Assembly (NCBI GenBank): GCA_963741945.1
Contig: CAVUKA010000001.1
Coordinates: forward strand, 256,001-320,000
Reading direction: 5' to 3'
Source: an uncultured Gemmatimonadales bacterium
GTDB taxonomy: Bacteria; Gemmatimonadota; Gemmatimonadetes; Longimicrobiales; RSA9
Length of the DNA stretch: 64,000 nt
Shown here: in pieces, positions 1-64,000 of the stretch
Layout: each line of letters starts with the position of its first letter
Position numbering within the stretch: the stretch's first letter is position 1
Translations under genes and position numbers: made by a program
The notes under the pieces: model-generated
Database searches by the model: none
Told to the model about the DNA's origin: nothing
Seen by the model: the letters and a program-made list of their open reading frames with translations, nothing else

Positions 1-767
1 CGCACGATGTTCGGCTCCGGTCCGAGCCCGGCCATCTCGCCGGCCAGCCGGATCGCCGCATCCCGGTTCCCCAGGCGGTCCACCAGCCCCAGTTCCATGG
101 CCTCACGCCCCGAGAAGATCCGGCCATCCGCCAGTGGCCGAACCTGGCCGACCGGCATGCCCCGGGACTCGGCCACCGCCTCGATGAACTGCGCGTGGAC
201 ATCCTCGAGCATCCGGTTCAGGATCGCCCTCTCCTCCGGATCCATCTCCCGGAACGGCGAGCCCATGTCCTTCTGAGCGCCCGCCTTGACCACTTCCATC
301 CGGACGCCGACCCTGTCCATCAGGCCACCCACGTTCGGGTACTCCATGATGACGCCGATCGAGCCCGTGATGCTGCCGGGCAGGGCCAGGATCGAGTCCG
401 CGCCCAGGGCCACGTAGTAGCCACCCGACGCGCCCACCCCGCCGATCGATGCCACCACCGGCTGCCCATCCTCGTTCCGCAGGCTGCGGAGCCGGTCGTA
501 GATGCTCTGCGACGGCGCCACCACCCCACCCGGACTGTTGATCTCCACCACCCACCCCCGAACGGAGCGGTCCCTGCGCAGCCGCCGCACGTCGTCCAGG
601 AACTGGCTGTCTCCCCCGATCGCGCCCCGCACTTCCAGGAGCGCGATACGACCGCCCAGCCCGAAACTGCCACCGGCCGCACGGTAGACCGCGAGCACCA
701 GGCCGGTCACCGTCATCAGAGACAGGACCGTCACGAGGAGCGTCGTGCTCAGAGAGCGCCGGGACAC
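1..767 (-). CDS. sppA: Signal peptide peptidase SppA (36K type, S49); 3' end runs off the window
   Basis: Not in the ORF track. Manual translation from GTG 767 gives an N-terminal TM, INSPGG, GASGGYYVA, PGSITGSIGVI, KAGAQKDMGSPFR and DGRIFSG..A.ELGLVD.LG. Confidence 0.9.
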   Translation of the reverse strand, partial: MSRRSLSTTLLVTVLSLMTVTGLVLAVYRAAGGSFGLGGRIALLEVRGAIGGDSQFLDDVRRLRRDRSVRGWVVEINSPGGVVAPSQSIYDRLRSLRNEDGQPVVASIGGVGASGGYYVALGADSILALPGSITGSIGVIMEYPNVGGLMDRVGVRMEVVKAGAQKDMGSPFREMDPEERAILNRMLEDVHAQFIEAVAESRGMPVGQVRPLADGRIFSGREAMELGLVDRLGNRDAAIRLAGEMAGLGPEPNIV

Positions 768-842
768 GCCAAACCGCCGCCAATCAAGAAGTTAGGTCGG
801 GAGAACGCGACGCAGAACCTTAATGTGCCCGAGTCTCGCAAG

Positions 843-1970
843 TCAAGACTCTCCTCGCACTTGCGCCATTCCCGAAAGGAATCGGTCGAACAGATATCGC
901 GAATCGTGCGGCCCGGGCGCCGCTTCCGGGTGGTACTGAACGCTGAACACGGGCAGGTCCCGGTGCTCCATCCCCTCCACCGTACCGTCGTTCAGGTTCA
1001 CGTGCGTGACCCGCAGCGCGGGCGCACCCTCGATGGCGTCGCCGGCCCCGGAGCGCACCGCGAAGCCGTGGTTCTGCGCAGTGATCTCCACGGCGCCATC
1101 GCTCAATCGGCGCACCGGGTGGTTCCCCGCGCGGTGGCCATAGAGGAGCTTGTACGTACTGCCTCCGAACGCGCGGGCGATCAGCTGGTGCCCCAGACAG
1201 ATGCCGAACACCGGGATGCCGCGCTCGGCTGCGCCCCGGATCGTGGTCAGCGCGTGGGCCACTGCTTCGGGATCTCCCGGGCCGTTGGAGACGAACAGCC
1301 CATCCAGCCCCGAGTCCAGCACCTCCTCCGGCAACGCGCCGCGGGGCACCGTCCGGACCCGGCACCCCCGCTCGGCCAGCAGTCGCGGGGAATGCCGCTT
1401 GATACCGAAATCGTACGCCACCACCAGGAACCGCTCCGGCCCCTCCGGCGCGACGTCGTACGGCCGGGGCGTCGAAACCTGGCCCGTGAGGTCCAGCCCC
1501 TCCATGCGTGGATGGGCCTCGATCCGTTCCCGCAGTGCCGACTCGGGCAGCTCCCGGGACGCGATCCCCGCTCGCATGGCGCCACGTGAGCGGATGTGGC
1601 GGGTGAGCGCCCGCGTGTCCACTTCCGTCAGGACCGCGACGCCGCTCCGTCGCAGGTATGCATCCAGCGAGCCTTCCCCCCGCCAGCCGGTGAACGCGGG
1701 CGACAGCTCCCGGACCACGAACCCGGCCACCTGGGGGCGTGAGGACTCCTCGTCGGCACCCGCGACCCCGTAGTTCCCGATGAGCGGGTAGGTCATGGTG
1801 ACGATCTGGCCGGCATAGGACGGATCCGTCAGGATCTCCTGATAGCCGGTCATCGACGTGTTGAACACCACTTCGCCCAGCGCCACGCGGCGGGCGCCGG
1901 CGAGCTCGCCCTCGAAGACGCGGCCGTCCTCGAGGAGCAGGTATCCGGGATCGGTGTGGGCCAGGGACAT
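843..1970 (-). CDS. carA: Carbamoyl-phosphate synthase small subunit
   Basis: GEVVFNTSMTGYQEILTDPSY, SNGPGDP, GICLGHQ, QNHGFAV, SVQYHPEAAPGPHD. Confidence 0.98.
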   Translation of the reverse strand: MSLAHTDPGYLLLEDGRVFEGELAGARRVALGEVVFNTSMTGYQEILTDPSYAGQIVTMTYPLIGNYGVAGADEESSRPQVAGFVVRELSPAFTGWRGEGSLDAYLRRSGVAVLTEVDTRALTRHIRSRGAMRAGIASRELPESALRERIEAHPRMEGLDLTGQVSTPRPYDVAPEGPERFLVVAYDFGIKRHSPRLLAERGCRVRTVPRGALPEEVLDSGLDGLFVSNGPGDPEAVAHALTTIRGAAERGIPVFGICLGHQLIARAFGGSTYKLLYGHRAGNHPVRRLSDGAVEITAQNHGFAVRSGAGDAIEGAPALRVTHVNLNDGTVEGMEHRDLPVFSVQYHPEAAPGPHDSRYLFDRFLSGMAQVRGES

Positions 1971-1979
1971 GGCGGACCG

Positions 1980-2062
1980 ATGATAGCGGGGCTCCGGCCG
2001 GCGGGCCAGGGCGCCACCACCCCGCCGCGGCGGTTTCTGGACTGCCTCGTTCCTGCTACCTT
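1980..2062. promoter_or_regulatory. Divergent -10 boxes for carA (TATCAT, minus 1980-1985) and rnhA (TGcTACCTT, plus 2054-2062)
   Basis: Each TAnnnT hexamer is 9 nt from its ATG; no Shine-Dalgarno in between. Confidence 0.55.
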
Positions 2063-2071
2063 CCTCGCCCC

Positions 2072-2689
2072 ATGAGCCGATCCCAAGCAGGCGCGCAGCC
2101 CCTGGTCCACATCTACGCGGACGAATCCTGTCTCGGCATCCAGTTCACCGATCGGGACTCTCCCGGCGGCGCGGCCGGGCTGATCGAGCACTGGACTGCA
2201 GGGGCGTGGGTGCGTCGGGACTACTGGATCAGCGAGCCCGCAACCACCAACAACCGGATGGCCATCCGCAGCGCCACCGAGGGGCTGGTGCTGTTGAAGC
2301 GCCCGTGTCGCGTCATCTTCACGTCCGACTCCCAGTACCTGATCAAGGGAATGCGCGAGTGGATCGCCGGGTGGGTGCGACGCGGCTGGCAGCGCAAGAC
2401 CGGACCCGTCGAGAACGCCGATCTATGGAAAGTCCTCCTCCGCGTGGCGCAGCGCCACCAGGTGGACTGGCGCTGGGTCCGCGGCCACGCGGGGCATCCG
2501 CAGAACGAGTACGTCGACGACCTGGCCGTCCGCGCCGCGAAGCAGCAGGACCGCTCGGGCGGCCTGGTGGATTCCGGCTTCGGGGAATGGCTCGAGGACA
2601 AGCGCGAGAAAAGCGAAGCCTACCTGGATTTCTTCGAGTTCCAGCCACCGCCGGACGACGAGCCGTTCGACCCGGTGCCGACTCCCTGA
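2072..2689 (+). CDS. rnhA: Ribonuclease HI
   Basis: IYADESCLG, TTNNRM, SDSQYLIKG..EW..GW..RGW, VENADLW, WVRGHAGHPQNEYVD. The Glu of the usual NNRME motif is replaced by Ala. Confidence 0.9.
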   Translation: MSRSQAGAQPLVHIYADESCLGIQFTDRDSPGGAAGLIEHWTAGAWVRRDYWISEPATTNNRMAIRSATEGLVLLKRPCRVIFTSDSQYLIKGMREWIAGWVRRGWQRKTGPVENADLWKVLLRVAQRHQVDWRWVRGHAGHPQNEYVDDLAVRAAKQQDRSGGLVDSGFGEWLEDKREKSEAYLDFFEFQPPPDDEPFDPVPTP

Positions 2690-2713
2690 TCCGTGCCCGG
2701 CCGACCGCCGCCG

Positions 2714-3406
2714 CTACGCGGCCAGGCGCCGATCGAACACCACTGCCATCGCATCCACCACCGCGTCTTCGACCTCCCGCATTTCCACTGCGGATCCGAG
2801 GGCACGGCTCATGGAGGTGACACCATGGTCGCGGATCCCGCAGGGGATGATCGCGTCGAAGAACGCCAGGTCCGTGGTCACGTTCAGCGCGAAGCCGTGT
2901 GACGTGATCCAACCGCTGGAGACCCGTACGCCGATCGCCGCCAGCTTCTCCTCCCCCACCCAGACCCCCGTCAGCCCCTCCTTGCGTCCGGCCCCGATGC
3001 CGAACGTGGCCATGGCCATCATCAGGGCTTCCTCGAGATCACGGACATAGCGGTGCAGGTCCTTGCGGTCCGGCTTCAGGTCCAGGATCGGATAGCCCAC
3101 CAGCTGCCCCGGGCCATGGTACGTTACATCCCCGCCACGGCCCGTCTCGAACAGCTCGATCCCCATCAGCCTGCGCTCGGACGCGTCCAGGATCACGTGA
3201 TTCGCATCCGCAGCGGTCCCCAGCGTGATCACGTGCGGGTGCTCCAGCAGGAGCAGCTGGTCGGGGACCGCCCCCGCTCGCCGCTCCGAAACCAGCCGTT
3301 CCTGCAGCCCGAGACCATCCGCGTACGACAGGAGCCCGAGACGCCGGACTTCCAGCGTCCGCGCCCCGGAGCGAGCCCTAGGCCGCTTCCTCGGGGAACG
3401 TTTCAA
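2714..3406 (-). CDS. lipB: Lipoyl(octanoyl) transferase
   Basis: LLEHPHVITLG, RGGDVTYHGPGQLVGYPI, KLAAIG, SHGFALNV, IPCG. Confidence 0.96.
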   Translation of the reverse strand: MKRSPRKRPRARSGARTLEVRRLGLLSYADGLGLQERLVSERRAGAVPDQLLLLEHPHVITLGTAADANHVILDASERRLMGIELFETGRGGDVTYHGPGQLVGYPILDLKPDRKDLHRYVRDLEEALMMAMATFGIGAGRKEGLTGVWVGEEKLAAIGVRVSSGWITSHGFALNVTTDLAFFDAIIPCGIRDHGVTSMSRALGSAVEMREVEDAVVDAMAVVFDRRLAA

Positions 3407-4781
3407 GGATCTCCTTCAGCCGCGCGAGGAAGCGCGCGGCATCCGCGCCGTCCACGATCCGATGGTCATAGCCCAGGGAGAACATGCAGCGGAGACGGAT
3501 CGCGATGGTGTCGGCTCCGTCCAACTCCACCACGACCGGCCGCTTCTCGATGCTCCCCGTACCCAGGATCGCCGCCGTCCCTTCCGGGATGATCGGCATC
3601 CCCACATACGTGCCCAGCACCCCCGGGTTCGTGATCGAGAACGTAGCGCCCTGGATCTCGTCCGGCTTCAGCTTCCGGTCCCGGGCGCGCCCGGCGAGGT
3701 CGCTGATGCGCTTCGCGATTCCCACCAGCGTGAGGTCTTCCGCGTCCCGCAGCACCGGCACGATCAGTCCGGGATTCAGGTCCACCGCGATCCCGATGTT
3801 GATGTTGCCGCGGAAGATCAGGTTCTCCCCCGAAACGGTGCCGTTGACCTGCGGGAACTCCCGCAGCGCCTTGGCCACGCCCCATGCCACGAAAGCGGTG
3901 AAGCTGACCTTGTTCCCTTCCTCGGTCCACTTCGCCTTGTTCGCCTTCCGGATCCGGTCGATCCGGGTGAAATCCACTTCGATGAACGAGTGGACGTGCG
4001 GCGCCACCCGCTTCGCCAGAACCATGTGGTCGGCCGTGAGGCGACGGATCCGGTCCATCTTCTCCACACGGTCGCCTTCCCGCACCGGCCACTCCGGATG
4101 CTGGACCTCGCCGTAGAACCGGCGCCACAGCTCGTCCGCCCCGATCGCCCCACCCGCTGGCGCCTTGCTGGCCGCCGCCGCCGGCTTCGAGGGCGCCGCT
4201 TCCGCCGCCGGTGCCTGCCCGCGTCGGTCCAGGAAGCTCAGCACGTCCTGCTTGGTCACCCGGCCCGCCCGACCCGAGCCCTCCACCTGCGAGAGGTCCA
4301 CGTCGTGCTCCGCCGCGATTCGCCGGACCAGCGGCGTCGAGCGCTGCCGCAGCCGCTCCTCCGCCGTCTCCTCGCCACCGCCGTCGCCCGATGGAGCCGC
4401 CACGGCCGGCTCTCGCTTCGGCTTCGCTGGCGCCGCTTCGCCGGCCTCGCCCGTACCCGTCTCCGGCGCCTCTTCCGCTTCCGCCGCCGCAGCGGCAGGC
4501 TTCTCCGCCTTCCCTTTGCCCGCGCCGGCGTCCGCGCCTCCCTCCGTGTCGATGAACGCGACGACAGTCCCGACTTCCACCGTCTCGCCTTCCTCCACCT
4601 GGATGTCCACCAGCGTTCCCGCCGATGGAGCCGGGATCTCGGCGTCCACCTTGTCCGTGGAGATCTCCAGGATCGGCTCGTCACGCTCGACGGCATCTCC
4701 AGGCTGCTTCAGCCAGCGGGAGACGGTGCCCTCGGCGATGGACTCGCCCATCTGCGGCATCGGGACTTCGATCTTCGGCAT
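3378..4781 (-). CDS. 2-oxoacid dehydrogenase E2, dihydrolipoamide acyltransferase (one lipoyl domain)
   Basis: Lipoyl motif EISTDKVDAEI, E3-binding TPLVRRIAAEH..GSGRAGRVTK.D, catalytic DHRIVDG. Confidence 0.95.
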   Translation of the reverse strand: MPKIEVPMPQMGESIAEGTVSRWLKQPGDAVERDEPILEISTDKVDAEIPAPSAGTLVDIQVEEGETVEVGTVVAFIDTEGGADAGAGKGKAEKPAAAAAEAEEAPETGTGEAGEAAPAKPKREPAVAAPSGDGGGEETAEERLRQRSTPLVRRIAAEHDVDLSQVEGSGRAGRVTKQDVLSFLDRRGQAPAAEAAPSKPAAAASKAPAGGAIGADELWRRFYGEVQHPEWPVREGDRVEKMDRIRRLTADHMVLAKRVAPHVHSFIEVDFTRIDRIRKANKAKWTEEGNKVSFTAFVAWGVAKALREFPQVNGTVSGENLIFRGNINIGIAVDLNPGLIVPVLRDAEDLTLVGIAKRISDLAGRARDRKLKPDEIQGATFSITNPGVLGTYVGMPIIPEGTAAILGTGSIEKRPVVVELDGADTIAIRLRCMFSLGYDHRIVDGADAARFLARLKEILETFPEEAA

Positions 4782-4902
4782 CGTGGATTCCGTTTCGCAG
4801 TTCTCGTCGACTATCCCTCACCGCTGGTCCTCGACCGCCAGCGGCCCCGCTTGCAGTCAGTGCCCCCGCTGCGCCGGTCGGCGGCAACGGTTCCCGCTCG
4901 CC

Positions 4903-6024
4903 TCAGTATCCGGCAAGGTACTTTCCCGCCGTCACGATATCCTCCACGCCCGGGAGGAAGTAGTCCTCCAGCGGCGGAGCGTACGGCACGGGCGTATCGA
5001 GCGCCGTCACCCGGAGCACGGGAGCGTCCAGCCATTCGAACGCCTTTTCGCTGACGCGCATGGCGATCTCGCCCGCGATGCCCCCCGTGCGCGTGTCCTC
5101 GTGCACGACCAGGATCCTGTTGGTCTTCTTCACGCTGGCAATGATGGAATCCTCGTCCATGGGCAGCAGCGTCCGCAGATCGATGATCTCGACCTCGATG
5201 CCTGCTTCTGCCAGCCGATCGGCCGCCTTCTGGCTCTCGTGAACCATGTTGCCGTACGTGACGATGGTCAGGTCGGACCCTTCTCTGTGGATCCTCGCCT
5301 CGCCCAGCGGCACCACGTAATCCTCCGCCGGAAGCACCTCACGCAGGAACGGGGCCCGGTACAGCTTCTTGTGCTCGAAGAAGAGGACGGGATCGTCGTC
5401 GCGTACGGCGGCTTTCAGCAGCCCCTTCGCGTCCCGGGCCGTGCACGGATAGACGATCTTCAGTCCTGGCGTGTGGAAGAACGCCATCTCGGGATTCTGG
5501 GAGTGGAACGGGCCACCCCGGACGCCGCCGCCCACGGGTCCGCGGATCACCATCGGCAGAGGGCCCGCCTTCCGCCACCTGGCCGTGGCCACGTAGTTCG
5601 TGAGCGGCTCGTAGGCGCAGCTCACGAAGTCCATGAACTGCATCTCCACCACCGGACGCAGGCCCATGTGCGCCGCGCCGGCGGCGGCACCGGTGAAGCC
5701 GGCCTCACTGATCGGTGTGTCCACCACGCGCGCGTCCCCGAAAAATTCCAGGAAGCCATCGGTCATCTTGAACGCGCCACCGTAGACGCCAATGTCTTCT
5801 CCCAGGAGGAAGACCGCGGGATCGCGGACCATCTCCTCCCAGAGCGCCTCGCGGATCGCCTCGAGCATGGTGACCGGCTCGCCCCGCTCCGTCTGGCGGA
5901 CGTGGTCCGGCTTCTCCCGTGCTGAGCCGCTTGCCGGCGGCGATGTCGGGACTCCGCCGTCGTCGGCTGCGGACCTCTCCGGCACCGCCGCCGTGGTTCC
6001 CTTCCTGGAGCGGGCTTTCGCCAT
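4903..6024 (-). CDS. 2-oxoacid dehydrogenase E1 beta subunit
   Basis: GEDIGVYGGAFK, DTPISE, EMQFMDF, GPFHSQ, FFEHK, IDLRTL; ATG 6024 overlaps the E1a stop (TGATG). Confidence 0.95.
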   Translation of the reverse strand: MAKARSRKGTTAAVPERSAADDGGVPTSPPASGSAREKPDHVRQTERGEPVTMLEAIREALWEEMVRDPAVFLLGEDIGVYGGAFKMTDGFLEFFGDARVVDTPISEAGFTGAAAGAAHMGLRPVVEMQFMDFVSCAYEPLTNYVATARWRKAGPLPMVIRGPVGGGVRGGPFHSQNPEMAFFHTPGLKIVYPCTARDAKGLLKAAVRDDDPVLFFEHKKLYRAPFLREVLPAEDYVVPLGEARIHREGSDLTIVTYGNMVHESQKAADRLAEAGIEVEIIDLRTLLPMDEDSIIASVKKTNRILVVHEDTRTGGIAGEIAMRVSEKAFEWLDAPVLRVTALDTPVPYAPPLEDYFLPGVEDIVTAGKYLAGY

Positions 6025-7097
6025 CAGGCCTCGTGCGGATCCTGCGGTTCGCGTCGCGTCCACGGGATCCACCCCGGGACGTCGCCATACACACCCTCGA
6101 TCGCGGCAGCGGGCTCCGGCATCGGCGACGCTTCGGCCGCATCTCGCGCGGCATCCACTTCCGCTTTCGCCCGATCCCGGATCGCGGCCAGCTCGTCCTC
6201 GGTGGCACTGTCATGCTCCAGCAGCCACCGGTGGTAGCGGTCCACCGGGTCCCGAGCTTCCCACGCTTCCAGCTCCCCGGCCGGGACGTACTTCTGCGCA
6301 TCGTGCTCCGCGTGTCCCTTCCGGCGGTACGTCATCAGCTCCAGCAGCGCCGGCCCCGCGCCCGAGCGGGCATGACCGACCGCCCGTGCCGCGGCCGCGT
6401 GGACGGACAGCACATCGTTCCCGTCCACCTGCTCGCCTCGCACACCATAGCCGTCCGCTTTCTCCACGAACGACGCCGTGGCGGACTGCTTCCGCGTGGG
6501 CGTGGAGTAGGCGTAGCCGTTGTTCTCCACCACCACCACCAGGGGGAGCTGCTGCACCGCGGCAAGGTTCAGACCCTCGTGGAAGCCACCGGTCGACGTC
6601 ATCCCGTCGCCGCTGTACACCAGCGCTACCCGGTCCTCACCGCGCAGGCGGAACGACATCGCGACCCCGGCCATCACCCCCACCATCACGCCCAGATGGG
6701 AGATCAGCCCGAGGTGGCCCTTCGCCATGTCGGAGAAATGGACGTTCGTCTCACGGCCGCCCGTGGGGCCGCCGGCCTTCGCCATGTACTGCTTCATGAC
6801 GTCGGCCGCGTCCGCGCCCATCATCAGCATTGCCCCGAGGTCCCGGATGGCAGGAGACAGCACATCCCCCGTCCCGTCCGCTCGCCGACGCAATGCGTAG
6901 GCGGTCCCCACCGCCCCGGCTTCCTGGCCCAGGGAACGGTACAGACCGCCTATGACCTTGTTCTGCCTGTATAGATTGGTGAGCGCGGTCTCGACCTGGC
7001 GCGTCAGCTGCAGCCAGTAATACAGCTCCCGGAGCGATTCCCGCCCCAGCCCGGCCGCTCCGTCTTCTGACGCTCTCGACTCTCCCCGCTCCGCCAT
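6024..7097 (-). CDS. 2-oxoacid dehydrogenase E1 alpha subunit (TPP-dependent)
   Basis: GQEA, TPP motif GDG...ENN, VDGNDV, TYRRKGHAEHD; start is ATG 7097 or GTG 7112. Confidence 0.95.
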   Translation of the reverse strand: MAERGESRASEDGAAGLGRESLRELYYWLQLTRQVETALTNLYRQNKVIGGLYRSLGQEAGAVGTAYALRRRADGTGDVLSPAIRDLGAMLMMGADAADVMKQYMAKAGGPTGGRETNVHFSDMAKGHLGLISHLGVMVGVMAGVAMSFRLRGEDRVALVYSGDGMTSTGGFHEGLNLAAVQQLPLVVVVENNGYAYSTPTRKQSATASFVEKADGYGVRGEQVDGNDVLSVHAAAARAVGHARSGAGPALLELMTYRRKGHAEHDAQKYVPAGELEAWEARDPVDRYHRWLLEHDSATEDELAAIRDRAKAEVDAARDAAEASPMPEPAAAIEGVYGDVPGWIPWTRREPQDPHEA

Positions 7098-7115
7098 GCC
7101 CGCCGGCGCCACAGA

Positions 7116-7550
7116 CTACCCGCCCGACGGCGACCCGGTACCCTGCGGGCTCTGCTCCGCCGGGCTCCCCGGTTGCGTTTCGCCACCGTTCACCCCCGGC
7201 ACCACCCCGCCGCCACCAGCCGGCGCCTGCCCGGCACCCGGCACCAGAGGCTGCGGCGCCCCGGGCGCGGACTGCTGCTGCTGCTCGAACTCCTGCTGCA
7301 GCAACGGCGTGGGATTCTGCCGGCGGGTGGAAAGCACGGACAGCACAATGGCCAGGAACAGGAAGATCCCGCCCGTCACCCACGTGCTCTTCGTCAGCAC
7401 ACTGGCCGCCTGTCGGCTCCCCATGAACATGTCGGTGCTCGCGCCACCGCCCATCGCGGCCAGGCCGCCACCCTTACCGGATTGCAGCAGCACCACCACG
7501 ACGAGGAGCACCCCGTCGATCAGCAGGAACGAAAGAAGGATTCCGAACAC
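7116..7550 (-). CDS. secG: Preprotein translocase subunit SecG
   Basis: Two TMs, VLLQSGKGGGLAAMGGG, LTKST; located downstream of tpiA. Confidence 0.93.
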   Translation of the reverse strand: MFGILLSFLLIDGVLLVVVVLLQSGKGGGLAAMGGGASTDMFMGSRQAASVLTKSTWVTGGIFLFLAIVLSVLSTRRQNPTPLLQQEFEQQQQSAPGAPQPLVPGAGQAPAGGGGVVPGVNGGETQPGSPAEQSPQGTGSPSGG

Positions 7551-7591
7551 CGCGCTACTCGTCTGTCGATTGGTTGAGGATACAGCAGGTT

Positions 7592-7620
7592 AAGGTCGCC
7601 CGGTCGCGAGGCCGTGTCAA
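7592..7620 (-). promoter_or_regulatory. sigma70-type promoter for secG
   Basis: TTGACA-N17-GACCTT. Confidence 0.45.
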
Positions 7621-7649
7621 CCAGCCCACTCCCCGAAACCGGGCGGCCG

Positions 7650-8408
7650 TCACGCTGCCGCGATCTTGGCGAAGTCACGCGGATCCAGGCTCGCACCGCC
7701 CACCAGCACCCCGTCCACGTCCGACGCGCCCAGGAGCTCCGCCGCGTTGTCCGGCTTCACGGAGCCGCCGTAGAGGATCGGCACCCCGCCGGCCGGGTCC
7801 CCGATCCGCTCGCGCAGGCGGGCGCGCAGGATGGCGTGGGCGTCCGCGGCATCCTCGGGAGTGGCGGTCTCACCGGTCCCGATCGCCCAGACGGGCTCGT
7901 AGGCGAGGAGCATGCGGGCGACGGCGGCGGCGGCAACGGCGGCGAGCCCCGCCTCCAGCTGTCTCAGGATCACTTCCCGGACGCGCCCCGCGCGCCGCTC
8001 GTCGATGGTCTCGCCCACGCACAGTACCGGAGTGAGCCCCGCGGCCAGCGCCGCGGTGACCTTCTTCCCCGTCTCCTCGTCCGTCTCGCCGAAGACGTGG
8101 CGGCGCTCGGAGTGGCCGACCAGCGCGAAGCGGGCGCCCGCTTCCCGGGCCATGGGGCCGGAAATCTCGCCCGTGAACGCGCCCTGCGCCTCCCAGTGGA
8201 TGTTCTGGACGCCCAGCCCGATGGCGTGCTCGGCCAGGCCGTCGCGCACGGCTGTGATGGAGAGCGCGGGCGGGAAGAGGAGGATGGAGCGGTCGCTCGC
8301 GGGCGTGACCACCTGGGCGAACTCCCGGCAGAAGCGCCGCGCGGCGTCCGGCCCCTTGTGCATCTTCCAGTTGCCTGCGATCACGGGCTTCCTGATCGTA
8401 TCGGGCAT
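7650..8408 (-). CDS. tpiA: Triosephosphate isomerase
   Basis: IAGNWKM, GHSERR, AYEPVWAIGTG, YGGSV, LVGGASL; ATG overlaps the pgk stop. Confidence 0.98.
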   Translation of the reverse strand: MPDTIRKPVIAGNWKMHKGPDAARRFCREFAQVVTPASDRSILLFPPALSITAVRDGLAEHAIGLGVQNIHWEAQGAFTGEISGPMAREAGARFALVGHSERRHVFGETDEETGKKVTAALAAGLTPVLCVGETIDERRAGRVREVILRQLEAGLAAVAAAAVARMLLAYEPVWAIGTGETATPEDAADAHAILRARLRERIGDPAGGVPILYGGSVKPDNAAELLGASDVDGVLVGGASLDPRDFAKIAAA

Positions 8409-9619
8409 CACGCCTCCCTTTCGTCGAGGACGGCCACGCCCGGAAGCGTGCGGCCTTCCAGGAACTCCAGCGACGCGCCGCCGCCGGTGGAGACGTGCGT
8501 CATCCGCTCCTCCAATCCCGCCTCCCGGATGGCCGCCGCCGTATCGCCACCGCCGATGATGGATGTGGCCCCGGCGTGGGTGATGTCCGCTACCGCGCGT
8601 GCCACGCCCTCGGTTCCGCCGCGGAACGGCGCCAGCTCGAACATCCCCATGGGGCCGTTCCACACCACCGTGCGCACCCCCTCCAGGTCCCTGCGGAACG
8701 CGGACACGGAGTGCGGCCCGATGTCCAGGATCTTCCAGCCCGCGGGCACGTCCTCGCGCGCCACCGCCCGCGTGGGCGCGTCCGCCGACGGATCTTCGGC
8801 CACCACGCAGTCCACGGGGAGCCGGAGCTTCGCGCTGGCCCGCTCCAGCAGGTCGGCGGCCATCCCCACCCGGTCCTCCTCCACCAGCGATTCTCCGGTC
8901 TCCAGCCCCATGGCCCGGAAGAACGTGTTCGCCATGGCGCCGCCAATGAGCAGCCGGTCCACGCGCGGCAGCAGGTTCTCGATCACGTCGATCTTCCCCG
9001 AGATCTTCGCGCCTCCGAGAATCGCCACGAACGGCCGTTCCGGCGATTCCATGGCGGCCCCCAGGAAGCGCAGCTCCGCTTCCATGAGCAGTCCGGCCAC
9101 AGCCGGCTTCCCCTGCTTCTTCATCTGCTCCGCCACGCCCACCGTGGACGCGTGCGACCGGTGCGCCGTCCCGAAAGCGTCGTTCACGTACACCGTCCCG
9201 AGCCCGGCCATCTGCTCGGCCAGCGCCGGATCGTCCGTCTCCTCCCCGGGCAGGAAACGCGTGTTCTCCAGAACCAGGATCTCCCCGCCTTGCAGGCCGG
9301 CGGCCGCATCCCGCGCTTCCGCTCCCACGATGTCGGCGACGAACCGCACCGGCACATCCACCAGCTCGCCCAGCCGCTCCGCCATCGGCCGCAGCGACAT
9401 CGACTCCACCCACTTCCCCTTCGGGCGACCCGCGTGCGACATCAGCACCAGCGCCGCACCGCGCTCCAGCAGGTAGCGCAGCGTGGGCAGCGTCGCCGTG
9501 ATCCGCGTGTCGTCCGTCACACGCCCTTCCGACAGCGGCACGTTGTAGTCCACCCGTATGAGCACCCTGCCACCATCCAGGATGCGCGCCGGAAGATCCC
9601 TGATCGTTCGCTTCGTCAT
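8408..9619 (-). CDS. pgk: Phosphoglycerate kinase
   Basis: RVDYNVP, SHAGRP, LENTRF, NDAFGTAHR, WNGPMG, GGGDT, STGGGASLE. Confidence 0.98.
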   Translation of the reverse strand: MTKRTIRDLPARILDGGRVLIRVDYNVPLSEGRVTDDTRITATLPTLRYLLERGAALVLMSHAGRPKGKWVESMSLRPMAERLGELVDVPVRFVADIVGAEARDAAAGLQGGEILVLENTRFLPGEETDDPALAEQMAGLGTVYVNDAFGTAHRSHASTVGVAEQMKKQGKPAVAGLLMEAELRFLGAAMESPERPFVAILGGAKISGKIDVIENLLPRVDRLLIGGAMANTFFRAMGLETGESLVEEDRVGMAADLLERASAKLRLPVDCVVAEDPSADAPTRAVAREDVPAGWKILDIGPHSVSAFRRDLEGVRTVVWNGPMGMFELAPFRGGTEGVARAVADITHAGATSIIGGGDTAAAIREAGLEERMTHVSTGGGASLEFLEGRTLPGVAVLDEREA

Positions 9620-9637
9620 CCCCGTCCTCGAAGTGAA

Positions 9638-9669
9638 AGGAGCCACGGTCCCGCGGGACCGTGGCTCCT
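9638..9669. terminator. Perfect 32-bp palindrome; terminator-like or mRNA-stabilising hairpin just upstream of pgk
   Basis: AGGAGCCACGGTCCCG|CGGGACCGTGGCTCCT, followed by TTCACTT on the minus strand. Confidence 0.6.
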
Positions 9670-9704
9670 CGTCTCTTTCACTCGCTGTGCCGCCCCGGCC
9701 GCCC

Positions 9705-9905
9705 TTACGGCGTGGCCGGCTGCTCCGACACCTGCACGCTGAACCGGATGGAGTCCGACCCGCGCGACGAAACCTCCAGCGGCGTCTGGCAGTAGCTGCA
9801 CCGGATCACGGCCATCTCCTGCGCCGGCCCCAGCTCCGCCGTATCCCGGTGACCGCACACCGGGCACCGGTACGTCCCGCTCCGACCCCCTGTCGATTGC
9901 GCCAT
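9705..9905 (-). CDS. Small zinc-ribbon protein (66 aa)
   Basis: CPVC...CSYC; SD GGAGGAG before ATG 9905. Confidence 0.75.
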   Translation of the reverse strand: MAQSTGGRSGTYRCPVCGHRDTAELGPAQEMAVIRCSYCQTPLEVSSRGSDSIRFSVQVSEQPATP

Positions 9906-10033
9906 GGACTCCTCCAACTCGGGACGCCGTGCCGCGCACTCTCAGCGCGCGAGATGCATGCCATCTCACCCCGGTTCCCGGCGCATCCGATCCGGACGCA
10001 CGCCCCCCCGGGGTCCCCACGCCCCCCGCATCC

Positions 10034-10062
10034 ACCCTAACCGGCCCCCGGGGCAGCGTCAA
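10034..10062 (-). promoter_or_regulatory. sigma70-type promoter between gap and the zinc-ribbon gene
   Basis: TTGACG-N17-TAGGGT. Confidence 0.55.
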
Positions 10063-10119
10063 TAGCGCCAATGTTCCAGCAGTCTCATAGGTCAATTGCC
10101 ATAGCCGCCTGCGCGGCAA

Positions 10120-11882
<1,763 letters not shown>

Positions 11883-11941
11883 GGCTCGAATCCCGCCCCG
11901 GAGCCGGGGCGGCGCCATGGTCGCGCGGGACGGCGCCGGAG

Positions 11942-12784
11942 CTAGTGCTCCGCCCCGGTCAGGAGGGAGGCCCGCATCGCATCGAGGTCGGGCTCGTGGC
12001 GGGGGAACCATTGGCGGAAGCTGGCGGCACCCTGCTGGAGGAGCATCTCCGTCCCATCCGCGGCGACGATCCCCCGTGCTCGTGCCTCGCGCACCCAGCG
12101 CGTTCCGCCCGCCCGGTACACCAGGTCCATCACGGCCCCGACACGTGCGGGGCCCTCGAGGTCGACGGGGTGCGGATCGTCCGGCGCGAGGCCCAGCGTG
12201 GTGGCGTTGACCACGAGGTCGTACCCTTCTCGGCCGAGGCGCGCTCTGTCCTCGAGCACCGTCACCCGGCGCCCGCGGGGATCGAGCGCCGCCGCCACGA
12301 GGCGCGCCCGCTCGGGCGAGCGATTGAGCACGTGGACGGCATCGGCACGGGCGTCCAGGAGACCGGACACCACCGCCCGGGCGGCGCCCCCGGCGCCGAG
12401 GACGAGGGCACGCGCGCCCGCGGGCGAGCCGATCAGCGTGCGGCAGGCGGCCGTGAACCCCGCCACGTCCGTGTTGTCCCCGTGGACCAGCTCGTCCTGT
12501 CCCCAGAACGTGTTGCACGCTCCCGTTCGGGTCACCGCCGCCGTGGGCCGATCGAGCGCGCGCGCGGCCGCCGTCTTGTGGGGGAGCGTCACGTTCCCGC
12601 CACCCCCGGCGAGAGCGACGGCGCGCAGCAGGGCGGGCAGGATGGCCGCGTCGCAGCGGAGCGCGAGGTAGACGGCATCGAGGTCGGCGGCCCGGAGCGC
12701 CGCGTTCTGAAACCGCGGTGAAAGGGAGTGCTCCACGGGATCGCCCAGGAGCGCCAGCAGCCGGGTTCCCGCGCCGGGGTTCAC
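11942..12784 (-). CDS. aroE: Shikimate dehydrogenase
   Basis: GDPVEHSLSP, NVTLPHK, GACNT, GDNTD, GAGGAARA, NATTLG, DLVY, MLLQQG. Confidence 0.95.
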   Translation of the reverse strand: MNPGAGTRLLALLGDPVEHSLSPRFQNAALRAADLDAVYLALRCDAAILPALLRAVALAGGGGNVTLPHKTAAARALDRPTAAVTRTGACNTFWGQDELVHGDNTDVAGFTAACRTLIGSPAGARALVLGAGGAARAVVSGLLDARADAVHVLNRSPERARLVAAALDPRGRRVTVLEDRARLGREGYDLVVNATTLGLAPDDPHPVDLEGPARVGAVMDLVYRAGGTRWVREARARGIVAADGTEMLLQQGAASFRQWFPRHEPDLDAMRASLLTGAEH

Positions 12785-12797
12785 GGGCGTGGCGGCC

Positions 12798-13289
12798 TCA
12801 GGGGGCGAGGATCGGCTCGAGGCCGGCCAGGACTGCGCTCACCGCCTCGGCGATCTCGTCCCGGGTGGCCCGGTACACGGCCAGGTCCCCGCCGATCGGA
12901 TCGACCACGGGCTGGCCCGCGCGCTCGTCCGGCAGGAACTCCGTGAGAAGCGCCACCTTGTCCTCGCCGCCCATGGCGTGCACGGCGTCCATGTGACTCC
13001 CGCTCATGACCAGGATGGTGTCCGCCCACTCCACCAGCTCCGGGGTCAGCATCGAGGCCTCGTGCGCCCCCAGCTCTACCCCGGCCTCCGCGAGCACGAC
13101 GGGGACCGCCTCGGATGCCGGTGACCCGGGCAGCGCAGCAATCCCCGCGGAGCGCACCGAAACCTGGTTCCAGCCGCGCTCCTCGAGCGCGTGTCGCGCG
13201 AGCGCCGCGGCCATCGGACTGCGGCAGGTGTTCCCCGTGCACACGAACAGGAGGTTGTAGCTGGTCCCCGCCGAACCGTTTTCGCTCAT
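12798..13289 (-). CDS. Low-molecular-weight protein phosphatase, YwlE-like (arginine phosphatase candidate)
   Basis: P-loop FVCTGNTCRSPMA, SAG, DPIGG. Confidence 0.88.
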   Translation of the reverse strand: MSENGSAGTSYNLLFVCTGNTCRSPMAAALARHALEERGWNQVSVRSAGIAALPGSPASEAVPVVLAEAGVELGAHEASMLTPELVEWADTILVMSGSHMDAVHAMGGEDKVALLTEFLPDERAGQPVVDPIGGDLAVYRATRDEIAEAVSAVLAGLEPILAP

Positions 13290-13909
13290 CGGATATCCAC
13301 CAGGGCTGTCAGCTCCGACGTCGGGATCGCCCCTTCACGGAGCACCCGGACTCCCTCACCACAACGCACGATCGTCGACGGAAGGGCGAACGGCAACTCG
13401 CCCGCGTCCAGCACGAGCGCGCCCGGAATGGCTGCGGCCACGACGCCGGCCGCCTCTCCGCTCCGGGCGGGCGGGCGGCCGGGCAGGTTGGCGCTGGTCG
13501 ACGTGACCGGGCCGCCCGCCGCCGCGAGCAGGTCCGTCACGGCAGGGTGCGGCGAAACGCGGACGGCCACGGCACCATCCGGACCTACGACCTGTGCGGG
13601 GAAACGGCCGGGCGGCGCGCTCAGGGCCAGCGTGAGCGGACCCGGCCAGAACCGCTCGGCCAACCGATCCGCCTCGGCCGTCCAGACCAGGTCCTCCACA
13701 TCGGACCGCCCGCGGATCAACACGAGGAACGGCCGGCCAGCCTTGAACGCGGCCAGGGCTTCCAGCGCTCGCGGCAGCAGCGTGCACCCCACACCGTACA
13801 CGGTCTCCGTGGGGTAGACGACGAGACCCCCCCGCGTCAGGTGCCTCTCGACCGCCTCTCCGGCCGCGGAACGATCGGCGGCCGACCCGTACGGCACACG
13901 CCCGCTCAC
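13286..13909 (-). CDS. tsaC: L-threonylcarbamoyladenylate synthase (TsaC/YrdC)
   Basis: YPTETVYG, FWPGPLT, VAVR, STSAN, PSTIV; GTG overlaps the ispD stop. Confidence 0.9.
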   Translation of the reverse strand: MSGRVPYGSAADRSAAGEAVERHLTRGGLVVYPTETVYGVGCTLLPRALEALAAFKAGRPFLVLIRGRSDVEDLVWTAEADRLAERFWPGPLTLALSAPPGRFPAQVVGPDGAVAVRVSPHPAVTDLLAAAGGPVTSTSANLPGRPPARSGEAAGVVAAAIPGALVLDAGELPFALPSTIVRCGEGVRVLREGAIPTSELTALVDIR

Positions 13910-14601
13910 CGGCCCGCCGCCTCCACACCGGCCCCGCCAGCGCGCAGCAGCGCTTCCGCCACACGCAGATCGGCGGGCCGCGTCACTTTCAGGTTGCGCG
14001 CGCTCCCCTCGACCACCACCACGCGACCTCCATAGTGCTCCACCAGCGCTGCGTCGTCCGTCGCTTCCACCCCGTCCGTCGCCGCACGGGCGTACGTCTC
14101 CACGATGAGGGCGCGGGGAAAGGCCTGCGGCGTCTGCGCGGACCACAGCGCCTCTCTCGGCGCCGTCGCCGTGACGGCGCCGCTCTCGTCCACTCGCTTC
14201 AGGGTGTCGGACACGGGAACGGCCGCGATCACACTCACTCCGCCCGCGGCGACCGCCACCACCCGGTCCAGCACCGACCGCTCCAGCAGCGGACGGGCGG
14301 CGTCGTGGATGAACACGGCGTCGGCCTCGGGCGGCACGGCCGCCAGCGCAGCCCGCACCGACGCGCCGCGCGTGGACCCGCCGGCCACGATGGTCACCGT
14401 CGCCGGGAGCGGAACGGGAGGATCGGCAACCTCCTCCGGGGGAAGGGCCACGATGACCCACTCGAACGCCGCGTGGTCCAGGAAAGGCTGGACCGCACGG
14501 CGCAGCACGGGCACGCCCGCGAGCAGGAGGTACTGCTTGCGCTTCCCGCTGCCCATGCGGGTGCCCCCGCCGGCCGCGGGGATCACGGCCGCCGCCCTCA
14601 C
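13906..14601 (-). CDS. ispD: 2-C-methyl-D-erythritol 4-phosphate cytidylyltransferase
   Basis: IPAAGGGTRMG, KQY, GGSTRGASV, IHDAARP, QTPQAF, TDD, NLKVT. Confidence 0.95.
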   Translation of the reverse strand: MRAAAVIPAAGGGTRMGSGKRKQYLLLAGVPVLRRAVQPFLDHAAFEWVIVALPPEEVADPPVPLPATVTIVAGGSTRGASVRAALAAVPPEADAVFIHDAARPLLERSVLDRVVAVAAGGVSVIAAVPVSDTLKRVDESGAVTATAPREALWSAQTPQAFPRALIVETYARAATDGVEATDDAALVEHYGGRVVVVEGSARNLKVTRPADLRVAEALLRAGGAGVEAAGR

Positions 14602-15962
14602 AGCGCCTCCAGCACGTCGCGGATGGTGGCGGCGAGGACCACCTCGAGGTCGACCGTGGGTCGCGCCCGCGCCGGGATGACGGCCGTCCGGAAGCCCAGG
14701 CGCTCCGCTTCCCCCAGCCGTCGCTCCAGCTGGCTGACCGCCCGCAGCTCGCCGCCCAGCCCCATTTCCCCGACGAACACCGTGTCCCCCGGAATGGCAC
14801 GGTCGAGAAGGGCGCTCGCCAGCGCCGCCACGACGCCGGCGTCGGCGGCGGGCTCCGTGAGCCGGACGCCACCCACCACGTTCAGGAAGACATCCTGCTC
14901 GCCGAACGCGAGCCCCGCCCGCTTCTCCAGCACGGCCAGGAGGAGCGCCAGACGCTGGCGATCGAAGCCCGTCGTGACCCGCTGTGGCGCGCCGTAGGCC
15001 GACCGGGTGCAGAGCGCCTGCACCTCCACCAGGAGCGGCCGCGTCCCTTCCAGCGTGCACACCACCGCGGTCCCGCTCACCCCTTCCGTGCGCTCCCCCA
15101 GGAAGAGCTCCGACGGGCTGTCCACCGCTTCCAGCCCCTCGGACGTCATCCGGAACACGCCGATCTCGTCCACGCCGCCGAACCGGTTCTTGTTCGCACG
15201 CAGGACCCGGTGGTCCAGGCTCCGACTCCCCTCGAAGTAGAGGACCGTGTCCACGATATGCTCCAGCGTGCGCGGTCCCGCCACCGTACCGCCCTTCGTC
15301 ACGTGCCCCACGAGGAACACCGCCGTGGACGTCTCCTTGGCGAACCGCTGGAGCCGGGCCGCGCACTCCCGCACCTGCGTCACGTTCCCCGGCGCGCCGT
15401 CGAGGTCTTCCGTGTACGTGGTCTGGATCGAGTCCACCACCAGCGCGGCGGGGCGCTGTTCCGCAGCCCGCTCCAGGATCGTCCCGAGCTCGGTCTCGCC
15501 CAGGAAGATGACGTCGGCCGCCCCGCCACCGAGCCGGTCCGCCCGCAGGCGCACCTGGGCCGCCGATTCCTCACCGGAGATGTAGAGCGTGGCGCGGCCG
15601 GAGGCCTGGAGCCGCGCGGCCACCTGGAGGAGGAGCGTGCTCTTCCCGATCCCCGGCTCTCCTCCCAGCAGGATCAGCGACCCGGGGACCACGCCACCGC
15701 CCAGCACGAAGTCCAGCTCGCGAATGCCGGTGGACCAGCGGCCCGTGGCGTCGGGGCGCACCTCGCTCAACGGCGCCGCCCGTGCCGGCTCGGCCGCCTG
15801 GAAGGCGCGGCCGTGTCGGGATCCGCCTTTCCTGGCGCCGGCAGTGGTCGCGCGCGGCTCCTCGGCCAGGCTGTTCCACGCGCCGCAGGCGGGGCACTGC
15901 CCCTGCCAGCGCGGCGTCTCGTTGCCGCATTCGGTGCAGAAGAAAGCCGTGCGTGTCTTCAC
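14598..15962 (-). CDS. radA: DNA repair protein RadA/Sms
   Basis: CTECG..W.GQCPAC, GEPGIGKST, KNRFG, Lon-like C-terminus. Confidence 0.98.
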   Translation of the reverse strand: MKTRTAFFCTECGNETPRWQGQCPACGAWNSLAEEPRATTAGARKGGSRHGRAFQAAEPARAAPLSEVRPDATGRWSTGIRELDFVLGGGVVPGSLILLGGEPGIGKSTLLLQVAARLQASGRATLYISGEESAAQVRLRADRLGGGAADVIFLGETELGTILERAAEQRPAALVVDSIQTTYTEDLDGAPGNVTQVRECAARLQRFAKETSTAVFLVGHVTKGGTVAGPRTLEHIVDTVLYFEGSRSLDHRVLRANKNRFGGVDEIGVFRMTSEGLEAVDSPSELFLGERTEGVSGTAVVCTLEGTRPLLVEVQALCTRSAYGAPQRVTTGFDRQRLALLLAVLEKRAGLAFGEQDVFLNVVGGVRLTEPAADAGVVAALASALLDRAIPGDTVFVGEMGLGGELRAVSQLERRLGEAERLGFRTAVIPARARPTVDLEVVLAATIRDVLEAL

Positions 15963-16059
15963 GTGGTGGCCGTGTTCGTGCTCGATCGGGGTCGCGGTCG
16001 GCCTCGTCGGCGGTGGTGCCGGTATGCGTGCGGCGCCGTCGGCGCCCGGCGCTGGGGGC

Positions 16060-17448
16060 CTAGAACGGCTCGCTCTGCGCCAGCGACTCGAAGCGCGTGC
16101 TCTCCTTGCGGAAGAAGAGCTCGACGATCCCCGTGGGTCCGTTCCGCTGCTTGCCGATGATCAGCTCCGCCTTCCCGGCCAGCCCCTGCTCCTGCGCTTC
16201 CATGTCGGATAGATAGTACTCGGGGCGGTACAGGAACATGACCAGATCGGCATCCTGCTCGATGGAACCGGACTCCCTCAGGTCCGACAGCTGCGGCCGG
16301 TGGTCGCTCCGCTGCTCCGGCGCACGCGAAAGCTGCGAAAGCGCGATCACGGGCACTTCCAGCTCCTTGGCCAGCGCTTTCAGACCGCGGCTGATCTCGC
16401 TCACTTCCTGCTGCCGGTTCTCGGCGTTCTTCGCCCCGCCCTGCATCAGCTGGAGGTAGTCCACCACCACGAGACCCAGCTCCGGCTGCTCCGTCTTCAG
16501 ACGCCTGGCCTTCCCCCGCATCTCCAGCACGTTCAGCGCGCCGGAATCGTCGATCCAGATCGGGGCGGTGTTCAGGTGCGCCGCCGCCTGCGCCAGCCGG
16601 ACGTAGTCGTCGTCCGTGAGTCGGCCGCGCAGCAGTCGGCCCAGGTCCACCAGCGCTTCCGAGCACAGCATCCGCTGCACGAGCTGCTCTTTCGACATCT
16701 CCAGCGAGAAGAGCGCGACCGGGGTCTGCTGGCTGATCGCCGCGTGGAGCAGCAGCGAGATCACCAGCGCCGTCTTCCCCATGGACGGCCGCGCGGCGAT
16801 GATGACCAGGTCCCCCTTCTGGAACCCGCCCGTCTTCCCATCCAGGTCGGGGAAGCCGGTGCCCACGCCCGTGATCCCGCCCTGCGCGGCCTGCAGCTGC
16901 TCGATCCGCTCGAACGTGGGATACAGGATCTTCTTGATCCACACGAACCCCTGTCGCTCGTGCGACTGCGCCACCTGGAAGATCCGGTGCTCCGCCCCGT
17001 CCAGGAGCTCCTCCACCGTGCGCTCCCCCGGCTGATAGACGTCCTGGATGATCGATGACGACGCCTCGATCAGCCGCCGCATCAGCGCCCGCTCCCGGAC
17101 GATCCGGGCGTGGTAATCGATGTTCGCGGCCGTGGGAACGGCGTCGAGGAGCTCCGCCAGGTACGGCAGCCCGCCCGCCTGCTCCATCTCCCCCGTCTGC
17201 CGCAGGTCCTCCGCTACCGTGGTCGGGTCCACCACTTCCCCGCGCTGGAACAGGCGGGCCATGGAACGGAAGACCCGGCGGTGCCCCTCGCGGTAGAACA
17301 TGGAGTCGTCCAGCACCTCCACGGCCTTGGCAACGGCGTCCCCGTCGATCAGCATGCCGCCGAGCACGCTCACCTCCGCCTCAGCTGCGTAGGGCAGCTG
17401 GCGATCCGGGGCGCGGAACGGAATGATTTCCGGCTCAGACGTGCTCAT
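16060..17448 (-). CDS. dnaB: Replicative DNA helicase
   Basis: AARPSMGKT, FSLEM, DYLQL, LSQLSR, SDLRESGSIEQDAD, KQRNGPTG; no intein. Confidence 0.98.
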   Translation of the reverse strand: MSTSEPEIIPFRAPDRQLPYAAEAEVSVLGGMLIDGDAVAKAVEVLDDSMFYREGHRRVFRSMARLFQRGEVVDPTTVAEDLRQTGEMEQAGGLPYLAELLDAVPTAANIDYHARIVRERALMRRLIEASSSIIQDVYQPGERTVEELLDGAEHRIFQVAQSHERQGFVWIKKILYPTFERIEQLQAAQGGITGVGTGFPDLDGKTGGFQKGDLVIIAARPSMGKTALVISLLLHAAISQQTPVALFSLEMSKEQLVQRMLCSEALVDLGRLLRGRLTDDDYVRLAQAAAHLNTAPIWIDDSGALNVLEMRGKARRLKTEQPELGLVVVDYLQLMQGGAKNAENRQQEVSEISRGLKALAKELEVPVIALSQLSRAPEQRSDHRPQLSDLRESGSIEQDADLVMFLYRPEYYLSDMEAQEQGLAGKAELIIGKQRNGPTGIVELFFRKESTRFESLAQSEPF

Positions 17449-18208
17449 CCAGCACCTGTCTCATGAGTTGCAGGTCTTGCCATGTCTTCCGTGTCGCGGC
17501 CGGGCTCCGCAGCAGGTACGCCGGGTGATACGTCGCCACCACGGGGATGCCGCGGTACGTGTGCACCTGGCCCCGCAGCCGGCCGATGGGGGCTTCCGTG
17601 CCCGTGAGCATCTGCGCCGAGAACTTCCCCGCGGCCAGGAGGACCTTGGGCGCGATGGTCTCCAGCTGCTGATGGAGGTAGGGGGAGCACGCGGCCACCT
17701 CGTCCGCCATGGGGTCCCGGTTGCCCGGGGGACGACACTTGAGGACGTTGCAGATGTACACGCTCTCGCGATCGAACCCCACCGACAGCAGCAACAGGTC
17801 CAGCAGCTTCCCCGCCGGCCCGACGAACGGCTCTCCCGTCCGATCCTCCTCGCCGCCCGGCGCCTCGCCCACCACCACCAGATCGGCCCGCTCGCTGCCC
17901 CGCCCGAAGACCACGTTCCGCCGGCCTTCGCTCAGGCGGCAGCGCGTGCACCCGCTCGCTTCCGCCCGCAGGACGGACAGCGCCCGCCCACCGGACCCCG
18001 CCTCCACCGCCCCGCCGGACGCCCGCTCGGGCTGCGCCACGGACGCCGCTCTCGGCAAGGCCGCGACCTGTGCCGCCACGGCTTCCACGGGACCCCGCCG
18101 AAGCAGGCTCACCGCTTCTTCGGCAGTCATGGAATCGAGATACAGCTCGTCGATGCCGAGCTCACGGAGCTCGCGCAGCACGGCGGCGATGGTCGCCTGT
18201 TCGTCCAC
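17435..18208 (-). CDS. Uracil-DNA glycosylase family 4 (4Fe-4S)
   Basis: CTRC.L, GEAPG.EED..G.PFVG.AG, NVLKCRPP.NR, TYHPAYLLR. Confidence 0.95.
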   Translation of the reverse strand: MDEQATIAAVLRELRELGIDELYLDSMTAEEAVSLLRRGPVEAVAAQVAALPRAASVAQPERASGGAVEAGSGGRALSVLRAEASGCTRCRLSEGRRNVVFGRGSERADLVVVGEAPGGEEDRTGEPFVGPAGKLLDLLLLSVGFDRESVYICNVLKCRPPGNRDPMADEVAACSPYLHQQLETIAPKVLLAAGKFSAQMLTGTEAPIGRLRGQVHTYRGIPVVATYHPAYLLRSPAATRKTWQDLQLMRQVLDEHV

Positions 18209-18211
18209 CGT

Positions 18212-19462
18212 CTACCCGTCCGGGAACGGCAGCCGCCGCTCCACCCGGTCGAGGATGCGCTCCGCCACTTCCTCTTTCGCGAGCAGCGGCAGCGCCTCCG
18301 TCTCGCCTTCGCGCTCCAGCAGGACCACCCGGTTGGTCTCCGCCTCGAAGCCCGTCTCCGGCCCCACCTGGTTCAGCACCACCAGGTCGAGTCCCTTGGC
18401 CACGAGCTTCCGGCGAGCTTCCTCCTCCCCAGCCTCCGTCTCCAGGGCGAAGCCCACCACCACGCACCCCGAGCGACGATCCTGCTGCGTATCCAGCAGA
18501 ATGTCGGGGGCGGGATCGAGCGCCAGCGTGTCCGGCGCGCTCTCCTTCTTCAGCTTGGTGGTCGCCGGCGAGCGCGGCCGGAAGTCCGCCGGGGCCGCCG
18601 CCATGATCAGAACATCCGCGTCCGCCAGCGCTCTGCGCACCGCGTTCAACAGCTCGGCCGCGCTCTCCACGCGCTGGACCCGCGGTCCGGGCGGAGGCGG
18701 GAGCAGCGTCGGGCCGGCGATGAGGGTGACTTCCGCCCCACGTCGCCATGCCGCCGCGGCCAGCGCGAAGCCCATCCGCCCGCTCGATCGGTTGGACAGG
18801 AAACGTACGGGATCGATCGCCTCTCGCGTGGGCCCTGCCGTCACGACCACCCGCCGCCCCGTGAATCGGCCCGATGGCTGGAGCGCGCGACCCACGTGCT
18901 CAACGATCGTTTCCGGGTCCTCCATCCGCCCCGGGCCACTCCCCTCGCCGTACGCCAGCGGGCCATTCGCCGGCCCCACCATCCGGTAGCCCAGCTCGAC
19001 CAGCCGCTGCGCGTTCACCTGCGTGGCCGGATGCGCCCACATCCCATCGTTCATCGCCGGACAGACCAGCACGGGTGACCGCGTGGCAAGCAGGATGGCG
19101 TTCAGCAGACTGTCCGACCGCCCCACCGCGGCACGCGCCATGAAGTCCGCGGTGGCCGGGGCCACGCAGATCGCCGCGGCTTCACGCGCCAGACGGATGT
19201 GGTCGAGGGCGTGGCCCGGCTCCAGCAGGTCGGAGCGCACACGGCGCCCGGTCACACCTTCGAAGGAAACCTCTCCCACGAAAGCCCGAGCCGAGCGGCT
19301 CATGACCACGTCCACCTCGGCGCCCCGGCGCGTCAGGTCCCGCGCCACCTGGACCACTTTGTACGCCGCAATCCCGCCGGTGACGCCCAGGAGCACACGC
19401 TTCCCGAGCCAGGGCCGCACGGGCCCCGTCCCGGATTCATGGCCCGGCCGCGGGGTCGCCAT
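18212..19462 (-). CDS. coaBC: Bifunctional phosphopantothenoylcysteine decarboxylase / phosphopantothenate-cysteine ligase
   Basis: GVTGGIAAYK, APATAD, PAMN..MW, TAGPTREAIDPVRFLSNRSSGRMG, VGFALET. Confidence 0.96.
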   Translation of the reverse strand: MATPRPGHESGTGPVRPWLGKRVLLGVTGGIAAYKVVQVARDLTRRGAEVDVVMSRSARAFVGEVSFEGVTGRRVRSDLLEPGHALDHIRLAREAAAICVAPATADFMARAAVGRSDSLLNAILLATRSPVLVCPAMNDGMWAHPATQVNAQRLVELGYRMVGPANGPLAYGEGSGPGRMEDPETIVEHVGRALQPSGRFTGRRVVVTAGPTREAIDPVRFLSNRSSGRMGFALAAAAWRRGAEVTLIAGPTLLPPPPGPRVQRVESAAELLNAVRRALADADVLIMAAAPADFRPRSPATTKLKKESAPDTLALDPAPDILLDTQQDRRSGCVVVGFALETEAGEEEARRKLVAKGLDLVVLNQVGPETGFEAETNRVVLLEREGETEALPLLAKEEVAERILDRVERRLPFPDG

Positions 19463-19474
19463 GGCGGGCGTCGC

Positions 19475-19693
19475 TTACAGGGAGGCGCCCCGGCGCCGCT
19501 TGATCAGACGGAACTCGATATTGCCGGCCGCGAGCGCTTCCAACGCCCGCGTGGTCAGCTTCTTACGCAGCCCGGTGGGAACGGTCTCGCGCGGGAGGGC
19601 GTTCAGCTCGCGGGCATACTTCGCCGCGACCAGAACGCCAAGATACTTACTGCCGGTGTGCTCGGAGGTGGCTCCGGGCGTGACGACGTCCAT
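19475..19693 (-). CDS. rpoZ: RNA polymerase omega subunit
   Basis: SKYLGVLVAAKYARELN...KLTTRALE; sits between gmk and coaBC. Confidence 0.88.
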   Translation of the reverse strand: MDVVTPGATSEHTGSKYLGVLVAAKYARELNALPRETVPTGLRKKLTTRALEALAAGNIEFRLIKRRRGASL

Positions 19694-19732
19694 GTTTCCT
19701 TCACTCTCTGGGGTGCGTGGCCTAGACCGAAA

Positions 19733-19762
19733 AAGGTAAGCCCGGCCGTACCTTGAGGTCAA
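19733..19762 (-). promoter_or_regulatory. sigma70-type promoter for rpoZ-coaBC
   Basis: TTGACC-N18-TACCTT. It overlaps a short AAGGTA/TACCTT inverted repeat followed by Ts. Confidence 0.5.
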
Positions 19763-19777
19763 TCGCCCGCTGGATCC

Positions 19778-20425
19778 TCAGCTCTGGCGGATCAGGGATT
19801 CCAGGCCGCGGCGGAGGGATTCGGCATGAGCGGGGAGGTCCTTCAGCCGGGCGACGCGGGCCCACTCCGCCCGCACGATGGCTTCGATCTCGCCGAACGC
19901 CTGATCCACCTCTTCGTTCACCACCACGTAGTCGAACTCCGGCGCCGCATCGATCTCGCGGCACGCGTTCGCCAGCCTGCGACGCCGCTCGTCGCTGTCC
20001 TCGCTGGCGCGTCCCGTCAAGCGCCGGGCGAGCTCCTCCGCGGACGGCGGCAGCACGAAGATGAGCAGCGCGCTGGCGAACATCTTCCGGACCTGTCTCG
20101 CGCCCTGCACGTCGATGTCCAGGACCACGGTGTTGCCGGTGCCGAGGGCCGCCGTGATCTCGCGCCGCGGAGTCCCGTAGCGGCGCCCATGGACCACGGC
20201 CCACTCCGCGAGCTCGTTCCGCTCGATCATGCGCGTGAACGTGGCGTCGTCGACGAAGTGGTAGTCGCGACCGTCCTGCTCCCGCGGCCGCGGAGGTCGC
20301 GTGGTGGCGGAGATGGAGAAGACCAGACCGGGCGTGCGTTCCACGAGCATGCGGGCGAGAGTGGTCTTGCCCGCGCCACTGGGAGCAGCCAGTACGAGGG
20401 GGAACGCCGGTCTGGTAAGACTCAC
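19778..20425 (-). CDS. gmk: Guanylate kinase
   Basis: APSGAGKTT, SISATTR.PR..E.DG.DY.F, YGT, DIDVQG, PPS. Confidence 0.97.
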   Translation of the reverse strand: MSLTRPAFPLVLAAPSGAGKTTLARMLVERTPGLVFSISATTRPPRPREQDGRDYHFVDDATFTRMIERNELAEWAVVHGRRYGTPRREITAALGTGNTVVLDIDVQGARQVRKMFASALLIFVLPPSAEELARRLTGRASEDSDERRRRLANACREIDAAPEFDYVVVNEEVDQAFGEIEAIVRAEWARVARLKDLPAHAESLRRGLESLIRQS

Positions 20426-21306
20426 TCTATGTTCTCCACCTGTTCACGCAGGCGCTCGATCTCGTTCTTGATGTCGACCACGCGCTGCTCGATCGGGGCG
20501 TCGTTCGCTTTCGAGCCGATGGTGTTCGCCTCCCGGTGCATCTCCTGCACGAGGAAGCTCAGCCGCTTGCCGACCGGCTCGGCGGCATCCTCGCTGAGCA
20601 TGGCCCGGAAATGGTCCATGTGCGAGCGGAGCCGGACCACTTCCTCACTGATGTCCCAGCGGTCGGCCAGAATGGCCACTTCGCGGGCCAGCCGCTCCGG
20701 GTCCAGAGAGGTGTCCGACGCGAGCTCCGCCACGGAGCGGCGGAGGCGGTCACGCTCCCGCACCAGCCGTTCGGGCGCCCGCTCCGCGATCTGGTCCAGC
20801 GCGCTGCCGATGGCCCCGAGCCGGCCCTCGAGGTCCTCCTCCAGGCTGCGCCCCTCCTTCTCCCGCATGGCCACCGTTGCGCGCGCCGCGCGCTCGGTGA
20901 CATCGCGTACCACCTCTTCGGCGACTTGCGGCACGTCCGCGCTCTCGCGGACGACGAGGTCGCTCTGGCGGGCGATCATGTCGAGGTCCACGTCGCCCGG
21001 AAGCTCCAGCTCCGCCTTGAGCGCGCGGAAGATCCGCAGGTACTGGCGGGCGCGGACCACGTCCAGCCCCAGTGCGGGGCCCGCCTCGCCGTTCTCACCC
21101 TCGAGCCGATACGTCAGGTTGATGTGCCCCCGCGAGATGACCCCCTTGAGCCACTCCCGGATGTTCGGCTCGAAGCGGTCGAGGGCGGAGGGACTGCGCA
21201 CGTTCAGGCTGAAGAACCGGTGGTTCACAGTCCGGATCTCCGCGCGCAGCAGCCCACTCGGCGTCTGGATTTCGGCCTCGCCGAAACCGGTCATGCTCCT
21301 GATCAT
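20422..21306 (-). CDS. yicC: YicC/YloC-family endoribonuclease
   Basis: MIRSMTGFG, RTVNHRF, DISEEVVRL, GKRL.FL.QEMHREANTIGSK, REQVENIE. Confidence 0.95.
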   Translation of the reverse strand: MIRSMTGFGEAEIQTPSGLLRAEIRTVNHRFFSLNVRSPSALDRFEPNIREWLKGVISRGHINLTYRLEGENGEAGPALGLDVVRARQYLRIFRALKAELELPGDVDLDMIARQSDLVVRESADVPQVAEEVVRDVTERAARATVAMREKEGRSLEEDLEGRLGAIGSALDQIAERAPERLVRERDRLRRSVAELASDTSLDPERLAREVAILADRWDISEEVVRLRSHMDHFRAMLSEDAAEPVGKRLSFLVQEMHREANTIGSKANDAPIEQRVVDIKNEIERLREQVENIE

Positions 21307-21315
21307 GGCGCGCGC

Positions 21316-21345
21316 AAACTAACCAGCGAGGCGGAGGAGGTGCAA
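21316..21345 (-). promoter_or_regulatory. sigma70-type promoter for yicC
   Basis: TTGCAC-N18-TAGTTT, then 9 nt to the ATG. Confidence 0.55.
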
Positions 21346-21394
21346 CGCGGGCCCGCGGTCGGGGGAGCATCCGGGCCATGCAGCCCCGGCGCCG

Positions 21395-23353
21395 TCAATT
21401 CGTGAATGTCCATTTGACACCGTATGCGATGTGCTGCCCGGGAGTGAGATACGTGGTTTCCGGAGCGCCGGCCGGCGCGGGGAAATCCCGCTGCCGGGTC
21501 TGGCGTAGCGAGTACAGCACGTCGTCCCAGCGCAGGAATGCCGTCAGCGTCAGCACGCGGACGGACAGCTCGAGATTCGAAGCGCGATACGCCCCCACTT
21601 CCGTGATGCCCGCCGGAGCCGCCACGGTCATGCGCCCGCGGAAGACGTGCTCGGCCCGGGCGTACAGCTCCAGGTGACCGCTCGGCAGCGGAAGCTGGTG
21701 ATACACGAGAGCCGCGCGCCAGTTGTACTCGGGGAGGTAGAGCCAGCCGGGGGGGGCATCCATGCTCACGTACCACCCCTCGAAGTGCAGCGGGTCCCAT
21801 CCGGTGGGGATGCGTGCCGTAGCTTCGATCCCGGTGGCATCGCCCGCCGGGTGCCGCACGAGAAGCGAATCGAACGGGAGACCGAACCCTGCGCTGGAGT
21901 CCGCGCTCAGCCGGACCGCTGCACCGCCCAGGACGAACCCGTGCCCCGCCAGGCGAATTCCCGCGCGGGCGCCCTCGCGCGAAAGGTCGATCGCCGGCAG
22001 CGAGTCGGGCGCCGGCACCACGCGCAGCGACGGCGCGCCAGCCGAGAAGGGTGAGCCGCTCCGGAACACTTCGCCGAATGCCGTCAACCCGAGGGCGGGC
22101 CCGGCTTCAGCGCGCGCGGACCACCGGCCGACGGTCGCACCATCCCACCATTGCTGGGTGGCTTCGGCGCCCGCGGCCAGCAGCGACACCGGCCGCGTCC
22201 AGACCCCGAGCTCCAGCTCCTCCGCGGGCAGGCGGGGGTGCGAGCGCCACCGTGCCGCGGCCGACACGCGCGTCGGGAACGGAGCGGCGAGATCCGCCGC
22301 CAGCCGGAGCCCGGCCTGTGCCGTGGCCTCCCGCAGTGTGAAAGCCTCGCGGTCATCCTCCACGGACGACCCGCCCACGTACGCCTCGGCGGAGGCGGGG
22401 CCGAAGGGTCGGCGGACGCGCACCGCCCAGTCGCGACGGGTGGACTTCTCCGCCGGCCCCACGCCCGACCGGTCCGCCCCCTGCTGCCTGAACTCGATCT
22501 GGATGCCGGTGGAGTCCCGGGCCCAGCTCCACTTGAGCCACGCCGTGGTCAGGTTCGATGGCGCGCCCACTTCGGCCGCGAACCGCTCGAATCCCGCGGC
22601 CACCGGGCCGCCCATGACGTTCGGCGCCAGGAAGACGCCACGGAACAGGTTGATCCCGTAATCACCCGTCGCGGCTTCGATCGTGCTCTCGGGCCCCGGC
22701 AGCGCCGGCGAACGGGTCCGGATGCGCACGGTGGCCCCCGTGAGGCCCCGCTCCACGCGCAGGTGATCGATGCCGAGGAGCGACACGAGGGAGGGATCGA
22801 ACGTGGCGGTCAGGAGCGGATCCAGCGCGTAGCCGTCCACGACGAAGCGAACGGCCCCGAGTGACGCGCCCATCACGCTCACCCCCTCGGGCTCCGCCAG
22901 CGCGATGGGCCGAACGGGCGTCAATCCAGGCACGCGCTCCAGCAGCTGCAGCAGCGTCAGGTTCGGCAGGCGAAGCAGGTCGTCCCGATCCCACTCCCAC
23001 ACGCCCGTGGTCCAACCGGTCGGCGTCGGCGCCGGCAGCCGGACGAGGGCGGGCGGGGGCGGTGTCACCGGCGCCACTGTATCCGCTGGCGCAGGCGTGG
23101 TATCGGGGCGCGTTGGCGCCAGCGTGTCTGGCGCGTTCGGCGCCACCGTGTCCGGCGCGTTTGGCGCCAGCGTGTCCGGCGTCAACGGGCGAGGCAGAGT
23201 GTCCGGACGCTCCGGCTCCTGCGCTCCAGCGGCGCGCGGCGCGGCCAGCGCCAGTGCGACCACGGCAGCGGCGACCAGCGGGAAACGCACGCAAAACGCC
23301 CCCGACCACCACCACCGGGGCCGGGGGCGGGGCGTCGGCCACGGCCGCGTCAC
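21395..23353 (-). CDS. Outer-membrane beta-barrel protein with a plug-like N-terminal domain
   Basis: Signal peptide (..AAGAQ), Pro/Asp/Thr linker, plug-like TLLQLLERVPGL...FVVDG...IDHLRVERG, amphipathic strands, C-terminal YGVKWTFTN; GTG overlaps the pepA stop. Confidence 0.7.
   Translation of the reverse strand: MTRPWPTPRPRPRWWWSGAFCVRFPLVAAAVVALALAAPRAAGAQEPERPDTLPRPLTPDTLAPNAPDTVAPNAPDTLAPTRPDTTPAPADTVAPVTPPPPALVRLPAPTPTGWTTGVWEWDRDDLLRLPNLTLLQLLERVPGLTPVRPIALAEPEGVSVMGASLGAVRFVVDGYALDPLLTATFDPSLVSLLGIDHLRVERGLTGATVRIRTRSPALPGPESTIEAATGDYGINLFRGVFLAPNVMGGPVAAGFERFAAEVGAPSNLTTAWLKWSWARDSTGIQIEFRQQGADRSGVGPAEKSTRRDWAVRVRRPFGPASAEAYVGGSSVEDDREAFTLREATAQAGLRLAADLAAPFPTRVSAAARWRSHPRLPAEELELGVWTRPVSLLAAGAEATQQWWDGATVGRWSARAEAGPALGLTAFGEVFRSGSPFSAGAPSLRVVPAPDSLPAIDLSREGARAGIRLAGHGFVLGGAAVRLSADSSAGFGLPFDSLLVRHPAGDATGIEATARIPTGWDPLHFEGWYVSMDAPPGWLYLPEYNWRAALVYHQLPLPSGHLELYARAEHVFRGRMTVAAPAGITEVGAYRASNLELSVRVLTLTAFLRWDDVLYSLRQTRQRDFPAPAGAPETTYLTPGQHIAYGVKWTFTN
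23107..23180 (-). repeat. About 3 imperfect 24-bp tandem repeats encoding PDT(L/V)APN/T
   Basis: ggcgcgtt(c/t)ggcgcca(g/c)cgtgtc(c/t) units within the CDS. Confidence 0.75.
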
Positions 23354-24876
23354 GCTTCCGTGCGGCCCCTGATCCATTCGATGAACAGCCGGGTAGGCAC
23401 TCCAGTGGGTCCCTTTCGGAGATACGACACGGGCTCGTCCCGATACGCCGTCCCGGCCACGTCCAGGTGCACCCAGGGAACGTCGCCGACGAACTCCTTG
23501 AGGAACCAGCCGGCGGTGATCGTGCCGGCCGGTCGGCCGCCCACGTTCTTCAGATCCGCCACGTCGCTGTCCAGCTGCTTCCGGTACTCATCCCAGAGCG
23601 GAAGCGGCCAGCAGCGTTCTCCCGTGCGCTCCCCCACGGCGCGAACCTCGTCCATCAGGTCGCCATCGTTCCCCATGAGGCCGATCGCCTCGTGGCCGAG
23701 GCCGATGACCACCGCGCCCGTGAGCGTGGCCGCATCGATCATCGCCCGGGGCGCGTACTGCTCCCGCGCGTACGCCAGCGCATCGGCCAGGATCAGGCGG
23801 CCTTCCGCGTCCGTGTTGATCACCTCGACCGTCTTGCCCGAATACATCCGGAGCACGTCGCCCGGTCTGGTCGCCCGTCCGGAAAGGAGGTTCTCCGTGG
23901 CGGGGACCAGCGCGACCACGTTCACCCGGGGACGCAGCCGCGCCATGGCCTGCATGGCCCCCAGGACGGCCGCCGCGCCGGACATGTCGTACTTCATCTC
24001 CTCCATCTTCTGCGCCGGCTTGATGGAGATCCCGCCCGCATCGAACGTGACACCCTTCCCGACCAGGGCCAGTGGCGCTTCGCCCTCTTCGCCTCCCCTG
24101 TACTCCATGACGATGAACCGCGGCTCCTGGTCGCTCCCGGCCGCCACGCCCAGGATCCCGCCGAACCCGCCCTCCTCGAGCGCCGCGCGGTCGAAGACAG
24201 TGATCTTCATCCCGCACTCCTCGGCAACGCCACGGGCCACATCCGCCAGGTGGGATGGCGTCGCGATGTTGCCCGGCTTGGCCGCGAGCTCACGCGCCAG
24301 GTTCTCCGCCTCCGCCACGATCCGGCCGACGTCGGCCCCCGCCCGCATGTCCTCTGCATCCTCCGCTCCGGAGGCGAGGACGGTGACGGACCGGAGCCGG
24401 ACTGTCGGCTCCTCTTCCGCGGCCGTCTTCAGGTCACGGTAATCCCACGCCGCCAGCACGGCCCCTTCCACCGCACCGCGGGCGGCGAAATAGGGCCCCA
24501 TGTGCTCGCTCTTCCGCTCCGTGTGGCCCAGCGCGACGGTGATCTCGTCCACCCGGAGACGCTCCGCCTCCCGGACCGCGGTGCCCACGGCCTGGCGGAG
24601 CCCCTGCATTGCATAGTCTTCCCGCTTTCCGATGCCCACCAGCAGGACACGCTGGGCCGGGAAGCCCGGGTCCTCGGGGTAGACCAGCAACGTCTCGTCC
24701 GTCTTCCCGCGGAAATCCCCGCGCCCCATGAGCCGGTCCAGCAACCCGCCCAGTGCATCGTCCACCGCGGCCATGGCGCCCACGGGGTGCTCATCATCCT
24801 GGAAATGCTGGAGTACCAGGAGCGGCGTCCGTACGGATGCCGCCGGGTCTGTCTGGATCGAGACGTTGACAGGCAT
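23350..24876 (-). CDS. pepA: Leucyl aminopeptidase (M17)
   Basis: VGKGVTFDAGG, MKYDMSG, NTDAEGRL.LAD, ATLTGA, HLDVAG. Confidence 0.97.
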   Translation of the reverse strand: MPVNVSIQTDPAASVRTPLLVLQHFQDDEHPVGAMAAVDDALGGLLDRLMGRGDFRGKTDETLLVYPEDPGFPAQRVLLVGIGKREDYAMQGLRQAVGTAVREAERLRVDEITVALGHTERKSEHMGPYFAARGAVEGAVLAAWDYRDLKTAAEEEPTVRLRSVTVLASGAEDAEDMRAGADVGRIVAEAENLARELAAKPGNIATPSHLADVARGVAEECGMKITVFDRAALEEGGFGGILGVAAGSDQEPRFIVMEYRGGEEGEAPLALVGKGVTFDAGGISIKPAQKMEEMKYDMSGAAAVLGAMQAMARLRPRVNVVALVPATENLLSGRATRPGDVLRMYSGKTVEVINTDAEGRLILADALAYAREQYAPRAMIDAATLTGAVVIGLGHEAIGLMGNDGDLMDEVRAVGERTGERCWPLPLWDEYRKQLDSDVADLKNVGGRPAGTITAGWFLKEFVGDVPWVHLDVAGTAYRDEPVSYLRKGPTGVPTRLFIEWIRGRTEA

Positions 24877-24880
24877 GCGT

Positions 24881-26122
24881 TCAGTCCATGTGGTCGACGA
24901 TGGCCTCGGCGAAGCCGGAGGTCTTCACGAGCGTGGCGCCTTCCATCTGCCGCTCGAGATCGTACGTCACCGTCTTGGCGGCGACAGCGCCCTCGAGCCC
25001 TCGCACCACGCGCTCCGCCGCCTCGTCCCAGCCGAGGTGCTCCAGCATCATGTGCGCCGACAGGATCAGCGAGCCCGGGTTCACCTTGTCCTGCCCCGCG
25101 TATTTGGGGGCGGTCCCGTGTGTGGCCTCGAACAGTGCCACCGCGTCACCGATGTTCGCGCCCGGGGCCATTCCGAGCCCGCCCACCTGCGCCGCGGCCG
25201 CATCGGACATGTAGTCCCCGTTCAGGTTCGGCATGGCCACCACGCTGTATTCGTCCGGGCGCAGCAGGATCTGCTGGAACATGGCGTCCGCGATGCGGTC
25301 CTTCACCAGCAGCTTGCTGCCCACTTCCACGCCCTTCCAGGTCTCCGCTTCTGTCACGATCCGGTCGGCGAACTGCTCCTTCGCCACCTCGTACCCCCAC
25401 TCCCGGAACGCGCCCTCGGTGAACTTCATGATGTTCCCCTTGTGCACGATCGTCACCGAGTCCCGTCCGCGCTGGAGCGCGTAGCGGATGGCCATCGCCA
25501 CCAGCCGCTTCGTCCCGAACGCGCTGATCGGCTTGATCCCGATCCCGCTCTTCTCCCGGATGTCCGCCCCCATCTCGTCCACGAGGAAGTGGCGCACCTT
25601 CTCCGCTTCCGGCGTGCCGGACGCCCATTCGATCCCGGCGTACACATCTTCGGTGTTCTCGCGGAAGATGACCACGTCCAGCTTCTCGGGATGCTTCACG
25701 GGTGAAGGGACGCCAGGGATCCAGCGGACGGGCCGGATGCACCCGTACAGATCGAGCACCTGACGGAGCGTCACGTTCAGGGAGCGGATCCCGCCGCCCA
25801 CGGGCGTCGTGAGGGGGCCCTTGATCCCGACCTTGAATTCCCGCAGCGCCTCAAACGTCTCCTCCGGGAGCCACTCCCCCGTGGCATCGTACGCCTTCTC
25901 GCCCGCCAGGATCTCCATCCAGACAATGCCCTTCGATCCGCCGTACGCCTTCTCTACCGCGGCTTCCACCACGCGCTTCGTGGCTGCCCAGATGTCGGGG
26001 CCAATGCCGTCGCCCTCGATGAACGGGATGATCGGATCATCGGGGACCTGGAGCCGGCCTCCTTCCATCACCTGGATACGGGTGCCCTCCGCCGGGACGC
26101 GTGCGTGCTTGTATTCGGTCAT
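24881..26122 (-). CDS. icd: NADP-dependent isocitrate dehydrogenase
   Basis: [54 protein letters not shown]. Confidence 0.98.
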
Positions 26123-26132
26123 GTTCTCGCTC

Positions 26133-27254
26133 TCAGGCTCGTTGCTGGATGGGGGCGACCGACCGCGGCGCTGGACCCACGTACTGCGCCTTGGGCCGGA
26201 TCAATCGATTGTCGGTCAGCTGCTCCAGGATGTGCGCGGTCCACCCCGCCACACGGGCGCAGGCAAAGATGTTCGTGAACAGCGTCGCCGGAATCCCGAG
26301 CTTGTCGTAGACCGACGCACTGTAGAAGTCCACGTTGGCGTAGATCTTCTTCCCTCTCTTCTCCATCTCCTGGCGCATCGCTTCGCGCACGCGGTCGGAG
26401 ACTGCGAACCACCGGGAGCTGCCCAGCTCCTCGCCGAGCCGCCGTAGGATGGGGGCCCGGGGATCCACGGCGCGGTATACGCGGTGCCCGAAGCCCATCA
26501 CCTTGTCTCCACGCTCCAGCGCCTGGCCGATCCAGGCTTCCGCGTTCTCCGGCGCACCGATCTCCTGGAGCATGCGCATCACGCGCTCGTTCGCCCCCCC
26601 GTGCAGCGGACCCTTGAGCGTCCCGATGGCCGACGTCACGGCCGAATGCAGGTCCGATAGCGTCGCGACGGTAACGCGGGCGGAGAACGTGGAGGCGTTC
26701 ATCCCGTGCTCGGCGTGGAGCGTGAGCGCGGCATCCATGGCGCGCGTTTCCGCTTCCTCGGGCTCTTCCCCCCTCATCATGTACAGGAGGTTCGCCGCGT
26801 GTCCGAGTTCGGGCCGGGGAGGGATCGGCTCCTTGCCCGCCCGGGTGCGCGCCGTCACTGCGGTGATCGTGGTCAGGCGTGCCGTGAGGCGGATCGCGCG
26901 GGCGAGATTCGCTTCGTGCCCGGTGTCGTCCGGAACGGGATCCGCCATCCCCAGGGTGGACACCGCCGTCCGGAGCACGGCCATGGGATGGGCGCTGGAC
27001 GGAGCACCGCGGACCAGGCTCACCACGTCGTCAGGAAGGTCGTACGCCGCGGCCAGGCGGTCGCGGAGCTCCGCGAGCTGTGCCCGGGTGGGCAGCTCGC
27101 CGGTCCACAGGAGGTGGCACGTTTCCTCGAAACTGACGTTCGCCGCCAGATCCTCGATCGAGTATCCCGCGTAGAGCAGCGAGCCCGCCGACCCATCGAC
27201 GCGGCTGAGCCGTGTCTCCGCGACGACGACCCCCTCCAGTCCCGAACCGGCCAT
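26133..27254 (-). CDS. Citrate synthase / 2-methylcitrate synthase family (short type)
   Basis: [40 protein letters not shown]. Confidence 0.95.
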
Positions 27255-27440
27255 TCCCGCTCCCTTCCCGTCTGTCACCCGTTGGAAATGCCAACGCCAC
27301 ATCACGAATTCGGGGCCGACGTCCCCCAGATCCAGGAGGAGGCCAGCCCCGACGCGAAACCGCGGTCGAGCCGCGACGGCGAGGCGGAAAGTAGTGATCC
27401 CGTTCGACGCGATGCAAGTCCGGGCGCGCAGCGATACGTT

Positions 27441-27466
27441 GTGACCCGACCTCCTGTTGGATCGTC
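27441..27466 (+). promoter_or_regulatory. Putative ECF promoter (autoregulatory)
   Basis: GTGACCCG-N14-CGTC directly upstream of the ECF gene; the same motif recurs at 29807. Confidence 0.65.
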
Positions 27467-27481
27467 CTGTTCATAGTGCAG

Positions 27482-28042
27482 ATGAAGCCGAGCGAAGGAA
27501 CTGCCGAACCGAGCGACGGCGAAGCCGTGGCCCGCGTGCTCGCGGGAGACCGCGAGTGGTTCCGCATTCTCGTGAATCGGCATCAGGACATGCTGTTCGC
27601 GCACGCGCTGCGAATGACCGGCCAGGGCGATGTGGCGGCCGACATCGTGCAGGCGGCGCTGGTCAAGGCCTTCGAGACGCTGGACCGCTGTCGAGATCCG
27701 GACCGCTTCGGCGCCTGGGCATTCCGGATCGTGGCCAACGGGTCGAAGGACTACCTGAAGAACGTGAGGCGCCGGGATGTCGGCCTGGACACGGTCACGC
27801 CGACGGCATCGGGGAGCGACCCCGGCCGGGACGCGGAGCGGGCCGACCTGCGGCGGCGCCTGGACGCGGCGCTGCACCGGCTGCCGCCGGAGCACCGGGA
27901 AGCGTTCGTGATGAAGCACGAGGAAGGCCGTTCCTACGCGGAAATGGCTGAGCTCCTGGGCGCTTCCGTCGGCGCCCTCAAGATGCGCGTGCACCGGGCG
28001 CGCGAGCTGCTGATGCAGTGGCTGGAGGATGACGCACCATGA
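27482..28042 (+). CDS. ECF-family RNA polymerase sigma factor
   Basis: Region 2 AADIVQAALVKAF..L...F.AWAFRI..N; region 4 LPPEHREAF.....GRSYAEMAELLG.SVGALKMRVHRAR. Confidence 0.95.
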   Translation: MKPSEGTAEPSDGEAVARVLAGDREWFRILVNRHQDMLFAHALRMTGQGDVAADIVQAALVKAFETLDRCRDPDRFGAWAFRIVANGSKDYLKNVRRRDVGLDTVTPTASGSDPGRDAERADLRRRLDAALHRLPPEHREAFVMKHEEGRSYAEMAELLGASVGALKMRVHRARELLMQWLEDDAP

Positions 28043-28692
28043 GAGACGAGCTGCAGCGCTGGCTGGATGGCGACCTCGATGAAGCGGAGCTGCCTGAGGA
28101 GCTCCGGGCCGATGCATCGCGCTGGCAGGAATGGCTGGATGCCCGTGAGCATTCCGCTCCTCACGCCCCCGGTTGGGTGGCCGACGCCGTCATGGCCCGC
28201 ATCGCGCGGATCGACCGCCGCGGACCGCTCGCGCGGCTGGGAGCGTGGCTGCTCCGACCCTGGACCGTGCGCATCCGGCCGCTCACCATCGGCGCCGTCG
28301 CGGCGGCACTGGCCGCCGCCATCCTCTTCTGGCCTGGCGGCGTGTCGGAGGCCGGACCGGGATCGGCCGTCCAGCCGCTGCCCGGTCTGGCAGGCGCGCG
28401 TGACCACGACGGACGCGTTTACGTCCAGTTCGTCTACGCTGCGGGCCGCGCCTCCTCGGTCGCGGTCGCCGGTGACTTCAACGAGTGGTCCGCCGCTGGC
28501 TCGGAGCTGCGCGACCCGGATGGTGATGGCGTCTGGACCGGTTATGTTTCCGTGAGTCCAGGCCTGCACAAGTACATGTTCGTGGTGGACGGGCAGTGGG
28601 TGACAGATCCCCACGCCGACCGCCACGTCGACGATGGCTTTGGCCACGCCAACGCATTGATGACCGTACTGCCACCAGGAAGCTCGATCTGA
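28039..28692 (+). CDS. Putative anti-sigma factor: cytoplasmic helical domain, one TM and a C-terminal glycogen-binding (CBM48/AMPK-beta-like) domain
   Basis: ATGA-coupled to the ECF gene; TM LTIGAVAAALAAAILFW; VAVAGDFNEW...GVW...PGLHKYMFVVDGQWVTDP..DDGFG..N. Confidence 0.82.
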   Translation: MRDELQRWLDGDLDEAELPEELRADASRWQEWLDAREHSAPHAPGWVADAVMARIARIDRRGPLARLGAWLLRPWTVRIRPLTIGAVAAALAAAILFWPGGVSEAGPGSAVQPLPGLAGARDHDGRVYVQFVYAAGRASSVAVAGDFNEWSAAGSELRDPDGDGVWTGYVSVSPGLHKYMFVVDGQWVTDPHADRHVDDGFGHANALMTVLPPGSSI

Positions 28693-29810
28693 TCAAGACG
28701 GCCGCCGCTGTCCTTGCTTTCCTCGCTCTCCCGGCTTCCGGCACCGCCCAGGAGGTGTCGCTCTGGGTCGATGCCACCGGCAGCGACGCCCGCCCCCCGG
28801 CCGGTGCTGTCGGCGAGGTGACCCTGTACGGGATTCTCGGCGCCCGACTGGAAGCGTACGGCGACCCCTTCTCCGCCAATGCCGCCGCCCGGTACGGGGA
28901 AGCGGTCTCGGGCACGGCAGCCCGCTGGGTCCAGGGCGAGGCCTCCCTCACAACGGGTCGCCGCTTCGGCCGTATGGGTGTGCGGATCGGCGCCAACGCC
29001 TTCGGCCTCCGCTACATCGACCCGTTCACATACTCCGGCGGCGGCGGCGGCGCACAGGCGGATGTCAACCTGGCCCTGGGACGCACCATCGTCGCGTTCA
29101 CTCCGTCCTGGAGCGCGGGCGCGTGGAGCTCCGACGCGCTGTCGGGCGATCTCCGGGTGGCGGGAGCGAGCGTGGAGCTCGCACGTCCTTCCGGACCGCT
29201 GCTTCTGCGTGCAGGCGCTGCGGCGCGGGATGTCCTCAACGGCGCCGTAGACGGCGCGTTCCTCACGGCCACGGCCGCCCTCGACTACACCGCTCCACGC
29301 TGGACCGCGTCGGCGCACGTGGCAGCCCAGCACAATCCGCTGGAGGATGTTCTGGCAGGCGGTGTGACCCTCGGCATCCCCCTGGGCGAGGGTGCGCAGC
29401 TCCGGGTCGATGTCGGACGCACGCTCCGCGATCCACTGTTCGGAACGCCCGGGAGTTTCGCGCTCAGTATCGGGCTTAGCGTGCGGGCACTGAAGACGGG
29501 ATCCATCGTCCCGCCGGTGGTCGCGGTGGGACATCCCGAGACCGGAGGGCGCCGGGTGCGATTCTCGCTCGCTCCGACCAACGCCAGCACGGACGCCCGC
29601 ACCGTCGCGCTCACCGGCGATTTCACGGACTGGCTCCCCCGCCCCATGGAGCGGGAAGGCGGTCGCTGGATCCTTGATGTCGTGCTGGCGCCGGGGCTCC
29701 ACCATTTCGGGTTCCTGGTCGATGGGCAGTGGTACGTGCCGGACACAGCGCCGGGGCTGGTGGAGGACGGGTGGGGCCGTGAAAACGCGAGCATCATCGT
29801 CGAGCCGTGA
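28689..29810 (+). CDS. Secreted, probably outer-membrane beta-barrel protein with a C-terminal CBM48-like domain; start uncertain (CTG 28689?)
   Basis: Signal peptide KTAAAVLAFLALPASGTAQ, Gly/Ala-rich alternating strands, VALTGDFTDW...GRW...PGLHHFGFLVDGQW..EDGWG.EN. Confidence 0.75.
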   Translation: MIKTAAAVLAFLALPASGTAQEVSLWVDATGSDARPPAGAVGEVTLYGILGARLEAYGDPFSANAAARYGEAVSGTAARWVQGEASLTTGRRFGRMGVRIGANAFGLRYIDPFTYSGGGGGAQADVNLALGRTIVAFTPSWSAGAWSSDALSGDLRVAGASVELARPSGPLLLRAGAAARDVLNGAVDGAFLTATAALDYTAPRWTASAHVAAQHNPLEDVLAGGVTLGIPLGEGAQLRVDVGRTLRDPLFGTPGSFALSIGLSVRALKTGSIVPPVVAVGHPETGGRRVRFSLAPTNASTDARTVALTGDFTDWLPRPMEREGGRWILDVVLAPGLHHFGFLVDGQWYVPDTAPGLVEDGWGRENASIIVEP

Positions 29811-29832
29811 CCCGCAGGGGGCGATGAGCGTC
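29807..29832 (+). promoter_or_regulatory. Putative ECF promoter, second copy
   Basis: GTGACCCG-N14-CGTC, same spacing as at 27441. Confidence 0.65.
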
Positions 29833-29868
29833 TATGATGTGGACAGAGACCTGCGAGGATGCACGATC

Positions 29869-30669
29869 ATGAACAAGCGACGACCGATCACACTGCTGGG
29901 CGCGGCCACGGCCCTCCTCCTCTTCGCCACCGCCGTCTCGGCGCAGCAGGAGCGGGTGGAGGAGATGGCGCGTATCCGGGCCGGGCTTCCGCCGGACGTG
30001 GTGCAGCAGATCGAGCAGGTCATGGCTCGTGCCCGGGGGGAAGGGCTGCCCACGGAGCCACTGCTGGACAAGGCCGTGGAGGGGGTGGCCAAGGGCGTTG
30101 CGGGCCCCATGATCGTGGGCGCCGTCGAACGGCTCTCCGCCCAGCTCGGTGAAGCCCGACAGCTGCTGGGCGCCGGCCCCATGGCACGCACCCGCGCGGG
30201 CTCCCCCATGGAAGTGGCCGCCGTGGCCGACGGGCTGCGTCGGGGCGTCCCGCCGCAGGCCATCCGACACATGGCCGTGAACGCTCGGAACGGCGAGCCG
30301 CTCGCCATGGCCGTGCACACGCTCGGCGACCTCCTGGACGAGGGCGTACCGGTGGACGAGGCCGTGGCCGTTCTCGACGCCTGGCGGGGCCGAGGCGCCC
30401 GCGCCCAGGAGCTGCGCGACATCCCGGCGGCCGTGCAACGGATGATCCGCCGCGGATCACTGCCCGGCCAGGCCGCCGCGGCGGTGGCCGGAGCGATGCA
30501 CGGAGGAGCCGCCCCCGGCACCATGGGGAACGGGCCTATGGGAGCGGGCCATGGACCGCCCGGCGGCCCCCCGGTGCCGCCCGGCTCCGGTCCGCCCACC
30601 GATCGGGGGCACGGCCCCGGGCAGCATGGCGGCCCGCCCGGAGGCGGCTCACCCCCGGGCGGGGTTTGA
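29869..30669 (+). CDS. Secreted alpha-helical hypothetical protein with a Gly/Pro-rich tail
   Basis: Signal MNKRRPITLLGAATALLLFATAVSA-Q; recurring GLP/GVP helical units; SD GAGG. Confidence 0.75.
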   Translation: MNKRRPITLLGAATALLLFATAVSAQQERVEEMARIRAGLPPDVVQQIEQVMARARGEGLPTEPLLDKAVEGVAKGVAGPMIVGAVERLSAQLGEARQLLGAGPMARTRAGSPMEVAAVADGLRRGVPPQAIRHMAVNARNGEPLAMAVHTLGDLLDEGVPVDEAVAVLDAWRGRGARAQELRDIPAAVQRMIRRGSLPGQAAAAVAGAMHGGAAPGTMGNGPMGAGHGPPGGPPVPPGSGPPTDRGHGPGQHGGPPGGGSPPGGV

Positions 30670-30703
30670 CGAGCTGACGAGCGCGCTCACCCGAGGGGCG
30701 CGA

Positions 30704-31693
30704 TCACTCCGCCGCCAGAGTACCGCCGGTTCCGGTCCCGCTGAAGTTCGCGGCGAACGTGCCGGCGGTCCCTTCGGGGATTCGGACGGACCACTCACGC
30801 CGGGGCGGAGTTTCCTTCCGCACCAGCTGAGGGTTCAGGTCCACCACTTCGGAAACCGGCACGCCGGCCGCTTCGGCAACGGCGTCGAGCTTCGTTCCGC
30901 CCGGGACCGCAACCTGATCGAACCTGAGCGGCTGCTCGAATTGGAGACGGGGGAACCCGTACGCTCCGGGGTCCTTCGCGATGTGCGCGGCAGCGAGCAT
31001 CAGGGGGACGTAGTCCCGGGTCTCGCGAGGCAGGCGGTCTCCGATCTGCCAGTAGTCGGCGTCCGTGCCTCGCTCGCTGCCAGTCTCGCTGCGCATGATC
31101 CGACCCACCCGGTTCTCGCCCGTGTTGTAGCTGGCCGCGGCCAGGAAGTAGCTGCCGAACCGGTCGTGCAGATCCTGCAGATAGCTGAGCGCCGCGTCCG
31201 TGGACTTCACCGGGTCCCGACGCTCGTCCACGTACCGCGAAACCTCGAGGCCGTACCGCCTGGCCGTGGGCGCGATGAACTGCCAGATCCCCGCCGCGTC
31301 CGCGGACGAGTATGCGTTCGGGTCAAGTCCGCTCTCGATCATGGCCAGGAAGAGCAGGTCTTCCGGCATGCCGCGCGCCCGCAGCTCCTGCCGGATCATC
31401 GGACCGTATCTCCCGACCCGCTCCATCCACTGCTGCATGTCGTCGTAGCGCTCACCCTTGAGAAAATCGATGAAGAAGTCGACCCGCTCGTTTCGCTCCG
31501 ACGGGAGGTCCCACTGACGCGGGATCACGTCCCGCAGCAGGTCCGCGTCCGGCTGTGCGGCCGGCGCGGGCTCGGTGGCCGGTTCGGCCGAGGTCGTGGT
31601 CGTAGTCGTGCGGTTGGCGATCCCCGCCCCCAGGAGTGCCAGGGTGGACGCCGCCAGCCCCGCCGCCGCCGCTTCCTTTTTCCGTCCGCGCAT
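30704..31693 (-). CDS. Lytic transglycosylase (SLT, MltD-like) with a C-terminal LysM-like segment
   Basis: LAMIESG, AAGIWQF, DERRDP, ASYNTG, ETRDYVP, LNP. Confidence 0.93.
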   Translation of the reverse strand: MRGRKKEAAAAGLAASTLALLGAGIANRTTTTTTSAEPATEPAPAAQPDADLLRDVIPRQWDLPSERNERVDFFIDFLKGERYDDMQQWMERVGRYGPMIRQELRARGMPEDLLFLAMIESGLDPNAYSSADAAGIWQFIAPTARRYGLEVSRYVDERRDPVKSTDAALSYLQDLHDRFGSYFLAAASYNTGENRVGRIMRSETGSERGTDADYWQIGDRLPRETRDYVPLMLAAAHIAKDPGAYGFPRLQFEQPLRFDQVAVPGGTKLDAVAEAAGVPVSEVVDLNPQLVRKETPPRREWSVRIPEGTAGTFAANFSGTGTGGTLAAE

Positions 31694-31788
31694 GCGCTCC
31701 TTTTGCCCGGCTGAATCAACAGAAGTCGTTCAATGCCAAGGGTATAGACTGCAAGGAGCGGGCCCCGCGCGCACCCGGGACCCGGCGA

Positions 31789-32736
31789 TCAGAAGTCTCC
31801 GATGAACCCGATCTCCGGCTCCAGGTCGAAGCCGAGCTGTCGCTCCACCCTGTCATGCGCGAGGTCGATCAGCTCGCGCACTTCACGGGCGGTAGCGCCA
31901 CCGAGGTTCACGATGATGTTCGCGTGGCGGTGGAAGATCTGGGCTCGACCGTGGACGTGCCCCTTGAGGCCGCACTCGTCGATGAGCCGACCGGCACCTC
32001 GCCCACTGACCTTCTTGAACACGGAGCCGGCGGACGGATACAGCCAGAGGTCGGGGTGCCGATCGTCGCGCCAGCGAAGGTTCTCACGGATGACGTGCCG
32101 GAGCTCGTCGTCGGGGGTGGGCCGGAGCCGGAACGTGGCGCTGAGGACTACGTCTTCCCGATCGTGCAGGATGCTGTAGTCGTAGTCGAAATGGAAATAG
32201 TCCGCTCCCACGGAGCGCCGCTCGCCCTCCGCAGTGAGCAGGTCACAGGACTCCAGAAGCTCCTCGATGAAGACCGTTCGCTCCCGGTCCGGAGGGGCGC
32301 TGAGGAAATGGAGGTTCTGCCAGATCGCTCCCCCTACCGTGCTCGGGATCCCCACGAAGTGGTGCAGACCCCCGAGGCCACGGTCGGCGCACGCCTGGAT
32401 GAGGTCGTGGAACACCATGACGCCGCTCTCTGCGCGCACGCGGTGGTCGGGGAGGAAGGCCACACCACGCGCCTGATTGCGCATCACGAGCCCGCGGAAG
32501 CCGCCGTCGCCGACCAGAATGTTGGCCCCGGCACCGAGCAGGAAGTGCGGGACGCCCAGCTCCCGGGCGGTGGTGACCGCAAGAGCCAGCTCCTCGGCGC
32601 TACGCGGCTCGAAGAACAGGTCGGCTGGACCACCGATCCGGAACGTGGTGAACGGTGCCAGGGGCACGCTCCGCGCCAGACGGTGGGCGCCCAGTCGCCG
32701 CTCGAGCTCCGCCAGCGGCAGCGAGCTGGCCGGCAT
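31789..32736 (-). CDS. murB: UDP-N-acetylmuramate dehydrogenase
   Basis: TTFRIGGPA, LGAGANILV.D, GIPSTVGGA, PSAGSVFK, AGRLIDECGLKG, HANIIVN, LEPE. Confidence 0.95.
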   Translation of the reverse strand: MPASSLPLAELERRLGAHRLARSVPLAPFTTFRIGGPADLFFEPRSAEELALAVTTARELGVPHFLLGAGANILVGDGGFRGLVMRNQARGVAFLPDHRVRAESGVMVFHDLIQACADRGLGGLHHFVGIPSTVGGAIWQNLHFLSAPPDRERTVFIEELLESCDLLTAEGERRSVGADYFHFDYDYSILHDREDVVLSATFRLRPTPDDELRHVIRENLRWRDDRHPDLWLYPSAGSVFKKVSGRGAGRLIDECGLKGHVHGRAQIFHRHANIIVNLGGATAREVRELIDLAHDRVERQLGFDLEPEIGFIGDF

Positions 32737-32742
32737 CCGGCT

Positions 32743-33090
32743 TCAGTCTCCGGAGTCGACGCTCGAGACGGGCGTCCAGGAAGGCGCATCGCTGGCCGGG
32801 AATGACTCCATCGAGGCTTCCTCCACCACGTCCACCAATGCGCGGTCTTCCTCTTCCGTATGACGGCCTCGCGGCGATTCCGCTCCGAGGACTCCGCGGA
32901 TCGCGGCGAACAGGCTGCGGCCACCGCTGAAACCCCGGTACACCATCGCACTCCCGCTCAGGGCGAAGAGGGTGCCTGCCAGCGTGTCCCGCCGGCGCAG
33001 GCTCGACAGGATGAGCATCCCGCCGATGATGACCGACATCCATCGCTCGGACTCGCCGATCTCGTGCTCGAAACGGTCAGTGGCGTCCAT
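32743..33090 (-). CDS. Small membrane hypothetical protein (DUF2892/YgaP-like N-terminus plus EEAS.ESFPASD.PSW motif)
   Basis: [11 protein letters not shown], two hydrophobic segments, [27 protein letters not shown]. Confidence 0.75.
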
Positions 33091-33134
33091 GGTCCTGGAA
33101 GTTGGGGTGCGTATCTGCGTTCGGTGAACATCCC

Positions 33135-33151
33135 GGCAAATACGACACCAG
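33135..33151 (-). promoter_or_regulatory. sigma54-like -24/-12 motif
   Basis: CTGGTGTCGTATTTGCC (GG-N10-GC), about 45 nt upstream of ATG 33090. Confidence 0.45.
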
Positions 33152-33183
33152 CGCGAGCGGCGACCGGTCAGCCGCCCGGAGAA

Positions 33184-33266
33184 TGCCGAGGGTGGGATTC
33201 GAACCCACACGGGCTTGCGCCCAGCGGATTTTGAGTCCGCCGCGTCTGCCATTCCGCCACCCCGGC
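33184..33266 (-). tRNA. tRNA-Leu (anticodon CAA); CCA not encoded
   Basis: GCCGGGG/CCTCGGC acceptor stem, GGAATGGCAGAC D-loop, GCGGA-CTCAAAA-TCCGC anticodon arm, long variable arm, GGTTCGAATCC. Confidence 0.97.
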
Positions 33267-33368
33267 TCATGCCCCCACGTGGGAGGGAGCGGCAATATAA
33301 CCTGCACGCCGATCAGCCTCCACCCCGCGCCGAGGGGGACCCGGGCGGCCGGGCGGATCCGCCCGGCG

Positions 33369-34040
33369 TCAGGGCCCGGCAGCCCCCCTGGGCGGCCCCA
33401 GGATCTCGGCGAGCACCACGGCGCGTCGCAACCCGCCCGGGCGGCGCAGCCATCGGCGCAGTGCCGCCCGGTGAACAGGGGAATGCGAGTCGGGCTCGGT
33501 TGCGTGGAGTCGCGCGTGGAATGCCGCTTGCCGGATTTCCGGCTCCGGAGGCAGCGTTTCCAGTGTGATCGCCTCCGGTCCGACGTACTCCAGCGAGACC
33601 GGCTCGGGAGGGGCCGGGCGAGACCGGTACTCGTCCCTGTCCAGCGCGTCACTCCAGGACGTATCCGGCCGCGCGGGTTCCGCGGCGGGAGCTTCGAGCC
33701 ACGGCTCAGGCCCGGCGCTCGCCGGGCGCGGGTCCGGCTCATCCGACCACGGCGAGGGAGGGGTGGAGGGAGACCTGCGCGTTCCGGGCCGGGGCTCGCC
33801 CGTGAGAATCGCCCAGAGGTCCTCGGGGATCATGTCCGCGGCGGAGGTCGGCCCGTCCCGGTTCGCCTGTGAGGCGCGGAGATCCTCCGGCTCCTCCGCC
33901 CCTCCCGTTCGATCGCCCACCCCCGGTCGCGGGGAGCCGGGCCGCTTGGGCGGCCCTGTCTTCTGTCCCTTCCCCAGGATCGCCTGGAGGAGGGGAAAGA
34001 GGATGAAGATCAGGAGGAGCAGGATCTCGAAGCCGCTCAC
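33369..34040 (-). CDS. Membrane-anchored Pro-rich hypothetical protein (YqfB-like position)
   Basis: N-terminal TM; C-terminal [15 protein letters not shown]; third gene of the nfeD-floA unit. Confidence 0.75.
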
Positions 34041-34043
34041 GGG

Positions 34044-35042
34044 CTAATCCTTCCCGTTGCCGGCGCCGGGCGCGCTCTGGGAATCCTTGGCAATGGAGTT
34101 CCGCATGTCGGTGTCGGCGTTGAGGTTCCGATAGCGGACGTAATCCATGATCCCGAGATTGCCCGACCGGAACGCTTCCGCCATGGCCAGCGGGACCTCG
34201 GCCTCCGCCGCGACCACGCGGGCACGCATCTCCTCGACCGTGGCGCGGTTCTCCTGCTCGGCGGCCACGGCCATGGCGCGTCGCTCCTCCGCCTTGGCCT
34301 GCGCGATCCGCTTGTCGGCTTCCGCCTGGTCCGTCTGGAGCTCGGCGCCAATGTTCTTGCCGACATCCACGTCGGCGATGTCGATGGAGAGGATCTCGTA
34401 CGCGGTGCCGGAGTCGAGTCCCTTGCCCAGCACCGTCTTCGATATGGCGTCCGGGTTCTCGAGCACGGCCTTGTGGGACACGCTGGACCCGATGGTGGAG
34501 ACGATCCCCTCACCGACCCGGGCAAGGATCGTGTCCTCCCCCGCCCCGCCGACCAGGCGGTTGATGTTGGCACGGACGGTCACGCGGGCAATGGCAATGA
34601 GCTGAATCCCATCCTTGGCCATGGCCGCGACTTTCGGCGTGTTGATCACCTTCGGGTTGACCGACACTTTCACGGCTTCCAGCACATCCCGCCCGGCGAG
34701 GTCGATGGCGGCCGCCTGCTGGAACGGGAGCTCGATGTTGGCCTTGTCGGCACTGATCAGCGCCTTCACCACCCTGTCCACGTGCCCCCCTGCCAGGTAA
34801 TGCGCCTCGAGCTGTTTGGTGGTGAGCGAGAGACCCGCCTTCGTCGCCGCGATCAGTGGCCGGACCACGCCGGCCGGGTTCACTTTCCGCAGCCGCATGC
34901 CGATCAGGTCGCCGAGCCCGACGGTCACGCCGGCGAAGACGGCCTCGATCCAGAGTCGAACGGGAACGGCCCAGAAGAGGAGGATCACCACAAGGGCGAC
35001 CCCGACCAGCAGCAGGGGCGTCAACAGTGCTACGCCTTCCAT
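34044..35042 (-). CDS. floA: Flotillin-like protein FloA (YqfA/UPF0365)
   Basis: [57 protein letters not shown]. Confidence 0.95.
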
Positions 35043-35087
35043 ATCGGACTCTCCATCGAACGGGTCAGTGCCAGGAAAACAGTCGGC

Positions 35088-36566
35088 TCAAGAGGTCCCG
35101 CCGGTCCCCGGATCGGTCATGGCACGGACGACGTGCCGGTATCCTTCGGAACGCACCACCTCGATCGGTGTCCCTGCGGCCAGCCACCCTTCCTCGGCCA
35201 CGATGTCCAGGCGCTCGTCGCCGAACAGGCCCACGCCAGCGGGCCGCAGGTCGGTGGCCGCGGTGCCCTGGCGGCCCACGAGGTCGGCGCGCATGGCGGC
35301 GGACGTGTAGCCCGTCTCCCGGGTCGTGGACTCGCCCAGCATGATGCCGGAGCGGAGCAGCCGTCGGTTCCTGGGCAGGGTGCGCAGGAGCGCCCAGGCG
35401 CTGACCAGCACGATCAGAACGGAAAGGGAAAGGATCATGGCTGCATGACTGTAGTCCACAGCCGTCGAGAGGTTCCCGACCAGGCTCAGGTAGATGCTGC
35501 CGAGCACCCCGAGGATGCCCAGGATTCCGAACACGCCGAAGCCAGGAATCAGGAAGACCTCGATTCCGAGGAGCGCCACGCCAGCGGCGAGGAGAATGAT
35601 CTCCTCCATGCCCGCGAGCCCCACGAGGTAGTGGCCGCCGAAGAAGAGCGCGAGCGCGATTCCGCCGGCGGCGCCCGCCAGCCCGAACGTCGGTGTCTTG
35701 ATCTCGATCAGGAGGCCGAGGAACCCGAGGGAGAGCAGCAGTGGGGCCACCATCGGGTGGGTGATGAACCGGACCAGCCCTTCGGCCCAGTTGACCTGCA
35801 TGTCCACCACGCGGGCATCCGGCAGGCCGATGCGAGAGAGCACGTCCTGGAGATCGGTCACCGGCTGGGCGAACCCGACCTTCTCGGCTTCGTTCGTGGT
35901 CAGCGTCAGCAACTGCCCGCTCTCGACCACGCCATCCACCGCCACGTTCTCGTCCACCATGGCCTCGGCCACCCGCGGATCGAGCCCGCGCCGCTCCGCC
36001 AGCGCCCGCATCTCGCTGCGCATGGCGCTCACGATCTTCTCCGGCGCCTTCTCGCCCTGCCCGTTCACAGGTGTGGCAGCGCCGAGGACGGAGCCGTCGC
36101 GCATGAAGATGCCGTCCGTCGCCAGCGCGATCATCGCCCCAGCCGAGAGGGCCCACGGATTGACATAGGCGTACACCGGGACTTCCGCGTCCTGAATGGC
36201 GGTCACGATCTTCTGCGCCGCATCGACGCGACCGCCCGGCGTGTCCAGCTCCAGGATCACGGCATCCGCGCCCGCGGCCGCAGCCTCATCGAGGCTCCGC
36301 TCGACGAACGGGGCGAGGCCCAGCTCGATGGTGTTCTTCACCGGCACGCGGTACACCACGGCTTCGGTGGGAAGCTCGGTCGGGGCCTTCGCGCATCCGA
36401 TCGCCGCGATCGCTCCGGCCAGAAGCGACAGAACGGAAGCCCGGCCCAGCCAGGTGGGCCGCCGGCTGGCGGGAGACCCCGGAGGCGCGGGGCACACTTC
36501 ACCGGAGCGACGCCGCGCGGGAGTCGCCGACGCAGCGGGCAGCGCTGCAGACTTCTGTATGCTCAT
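35088..36566 (-). CDS. NfeD-family membrane-bound serine protease (long form)
   Basis: LDTPGG, ALSAGA, GAATP, EKI..MR, TM block, C-terminal OB-fold TDLRPAG; ATGA-coupled to the upstream gene. Confidence 0.92.
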   Translation of the reverse strand: MSIQKSAALPAASATPARRRSGEVCPAPPGSPASRRPTWLGRASVLSLLAGAIAAIGCAKAPTELPTEAVVYRVPVKNTIELGLAPFVERSLDEAAAAGADAVILELDTPGGRVDAAQKIVTAIQDAEVPVYAYVNPWALSAGAMIALATDGIFMRDGSVLGAATPVNGQGEKAPEKIVSAMRSEMRALAERRGLDPRVAEAMVDENVAVDGVVESGQLLTLTTNEAEKVGFAQPVTDLQDVLSRIGLPDARVVDMQVNWAEGLVRFITHPMVAPLLLSLGFLGLLIEIKTPTFGLAGAAGGIALALFFGGHYLVGLAGMEEIILLAAGVALLGIEVFLIPGFGVFGILGILGVLGSIYLSLVGNLSTAVDYSHAAMILSLSVLIVLVSAWALLRTLPRNRRLLRSGIMLGESTTRETGYTSAAMRADLVGRQGTAATDLRPAGVGLFGDERLDIVAEEGWLAAGTPIEVVRSEGYRHVVRAMTDPGTGGTS

Positions 36567-37303
36567 GTCGATTCCGCCAGCTCGATGGCGTAATAGGCCC
36601 GCTGAATGGCCAGCAGGTAGTCTCCGGCCTCTACGGCTCTGGCGGACCAATCCTTCAGACGACGAGCGCGCTCCAGCGCGGCCTCGCCCCCGCCGGACTG
36701 CGGCCGCTTCGCTTCCGCGGCCTCCACGGCCGCCGCAGCCTCGCCCGACAGGCGGCGAGCCAGATACCGCGGCGTGGTCTCTACGAGCTCGGAGGTGGCG
36801 AGCAGAAGGTAGTACGCCCGGCCGCGCGCATCGCCGCTCGCGTCCGACCGCTCCAGGAGCGAGCGCGCGGCGTCGAGTCGCTCATCGATCGCCGGGATCT
36901 CGACGTGCCGGAGCATGGCATCCGCAGTGACCATCCATGCATCCATCCGCTCGCGCGCGGCGCTCCACTGTGTGCTGTCGAGCGAAGCACCGAGGATCGG
37001 GGCGGCGTAGCTGGCGGCCAGGCGGCGGCGGGCGCGACCACGCCCGTCCATGGCGGCCGTTCCGGCGTCCCACAGCTCCCGGGCGCGGAAGAGGGATGCC
37101 TGGTCGGCACCCTCCACCTGGATTTCGGCGGCGAGATCGGGGAGGAACGGCAGTGACGCGGCCGAGCGCATCACGGCCTCCGCCTCGGCCGAATCCACGA
37201 GGGCGTCGGGATCGGTGATCTCGTCGCCGCACCCGGCCAGAAAGGCCGTGGACAGGGCGAGCGAGAACATCGCGGGCAGCCACAAGGGACGTCGCAAGGC
37301 CAA
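36563..37303 (-). CDS. Putative alpha-helical lipoprotein
   Basis: Lipobox FLAG-C after a hydrophobic stretch; TTG start. Confidence 0.7.
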   Translation of the reverse strand: MALRRPLWLPAMFSLALSTAFLAGCGDEITDPDALVDSAEAEAVMRSAASLPFLPDLAAEIQVEGADQASLFRARELWDAGTAAMDGRGRARRRLAASYAAPILGASLDSTQWSAARERMDAWMVTADAMLRHVEIPAIDERLDAARSLLERSDASGDARGRAYYLLLATSELVETTPRYLARRLSGEAAAAVEAAEAKRPQSGGGEAALERARRLKDWSARAVEAGDYLLAIQRAYYAIELAEST

Positions 37304-37330
37304 CTTCCGGAGGCGGTGGATAGTGGGTGA

Positions 37331-37400
37331 AAGCTATTCCTGCGCGCGACTCCGGGCAAGACGGCAGGGGTTGACCCGCGGTTCCAGGGGCCCGTACGTT
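37331..37400. promoter_or_regulatory. Back-to-back sigma70-type promoters
   Basis: Minus: TTGCCC(37354-37359)-N17-TAGCTT(37331-37336). Plus: TTGACC(37371)-N18-TACGTT(37395-37400). Confidence 0.55.
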
Positions 37401-37495
37401 GCGGCCGGTTCCGGCGACGGACGCGCCTCTCGGTTTTGCCCCGGGGGCGCGTCCGCGTTTCCACGCGAGACACCTACCCAATCCGGAGGAACGGC

Positions 37496-38332
37496 ATGGC
37501 CGAGGATCCCCACAGGGAGGACCAGGAGGGCAGCAAGAAGAAGACGCTCGTGCACTTCAGCGTAAAGAACGGCGTCGCGCTGATGACCCTCGATGACCCG
37601 CCCGCGAATACGTACACCTACGCTCTGATGCGGCAGCTGGACGACGGCATCCTGCGCGCCCGCATGCGTGACGACGTCCACGTGGTGGTCATCACCGGGC
37701 AGGGCGAGAAGTTCTTTTCCGCCGGTGCCAACATCCAGATGCTGGACGAGGTGACAGCCGGGTTCAAGTACTGCTTCTGTCTGCACGCGAACGAGACGCT
37801 GCAGCGGCTGGAGCAGACGCCCAAGCTGGTGATCGCCGCGCTGAACGGGCACACCGTGGGTGGCGGTCTCGAGATCGCCATGGCTGCGGACATCCGGGTC
37901 GCGCGCAAGGATGGCGGCAAGATCGGCCTGCCGGAAGTCACGCTGGGTGTGCTTGCCGGTACGGGCGGCACGCAGCGCCTGGCGCGGATCGTGGGCAAGT
38001 CCAAAGCCATCGAGATGATGGTCACCGGCACCACGTTCGATTTCGACACGGCCAAGGAGTACGGCCTGGTGAACGATGTCTGGGAGGCGGAGAGCCACGA
38101 GGCGTTCATGGACCGGGTCATGGAGTACGCCGAGTCGTTCGCGCCGCCGAACCGGGCCGGGAAGGCGGTTGGCATGATCAAGCGGGCCGTGCAGACGGGA
38201 TGGGAGCTTCCCCTGGCGGAGGCGCTGGCCGTGGAGCGGGAACTCCAGCAGCAGCTTTTCCAGAGCCAGGATGCCCGGGAGGGGATCGCCAGCTACCTGG
38301 AGAAGCGGAAGCCGCAGTTCAAGGGCAAGTAG
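37496..38332 (+). CDS. Enoyl-CoA hydratase/isomerase family (crotonase fold, both catalytic Glu)
   Basis: FSAGAN, NGHTVGGGLEIAMAADIR, GLPEV.LG...GGTQRL; SD GGAGGA. Confidence 0.93.
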   Translation: MAEDPHREDQEGSKKKTLVHFSVKNGVALMTLDDPPANTYTYALMRQLDDGILRARMRDDVHVVVITGQGEKFFSAGANIQMLDEVTAGFKYCFCLHANETLQRLEQTPKLVIAALNGHTVGGGLEIAMAADIRVARKDGGKIGLPEVTLGVLAGTGGTQRLARIVGKSKAIEMMVTGTTFDFDTAKEYGLVNDVWEAESHEAFMDRVMEYAESFAPPNRAGKAVGMIKRAVQTGWELPLAEALAVERELQQQLFQSQDAREGIASYLEKRKPQFKGK

Positions 38333-38440
38333 CGCCGGATTCCCGCCAGGACTGCCGCCGGGCGCCCGCCGTCGGGCCCCGGGGGCGGTCCGCGGCGCCC
38401 TTCCCTGCCCGAACTCTATCACCCTGATCCCGAGGACTCC

Positions 38441-39910
38441 ATGGCCATTGACCCACCGACCGACCGCCTGGCCCCCGACCGACTCTTCATCGCTGGCGAG
38501 TGGCGCGACGCCGCGGACGGCAGTGTCTTCACCACCTGGAACCCGGGTACGGGCAGCGTCCTGGCCGAAGTGGCGGAAGCCGGAGCCGCGGATGTTGATG
38601 CGGCCGTGCGCGCGGCCCGCGATGCGGCGGCGCCTGATGCCGAATGGCGGCGCATGGACGCGCTGGACCGGGGGCAGGTGGTGGGGCGGATCGGGCGCGC
38701 GATCCGCGAGCGCGCCGAAGCGCTCACGCAGCTCGAGACGCTGGACAACGGAAAGCCGCTGCGGGAGGCCCGGATCGACATCGAGCAGGCCGCGGACGCG
38801 TTCGAATACTACGCGGGGTGGGCCTCGAAGCTGGAGGGCGAGACCGTTCCGGTCCGGGGTCGCGTCCTGAACTACACGGTGCGCGAGCCGGTCGGCGTGG
38901 TCGGCGCCATCATTCCGTGGAACTTCCCGCTGCTGATGGCCGCCTGGAAGGTGGCGCCGGCCCTGGCCTGCGGCAACGCGGTGGTCCTGAAGCCCGCGGA
39001 GCAGACGCCCCTGGCCGCGCTGGAGCTGGCGGCCATCGCGGCGGAGGCCGGGCTGCCGGGTGGTGTCCTGAACGTGGTCCCGGGATACGGCCAGACTGCC
39101 GGTGCGGCACTCGTGCGTCACCCGGACGTGGACAAGATCAGCTTCACCGGCTCCACCGAGGTTGGGAAGCAGATCATGCGGGAGGCGGCGGACTCGCTGA
39201 AGAAGGTTTCCCTGGAGCTGGGGGGCAAGTCGCCGAACATCGTGTTCGACGACGCGGACCTCGACGCCGCCGTCCGGGGCGCCTTCAACGGCATTTTCTA
39301 CAACGCGGGGCAGTGCTGCACCGCGGGCTCACGCCTGCTGGTGCAGTCCTCGATCCACGACGCGTTCATGGAGCGGCTGGTGGAGCGCGTGGACCGGCTG
39401 CAGCCGGGCGAGCCGCTGGATCCGAAGCGCCGCTACGGGCCCGTGATCTCCGAAGAGCAGCTGGCCCGGGTGCTGGGCTACATCGAGAAGGGGCGTTCCG
39501 AGGGGGCGAAACTGCTGACGGGCGGCAACCGCGCGGGGCCAGCCGGGAGCGGGTACTGGGTGGAGCCCACGATCTTCGACGCGGTGGACCCGGAGACCAC
39601 CATCGCCCGGGAGGAGATCTTCGGTCCCGTCCTCGCCACTCTGACGTTCGACGACGAGGCGGAGGCGGTCGAGCTGGCGAACCGCACGATCTACGGCCTG
39701 GCCGCGGCGCTCTGGACTTCCGACGTCAAGCGGGCACACCGCGTGGCCGCGCGGCTCCAGGCCGGCACGGTCTGGGTGAACACGTACCACCCCCTGGACG
39801 CCGCCTCGCCCTTCGGCGGCTACAAACAGTCCGGGTACGGTCGTGAGCTCGGCAAGCACGCGCTGGAACTCTACACCCAGGTCAAGTCCATCTGGGTGGA
39901 TCTGCACTGA
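38441..39910 (+). CDS. NAD-dependent aldehyde dehydrogenase
   Basis: PWNFP, KPAEQTP, FTGSTEVG, LELGGKSP, GQCCTAGSR, EEIFGPV, PFGGYKQSG. Confidence 0.96.
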   Translation: MAIDPPTDRLAPDRLFIAGEWRDAADGSVFTTWNPGTGSVLAEVAEAGAADVDAAVRAARDAAAPDAEWRRMDALDRGQVVGRIGRAIRERAEALTQLETLDNGKPLREARIDIEQAADAFEYYAGWASKLEGETVPVRGRVLNYTVREPVGVVGAIIPWNFPLLMAAWKVAPALACGNAVVLKPAEQTPLAALELAAIAAEAGLPGGVLNVVPGYGQTAGAALVRHPDVDKISFTGSTEVGKQIMREAADSLKKVSLELGGKSPNIVFDDADLDAAVRGAFNGIFYNAGQCCTAGSRLLVQSSIHDAFMERLVERVDRLQPGEPLDPKRRYGPVISEEQLARVLGYIEKGRSEGAKLLTGGNRAGPAGSGYWVEPTIFDAVDPETTIAREEIFGPVLATLTFDDEAEAVELANRTIYGLAAALWTSDVKRAHRVAARLQAGTVWVNTYHPLDAASPFGGYKQSGYGRELGKHALELYTQVKSIWVDLH

Positions 39911-39947
39911 GGCCGATGGCCGACTACGTTCGGAAAGGGAGGCTGTC

Positions 39948-41150
39948 ATGCCCGAGCCGGTGATCGTGTCGGCCGTGCGGACGCCGGTGGGGCGCGCAGG
40001 CGGCGCTCTGGCTTCCGTGCGCCCCGACGACCTCGCGTCGGTCGTGCTGCGCAGGGTGGTGGATGACGCGGGACTCGAGCCGTCTCTCGTGGAGGACGTG
40101 ATCCTGGGCTGCGCGAACCAGGCGGGGGAGGACAACCGCAACGTCGCCCGCATGGCGGCGCTTCTCGCCGACTACCCGGTGGAAGTGGCCGGGCAGACGG
40201 TCAACCGCCTGTGCGGGTCGGGACTCCAGGCGGTCAACAGCGCTGCCCACGCTGTGGCCGCCGGTGAGGGCGACATCTTCGTGGCGGGGGGCGTGGAGTC
40301 CATGAGCCGGGCGCCCTGGGTGCTGCTGAAGCCGGATCAGGGCTACGCCCGCGGTGCGCCCGCGATGGCGGACACCATTCTCGGGTGGCGGTTCGTCAAT
40401 CCTCGCTTCCCGGACCACTGGACGGTGCAGCTCGGCGCCACGGCGGAGAACGTGGCGGAAGCGCGGGCTGTCGGGCGTGAAGCCCAGGACCGGTTCGCGC
40501 TCGAGAGCCAGCGCAGGGCGGCGGCAGCAATGGCTGCCGGGCGTTTTGACCCCGAGATCGTGTCCGTGGAGGTGGCGCGGCGGAAAGCGCCTCCGGTGCA
40601 GGTGACCACGGATGAGCATCCGCGCCCGGACACGACGCTGGACAGACTGGCGAGCCTCCGCCCGGTCTTCCGCGAAGGAGGTACCGTGACGGCTGGCAAT
40701 GCCTCCGGCCTCAACGACGGGGCGGCCGCGCTGCTGGTCACGTCATCGGAGCGCGCCGCCTCGCTCGGGCTGCGTCCCATTGCGCGCTACATCACCAGCG
40801 CCGTGGTCGGGGTGGAGCCCGACTACATGGGCCTGGGACCGGTCCCGGCCGCGCGGAAAGCGCTGCAGCGCGCCGGGCTGCGCGTGGAAGACCTCGATCT
40901 CGTGGAGCTGAACGAGGCGTTCGCGTCACAGAGCATCGCGTGCATGGATGAGCTCGGGCTCGACCCCGAGATCGTGAACGTGAACGGCGGAGCCATTGCC
41001 CTCGGGCACCCGCTCGGCTGTTCCGGAGCCCGCATACTCACCACTTTGATCCATGAGCTGCGGCGGAGGGGGGGCGGTATCGGGATGGCCACCATGTGCA
41101 TCGGCGTGGGCCAGGGCATAGCCACGATCGTGGAAGTAGAAGGGGCATGA
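39948..41150 (+). CDS. Thiolase, PaaJ/PcaF-like (3-oxoadipyl-CoA thiolase)
   Basis: GCANQAGEDNRNVARM, NRLCGSG, DT.LGWRFVNP, NEAFA, GHPLG, CIGVGQG. Confidence 0.9.
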   Translation: MPEPVIVSAVRTPVGRAGGALASVRPDDLASVVLRRVVDDAGLEPSLVEDVILGCANQAGEDNRNVARMAALLADYPVEVAGQTVNRLCGSGLQAVNSAAHAVAAGEGDIFVAGGVESMSRAPWVLLKPDQGYARGAPAMADTILGWRFVNPRFPDHWTVQLGATAENVAEARAVGREAQDRFALESQRRAAAAMAAGRFDPEIVSVEVARRKAPPVQVTTDEHPRPDTTLDRLASLRPVFREGGTVTAGNASGLNDGAAALLVTSSERAASLGLRPIARYITSAVVGVEPDYMGLGPVPAARKALQRAGLRVEDLDLVELNEAFASQSIACMDELGLDPEIVNVNGGAIALGHPLGCSGARILTTLIHELRRRGGGIGMATMCIGVGQGIATIVEVEGA

Positions 41151-41938
41151 ACGAGAAGAAGCAGATCCTCGTGGAGCGGTCGGGCAACCTCGGCTGGATC
41201 CGAATCAACCGTCCGGAGCGCCTGAACGCGCTGGTCGGCGACATGCGCGAGCTGCTCGACCGTGGGCTCCAGGAGCTCGACGAGGATCCGGCCGTCCGCT
41301 GCGTGGCCATCATCGGTGTGGGGCGGGCCTTCTGCACCGGGGGCGACGTTCAGCACATGGCGGAGCTCGCCGAACGCGACGACGGCGAGGCGTTCGAGGA
41401 GCTCGTCCGCGCGGGCATCCGGATCGTCAAGCGGATCGACGAGATGCGGAAGCCCGTCATTGCCGCCGTGAACGGCGCGGCCGCCGGCGCCGGCGCATCG
41501 CTGGCGCTGGCCTGCGACATGAGGATCGCCAGCCAGGCCGCGTCCATCGGGCTCACCTTCACGCGCATCGGGCTCCATCCCGACTGGGGCGGCGCGTACT
41601 ACCTCCCCCGACTCATCGGGTCGGCGCTCGCGGCCGAGCTGACGTTCACCGGCGGCATGATCAGCGCCCGCCGCGCGGAGCGGCTCGGGCTCTTCAACCG
41701 CGTGGTCCCGGCGGACGAGCTGGAGGGCGCCGTCCGCGGCCTCGCGGGCCAGATCGCCGGTGGGCCCGCGCACGTGATCGCGGACGCCAAGCGCACGCTC
41801 CGGCGCAGCCTGGCAGCCGAGCTCGACGAGATCCTCGAAATGGAAGCGGCCGCCCAGCTGCGGGCGTTCCAGTCGACGGAGTTCCAGGAGGGCGTACAGG
41901 CGTTCCTGGAGAAGCGCGCACCGCAGTTCGGGCGATGA
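41147..41938 (+). CDS. Enoyl-CoA isomerase, PaaG-like
   Basis: NGAAAGAGASLALACD and GLHPDWGG (Asp present, no catalytic Glu pair). Confidence 0.8.
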   Translation: MNEKKQILVERSGNLGWIRINRPERLNALVGDMRELLDRGLQELDEDPAVRCVAIIGVGRAFCTGGDVQHMAELAERDDGEAFEELVRAGIRIVKRIDEMRKPVIAAVNGAAAGAGASLALACDMRIASQAASIGLTFTRIGLHPDWGGAYYLPRLIGSALAAELTFTGGMISARRAERLGLFNRVVPADELEGAVRGLAGQIAGGPAHVIADAKRTLRRSLAAELDEILEMEAAAQLRAFQSTEFQEGVQAFLEKRAPQFGR

Positions 41939-42843
41939 GCGAGGGCGCGGTGGCGGCGGCAGGCCAGCCGGGGGAGGCGCGGCGAGTCGTCGTGGTGGGG
42001 GCGGGTACCATGGGGCATGGGATCGCCCAGGTAGCCGCCATGGCCGGGGCGCAGGTCACACTGGTGGATCGGAGCGCCGACCTGGCCGAGGAAGGGCTCC
42101 GGCGCCTCCGTGCGAACCTCGACGCTGGTGTCGAGAGGGGCAAGGTGGAGCCCGAGCTGCGGGATCGGACCGCGGGTCGGGTCACGGGCGGGACGGACCT
42201 GGAAGCGGCCTCGGCGGACGCCGACCTCGTCGTGGAAGCGGTTCCCGAACGGCTGGAGCTGAAGCGGGAGGTCTTCGCCCGGGCGGAGCAGGCCGCGCCG
42301 GCAGGCGTGCTCCTGGCGAGCAACACGAGCAGCCTGAGCATTACCACCATGCAGCGAGGGCTGGCACACCCGGATCGCCTGATCGGGCTCCATTTCTTCA
42401 ATCCCGTCCACATCATGAAGCTCGTGGAGGTGGTCCGGGGGGAGGCATCGTCCGCGGAAGCGGTCGGGGCGGGCGCCGCGTTCGCGCGCTGGATCGGGAA
42501 GGAGCCGATCGTCGTCCGGGACTCGCCCGGGTTCGCGTCGTCCCGGCTCGGCGTCACCCTCGGGCTGGAAGCCATGCGGATGCTGGAAGAGGGCGTGGCC
42601 AGCGCGGAGGACATCGACACGGCCATGACTCTCGGCTACCGCCATCCCATGGGGCCGCTCCGCCTCACCGACCTGGTGGGGCTCGACGTGCGCCTCCACG
42701 TGGCCGAGTACCTCCACGAGTCGCTCGGGGCCGAGCGCTTCCGACCCCCGGAGATCCTGCGTCGGAAAGTGGCCGCGGGGGAGCTGGGCCAGAAGAGCGG
42801 ACGCGGTTTCTACCACTGGCCCGCCACAGGGGAGGGGGGATGA
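41935..42843 (+). CDS. 3-hydroxyacyl-CoA dehydrogenase (PaaH/Hbd-like)
   Basis: GAGTMGHGIAQ, EAVPE, ASNTSS, GLHFFNP, PMGPL...D.VGLD, G.KSGRGFY. Confidence 0.94.
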   Translation: MSEGAVAAAGQPGEARRVVVVGAGTMGHGIAQVAAMAGAQVTLVDRSADLAEEGLRRLRANLDAGVERGKVEPELRDRTAGRVTGGTDLEAASADADLVVEAVPERLELKREVFARAEQAAPAGVLLASNTSSLSITTMQRGLAHPDRLIGLHFFNPVHIMKLVEVVRGEASSAEAVGAGAAFARWIGKEPIVVRDSPGFASSRLGVTLGLEAMRMLEEGVASAEDIDTAMTLGYRHPMGPLRLTDLVGLDVRLHVAEYLHESLGAERFRPPEILRRKVAAGELGQKSGRGFYHWPATGEGG

Positions 42844-43622
42844 CGGAGCTCGAAACCGTGCGCGTCGCCGCGGACGAGGGCGTGGCGACGGTCACCGTGG
42901 ACCGGCCGGAGCGGCGGAATGCGCTGAACGCCGTGGTGCGCCGCGAGCTCACGCGCGTGGTGGAGAGGCTGGCGGGCGAGGACCACGTGCGCGTGGTGGT
43001 GTTCACGGGCGCCGGCGAGAAGGCCTTCATCGCAGGCGCCGACATCGGTGAGTTCGCCGAGCGCACGCCCCTCCAGCAGCGGGCGGCGATGGAAGGGCTG
43101 CGAGTCTACGACGCCATCGCCGCGTTCCCGAAGCCGACGATCGCGTCGATCAACGGCTACGCCCTGGGCGGCGGGTGCGAGCTGGCCCTGGCATGCGACC
43201 TGCGCATCGCCGCCCGCTCCGCCCGGCTCGGTCAGCCCGAAGTCAATCTCGCCCTGCTCCCGGGCGGCGGCGGGACGCAGCGGTTGCCGCGGCTCGTGGG
43301 CCTCGGCCGCGCCATGCGGCTGATCCTCACCGGCGAGATCATCACTGCGGAGGAAGCCGAGCGGATCGGGCTCGTGGACGAGCTGGTGGACGACGACGCG
43401 CTCGCCGCCCGCACCCGCGAGCTGGCCGCCTCCATCGCCGGCCATTCCCCGGTGGCGCTCAAGCTCATCAAGGAAGCGGTGCGCGCGTCCGCGGAGCTGC
43501 CGCTGAGCGCGGGACTGGCCCTCGAGCGAGAGCTCTTCCTCTCGGCGTTCGCAAGCGAGGATCGTGTGGAAGGAGTGGCCGCGTTCCTGGAGAAGCGGGC
43601 AGCCGTGTTCAAGGGGAGGTGA
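42840..43622 (+). CDS. Enoyl-CoA hydratase (PaaF/Crt-like)
   Basis: AGADI, NGYALGGGCELALACD, GQPEV, PGGGGTQRLPRLVG. Confidence 0.93.
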   Translation: MTELETVRVAADEGVATVTVDRPERRNALNAVVRRELTRVVERLAGEDHVRVVVFTGAGEKAFIAGADIGEFAERTPLQQRAAMEGLRVYDAIAAFPKPTIASINGYALGGGCELALACDLRIAARSARLGQPEVNLALLPGGGGTQRLPRLVGLGRAMRLILTGEIITAEEAERIGLVDELVDDDALAARTRELAASIAGHSPVALKLIKEAVRASAELPLSAGLALERELFLSAFASEDRVEGVAAFLEKRAAVFKGR

Positions 43623-43624
43623 CC

Positions 43625-43882
43625 ATGCCCAGGAATCCGTTCGGCGACGATCGCGGCGACGCACCGCGGGCCGCCAACCCGTTCGGCGAGGAGACGCCGG
43701 CGTCGCCCGACCCCGACGCGGACCCGGCCGACACGATCGCGTACTCCGCCGCTCGTATTCGGCGGTTGAAGTCGCTGGTCGGTGCGGAGGGGCTCACGCT
43801 GTCCGCCACGAGGGAGCTCCTGGATCACGTGAGCGCCGCGCTGGACGCGGCAGCCCGTGCGCTGCGGGGGCGCGAGCGCTAG
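43625..43882 (+). CDS. Small hypothetical protein (85 aa) with two NPFG motifs
   Basis: SD GGAGG; MPRNPFGDD...ANPFGEE followed by two predicted helices. Confidence 0.7.
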   Translation: MPRNPFGDDRGDAPRAANPFGEETPASPDPDADPADTIAYSAARIRRLKSLVGAEGLTLSATRELLDHVSAALDAAARALRGRER

Positions 43883-43921
43883 AAGGGGCTGGGCCCCGGC
43901 GTTCCGGAGCCGCCGGGCGGA

Positions 43922-44383
43922 TCAGGCCGCCGGGCTCGCGTCCTCCGGTGCGGGCTGGCCGTTCTGCTGCAGCTCGGCCGCCCGGGCATCCAGCGCTGCC
44001 GCCTCGGCCTCTTCCTCATCCAGCTCATCGGGCACCATGTCGGGATGAGCTTTCCTCGGGGTGCGACTGAGGAGACGGACCATCAGGATTCGCTGCGCCC
44101 GCACGTCGTGCCCCATGTCGACTACCAGCCGCACGAGGTCGCCACCCCCCCAGAGCACCACCGCCACGACGGCGGTACGGGCCGTTTCCCCCAGGAGCGC
44201 CGGGAGCGAGCTGGCCCCCGTCATGCGCAGACCCGCAATGAACTCCGCGGCCAGCGCGACGAAGATGAACACGGCCGCGGCCTTGAAGATCGTGGCCACC
44301 CACCGCAGTCCGGTGTACGGCTCAAGGTCCGTGCTGCGGATCGCGCCGGTCCTGCGCACCCGCGATCTCTCCTGATCTGCCAT
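43922..44383 (-). CDS. Hypothetical membrane protein (2 TM)
   Basis: EPYTGLRWVA.., two hydrophobic segments, DMGHDVRA.RI, acidic tail. Confidence 0.78.
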   Translation of the reverse strand: MADQERSRVRRTGAIRSTDLEPYTGLRWVATIFKAAAVFIFVALAAEFIAGLRMTGASSLPALLGETARTAVVAVVLWGGGDLVRLVVDMGHDVRAQRILMVRLLSRTPRKAHPDMVPDELDEEEAEAAALDARAAELQQNGQPAPEDASPAA

Positions 44384-44424
44384 GCCGACCGCCCTGTTCC
44401 AGTTGCCGGGTCATGCGCCCGGGA

Positions 44425-44440
44425 TGCACGTTCGGGGCCA
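44425..44440 (-). promoter_or_regulatory. sigma54-like -24/-12 motif
   Basis: TGGCCCCGAACGTGCA, between the rpmA terminator and ATG 44383. Confidence 0.4.
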
Positions 44441-44452
44441 CGCACGGGCCTG

Positions 44453-44485
44453 AAAAAGCCCCCCGCGGCCATCACCGCGAGGGGC
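44453..44485 (-). terminator. Intrinsic terminator after rpmA
   Basis: GCCCCTCGCGG-TGATGG-CCGCGGGGGGC followed by TTTTT. Confidence 0.8.
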
Positions 44486-44509
44486 CTCCAGCGCCCGGTC
44501 CGGCCGGCG

Positions 44510-44767
44510 TCACTCCGCCGGGTAGACCGATATCTGCTTGCGGTCGCGGCCCCGCCGCTCGAACGTTACGATCCCGTCCGACAGCGCGAACAGGGTGTCA
44601 TCCTTCCCCCGGCCGACGTTCCGGCCCGGATGGAACTTGGTCCCGCGCTGCCGCACCAGGATGTTTCCCGCCAGAACGCTCTCGCCGCCGTACTTCTTCA
44701 CGCCCAGATACTGCGCATTCGAATCGCGGCCGTTCCGGGTCGAGCCGACGCCTTTCTTATGTGCCAT
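44510..44767 (-). CDS. rpmA: 50S ribosomal protein L27
   Basis: [31 protein letters not shown]. Confidence 0.99.
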
Positions 44768-44781
44768 ATGCTACCTCCCGC

Positions 44782-45096
44782 TCAGCCGGCGTTGATCTGA
44801 TCGATCCGGACCGCCGTGAACTTCTGACGGTGGCCCTGCTTGCGACGGTAGTTCTTCCGCCGCTTCCACTTGAACACGATCACCTTCTTGCCCTTCCCGT
44901 GCTCCACCACCTCACCGGTGACGGAAGCACCTTCCACGCTCGGCGCACCCACCTTCACGCCGTCGTCGGTCTGGGCGACGAGGACGTCATCGAACGTCAC
45001 CGTCTCCCCGGGCTCCGCCTTGAGCGACGGGACCTTGATCGTCTGTCCGGGCTCGGCCCGGAACTGTTTCCCGCCAGTGCGGATAATCGCGTACAT
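44782..45096 (-). CDS. rplU: 50S ribosomal protein L21
   Basis: [25 protein letters not shown]. Confidence 0.99.
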
Positions 45097-45131
45097 ATCG
45101 GCTTGTCTTCAGGTTCGTGTACAGACGGAGG

Positions 45132-45160
45132 AAGTTGGGTCCTCGATCCGGTTTCGTCAA
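45132..45160 (-). promoter_or_regulatory. sigma70-type promoter for rplU-rpmA
   Basis: TTGACG-N17-CAACTT. Confidence 0.55.
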
Positions 45161-45198
45161 CCCCGGGAACGGCGTGGGTCCATGGACCCGTGGGCGCG

Positions 45199-46728
45199 TC
45201 AGACGGCGTAGCGGGTGGTCACATCCGTGTGGGCGGGCCCGGAGAGGAGGCGGAACTCGTCCGCCTTCATGAGCGGGTCGTCGCGCATGTCGAGGTCGAG
45301 CTGGAGGCGACCGGCCAGGCGCCGGAGGAAATCGGGCTCGTCCTCGAGGATATGGAGCGCCACCTGGGGGTGCAGCCGGATGGAAAGGCGCCGGTCGGCG
45401 CCATTCACGGCGGCCCTGCGGAGCGCCCGCTCGATGCGCCGCACCACGGTCTCGGGGGTGAAGACCCGGCCAGCGCCCTGGCAGTGGGCGCACGGCTCGG
45501 TCAGCGAGTAGTAGAGGCTGGGGCGGACGCGCTGGCGCGTCATCTCCACCAGTCCGAGCTCGGAGACCTGGAAGGCGCGGGTCCGTGCGCGATCGCGGTT
45601 CAGGTAGGTACGGAGCTCCTGGAGCACCCGGTCCTGATTGGTCTTCGTCTCCATGTCGATGAAGTCGACCACGATGATGCCGCCGATGTCGCGGAGTCGG
45701 AGCTGGCGGGCGACCTCCCGGGCGGCGTCGAGGTTGGTCTTCAGGATGGTCTTCTCGGGATCCTTCTTCCCCGTGTAGCGGCCCGTGTTCACGTCCACGG
45801 AGACGAGGGCCTCCGTGGGCTCGATGATCAGGTACCCGCCGGAGGGGAGGTCGACGCGTCGCTGGAACGCCTCCCGGATCGCCTCCTCGACGCCGTACTC
45901 GTCGAAGAGAGGGAGCGGTTCGTCATAGAGATGGACGCGGGACATGAGGTCGGGATCGATCCCGTCCAGGTAGCGCTTGATCTCCTCGTGGACCTCCCCG
46001 CTATCCACCTTGAGGGAATCCACCTTGTTGGTGAAGATGTCCCGGATGATCCCCTTGGTGAGGCCGGCCTCGCGGTGGACCAAGGCTGGGGCCCGCACGC
46101 TGCGGGCCTTCTTCTGGATCTGCTTCCACGTGCCGAGGAGTGTCTTGAGCTCCCGCTTGAAGAGCTCCGGCGTGAGCTCCTCCCCGGCCGTCCGGATGAT
46201 CAGGCCGCCGGCGCCGTCCGGGAGATTCTCCCTGGCCATGCGACGCAGCCGGGCGCGCTCCTCGCGATCATCGATCTTGCGGCTGACGCCGACATGATCG
46301 GACTGCGGCATGAGGACGAGGAACCGTCCGGGCAGGGAGATCTGGCTGGTGACGCGGGGGCCCTTCGTGGAAATGGCCTCCTTGGTCACCTGCACCAGGA
46401 TCTTCTGCCCCTTCTTCAGTACTTCCTGGATGGGCGGGTGGCTGCGCCGGCCGTTGCCGCCGTTGCCGCCGTTGCCATTGCCGTTTTCGTCGTCATCCTC
46501 CTCCTCGGCCAGATCGGAGCCGTGGAGGAAGGCGGCCTTGTCCGTGCCGATCTCGACGAAGGCCGCCTGGATCCCGGGGAGGACCGCCTGCACCTCCCCG
46601 AGGTAGATGTCACCGACAATGCGGCCGGCGTCCGGCCGTTCGACCAGGAACTCGACGAGGACGTCGTCCTCGAGTATCGCCACGCGCGCTTCCTGCGGCG
46701 CGGACGAGATCAAAATTTCTCGCTTCAT
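45199..46728 (-). CDS. Rne/Rng-family ribonuclease (RNase G-length, no scaffold tail)
   Basis: S1 domain PGIQAAFV, QVTKE...KGPR, DVNTG, LRDIGGIIVVDFIDM, CAHC. Confidence 0.96.
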   Translation of the reverse strand: MKREILISSAPQEARVAILEDDVLVEFLVERPDAGRIVGDIYLGEVQAVLPGIQAAFVEIGTDKAAFLHGSDLAEEEDDDENGNGNGGNGGNGRRSHPPIQEVLKKGQKILVQVTKEAISTKGPRVTSQISLPGRFLVLMPQSDHVGVSRKIDDREERARLRRMARENLPDGAGGLIIRTAGEELTPELFKRELKTLLGTWKQIQKKARSVRAPALVHREAGLTKGIIRDIFTNKVDSLKVDSGEVHEEIKRYLDGIDPDLMSRVHLYDEPLPLFDEYGVEEAIREAFQRRVDLPSGGYLIIEPTEALVSVDVNTGRYTGKKDPEKTILKTNLDAAREVARQLRLRDIGGIIVVDFIDMETKTNQDRVLQELRTYLNRDRARTRAFQVSELGLVEMTRQRVRPSLYYSLTEPCAHCQGAGRVFTPETVVRRIERALRRAAVNGADRRLSIRLHPQVALHILEDEPDFLRRLAGRLQLDLDMRDDPLMKADEFRLLSGPAHTDVTTRYAV

Positions 46729-46739
46729 ACCTCACGTGT

Positions 46740-47960
46740 TCATCTCCCGTCGAAAGTCTCATCGAAGAGCTGGCGCGCAATGACGAGGCGCTGGATCTCG
46801 TTCGTGCCTTCGCCGATCTGACAGACCTTGGCATCGCGCATGTGCCGTTCAACGGGATACTCGTTCGTGTAACCGTAGCCGCCCAGGACCTGCACGGCCT
46901 GGGTGGTGATGTCCATTGCGGCATCGCTCGCGTACAGCTTGGCCATGGAGGCCTCCTTCGTGTACGGGCGACCCGTTTCCTTCAGCCACGCGGCATGATA
47001 GACCAGGTGCCGCGCGGCCTGTATTCGTGTGGCCATATCGGCCAGCCGGAACTGTATACCCTGGAAGTCCCGCAGAGGTCTGCCGAACTGCCTGCGTCGG
47101 TCGGAGAAGCGGAGCGCGGTCTCATACGCGCCCTGCGCGAGCCCGAGTGCCAGCGCCCCCACGCCGATGCGTCCGGCGTCCAGGGTCTTCATGAAATTGA
47201 CGAACCCCCGCCCTTCCTCGCCCAGCCGGTTTCCGGTCGGGACCCGTACGTCGTCGAAGAGGAGCTCGCGCGTGTCGGACGAGCGCCAGCCCATCTTGTC
47301 CTCTTTCTTTCCCGCGCGCACGCCGTCCATGAACGGCTCGAGCTCCGGTGCGTGCCCAACGCCGACGCGGTCCGCGTCCGCGCGGTCCGTGGTCTCCTTG
47401 GTCACGATGAAGCTCGTGATCCCGCGCGGGCCCTGGCTGCGGTCGGTCACGGCCGTGGCCACGAAGATCTCACCCACACCGGCGTGGGTGATGAAGATCT
47501 TGCTTCCATTGAGCCGATAGTGCCCGTTCTCCCGAACGGCGGTGGTGCGGCTGCCACCGGCATCGGAGCCGGCGTCGGCCTCCGTGAGTCCGAACCCGCC
47601 CAGCACCCTCCCGGCCGCCAGCAGAGGCACGTAGCGCTGGCGCTGCTCCGGAGTGCCGAAATTGAGGATCGGCGAAAGCGCGAGCGTGCTGTGGGCGCTG
47701 ACCGTGATGGAGTGGCTCGCATCGATCCGGGCGAGCTCTTCCACGGTCAGGATATAGGTCAGGTAATCGCGGCCGAGACCGCCGTACTCCTCCGGCACGT
47801 TCACCCCGAACCAGCCGCGCTCCGCCATGCTGGCCACGTTGTCCCAGGGGAAGCGGCTCTGCTCGTCCAGCGCTCCGGCCACGGGCGCGATTTCCGCCTC
47901 GGCGAAAGCGCGAACGTCGCGGCGGTGGGCCTCGTGCTCGTCGGTCAGATAGGGCTGCAT
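46740..47960 (-). CDS. Acyl-CoA dehydrogenase
   Basis: FGLTEADAGSD, NGSKIFIT, KMGWRSS.T, RRQFG, QVLGGYGY, IGEGTNEIQR. Confidence 0.96.
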   Translation of the reverse strand: MQPYLTDEHEAHRRDVRAFAEAEIAPVAGALDEQSRFPWDNVASMAERGWFGVNVPEEYGGLGRDYLTYILTVEELARIDASHSITVSAHSTLALSPILNFGTPEQRQRYVPLLAAGRVLGGFGLTEADAGSDAGGSRTTAVRENGHYRLNGSKIFITHAGVGEIFVATAVTDRSQGPRGITSFIVTKETTDRADADRVGVGHAPELEPFMDGVRAGKKEDKMGWRSSDTRELLFDDVRVPTGNRLGEEGRGFVNFMKTLDAGRIGVGALALGLAQGAYETALRFSDRRRQFGRPLRDFQGIQFRLADMATRIQAARHLVYHAAWLKETGRPYTKEASMAKLYASDAAMDITTQAVQVLGGYGYTNEYPVERHMRDAKVCQIGEGTNEIQRLVIARQLFDETFDGR

Positions 47961-48012
47961 AGGGCAGTTACGCCTGGTTCCATCGCCTGGGCCATGGCCG
48001 GCGGACCGGCAC

Positions 48013-48055
48013 GAAAAAACGCCCCCGCCGGGCAGCGCCCTGCCGGAGCGGGCGG
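48013..48055 (-). terminator. Terminator-like imperfect hairpin plus T6 between recQ and the acyl-CoA dehydrogenase
   Basis: CGCCCGCTCCGGCAG-GGCG-CTGCCCGGCGGGGGCG-TTTTTT. Confidence 0.55.
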
Positions 48056-48179
48056 CGCCGACCGCGCCGCGGGGTCTATTGTTCCAGCGTGCAACTTATT
48101 ACGACGGCCCATGGACGGCCAGCCTGCGTCCACCGCTGCCCCGGAACGGGACCGAACGGAAGGCGGGAACGCCGGGATC

Positions 48180-49958
48180 TCAGCGTGGGGCGCGGAGCCT
48201 GCGCCGGGGAGCGGGCCAGCCGGGGATGATGCGGCGATCGGCGGGGAGACACCGATCGCAGCGGCCGCATCGCCAGGGTGCCGACTCGCCGAAGTACGAC
48301 AGGATGTACTTCCTGCGGCAGCCGCTCTGGAACGCGTAACCCTGCATGCGCCGGAGCTTGTCCAGATCGTGGTGGTGCTTGCGGGCCTGACCACTCCAGT
48401 CGATGCCGCGGCCGGGGGTGTGGAACGGCTCGAGCAGGCGGAATCGTGCTCCCATGCCGCGGGGTCGCCATTCGAGGAAGCCATCGGCGGCGAGGCGATC
48501 GAGGAGGCGACGTCGATCGGCGGCGGGTAGCGCGGGGAGCAGCTCTTCGGGCGGGAGCGGACTCCAGCGGTGGCTGAGCTCGGGCTCCAGCGCCGCGCGC
48601 ACGGACTCGATCATGTCGCGGGCAGTGCGGTCGTCAGGGAGCTCGCGGGCGACGCGTGCCGGGGAGGCGATGACCCGGATCCAGGCGCCGGAGGTGGCGC
48701 TGCCCTCGCGGGCGATGGCGCCACTGGAGGACAGGAGTCGCAGCACGGCCTCGAGGCGGCGGGCACCGCCGGCGAGGCGAGCCGCCTGTCGGAAGAGGTC
48801 GCCATGGAGGAGGACCGTATCGGCGTCGCAGGGCTCGCGGCCGGCGGCGGCCGCCATGGTCAGCAGGCGCGCCACGGATTCAGTGATCTGCCGGTCCGGG
48901 TGCGCCTGTTCCAGGAGGAACTGGTTCGTGAATCGGTCGGCATAGGCGTACAGGAGCACGCAGTCGGCGTCCCTGCGGTCCCGACCCGCGCGGCCAGCCT
49001 CCTGGTAGTAATCCTCCATGGTGGAGGGGGTGTTGTAGTGCACCACGAGCCGCACATCGGGCTTGTCGATCCCCATGCCGAATGCGTTCGTCGCGGTCAC
49101 GGTCCGAAGCTCTCCGCCCATGAACGCGTCCTGCAGCCGCTCGCGCTCCGGGGCCCCGATTCCCGCGTGGTAGCCGCCCGCGGGGATGCCATGCCGATTG
49201 AGGAGATTGGTGACGGAATCGACCTGCTTCCGGGTGGTGGCGTATACGATGGCACTCCCCTCCCCACCGCCCCGCCGGCGATCGCCCAGGAGGCGAACCA
49301 GGAGGTCGTCCTTCTCGGCGTCGTTCCGGGCGGCGAGGACGTGCCAGCGCAGGTTCGGCCGGTCGAACCCCTTCGCCACGACGAGGGGTGCGCGCAGGTG
49401 AAGGTAGCGGACGATGTCGTCGCGTACCTCGGGCGTGGCGGTGGCGGTCAGGGCCATGGTCCGGCAGGCGAGGCGATCACGGATCTCCCCCAGGCGCAGG
49501 TAGCTGGGGCGGAAATCGTGCCCCCACTGGGATATGCAATGCGCTTCGTCGACGACGAAGAAGCCCACGTGGAGTCGATCGAGGCGGTCCATGAATGAGC
49601 GACTGGCGAAGCGCTCGGGGGCGATGTACAGCAGCCGGATTTCTCCCGCCTCGACGGCATCCAGGCGGCGGCGGACTTCCGGGGCCTCGAGCGTCGAGTT
49701 CACGTACGTGGCGGCGAGCCCCGCCCGCCGCATGCCGTCGACCTGGTCCTGCATGAGCGAGATGAGGGGGCTGACCACGAGGGTGGCTCCGCGGACCAGC
49801 TGTGCGGGGACCTGGAAGCACAGGCTCTTGCCCCCGCCCGTGGGCATGAGGACGAGAACGTCGCGGCCGCCGAGCGCGGCTTCCACGGCCCGGCCCTGGC
49901 CGGGGCGGAAGTCCGGGTACCCGAAGTGGCGGCGCAGGATCTCGCGGGCGGCATCCAT
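48180..49958 (-). CDS. recQ: RecQ-family ATP-dependent DNA helicase (no HRDC)
   Basis: [47 protein letters not shown]; Zn cluster CRR...CGRCDRC displaced by an insertion. Confidence 0.93.
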
Positions 49959-50108
49959 GGGCAATGGCGGAACGTGAAGCCGGAGCCGGCGCGGCACCGT
50001 TCGGCGACGCAGCGGCCCGGTCCGGGCGTAGACTCCGAGCCGAAGATCCTGCCGGCGCCGGGGCAAGGGAATGGCGGAGCGGGACGGAGCGGGGAGCCAC
50101 CGGCAGGG

Positions 50109-50125
50109 GCGGCACCGGCCTTGCG
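50109..50125 (+). promoter_or_regulatory. sigma54 -24/-12 motif
   Basis: GCGGCACCGGCCTTGCG. Confidence 0.65.
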
Positions 50126-50176
50126 CGGCCGGAGCCGGGGACCGAGCGAACGTGAACACGACCGGAGTCACAGCGG

Positions 50177-50470
50177 ATGAGCATGATCGAGGATGTGGTG
50201 AGCGAGGAGCGGGTCTGGGACGCGGTGTCGCTGGCCACTGCGGCACTGGCCGGCATCGCCGTCCGTCGCCTGCTGGAAACGGCATGGGAGGAGTGGCGCG
50301 ACAGTGAACCGCCGAAGAACCCGGCAGCGCGCTCCGTGGACTGGGGGGATGCGGTCGCGTGGACGATCGCGTCCGGGGTGGCCGTAGGGCTGGCGCGCCT
50401 GCTGGCGCGGCGCGGTCTCGCGGAAGGCTGGCGCCTGTGGAGGGGCCACCGCCCCGAAGGGATGGCGTGA
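50177..50470 (+). CDS. Small membrane protein, DUF4235-like
   Basis: W.....A...AG...R..L..AW.....EPPKNP......W.DAVAW...SG. Confidence 0.7.
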
Positions 50471-50471
50471 G

Positions 50472-51602
50472 CTAGGTGCTGGAAGCCGCCGCGCGCGACG
50501 GAGGGCCGCTCATCGCCGCGTGGATCTCCTCGAGCTGCTGCGCGCGATGCTCGCAGGTGTGGCCGGCGAGGATCGTGCGACGGCCGTGCTCGCTCAGCCG
50601 CTGGCGCGCTTCGGCGTCGGACGCCAGGACGCGGATCGCCGCCCGCATCTCCGCCGGCGTTTCCACGCGAAGATAGTCCTCGCCCGCGCAGAACAGCCCT
50701 TCGGTGTCCGGCCACGGCGTCGAGATGAGTGGAATGCCGGCGGCCAGCGCCTCGAAGGGCCGGATGGTGGGGATACCCGGGAGGCGGTCCAGGTACGGGC
50801 CTCGGGGAATGTGGATGGTCATGCGTGCGCGGGAGAACGCGTCGGGCACGTGGTAGTTGGCGATCCAGCCGCGGAAGTCGATTCCGGCGTCCTCGAGCTC
50901 CGCGCGCGCTTCCTCGGGATAGCGCACCCCGTGCACGGCAAAGCGAAGCTCCGGCAAGGCGCGGGCGGAGTCGACGAGGAAGGCGCGGATCTCGGCGCTG
51001 CGCTCCTCGTCGCCCCAGTTGCCGATCCACACCACGTCGTCCGTCTTCTCGCGGTCGCGGGGGAAGAAGAGGGTGGTGTCGGCGGCCTCGTGGAACGTCC
51101 AGACCCGGTCCATGCCGTAGCGCGTGCGCCAGACGTCCGCGAGCGAGTCGCCGAACGCGAGCACACCGTCATAGTGCTGGAGGTTCAAGCTGGCCATCAC
51201 CCCCGGCGCGCTGACGGCGCGGTGGTGGGTGTCGTGAAAGAGGAGCGTGAAATCGTCGCGCCGCCGCCTCACCAGGCCGACCGCGGCCACGAGCCGGGGA
51301 TCGTTGAACTCATGGACGAGAACCAGGTCAGCGCCGCGGGTGAGCTCGTCCACCTCATCGACGATCCCCTCCCATGGCCCGTACATGCGGACGTCCAGGT
51401 CGTGGAAGACGCGGGCGAATTCCACGATCGGGCCATGGCCGTGATCCTCCATGAGGCTGTCCGTGGACCAGTTCCTCCAGCGCTCGCACGCCGTGACATC
51501 GTGCCCCCGGGCCGCCAGGGCCCGCATGAGACCACGCAGGAAATGGGCGTTCCCGTGGCTCCAGTCGCTCACGACCGAGTGGACGAAGAGGACGATCTTC
51601 AA
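50472..51602 (-). CDS. CgeB-family glycosyltransferase (GT-B)
   Basis: HSVVSDWSHGNAHFLRG, FHDTHHR, HEAADT..F.P, WIGNWGD.ER, PTIRPFEALAAG, HTCEHRA; TTG start with SD GAGGT. Confidence 0.88.
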   Translation of the reverse strand: MKIVLFVHSVVSDWSHGNAHFLRGLMRALAARGHDVTACERWRNWSTDSLMEDHGHGPIVEFARVFHDLDVRMYGPWEGIVDEVDELTRGADLVLVHEFNDPRLVAAVGLVRRRRDDFTLLFHDTHHRAVSAPGVMASLNLQHYDGVLAFGDSLADVWRTRYGMDRVWTFHEAADTTLFFPRDREKTDDVVWIGNWGDEERSAEIRAFLVDSARALPELRFAVHGVRYPEEARAELEDAGIDFRGWIANYHVPDAFSRARMTIHIPRGPYLDRLPGIPTIRPFEALAAGIPLISTPWPDTEGLFCAGEDYLRVETPAEMRAAIRVLASDAEARQRLSEHGRRTILAGHTCEHRAQQLEEIHAAMSGPPSRAAASST

Positions 51603-51645
51603 GGCACCTCGCCTGTGGTTCGTGCGTTGTCCGGGCGCCGCGACG

Positions 51646-51662
51646 TGCAGGACTCAGGCCAG
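51646..51662 (-). promoter_or_regulatory. sigma54-like -24/-12 motif
   Basis: CTGGCCTGAGTCCTGCA, 43 nt upstream of the CgeB-like gene. Confidence 0.5.
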
Positions 51663-51738
51663 CCAGAACGCCGGACGGAGGATCCGGACGCGGTATGCGT
51701 CGCCCGGGCGCCGCTCCCCGCCCGGTCCGCGCCCCCGT

Positions 51739-52413
51739 TCAGAGGGCGCCCCAGGGCGGCCTGATCGTGCGATTGACACCCAGCACACGCCCGCCGCCCG
51801 CGCGTAGCACCACCGTGCTGACGGAACCGGGGGCGACATCGAAGCGGAGGATGTGGTCGAAGGAGAGGCCCAGGAAGTGGGCGATGAGGGGACGAATCAC
51901 GTCGCAGTGGCTCACGACGACCACCGCCGGGTTCGCCCGACGGGCAGCAGCCTCATCGGTCACACCGCTCACCCCGGGAGCGTGCGTCCGGGACGGCTCC
52001 CATTCGGCATCAATGGCCCGGAGCCCGGCCAGGGCGCGCTCCACGACGTCCGCCATGCTCTCACCACCGGGCGGGCGGGCGCTCCCACGATGCTCGTTCC
52101 ATCGGCGCCAGTCCTCGCGACCCTCGAGCTCGTCGAAGCGCCCGCCCGTCCAGGCTCCGAAGTCCACTTCGTCGAAAGCAGGGTCGATGCGTACCGGGAG
52201 TCCGTGGACGGCGGCGATGGGCTCTGCGGTCTCGCGGGCCCGCTCGAGCGGGCCGGTGTGGACGGCGACGATGGGCGCGGGAGCGAGATGGAGGGCGAGG
52301 TCACCGGCCTGGCGACGCCCCTCGTCGTCGAGCCCGAACCCCGGCGCGCGTCCGGCGAGCATGCGGCCGACGTGCGCGGCGCTGGCGTGGCGGGTGAGCA
52401 GGAACCGTGTCAC
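51739..52413 (-). CDS. Histidine phosphatase family protein
   Basis: RHA, PLERARETA, EVDFG.W.G, PGGES, VSH.DVI. Confidence 0.9.
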   Translation of the reverse strand: MTRFLLTRHASAAHVGRMLAGRAPGFGLDDEGRRQAGDLALHLAPAPIVAVHTGPLERARETAEPIAAVHGLPVRIDPAFDEVDFGAWTGGRFDELEGREDWRRWNEHRGSARPPGGESMADVVERALAGLRAIDAEWEPSRTHAPGVSGVTDEAAARRANPAVVVVSHCDVIRPLIAHFLGLSFDHILRFDVAPGSVSTVVLRAGGGRVLGVNRTIRPPWGAL

Positions 52414-52427
52414 GAGGGCCTCGCCGG

Positions 52428-52443
52428 AGGAACAATCCTTGCG
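52428..52443 (+). promoter_or_regulatory. sigma54-like -24/-12 motif
   Basis: AGGAACAATCCTTGCG. Confidence 0.5.
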
Positions 52444-52508
52444 CTTTTCCAGGGCCGATCCGGACGGGCAGCCGCGCCGGTCCGTCGTTCCTTCAAGCGG
52501 GGCGCTGG

Positions 52509-53408
52509 ATGCTGACGTCGATCAAGATCTGGAACGAGCCGAACAACGCTTCCCACTGGGACATCGAGCTGGACGAGGGATGGCCGCGGTTCGCGGAGCT
52601 GCTGAAGCACGGCGTAGCAGGTGTGCGGTCGCACTCGGACCTGCCGATCGTTCTGGGAGGCATGTCTCCCATCGACCCGCGCTTTCTGCGGCGCCTGGAC
52701 GAACGGGGAGCGCTGGACGGCGTCGACGTGCTGGCGGTGCACGGCTTCCCGCTGGACTGGAACCTGTGGCCGCTCGAGGAATGGCCCGCCCAGATCGAGC
52801 GCGTGCGGCGGGAGTTCGGGCGCCCCGTATGGGTCACCGAGACGGGCGTGTCTTCCTTCGCCAGTGGCGAGAAAGCCGCGTGGGGGATGCGTCGGATGAA
52901 GGAAGTACTGTCGGGCGAGCGCGTCTACTGGTACACCCTGCTGGACCTCGAGCCGGCGATCGAAGCGACGACGCGCCACAAGCAGGCGGAGGGAAGCGGC
53001 TACTTCCGGCATTTCCATTTCGGTCTTCTGACGCATGACGGCAGGCCGAAGCCGGCGCTCCCGGAATACGATCCGACACTGGGGATCTGCCAGTGGTTCC
53101 AGTACCGGGACGAGCGCTCGCTGGAGCTGGCGGTGGAATGGCTGCATCGGCTCGGCGTCCAGCACGTGCGGACGGGACTGAGCTGGGCGGAGAGCCATAT
53201 GGAGGAAGGGTGGGCGTGGTTGGACACCGTGATGTCGGCGCTCGAGCCGTTCGACGTCTGCGCCACCCTCTGCTTCACGCCGCCGAGCATCGGTGTGCGG
53301 CCGCACCACACCAGCCCGCCCCGCGAGGCGTCGGCGTTCGGCGATTTCGCGGCCAGGGTGGCGCAGCGGTACGCGCCGGAAGCGGTTGCCCAGGTCGTCA
53401 TCCCGTGA
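52509..53408 (+). CDS. Clan GH-A glycoside hydrolase (GH39/GH5-like), circularly permuted, cytoplasmic
   Basis: IWNEPN (acid/base) at the extreme N-terminus, VWVTETG (nucleophile), FGLL..DGRPKPA; barrel strands 1-3 sit at the C-terminus. Confidence 0.85.
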   Translation: MLTSIKIWNEPNNASHWDIELDEGWPRFAELLKHGVAGVRSHSDLPIVLGGMSPIDPRFLRRLDERGALDGVDVLAVHGFPLDWNLWPLEEWPAQIERVRREFGRPVWVTETGVSSFASGEKAAWGMRRMKEVLSGERVYWYTLLDLEPAIEATTRHKQAEGSGYFRHFHFGLLTHDGRPKPALPEYDPTLGICQWFQYRDERSLELAVEWLHRLGVQHVRTGLSWAESHMEEGWAWLDTVMSALEPFDVCATLCFTPPSIGVRPHHTSPPREASAFGDFAARVAQRYAPEAVAQVVIP

Positions 53409-53720
53409 GCGCCGCCGTGCGCGCGTCGTAGGCGCTGCGGGTGGCCTCGATGCGCTGGTCCACCTCGTCGGCGTAGACGCCGGCTACCATGCGCTGGGCG
53501 AGTCGCACGCCCAGCCGGCGATCCTCGAGGCGGGCGGCGTCCTCGTCGTCGCCCCGATCGACCGCCGCGGCGGCCTCCATCTCGAGAGCGAACGCCAGGC
53601 GATCCAGCCCCGTGAACAGCTCGCCGCGGAGCCGCTCCGCCCCTTCCCCGGTCCCTTCCCCGCCGCATCGTCGGCGCCGTCCGGGCCCGCGGCTTCGCCC
53701 GCATGCTGCTCTTCCGCCAT
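53398..53720 (-). pseudogene. Small acidic helical protein split by an apparent 1-nt deletion (real lesion or sequencing error)
   Basis: SD AGGAGGT + ATG 53720 (MAEEQHAGEAAGPDGADDAA) continues as GEGAERLRGELFTGLDRLAF only after a -1 shift in the G runs at 53641-53662. Confidence 0.6.
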
Positions 53721-53732
53721 TCCATACCTCCT

Positions 53733-54434
53733 TCAATCCGTCCGGATCAGCTTGAGTCCCACAGACGTGTACGGATACCCGTGATAGTCGCGCATGCGCG
53801 GCTTCACGGCTTCCCAGTCCACATCCAGGTCCAGCTCGCCTGCCAGCCGCCAGCCGGGGGCATCCAGGATCAGGCGACGGAGGCGTTCTTCATCGAACAC
53901 CCGCCACTCCACCCTGAACTCCAGCCCGGGGCTGCGGTGCCAGATCTCGGCGTCGGCGTCGTCGTAGAAATCGGTGGTGAGGAGCAGCGGCGCCCCCGGT
54001 CGGACGACGCGCCGCAACTCGGCGAGCGCTTTCCGTACCTCCGGCTCCGGCAGGTGCTCGATCACCGAGATGCAGAACACCGCGTCGAACGCCGCATCGG
54101 GCAGAGGCAGCCGGGTCATGTCGGAGCGGACGTACTCCACCTCCACGCCATGTCGCTCCCCGAGGCTGCCGTCCATGTGCAGGTCGATGGCCGTCACCCG
54201 GTGGCCCTGCCGCGCGAGGTATACGGGAAAGATGGAATCGCCGGCGCCCACGTCGAGGACGCGCGACGCCGGCTGCAGGGCCGCGCGCTCCAGCGCCCAG
54301 GGGTACTCCCAGCGCTTTCCCGGGTGCAGGTAGGAGACCGGATCGGCCGCCACCAGAGCATCCATCTCCTCGAGGACGGCGCGGAAGTCGTCGCGTCGGA
54401 GCTCGTCGAGATCCAGCAGGCGATTGGTGGTCAT
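53733..54434 (-). CDS. Class I SAM-dependent methyltransferase
   Basis: KRWEYPW, VLDVGAG, TAID, DMTRLPLPDAAFDAVFCISVIEH, LRRVVRPG. Confidence 0.9.
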   Translation of the reverse strand: MTTNRLLDLDELRRDDFRAVLEEMDALVAADPVSYLHPGKRWEYPWALERAALQPASRVLDVGAGDSIFPVYLARQGHRVTAIDLHMDGSLGERHGVEVEYVRSDMTRLPLPDAAFDAVFCISVIEHLPEPEVRKALAELRRVVRPGAPLLLTTDFYDDADAEIWHRSPGLEFRVEWRVFDEERLRRLILDAPGWRLAGELDLDVDWEAVKPRMRDYHGYPYTSVGLKLIRTD

Positions 54435-54504
54435 GATCCCGGGTGCGCCTTGCAGCGGGGAGCGGCTTCGGGCCGGCGAGGGCTGCTTCGAGGACACGGG
54501 CGAG

Positions 54505-54576
54505 TGCAAGAGGCGCGCCGGCCACGGGCCGGCGCCCGCCCGACCGCCGTGCGCAGGTGCCGGCACTCCGGTTGCG
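54505..54576. promoter_or_regulatory. Back-to-back divergent sigma54 -24/-12 motifs
   Basis: Minus 54505-54521 CCGGCGCGCCTCTTGCA; plus 54560-54576 CCGGCACTCCGGTTGCG. Confidence 0.65.
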
Positions 54577-54646
54577 GTACGGAGGATGGTAACCACGAGA
54601 TGGGAGGTGTTTCATCGAAACGGAAGCGACGGTCCGGGGGCGGGGG

Positions 54647-55255
54647 GTGTTGAAGACGCGGTCGGCGGGGCCGCCAAAGACGCTCTACCTGGTGCGGCAC
54701 GCCGTCACGGCGGCGAACCTGGCGGGGCGCAGGCTGGGCACGCTGGATGAGCCGCTCGGCCCCGACGGACGCCGGCAGGCGCGCGATCTCGGGCGCCGGC
54801 TCCGGCATCTGCGGGTGGACGCGCTGTGGAGCAGCCCGCTCGCGCGGGCGCTCGAAACGGCGCGGATCCTTGCGCCCACGCTCGGCTGCGAAGTCCGGGT
54901 GGAGCCGGACCTCCGGGAAATGGCCCTTGGGCCGTGGGAAGGTCTCGATGATGAGCAGATCGCGGAGCAGTACCCGCTGGAGCACGCGCGCTGGCAATCC
55001 GATCCGGCGGGGCTGGACATGCCCGGCCACGAGGGTCTGGCGGCCACGCAGCGACGCGTGGTGCGGGCGCTCGATCGGGTGATGGAGGAAGCGAATCGGG
55101 TGTTGTGCGTGACGCACCTGGCCGCGATCCGGCTGGCCTGGGCCCATTACGAAGGGCGTGACCTGAACAGCTACGCCAGCATCACCCCCGACCACTGCTC
55201 TCTGATGGTGCTGGAGCGGGACGGCGACGGGACAGCCTGGCGCCGCGTGGCGTGA
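54647..55255 (+). CDS. Histidine phosphatase family protein
   Basis: LYLVRHA, SSPLARALETA, LREMALG.WEG, VTH. Confidence 0.9.
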   Translation: MLKTRSAGPPKTLYLVRHAVTAANLAGRRLGTLDEPLGPDGRRQARDLGRRLRHLRVDALWSSPLARALETARILAPTLGCEVRVEPDLREMALGPWEGLDDEQIAEQYPLEHARWQSDPAGLDMPGHEGLAATQRRVVRALDRVMEEANRVLCVTHLAAIRLAWAHYEGRDLNSYASITPDHCSLMVLERDGDGTAWRRVA

Positions 55256-55275
55256 AGCGAGGAGGCGAAGCGGCC

Positions 55276-55635
55276 ATGGAGAAGCGGATCTGTGTGGACC
55301 TGAACGGCGTGCTGGACACGTACCACGGGTGGCAGGGCGAAGTGACGTGGCACTCCCCTCGTCCCGGTGCCGCGGAGTTTCTCGAGGCGCTCGCCGCCCG
55401 TGGGCACGAGGTCGTGATCCTGACGACCCGGGACCCGGATACCGCCCGGGCGTGGCTGGCCCGTCACGGGCTGGCCCGGCACGTGTCGCTGGTGACCGAT
55501 CGAAAGCTGCCGGCGCTGGCCTACGTGGACGATCGCGCGGTCCCCTTCCGGGGTGACTTCCGCGAGACGCTCGCCACGCTGGAGCGTTTCCGTCCGCACT
55601 GGTGGGACGGAGGAGAGGCGGTGGGATCGGGATGA
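55276..55635 (+). CDS. Small capless HAD-superfamily protein (DxN variant)
   Basis: Motif I VDLNGV, II LTTR, III RKL, IV YVDDRA; SD GGAGG. Confidence 0.8.
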   Translation: MEKRICVDLNGVLDTYHGWQGEVTWHSPRPGAAEFLEALAARGHEVVILTTRDPDTARAWLARHGLARHVSLVTDRKLPALAYVDDRAVPFRGDFRETLATLERFRPHWWDGGEAVGSG

Positions 55636-56639
55636 GGGGGCGCCGTCCGGCTTCCGCGGAAGTGCACGAGGCCGCGGGCGTGGTCCTGGATCACATCGGA
55701 GAAGCGGCGGATGGCCCGGCCGACTACCACGTGATCCGGCGGGACCGCCACAGCAACAGCGTGGACGAAGTCCATCTGGGCGATGGCCGGATCCTCGTGA
55801 TCAAGCGTGCCAGGGATCCGATGAACATGTACCGCTTCCGTGCATCCCGCCTGGCCGCACAGCTGCTGGCCGATGTGCCGGGGCTGCGCACACCCCGCTA
55901 TGTCCCCACGCCCGACGAGCTGACGCATGAGGCCGTGCTCGTGTACTGGTGGGTGTCCGGCCCGACCCTGCACGAGCTGTGGCCGGAGGTCGCGGAATCG
56001 GAGCGAGGCCGGGTGGTCGAGAGCTGGGGGCGGCTGATGCGTCGCATGCAGACCGTGGCGCTGCCCGGTCACGGCCCGATCGTGGAAGCGGCGCAGTCGG
56101 ACACCACGCTGGAGCGCTACATGACGCGCGACCTGCGCGAGCGCCTGCGTCCCGCCGTAGCGGAGAAATGGCCGCACGGAGTGGAATCCGTGGACCGCCT
56201 GCTGGAGGCGGTGGGGGCGCTGGGCCGGGCCACGGACGGGCGGCCTCCCGTCCTCGTCCACAACGACCTCTTCGACCAGAACGTGATCTGCCGGAACGAT
56301 CCGGTGATCGAGTGCGTGGGGGCCATCGACTTCGAGGACGCGTTCGCCGGTCCCCCCGAAGCGGAGCTGGCGAAGACCGAGATCCTGCACGGTCCGCTGT
56401 TCGGCCAGCCGTGGGAGTGGGACTGGCTCCCGCACCTGGTGGCCGGCTGGGGGCGCACACCTGATGCTCTCGTCGTCTCGTTCTTCCGCGCGTACCAGCT
56501 GGTGAACATGGGCTTCCACGCGGCGCTCACCGGTCTCGACCACCACGCAGCGGCGGTGGCGTCCACCGCAGCGGCCGAGAGCAGGAGCCTGGGATCCGGG
56601 CTCAGCCACCGGGAGGTCCACCAGCGGGCGTCCGGGTGA
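55632..56639 (+). CDS. Aminoglycoside-phosphotransferase/choline-kinase-fold kinase
   Basis: LVIK, LVHNDLFDQNV, AIDFEDA; ATGA-coupled. Confidence 0.85.
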   Translation: MRGRRPASAEVHEAAGVVLDHIGEAADGPADYHVIRRDRHSNSVDEVHLGDGRILVIKRARDPMNMYRFRASRLAAQLLADVPGLRTPRYVPTPDELTHEAVLVYWWVSGPTLHELWPEVAESERGRVVESWGRLMRRMQTVALPGHGPIVEAAQSDTTLERYMTRDLRERLRPAVAEKWPHGVESVDRLLEAVGALGRATDGRPPVLVHNDLFDQNVICRNDPVIECVGAIDFEDAFAGPPEAELAKTEILHGPLFGQPWEWDWLPHLVAGWGRTPDALVVSFFRAYQLVNMGFHAALTGLDHHAAAVASTAAAESRSLGSGLSHREVHQRASG

Positions 56640-58339
56640 TCGTCTACCGCGACGTGGTCCGGACGGTCGCCACCGACTCCTTCATCCACGCGCTCCACCG
56701 TCTGGCACGGGATCACCGGGCCACGAGCTTCCTCGTGGAAGTGGGTCGACTGGAGCAGGCCGCCGTGGATGCGTCGAGCGCGGAGCGCGACGACACCGGT
56801 GCCGTCGAGCGCGCCCTCCGATCCGCGAGCCTCGCGGCCGGACGGGCGCTCACCGCCGCGACCCTGGGGCAGTCGCGCCAGGCGATGGCGGCGGCGCTGG
56901 ACCGCGTCGACTCCGTCCGCGCCCACCTGCCGGCAGCGCTCGAGCTGCGCGAGCCCGAAGGATACGCCCATTACGCCCTCGATCCGCTGGCCTACGCGGA
57001 GGCCGCCCGCTCGTACAGTCGTTGGGCGGGGGCGCGGTGCTCCCGCGCGGTGGTGGTGGGGATCCGGAGCATCGGCACGAGCCTCTCCGCGGTTGTGGCC
57101 GTGACGCTGAACACGGCGGCCTCCGCGACGGTGCGCCCGCGGGGTGAAACAGGAGAGCGCCACATCCGCGCATCGGAGCGTCTCAGCGCCCTGGTCCGGG
57201 AGGCTGTCGAAGCGGGCGGCGACGCGCTGCTGGTGGACGAGGGGCCCGGCGTCACGGGCGAGACGTTCGAGTGCGCCGCCCGCTGGCTCCGCCGGATCGG
57301 GGTGCCCGCCTCCCGGATCGTCCTCTTCCCCAGCCACGACGGGGCGATGCCGCTGGCGCCGGAGTCGCGCCGGCGCTGGTTTCGCAGCACGCTCCGCTTC
57401 CCGCCACCGGTCGCGGACGAGCGCATGACCCGCATCGCGGAGCGCAGGGGCTGGGCGCCCCCGATCGACCTCTCGGCCGGATCCTGGCGGCGGAAGGTGC
57501 CCGGGGCGGAAGAGCTGCCGGCGGTCCCGCATTTCGAGCGAGTGAAGGCCCGCGTGCCCGGCGACACCGGTCTCGGCCACATGCTCCGCTACGCCGGCCT
57601 CGGCGCCTCGCTCGACCGGTGGCTGCACCGGGCCGGGGTGCTCGGGGAGCTGGTCCCGGGTCCCGTCGAACCGACAGGATCCGGGTTCATTGTCCGCCCC
57701 TGGGTAGACGGCGCCCCTGTGGCGCGGCGGCGCGAGCTGCCCGGCGACCTCGCGGCCGCCATGGTTTCGTACGTCGGGGCGCGGGCGGACCGGCTCGCGA
57801 CCGGTGAGCCGGTAGACCGGGACTGGTGGGTACGACTGCTCCTCGAAAACGGCGCCGAGTCCGGTGCACCCTCCGCGGCGCTGGCATGCGCCGCCCGCGC
57901 CCTCGAGCGCTTGCCCCAGCGCGAGGCCGTGATTCCCGACGGCCGCCTCCAGCCATGGGAGTGGATCCGCACGCCCGCAGGCACCCTGCGGAAAGTGGAC
58001 GCCATGGATCACGGGGACGGGCTGCGCGTGCCCGGGCCGACGGACGGAGCGTGGGACGCGGCCGGAGCCACCATCGAGCTGGGACTGCACGGGCCGGACG
58101 CACGCGCGTTCCTCCACGCCGCGTCCCGCGAGCGCGGCATGCCAGCGGGGGAGGAGGAGAACGTCCTGAGCCCGCGGGCGCTGGCCGCCTATCGGCCGGT
58201 CTACGCCGCCGCGTGCTATGGTGACGCGGAGCTGGCGGCGCGGGAATCGAGCGATGCCGAAGACAGGGTGCGACTCCGCTGCGAGGCCGCGTTCTACGCG
58301 GCGGCGCTCGAAGCCGCGCTGATCGAAGGGTTATCCTAG
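56636..58339 (+). CDS. Hypothetical protein: PRTase-like domain fused to a degenerate kinase-like domain
   Basis: PEGYAHYAL, VVGIRSIGTSLSAVVA, LLVDEGPGVTGETF; C-terminal DGRLQPWEW, KVDAMDHGD, P.D.AWD.AG. Confidence 0.7.
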   Translation: MIVYRDVVRTVATDSFIHALHRLARDHRATSFLVEVGRLEQAAVDASSAERDDTGAVERALRSASLAAGRALTAATLGQSRQAMAAALDRVDSVRAHLPAALELREPEGYAHYALDPLAYAEAARSYSRWAGARCSRAVVVGIRSIGTSLSAVVAVTLNTAASATVRPRGETGERHIRASERLSALVREAVEAGGDALLVDEGPGVTGETFECAARWLRRIGVPASRIVLFPSHDGAMPLAPESRRRWFRSTLRFPPPVADERMTRIAERRGWAPPIDLSAGSWRRKVPGAEELPAVPHFERVKARVPGDTGLGHMLRYAGLGASLDRWLHRAGVLGELVPGPVEPTGSGFIVRPWVDGAPVARRRELPGDLAAAMVSYVGARADRLATGEPVDRDWWVRLLLENGAESGAPSAALACAARALERLPQREAVIPDGRLQPWEWIRTPAGTLRKVDAMDHGDGLRVPGPTDGAWDAAGATIELGLHGPDARAFLHAASRERGMPAGEEENVLSPRALAAYRPVYAAACYGDAELAARESSDAEDRVRLRCEAAFYAAALEAALIEGLS

Positions 58340-59483
58340 GCGGTGCCCGTGAGCGCGCCGCGGCGGTGCGGCAATCGCTCCACGCGCCATCGGACATCCT
58401 CCACTCCAATGCGGTGAATGCAGCCGCGATCCGCAATGAGACAGCGTCCCGCGTGCCAGCATTCCGGTGGCGAAAGTGAGTGGTGGTCGCGGTATCCGCA
58501 CTGGAGTGCTCGCGGCTCCACGGCCATGATGTCCCTGCCGGGTGGCAGGAAGATCGAAGCCCGGGTCGGCCCGAACACCGCCACCGTCGGGACCGCCACG
58601 GCGCCAGCCAGGTGCATGAGACCCGTGTCGTTGCAGACGAGGCCGCGGCAGCGGCGAAGGAGGGCGGCCGTGCGGAGGAGGTGCTCGGCGCCGACCCGGA
58701 TCGCGCGCTCCCCGTGCCGCATGGCATCCTGCACCGCCCGCCCCGCTCCCGCCTGCGGTCCCTCGATCAGCAGGACCGGGACGTCCTCCCGCTCGATGAC
58801 GTGATCCGCCACGGCGGCGAAGTGCTCGAGTGGCCAGCGCTTCAGCGCCGTGGAGGCCACCGGCGAGACGGCGAAGGGGCGGCGTGTGATCCGTGGCCGG
58901 CGAGGAACGATGCCGCGAAAAGCTCGTCGCTCTCTCGCGGGTGCACTGCCGGCGTGATGCCGCGGGGCACGTGGAGGCCCCAGCCCGAGCGCACGCCGGC
59001 ACGGATCGCCTCGGTCCCGCTTTCACCGGATGCCAGCGCCGCTTCCTCAGCGCAGGGATCGCCCTCCAGCGAGCGGATCCCGAGCGACCAGACCGCGCGG
59101 CCCACGGCCGTAGGGGCATGCGTGGCATCGAGCACGAGGTCGAAACGCTGTTCCCTGATCCAGGCGGCAAGGGCTTCTCGCGTGCCCGGTTCGCCGGAAT
59201 CCCACCGGTGGCTCAAGCGCCAGCGGCTCGTGCCGAGAACCGCGTCCACGCGGGCATCTCCGTCCAGGATCTCATCGGCCGGAGGATTGCCGAGTGCCAC
59301 GATCCGGGCGCCGGGGATCGCCCGCCGCAGCGCGCTGATGGCCGGGAGCGCCATGACCACATCGCCGATTCCGTAGCGCAGGCAGACCAGGACGTTGCGG
59401 GAGTGCAGAGGGAGCACGAGTGCCGTGGCGTTGGAGGCATGTCCGACCGGTGCAGGACACCGCCCGATCGCAGTGATTCCCAC
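58336..59483 (-). pseudogene. Glycosyltransferase family 9 (heptosyltransferase-like), split by an apparent 1-nt deletion near 58875-58895
   Basis: GIGDVVMALPAISALR lies in one frame; KRWP..HF and NDTGLMHLA..V..PTVAVFGPT lie in the -1 frame. Confidence 0.82.
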
Positions 59484-59494
59484 GGTCGGGAGCG

Positions 59495-59511
59495 CGCAAG
59501 CGACGTGCCCG
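59495..59511 (-). promoter_or_regulatory. sigma54 -24/-12 motif
   Basis: CGGGCACGTCGCTTGCG (GGCACG-N4-TTGC core). Confidence 0.7.
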
Positions 59512-59718
59512 AAGGTGCCTCAAAGCCGGACCACCACCTCCGCCCGCCAGCAGCGGGATCCCGTCAGAACGCGTGCGCGGGCCGGCTGGCGACGACGGGC
59601 CGCGAGGCGGATCTGGACTCACGGACGGGCGCGGTTTACGATGGAGGCGATGACCCGTCCGGCGTGCGTCGCGGGTCGCTTCCGCAGGCCCGCCCACCCG
59701 GCATACCCTGGACCGATC

Positions 59719-59883
59719 ATGCCCACCTATCGATACCGGTGTCTGGACTGCGAGGACGAGTTCGAGCAGACCGAGCACATCGAAGACCACGGCGGCGCGC
59801 GCCCCGAGTGTCCCGGATGCGGGAGCAAGCGGGTGGAGCAGGTCTTCAGCTCGTTCTTCGCCAAGACGACGAAGAAGAGCTGA
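59719..59883 (+). CDS. FmdB-family zinc-ribbon protein
   Basis: MPTYRYRCLDC...FE...CPGCGS. Confidence 0.88.
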   Translation: MPTYRYRCLDCEDEFEQTEHIEDHGGARPECPGCGSKRVEQVFSSFFAKTTKKS

Positions 59884-59990
59884 CGACGCCGGCTCCCTCC
59901 GGGTGCGTGGCGTGGCTCAGTCCGCCTCGTGCGCCCCATACCCGTCCATGGTCCGGCCGCACCGCTCCTCCGGCGCGACCGGAGGCCGCA

Positions 59991-60254
59991 TCACGCAGCC
60001 ATCCGGGAGATCTGGACGCGCCAGACCTCGGGCCCCTGCTCCAGGTACTCCCACCCGAACTCGCCCTCGTGCTCGAACTGGAACTGGTAGCGGAGCGGCT
60101 TCGGATCGTGGTCGTTGACCAGGATGAACGCGTCCCCGGGTTCCAGCGCCCGGAACGTGTCGAAGATCGTGGGATGCTTCTCCCTGGGCGGGATCGGCCT
60201 CACGTCCAGGACCTTCTCGGCATTCTCCTCGTTCCGGCTCGCTGCTTCAGTCAT
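59991..60254 (-). CDS. DUF2249-domain protein
   Basis: LDVRPIPP.EKH..IF..F..L.PG....LVNDHDPKPL.YQ, YLEQGPEVWRV.I. Confidence 0.88.
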   Translation of the reverse strand: MTEAASRNEENAEKVLDVRPIPPREKHPTIFDTFRALEPGDAFILVNDHDPKPLRYQFQFEHEGEFGWEYLEQGPEVWRVQISRMAA

Positions 60255-61149
60255 CGGTCTCTTTCCCTTCCCTGTGTCTGATGAACACCCGGACCAGGTC
60301 CGGCTGCTGTTCGCGCGTTTCCCACGTGAACCCGCGCTCCTCCAGCGTCGGCAGAAGGAAGCGCGGCTCACGGACGTTCACCTGCACCAGCGTATGTCCG
60401 ACGGGGAGACGCTCCAGCGCCGCGAGCGTGCGCACCATCGGCTCGGGCGGCTCCAATCCCCGCACATCCAGGACGACCACGCCACCGTCCGCGACATCCG
60501 CATCGGCTTCCGGCCGCCCGTCGGTGCCACCCTCCGCCGCGTGCGGAGGAGAGCCGGACGTCTCCGTCGAGGGGTCGGCTGCCCAGAACCAGATCACCCA
60601 ATCGTCGTCCGCCCGCCGCTCGGTCCAGTTTTGCAGGCCCTGCTTCTCGAACACGGCGTAGAGCGGGGCGGGCTCGAAGATCGCCCGCAGTCGCAGCGCG
60701 CCATTTTCCGGGATCTCACGTTTCGCAGCCATGATCCGGCTGAAGGGCTCCTCGCCCCGGCGCAGCGCGTCCCGGACGTCGAGGTCGACGATCCGGTCTT
60801 CCGGGATCGCCGCCAGCGCGGCCGGTGTCCGCCCCTCCGGGTCGCCCGCGCCGGCGTCCGGTCCGTCCCGGTCCGGGGATGCCGGCGCTGCGCCCTCCGG
60901 CGAGGCGGCCTGGCCGCCGTCCGCCCCGGCCCGGCGCTCGACAGCGGCATTGAGGCGGGCGACGAGGCTCTCCGCATCCATGCCGGCCACCCTCGCCGCC
61001 TGGTTCACGGTGACGAGCCTGGCCATCACCTTGCGCATGGCCGGGCTCCGCAGGCGCCCGAACGCGGGGGAGGCCGCAACGAAGACGTCGATCAGCGACT
61101 CGTCGCTCGCGAGGACGTCGGCCACGCGGTCCGTCCCCCGGATCACCAC
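60247..61149 (-). CDS. DUF1858-like domain plus two DUF2249 domains
   Basis: [36 protein letters not shown]...[17 protein letters not shown]...L. Confidence 0.82.
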
Positions 61150-61481
61150 GCCCCCTCCCGAATCATCCCCGGGTTCCACGCGGGCTCCCACACCAGCCGG
61201 GCATCCACGTCGCGGACACCCTCCAGGGCGGAGACCACGGCCACCACCGCATTGGAGATGTGGGCTTCCATCGGGCAGCCACGCGTCGTGAGCGTGTAGT
61301 CGATCGCGACCACCCCCGCATCGATGCGCACGCCGTACACGAGCCCCAGCGTCACGATGTCGAGCCCGATCTCGGGATCCACCACCTGCCCGAGCGCCGA
61401 TCGCACCGCACTCTCGGTGACCGCGGGCGCGGGACTCCCCCCCGAGAGCGCCGCGAGGGCGCCTTCGAACGATTCGGTCAT
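61143..61481 (-). CDS. DUF59/SufT-like metal-sulfur cluster assembly factor
   Basis: [30 protein letters not shown]. Confidence 0.9.
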
Positions 61482-62770
61482 GGCCTCCTCCATGCCAGTT
61501 TCCACATCTGCACGGCCTCCACCAGGCCTCCCCCGAGCGCCACGACGGCGAATACCCGGGCCACCGCGCCGGCGCCCACCGTGGTAGCGGCCACCACGCC
61601 CGTGGCCCCCAGCCCCAGGAGCATCACCGCGACCGTGGCCCCGGTCGCCGAATAGAGCTCCGAAACCCGGGGCACCTGGCGCTCCGCCACCAGTGGACCG
61701 AAGCGGTGGAACCAGACCAGAAAAGGGACGATCTTGTAGTAGTGGGCCGCGACGAACAGCGTCAGCGACAGCACCATCGCGGCGATGTAGGCGGTGGACA
61801 GCCGCGGGACGGCAAAACCCGTGGCCAGGCTCACCGCCCCGAGCCCCAGCGCGACAGCCAGCAGCATCAGCGCTCCACCCGCCAGGCGGAGCCCCGGATC
61901 GAGACTCGGCTTGACGCGGTGGGTGAAGAAGAGCCGCGTCTGCACAAGGAACGAGGCCGCGCCGCCCGCCAGCAGGATCCCGGGCAGCCAGTGGGACAGG
62001 AGAGGGGGAGCATGGTGCAGCAGCGCCAGCGCCAGCACACCCGTGGCAACGAGCCACGCCGCGGCACGCCCCCAGCGCTCAGGCGCGCCGTGACTCAGGA
62101 GGAACATGGGGAGCAGCCGGTGCGCCACCCCGATCACCACCATGAGCACCCACCCGGCCAGCGCCACGTGCATGTGCACGCCCAGCGCCGTCCAGCGGTG
62201 CACGCCCAGGTACCCCAAGCGCAGGTTCCCCGCCAGCGTGAAGCCCAGGATCGCCGTAAGCACCAGATAGACGTCCGCCGCCAGAAGGGACCACCACGTC
62301 AGGTCCCGCCGTTTCGCAGCCGCCAGCGTGGCCCCGAGGTTGGCCGCGAACAGCAGCACCGCCGTCCCGAACGTCGCCGCCCCACCCAGCATCAACGGCC
62401 CCGTGCCCGTGGCCAGCCCGGCCACGAACGCCAGCAGCCCCGGCACGAATAGCACGAACGTCGCATGCGCCACACCCGTCCACCGGATCGGATGGTCCAG
62501 CGCCACCGGCAGGAACTGGTACAGCGCTCCGAAGATCGACATCGTGATCCACCCGAGCGTAAACAGGTGCGTCACCGCCGCCACCCGCGCCGACGGATAC
62601 CATCCGGCCGCCACCTGCGGCGCTACCACCACGAGCCCCGTCAATCCCAGCAGCAGGAACACCATCCCCGCCACGAAATGCTCCCCCGGCAGCAGGAACG
62701 CGGGCGCCTTCCCGGCGGCGAGGGCGGAGGGCCCGATGGCGGGCGCGGTGGATCGGGCCGTAAGCGACAT
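61478..62770 (-). CDS. Polytopic (about 12 TM) membrane protein with intramembrane His; heme-copper-oxidase-subunit-I/NnrS-like fold candidate
   Basis: THLFTLGW...[18 protein letters not shown]...G...[15 protein letters not shown]. Confidence 0.78.
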
Positions 62771-62804
62771 GTCCTATTCTGGACATTCGTATGATGTTTG
62801 TCAA
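62769..62804 (-). promoter_or_regulatory. sigma70 promoter with an overlapping palindromic operator
   Basis: TTGACA-N17-CAGAAT-N5-ATG; ATGTCC-N6-GGACAT (62769-62786) spans the -10 box and start codon. Confidence 0.65.
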
Positions 62805-62833
62805 CGGGGGGGGCCAGCGCGGGGACGACGAGG

Positions 62834-63379
62834 TCAGGGGAGGAGGGTTCGACGGCCTTCCGCGAGGACGCGGTCGTAGAGGCGCTCGAGGGGGGAGCAG
62901 ACGCCACGGCAGCCGTTCACGACGCGCTCGGTCCAGTCGAGATAATCGAGGCGGCGCTCGAGGCTCCAGTCCGGGGGGTGGTGGGTCACATCCCGGACAT
63001 TGGCGATCTTGTCTGCAATGCGGATGAGCTTGGCCGCATCGGAGAGGGTGGGGGCGCCGCGGACCTGGCGCTCCTTGCGTTCGAGCCTGGCGAGTGCCTT
63101 CTCGTCGGTGACTTCGAGAACGAGGTCGCGAACGGCGGGACCGAAGGCGGCGGCGAGCTCGCGGGGAGAAGTCTCGGTGTCCTCGAGGGTGTCGTGGAGC
63201 ACGGCGCCCTGCAGGGTGGTGATATCCGTGACACCGTGGGCAGCGAGGAGTCTGGCCACGGCGATGGGGTGATTGATGTAGGGTGAGGCTTCCCTGCCCT
63301 TCCGTCGCTGGTCGCGGTGCTTGTCGGCGGCGAAGGCGAGCGCTTCGAAGAGGAGCGCTTCACGGGTGTCCGGGGTCAC
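62834..63379 (-). CDS. HD-domain small alarmone hydrolase (Mesh1-like)
   Basis: FAADKHRDQRRK...PYINHP, LHDTLEDT, EVTDEK, ADKIAN; no synthetase domain. Confidence 0.9.
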   Translation of the reverse strand: MTPDTREALLFEALAFAADKHRDQRRKGREASPYINHPIAVARLLAAHGVTDITTLQGAVLHDTLEDTETSPRELAAAFGPAVRDLVLEVTDEKALARLERKERQVRGAPTLSDAAKLIRIADKIANVRDVTHHPPDWSLERRLDYLDWTERVVNGCRGVCSPLERLYDRVLAEGRRTLLP

Positions 63380-63570
63380 GGCTCACCATCGCGCCCGGGG
63401 AGCAGCCGCAGGAGGAAGCCGACGGCCAGGATGAGGATCGCGGCGCCAATGACGCGATCATCATCGAGGGCGATGCCGGCGAGCGCGATGGCCGCTCCGA
63501 TGCCGAACAGCCAGAGTCGGGCGTGGAGCCAGGGTGCACCATCGTCGCTACGGCGGAAGAAGAGGCTCAT
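63376..63570 (-). CDS. Small 2-TM membrane protein
   Basis: 64 aa with two hydrophobic segments; overlaps both neighbours (ATGA/GTGA). Confidence 0.7.
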   Translation of the reverse strand: MSLFFRRSDDGAPWLHARLWLFGIGAAIALAGIALDDDRVIGAAILILAVGFLLRLLPGRDGEP

Positions 63571-64000
63571 TCTCCCCGGCGTCGCTCGAGGAATCGCCGC
63601 ACGCCGGCCCGGGTGTCGGGTGTGAGGCGGGCGAGGACGTTGACTTCTGCGCCGCGTGCCACGGCCTCCTCGAAGCTGAGTCCGTCCATGCCGTAGAGGA
63701 GGCGCTTGATGAGGGAGACGGCGGAAATGGAGCGTCGAGCGATCTCGACCGCGTACGACGTGACGCCCTCCTCCCAGGCTTCGGCGGCGATGACGCGATT
63801 GACGAGGCCGAGGGCGGCGGCCTCGCGGGCGTCGATCTGCTCGCCCCGGACCACGAGCTCGAACGCCACCGTTTCGCCCACTGCGCGACGGAGGAGCGCC
63901 ATCACCATGGCCGGCACGAAGCCGAGGTGCACCTCGGGGTAGCCGAACACGGCGTCATCGCGGGCGAGGACGAGGTCGCAGGCGGTGGCGAGGCCCGCGC
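63567..64000 (-). CDS. Enoyl-CoA hydratase/isomerase family; 5' end outside the window
   Basis: AGLATACDLV.A...A.FGYPEV.LGFVP, GLVN. Confidence 0.9.
   Translation of the reverse strand, partial: AGLATACDLVLARDDAVFGYPEVHLGFVPAMVMALLRRAVGETVAFELVVRGEQIDAREAAALGLVNRVIAAEAWEEGVTSYAVEIARRSISAVSLIKRLLYGMDGLSFEEAVARGAEVNVLARLTPDTRAGVRRFLERRRGE

Follow-up and report, generated by a model that had tools for sequence, protein, structure and literature searches.

A four-gene ECF sigma/anti-sigma locus of Gemmatimonadota with two CBM48 domains and a predicted periplasmic partner protein

Described systems with a related layout

Bacterial signalling has ECF sigma factors as its third pillar and, to our knowledge, most ECF groups are without a known input. 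In the FecI-FecR-FecA system, an outer-membrane barrel, an inner-membrane anti-sigma factor and an ECF sigma factor are encoded together. FecA is a TonB-dependent 22-strand transducer with a plug and an N-terminal signalling domain, and the anti-sigma factor carries a FecR domain. The RpoE-RseA-RseB system of E. coli relies on a single-pass anti-sigma factor whose periplasmic domain, which is not a CBM, is bound by a periplasmic protein from the same, autoregulated operon. CpxP, a helical protein of the periplasm, is induced by stress and inhibits the pathway to which it belongs.

Against this background, we have analyzed a four-gene operon (g1 to g4) at positions 27441-30669 of the window, i.e., the whole 64,000-nt stretch of DNA under study, which comes from an uncultured Gemmatimonadales bacterium of soil or marine type. 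All its features lie on the + strand. As in FecI-FecR-FecA, a modeled barrel (g3), a putative anti-sigma factor (g2) and an ECF sigma factor (g1) are found together. However, the g3 barrel is modeled with 14 strands, lacks a plug, a TonB box and an N-terminal signalling domain, and has its extra domain at the C-terminus; g2 has no FecR domain and the barrel is optional in this locus type. The absence of Plug, TonB_dep_Rec, STN and FecR Pfam matches places the operon outside the FecA/FecR type. Unlike in the RpoE-RseA-RseB and CpxP systems, the fourth protein (g4) has neither an RseB or CpxP Pfam match nor a natural fold match, and a DegS-like gene is missing from the operon.

The SigI/RsgI systems of Clostridium thermocellum likewise combine a membrane anti-sigma factor with an extracytoplasmic, C-terminal carbohydrate-binding module, with release through regulated intramembrane proteolysis (PMC10328401). 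Yet the sigma factor there is SigI-type rather than ECF, the host is monoderm, RsgI combines an autoproteolytic, conserved periplasmic domain with CBM3, CBM42 or PA14 modules, and the regulon consists of glycoside hydrolases (PMC10328401) instead of envelope proteins as predicted here; neither an outer-membrane partner nor a g4-like protein takes part in the RsgI system.

The closest type on record is ECF278s1, a bioinformatically defined group whose anti-sigma factors carry an AMPK glycogen-binding domain in the periplasm (Casas-Pastor et al., 2021, NAR, PMC7826278 supplement). This supplement is the only literature source that we found for an anti-sigma factor with AMPK1_CBM, and further groups listed there may also be relevant to this point. 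In both cases a one-TM anti-sigma factor with a periplasmic AMPK glycogen-recognition domain is encoded at position +1 and the predicted -35 element is GTGAC, a likeness that covers the anti-sigma type and the -35 element. The predicted -10 element differs (GTATA versus CGTCC/CGTCT in the window and AGTCT/AGTGT in its relatives), ECF278s1 is described from Desulfovibrio and Syntrophobacter and not from Gemmatimonadota, and its supplementary description mentions no conserved neighbours such as a barrel-CBM protein, g4 or DUF4382 (PMC7826278). The initial annotation knew of no characterized system with this layout. This has to be qualified, since the anti-sigma type had in fact been listed already as ECF278s1, which is itself uncharacterized. 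New in this study is a complex model that is predicted to place g4 on the sugar face of the anti-sigma CBM.

Domains and folds of the encoded proteins

The first gene, g1 (27476..28042, 188 aa), encodes an ECF (group 4) sigma factor. The protein is small and consists of regions 2 and 4 only (Sigma70_r2, 6.3e-15; Sigma70_r4_2, 4.8e-16; no other domain types in Pfam), scoring 92.9 bits against a cut-off of 42.9 with TIGR02937, the NCBIfam model of the sigma70-ECF superfamily. The start of g2 (28039..28692, 217 aa) overlaps the g1 stop by ATGA. Up to about residue 65, g2 is anti-sigma-like with an LDGDL motif; in the g2 family LDGEL is conserved and the Cys motif is absent. Class I anti-sigma domains (ASDI/ZAS) are N-terminal helical domains recognizable by profile, in which the HxxxCxxC zinc motif is optional. 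At E<=0.1, Pfam yields no anti-sigma family for the N-terminal part of g2, and the family profile matches RsiW (5wuq_C) weakly (E 0.066, positions 5-63). The single hydrophobic segment (residues 79-97, nt 28273-28329) is flanked by three K+R on its N side and none on its C side, which predicts an N-in/C-out helix with the following CBM48/AMPK-beta domain (residues about 125-212, nt 28411-28674; DPDGDG loop at residues 159-164) in the periplasm, the side that the initial annotation had assumed. The proposed translational coupling of an ECF sigma factor to a single-TM, CBM-ending protein thus agrees with the overlap, the one hydrophobic segment and the domain match.

The third gene, g3, is placed at 28689..29810. 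Its start is either CTG 28689, preceded by AGGAAG (28677-28682), or GTG 28596; no ATG, GTG or TTG occurs between 28596 and the signal peptide. The hydrophobic leader ends in GTAQE and is conserved in relatives. Behind it, AlphaFold2 models a closed, antiparallel barrel with an even number of strands (14 strands, model residues 20-270, nt 28746-29498; pLDDT 87.6, pTM 0.69), followed by a CBM48 domain (model residues 278-371, nt 29520-29801). The barrel expected by the initial annotation is thereby borne out at the level of a model, with OmpG as Foldseek top match (2x9k, E 4.9e-9; 4ctd_B, TMt 0.76). At E<=0.1, however, g3 has no Pfam family except AMPK1_CBM and hence falls outside Porin_OmpG, so we file the modeled barrel as OmpG-like in fold only. 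The nearest named clusters in the Protein Atlas (OmpG, Porin_4 and OMP_b-brl at 0.84-0.85, all under 0.9) are leads only. The fold matches and these neighbours, together with transcription from an autoregulated promoter, would suit an OmpG-like (a 14-strand monomeric porin) oligosaccharide channel whose periplasmic CBM captures chains that the anti-sigma CBM also detects, inducing the porin operon. The lack of a Pfam porin family on g3 speaks against this reading, as do two features of the promoters discussed below, and we consider it improbable.

Both CBM48 domains are recognized by profile: AMPK1_CBM matches g2 (residues 136-211) with 3.8e-11 and 43.5 bits and the C-terminus of g3 with 8.5e-10 and 39.1 bits (cut-off 26.8), and CBM_48 matches g2 with 3.6e-6 and 27.7 bits (cut-off 22.4). 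The four genes and the two domains are accordingly where they had been described, including the second C-terminal CBM behind a signal-peptide leader in g3. The domains share 39% identity (E 4e-15) and account for all PF16561 in the 4.09-Mb genome. When 82 CBMs were placed in a tree, anti-sigma and barrel CBMs parted at a branch supported with 100/98 (39+2 versus 39+2). The four exceptions belong to two loci, in which the labels, given by gene order, are probably swapped. The g3 domain would thus be a second CBM48 with the same face that diverged anciently from that of g2, and it is placed in the periplasm behind the modeled outer-membrane barrel; together with the g2 topology this agrees with the earlier view that both CBMs face the periplasm.

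Glycogen contacts in AMPK-beta1 are made by W100, K126, W133 and N150 (PMC4032982). Three of these four (W, W, N) are kept in the g2 and g3 CBMs, the K126 equivalent being M in g2 and G in g3. Among relatives, the W100 equivalent is found in 101/101 anti-sigma and 71/71 barrel CBMs, that of W133 in 97/101 and 70/71, and that of N150 in 91/101 and 41/71, respectively. The K126 equivalent is never K (M in 85/101 anti-sigma CBMs, G in 53/71 barrel CBMs). The PDB profile relatives of the CBM are all alpha-glucan proteins (pullulanase, 1.4e-11; AMPK-beta, GlgB, SIP2, SEX4). Since three of the contact residues are kept and the relatives are of this kind, glycan binding is fully possible and would account for the conserved face equally well as a protein partner. 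A periplasmic alpha-glucan, such as a glycogen- or maltodextrin-like chain, could be bound by both CBM48s, bridging barrel and anti-sigma factor, or be sensed by the anti-sigma factor alone, its binding or loss freeing the sigma factor. The presence of GH13/CBM48 glycogen-type genes in the genome points in the same direction, and the authors of ECF278s1 conjectured the same for their group (PMC7826278), but the loss of the K126 equivalent in every CBM does not fit.

The last gene, g4 (29869..30669, 266 aa), encodes a secreted helical-repeat protein, in line with the secreted helical protein of the initial annotation, with a signal peptide (residues 1-25), eleven modeled helices up to residue 211 (nt 29944-30501; AlphaFold2 pLDDT 85) and, over residues 212-266, a Pro/Gly-rich tail that is disordered. 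Neither a Pfam family at E<=0.1 nor a Foldseek match at E<=1e-3 was found for g4; in a VIA wide search the best hit (Z 9.3) was to designed helical repeats, below the level of helical background. The family comprises 3330 representative clusters at E<=1e-3. Modeled as a complex, g2 and g4 reach a median ipSAE of 0.75 over three runs, compared to 0.00 for the highest-scoring of three controls. The benchmark of the ipSAE mark (reached by 116/157 solved complexes and 2/215 mismatched pairs) holds roughly, the alignments being our own, unpaired and uncalibrated. Between runs, at least 84% of contacts recur, with a partner pLDDT of at least 84, and memorized structures are an unlikely source of the score because g4 is without a solved look-alike. 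In the modeled interface, g2 residues W150, W187 and D198-F201 meet g4 residues 67-89, a stretch that includes the invariant K75. Most likely, g4 docks on the conserved Trp-Trp "sugar" face of the g2 CBM. Such predicted occupation of the face argues against the alpha-glucan model.

Conservation, promoter word and predicted regulon

Loci were searched with the g2 alignment; the g4 alignment is without a conserved stretch. A single g3 protein as query confirmed no locus and a g3 barrel HMM reached only the five closest loci, while profile-profile comparison with other barrel types gave 94.5% (E 7.7e-8) to one group and 51% to the other. All 20 fetched relatives' loci hold the sigma factor, two CBM proteins and g4. 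In 80/80 further loci the sigma gene adjoins the anti-sigma gene. Among the 68 of these with at least 3 kb downstream, 46 have both the barrel-CBM gene and g4, whereas 22 have g4 only. The genes are thus conserved together, as proposed, with the barrel as the exception, and g4 is present in both locus sets wherever the sequence reaches far enough. Across 301 genomes of the phylum, the CBM query found 191 genomes and the g4 query 188, with nearly equal tallies per family; the module occurs in roughly two out of three Gemmatimonadota genomes sampled.

With a barrel absent from 22/68 loci, the barrel cannot be an obligatory relay. This weighs on a bridging alpha-glucan and also on direct docking between the two CBMs, by which the state of the outer membrane would be relayed in a FecA-FecR-like manner without glycan or g4. 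Two co-inherited CBM lineages in one compartment with their mutual identity would be in line with such docking. However, g4 is the constant element and, where an operon has g4 twice, each CBM gene is followed by a copy, which fits CBM-g4 pairs better than a CBM-CBM pair. The two kinds of copy group apart in a quick tree, computed without support values. We therefore regard direct CBM-CBM docking as very improbable.

One promoter word, GTGACC-N16-CGTCT, is found upstream of the operon and again upstream of g4. At P1, an ECF-type promoter (27441..27467; GTGACC, 16 nt, -10 element CGTCC), the distance from the end of the -10 to the g1 GTG is 9 nt, so that the mRNA would be near-leaderless. P4 (29807..29833; GTGACC, 16 nt, CGTCT) was found by an unbiased whole-genome scan and overlaps the stop of g3, at a distance of 35 nt from the g4 ATG downstream. 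A scan for sigma-70-type promoters gave 0 sites, and terminator-like sites were at chance level (1 found versus 0.9 expected). With the strict pattern GTGAC[CG]-N16-nGT[CG]T, the word stands before the first operon gene in 10/20 relatives' loci and only 35/78 further loci, and the P4 position is occupied in 10/20 and only 17/73, respectively; the low shares in the further loci count against the module proposed below. In 100 loci there are 101 matches, compared to 26.7 +/- 5.2 in dinucleotide shuffles, and 52/71 matches in the 80-locus set fall at P1 or P4. The ATGA overlap, the adjacency in all 80 loci and the word upstream of g1 conform to what is typical for ECF sigma factors, i.e., a co-transcribed anti-sigma factor and a self-recognized promoter. 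The overlap and the adjacency, together with the weak RsiW match, are also the support for the putative binding of the sigma factor by g2.

Beyond the operon, the word also marks unlinked DUF4382 lipoprotein genes. The exact form GTGACC-N16-AGTGT occurs 12 times in three whole genomes and 0 times in the reversed control; nine of these sites lie within the sigma locus and one before a DUF4382 gene. In the genome studied here, another contig holds a DUF4382 gene with a non-coding match in front of it. DUF4382 matched nothing in the PDB below E 0.1, and a literature search on it returned nothing related. A further candidate, G000:C1:633158-634306, was dropped for want of both a Pfam family and a signal peptide. 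The predicted regulon is small and consists of envelope proteins.

The word is on no glucan-metabolism or sugar-transport gene in four genomes, and no such gene lies near the operon. Along with the dispensable barrel and the predicted occupation of the sugar face by g4, this tells against the alpha-glucan relay put forward by the initial annotation, which we consider unlikely. The oligosaccharide channel loses ground as well: uptake and hydrolase genes are absent from the predicted regulon and the dedicated second promoter serves g4, not the barrel.

Proposed mechanism and its meaning

In this study, we propose with moderate confidence that the locus is an autoregulated ECF sigma/anti-sigma envelope module, typical of Gemmatimonadota, in which g4 acts as feedback or guard on the g2 CBM and g3 is accessory. 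In the resting state, the N-terminal part of g2 would tether the g1 sigma factor to the inner membrane, and the CBM48-fold domain of g2 would dock g4 in the periplasm with its conserved aromatic face (W150, W187, F201). An envelope signal would free the sigma factor, presumably by proteolysis of g2, and the freed sigma factor would read the promoter word at P1 (whole operon), at P4 (g4) and before the unlinked DUF4382 lipoprotein genes. As g4 would be induced by the sigma factor itself from a dedicated promoter and dock on the anti-sigma factor, the result would be feedback or guarding in a loop similar to those of RseB and CpxP. The g3 barrel would hang a second CBM48 into the periplasm as accessory input and may compete for g4 or glycan.

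A related, more tentative possibility is a periplasmic partner switch in which a sugar-binding fold has been put to a new use. Here, the CBM48s would dock g4, g4 would guard the g2 CBM, and the barrel CBM or a glycan on the same Trp-Trp face would compete for g4, such that the amount of unguarded, degraded anti-sigma factor depends on how the outer membrane or an envelope polymer fares, until g4 made from P4 resets the system. Feedback or partner switching centred on g4 is no less likely than the alpha-glucan relay.

In summary, the feedback or guard module that we favour is compact and phylum-wide, with a clear promoter word and a tiny predicted envelope regulon. If the docking of g4 on g2 is true, a "glycogen-binding" domain would hold a protein partner on its sugar face, and g4 would represent a new family of periplasmic guard or feedback proteins, which counts over 3000 sequence clusters and lacks a Pfam model. 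A further consequence would be caution in reading CBM48 matches in regulators as sugar sensors. The module offers a way into the envelope stress biology of a phylum that has been little studied.

Layout and genomic setting of the operon

The operon consists of four close-packed genes on the + strand (window 27441–30669). Its first gene, g1 (27476–28042, +), encodes an ECF sigma factor with sigma-70 regions 2 and 4 only that passes the NCBIfam ECF superfamily cut-off. The putative single-pass anti-sigma gene g2 (28039–28692, +) starts within the g1 stop (ATGA), and its product ends in a carbohydrate-binding module (CBM) matching AMPK1_CBM (3.8e-11) and CBM_48 (3.6e-6), both above the curated cut-offs. 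The barrel gene g3 (ending at 29810, +) carries a second AMPK1_CBM match (8.5e-10), and g4 (29869–30669, +), encoding a secreted helical-repeat protein, returned no family in a Pfam search. The four-gene layout with twin CBMs described in the initial annotation is therefore real, as the Pfam and NCBIfam domain searches of g1–g4 and the AMPK1_CBM matches of both modules attest. The two CBMs share 39% identity and are the only two PF16561 matches in the 4.09-Mb genome.

The host genome has a G+C content of 70% and holds about 21 further Sigma70_r4_2 matches, g1 being one ECF sigma of many. The operon is flanked by housekeeping genes, i.e., citrate synthase, isocitrate dehydrogenase, an SLT transglycosylase and a MurB-sized ORF (assigned by size), and no glucan-related gene is found among these flanking genes. 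Elsewhere in the window lie a 660-aa ORF with coding-like GC3 and no Pfam family at E≤1e-5 (21395–23377) and a beta-oxidation-type run of three enoyl-CoA hydratases, an aldehyde dehydrogenase, a thiolase and a 3-hydroxyacyl-CoA dehydrogenase (37436–43622). At 34044–36650 a flotillin-like FloA gene (1.3e-158) adjoins an NfeD-family membrane protease gene, a known pairing.

In the start region of g3 (28596–28760), no ATG, GTG or TTG occurs between a GTG at 28596, which sits 97 nt inside g2, and the signal peptide. One candidate start is the CTG at 28689, which shares bases with the g2 stop (cTGA) and follows an AGGAAG at 28677–28682; the gene caller of the protein collection starts g3 past the signal peptide, yielding 351 aa.

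Topology, folds and the two CBM lineages

The g2 protein has one hydrophobic segment (residues 79–97), with three Arg/Lys in the preceding 15 residues versus none in the next 15. Since the sigma-binding end must be cytoplasmic and this single segment is charged on its N-terminal side, we infer that the CBM is periplasmic, as the initial annotation had supposed. Its expectation that g3 folds as a barrel agrees with an AlphaFold2 model based on an alignment of 38 relatives (pLDDT 87.6, pTM 0.69), which predicts 14 long antiparallel strands (residues 20–270) followed by a beta-sandwich (278–371). The top Foldseek match is the 14-strand porin OmpG (2x9k, E 4.9e-9; 4ctd_B, TMt 0.76); FadL and then general porins rank next. 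There is no match to the Pfam porin families, and the predicted likeness to OmpG is therefore one of fold only. The even strand number would place both termini, and hence the g3 CBM, in the periplasm. Conservation within the barrel domain peaks at RDPLFGTPGS, in the 12-residue loop that joins strands 13 and 14 (window 29421–29459, model residues 245–256) and would be extracellular by strand count.

For g4, eleven helices (pLDDT 85) and a disordered Pro/Gly-rich tail are predicted. No natural structure matches it: Foldseek returned nothing at E≤0.001, and the best VIA match (Z 9.3), to designed helical repeats, lies under the helical-protein background. The tails of g4 (window 30502–30666) and its relatives are Pro/Gly/Arg-rich and disordered, and 40 of the family's 150 best representatives carry a P-x-P-P-G motif.

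According to PMC4032982, W100, K126, W133 and N150 of AMPK-beta1 are critical carbohydrate contacts. HMMER alignments to AMPK-beta CBM structures equate them with W150, M180, W187 and N205 of g2 and with W315, G341, W348 and N366 of g3 (the last from the family alignment). Among 101 anti-sigma and 71 barrel CBMs, the first Trp is present in 101 and 71, the second in 97 and 70 and the Asn in 91 and 41, respectively, while the Lys never occurs in either. The barrel CBM thus keeps the same Trp-Trp face as the anti-sigma CBM, and all sequence relatives of the CBM in the PDB are alpha-glucan proteins. A calcium-site-like DxDxDG-like loop, DPDGDG (g2 residues 159–164, window 28513–28530), is specific to the anti-sigma clade and almost invariant there, with Asp at its three positions in 87, 76 and 78 of the 101 modules, and is absent from barrel CBMs. 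As both types form two well-separated clades in the CBM tree (100/98 support), they are old co-inherited paralogues, not recent copies.

Conserved core, promoters and predicted regulon

At least 483 proteins belong to the g2 family. The g3 family is small, at 49 proteins including that of the window, with named sources all from Gemmatimonadota/Longimicrobiales; the g4 family is large, counting 3330 representative clusters at E≤1e-3, of which 488 remain at E≤1e-30. In a sample of 301 genomes across the phylum, the g3/CBM query matches 191 and the g4 profile 188 with almost the same per-family tallies, both including the unpublished genomes G097, G157, G057 and G182. A first set of 20 loci holds the sigma, two CBM proteins and g4 in all 20, in three orders: sigma, anti-sigma-CBM, barrel-CBM, g4 (order A, that of the window); sigma, anti-sigma-CBM, g4a, barrel-CBM, g4b (order B); and anti-sigma-CBM, barrel-CBM, sigma, g4 (order C). 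The first CBM protein of order C keeps the N-terminal motif and TM segment and groups with the anti-sigma CBM clade. The barrel domains are very diverged among the orders: by hhalign, the window-type barrel matches that of order C with 94.5% probability (E 7.7e-8, 218 columns) and that of order B weakly (51%, E 1.5e-4).

The second set, the best 80 of 329 confirmed g2 relatives (all Gemmatimonadota MAGs), is likewise in keeping with the initial annotation's expectation that the genes are conserved together. The sigma adjoins the anti-sigma-CBM in 80/80 loci. Twelve loci are too short to judge; in the 68 that extend 3 kb or more downstream, barrel-CBM and g4 are both present in 46, and the other 22, e.g., the Palauibacter loci, have g4 without a second CBM. 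The core is thus sigma, anti-sigma-CBM and g4, and the barrel is a frequent accessory.

A predicted promoter, P1 (GTGACC-N16-CGTCC, 27441–27467, +), lies upstream of g1. When the window's genome was scanned blind, a second copy, P4 (GTGACC-N16-CGTCT, 29807–29833, +), emerged at the site that it also takes in relatives' loci; it runs over the g3 stop and lies 35 nt ahead of g4. Only 9 nt separate the P1 -10 element from the g1 GTG start (27463–27482), and in the relatives' loci L036, L037 and L039 the start codon follows after 7–8 nt; this spacing suggests that the sigma mRNAs may be leaderless or near-leaderless. Among the 20 loci, GTGAC[CG]-N16-nGT[CG]T precedes the first operon gene in 10 and directly precedes the last g4 gene in 10. 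The -10 words at both sites are identical in L027, L035, L037 and L038 and differ by one base in L032 and the window. Across 100 loci the word has 101 matches versus 26.7 ± 5.2 in dinucleotide shuffles, and 52 of its 71 matches in the 80-locus set fall at P1 or P4 positions (reversed-sequence control, 6). The strict pattern recovers P1 in 35/78 and P4 in 17/73 loci, so many loci use variants outside it.

The word also precedes DUF4382 lipoprotein genes, often with a CarboxypepD_reg domain, that adjoin the operon in L031, L038 and L033 (two genes), and a TIG/Kelch protein gene in L035; DUF4382-like ORFs occur within 16/100 loci. Nine of the 62 matches in the window's genome are non-coding, and one of these lies, on another contig, ahead of a DUF4382 gene (G000:C4:58618-59538, 5.5e-20). 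About 1 kb from this gene is a weak same-strand Sigma70_r4_2 match (E 5.7e-4; G000:C4:58618-60790). In three whole genomes, exact GTGACC-N16-AGTGT occurs 12 times (control, 0): nine sites fall within the sigma locus; of the rest, two lie upstream of small ORFs without family and one upstream of a third DUF4382 gene (4.1e-24). No glucan enzyme or sugar transporter follows the word in the window's genome or the three whole genomes, while GH13/CBM48 glycogen-type genes are present elsewhere in the window's genome.

Predicted g2–g4 contact and the probable role of g4

The periplasmic domain of g2 (118–217) and the helical domain of g4 (26–215, tail excluded) were modeled together with a complex score of 0.75 (three runs 0.78, 0.74, 0.75), compared to 0.00 for the best of three controls; the score mark was reached by 116/157 solved complexes versus 2/215 mismatched pairs, a calibration that is approximate here as custom alignments were used. 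The runs have at least 84% of contacts in common with partner pLDDT of at least 84, which supports a predicted binding of g2 and g4. In the predicted interface, g2 contributes W150, W187 and the DDGF loop up to its final residue F201, which together are precisely its presumed sugar face, and g4 contributes residues 67–89, the family's most conserved stretch, with K75 invariant and G72 near-invariant. No solved complex resembles the model. Order B loci place one g4 paralogue behind each CBM gene, and a quick tree (no support values) sorts these two into separate groups, an arrangement that fits a predicted CBM–g4 pairing.

The initial annotation had proposed a relay in which an alpha-glucan links barrel and anti-sigma via both CBMs. 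Although competition between a glycan and g4 for this CBM face is conceivable, the predicted regulon is devoid of glucan genes, the barrel is dispensable and the sugar face is predicted to be taken by g4, which leaves this relay unsupported and, in our judgment, unlikely. Glycogen sensing has been suggested for ECF278s1 of Desulfovibrio and Syntrophobacter (Casas-Pastor et al., 2021, supplement; PMC7826278), which shares with the window operon a one-TM anti-sigma with a periplasmic AMPK-type glycogen-recognition CBM and a predicted GTGAC -35 element; the supplement's entry for this group gives neither neighbours nor experiments. A full-text search retrieved no literature on this anti-sigma type beyond that supplement. 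By logic, the closest characterised analogue is RsgI/SigI of C. thermocellum, where RsgI anti-sigma factors carry CBMs (PMC10328401).

The predicted contact, a predicted sigma-dependent promoter of its own and its presence wherever the core occurs point to a guard or feedback role for g4. We therefore rank a feedback module centred on g4 above the glucan relay and consider it, by a modest preference, the probable function of this system.
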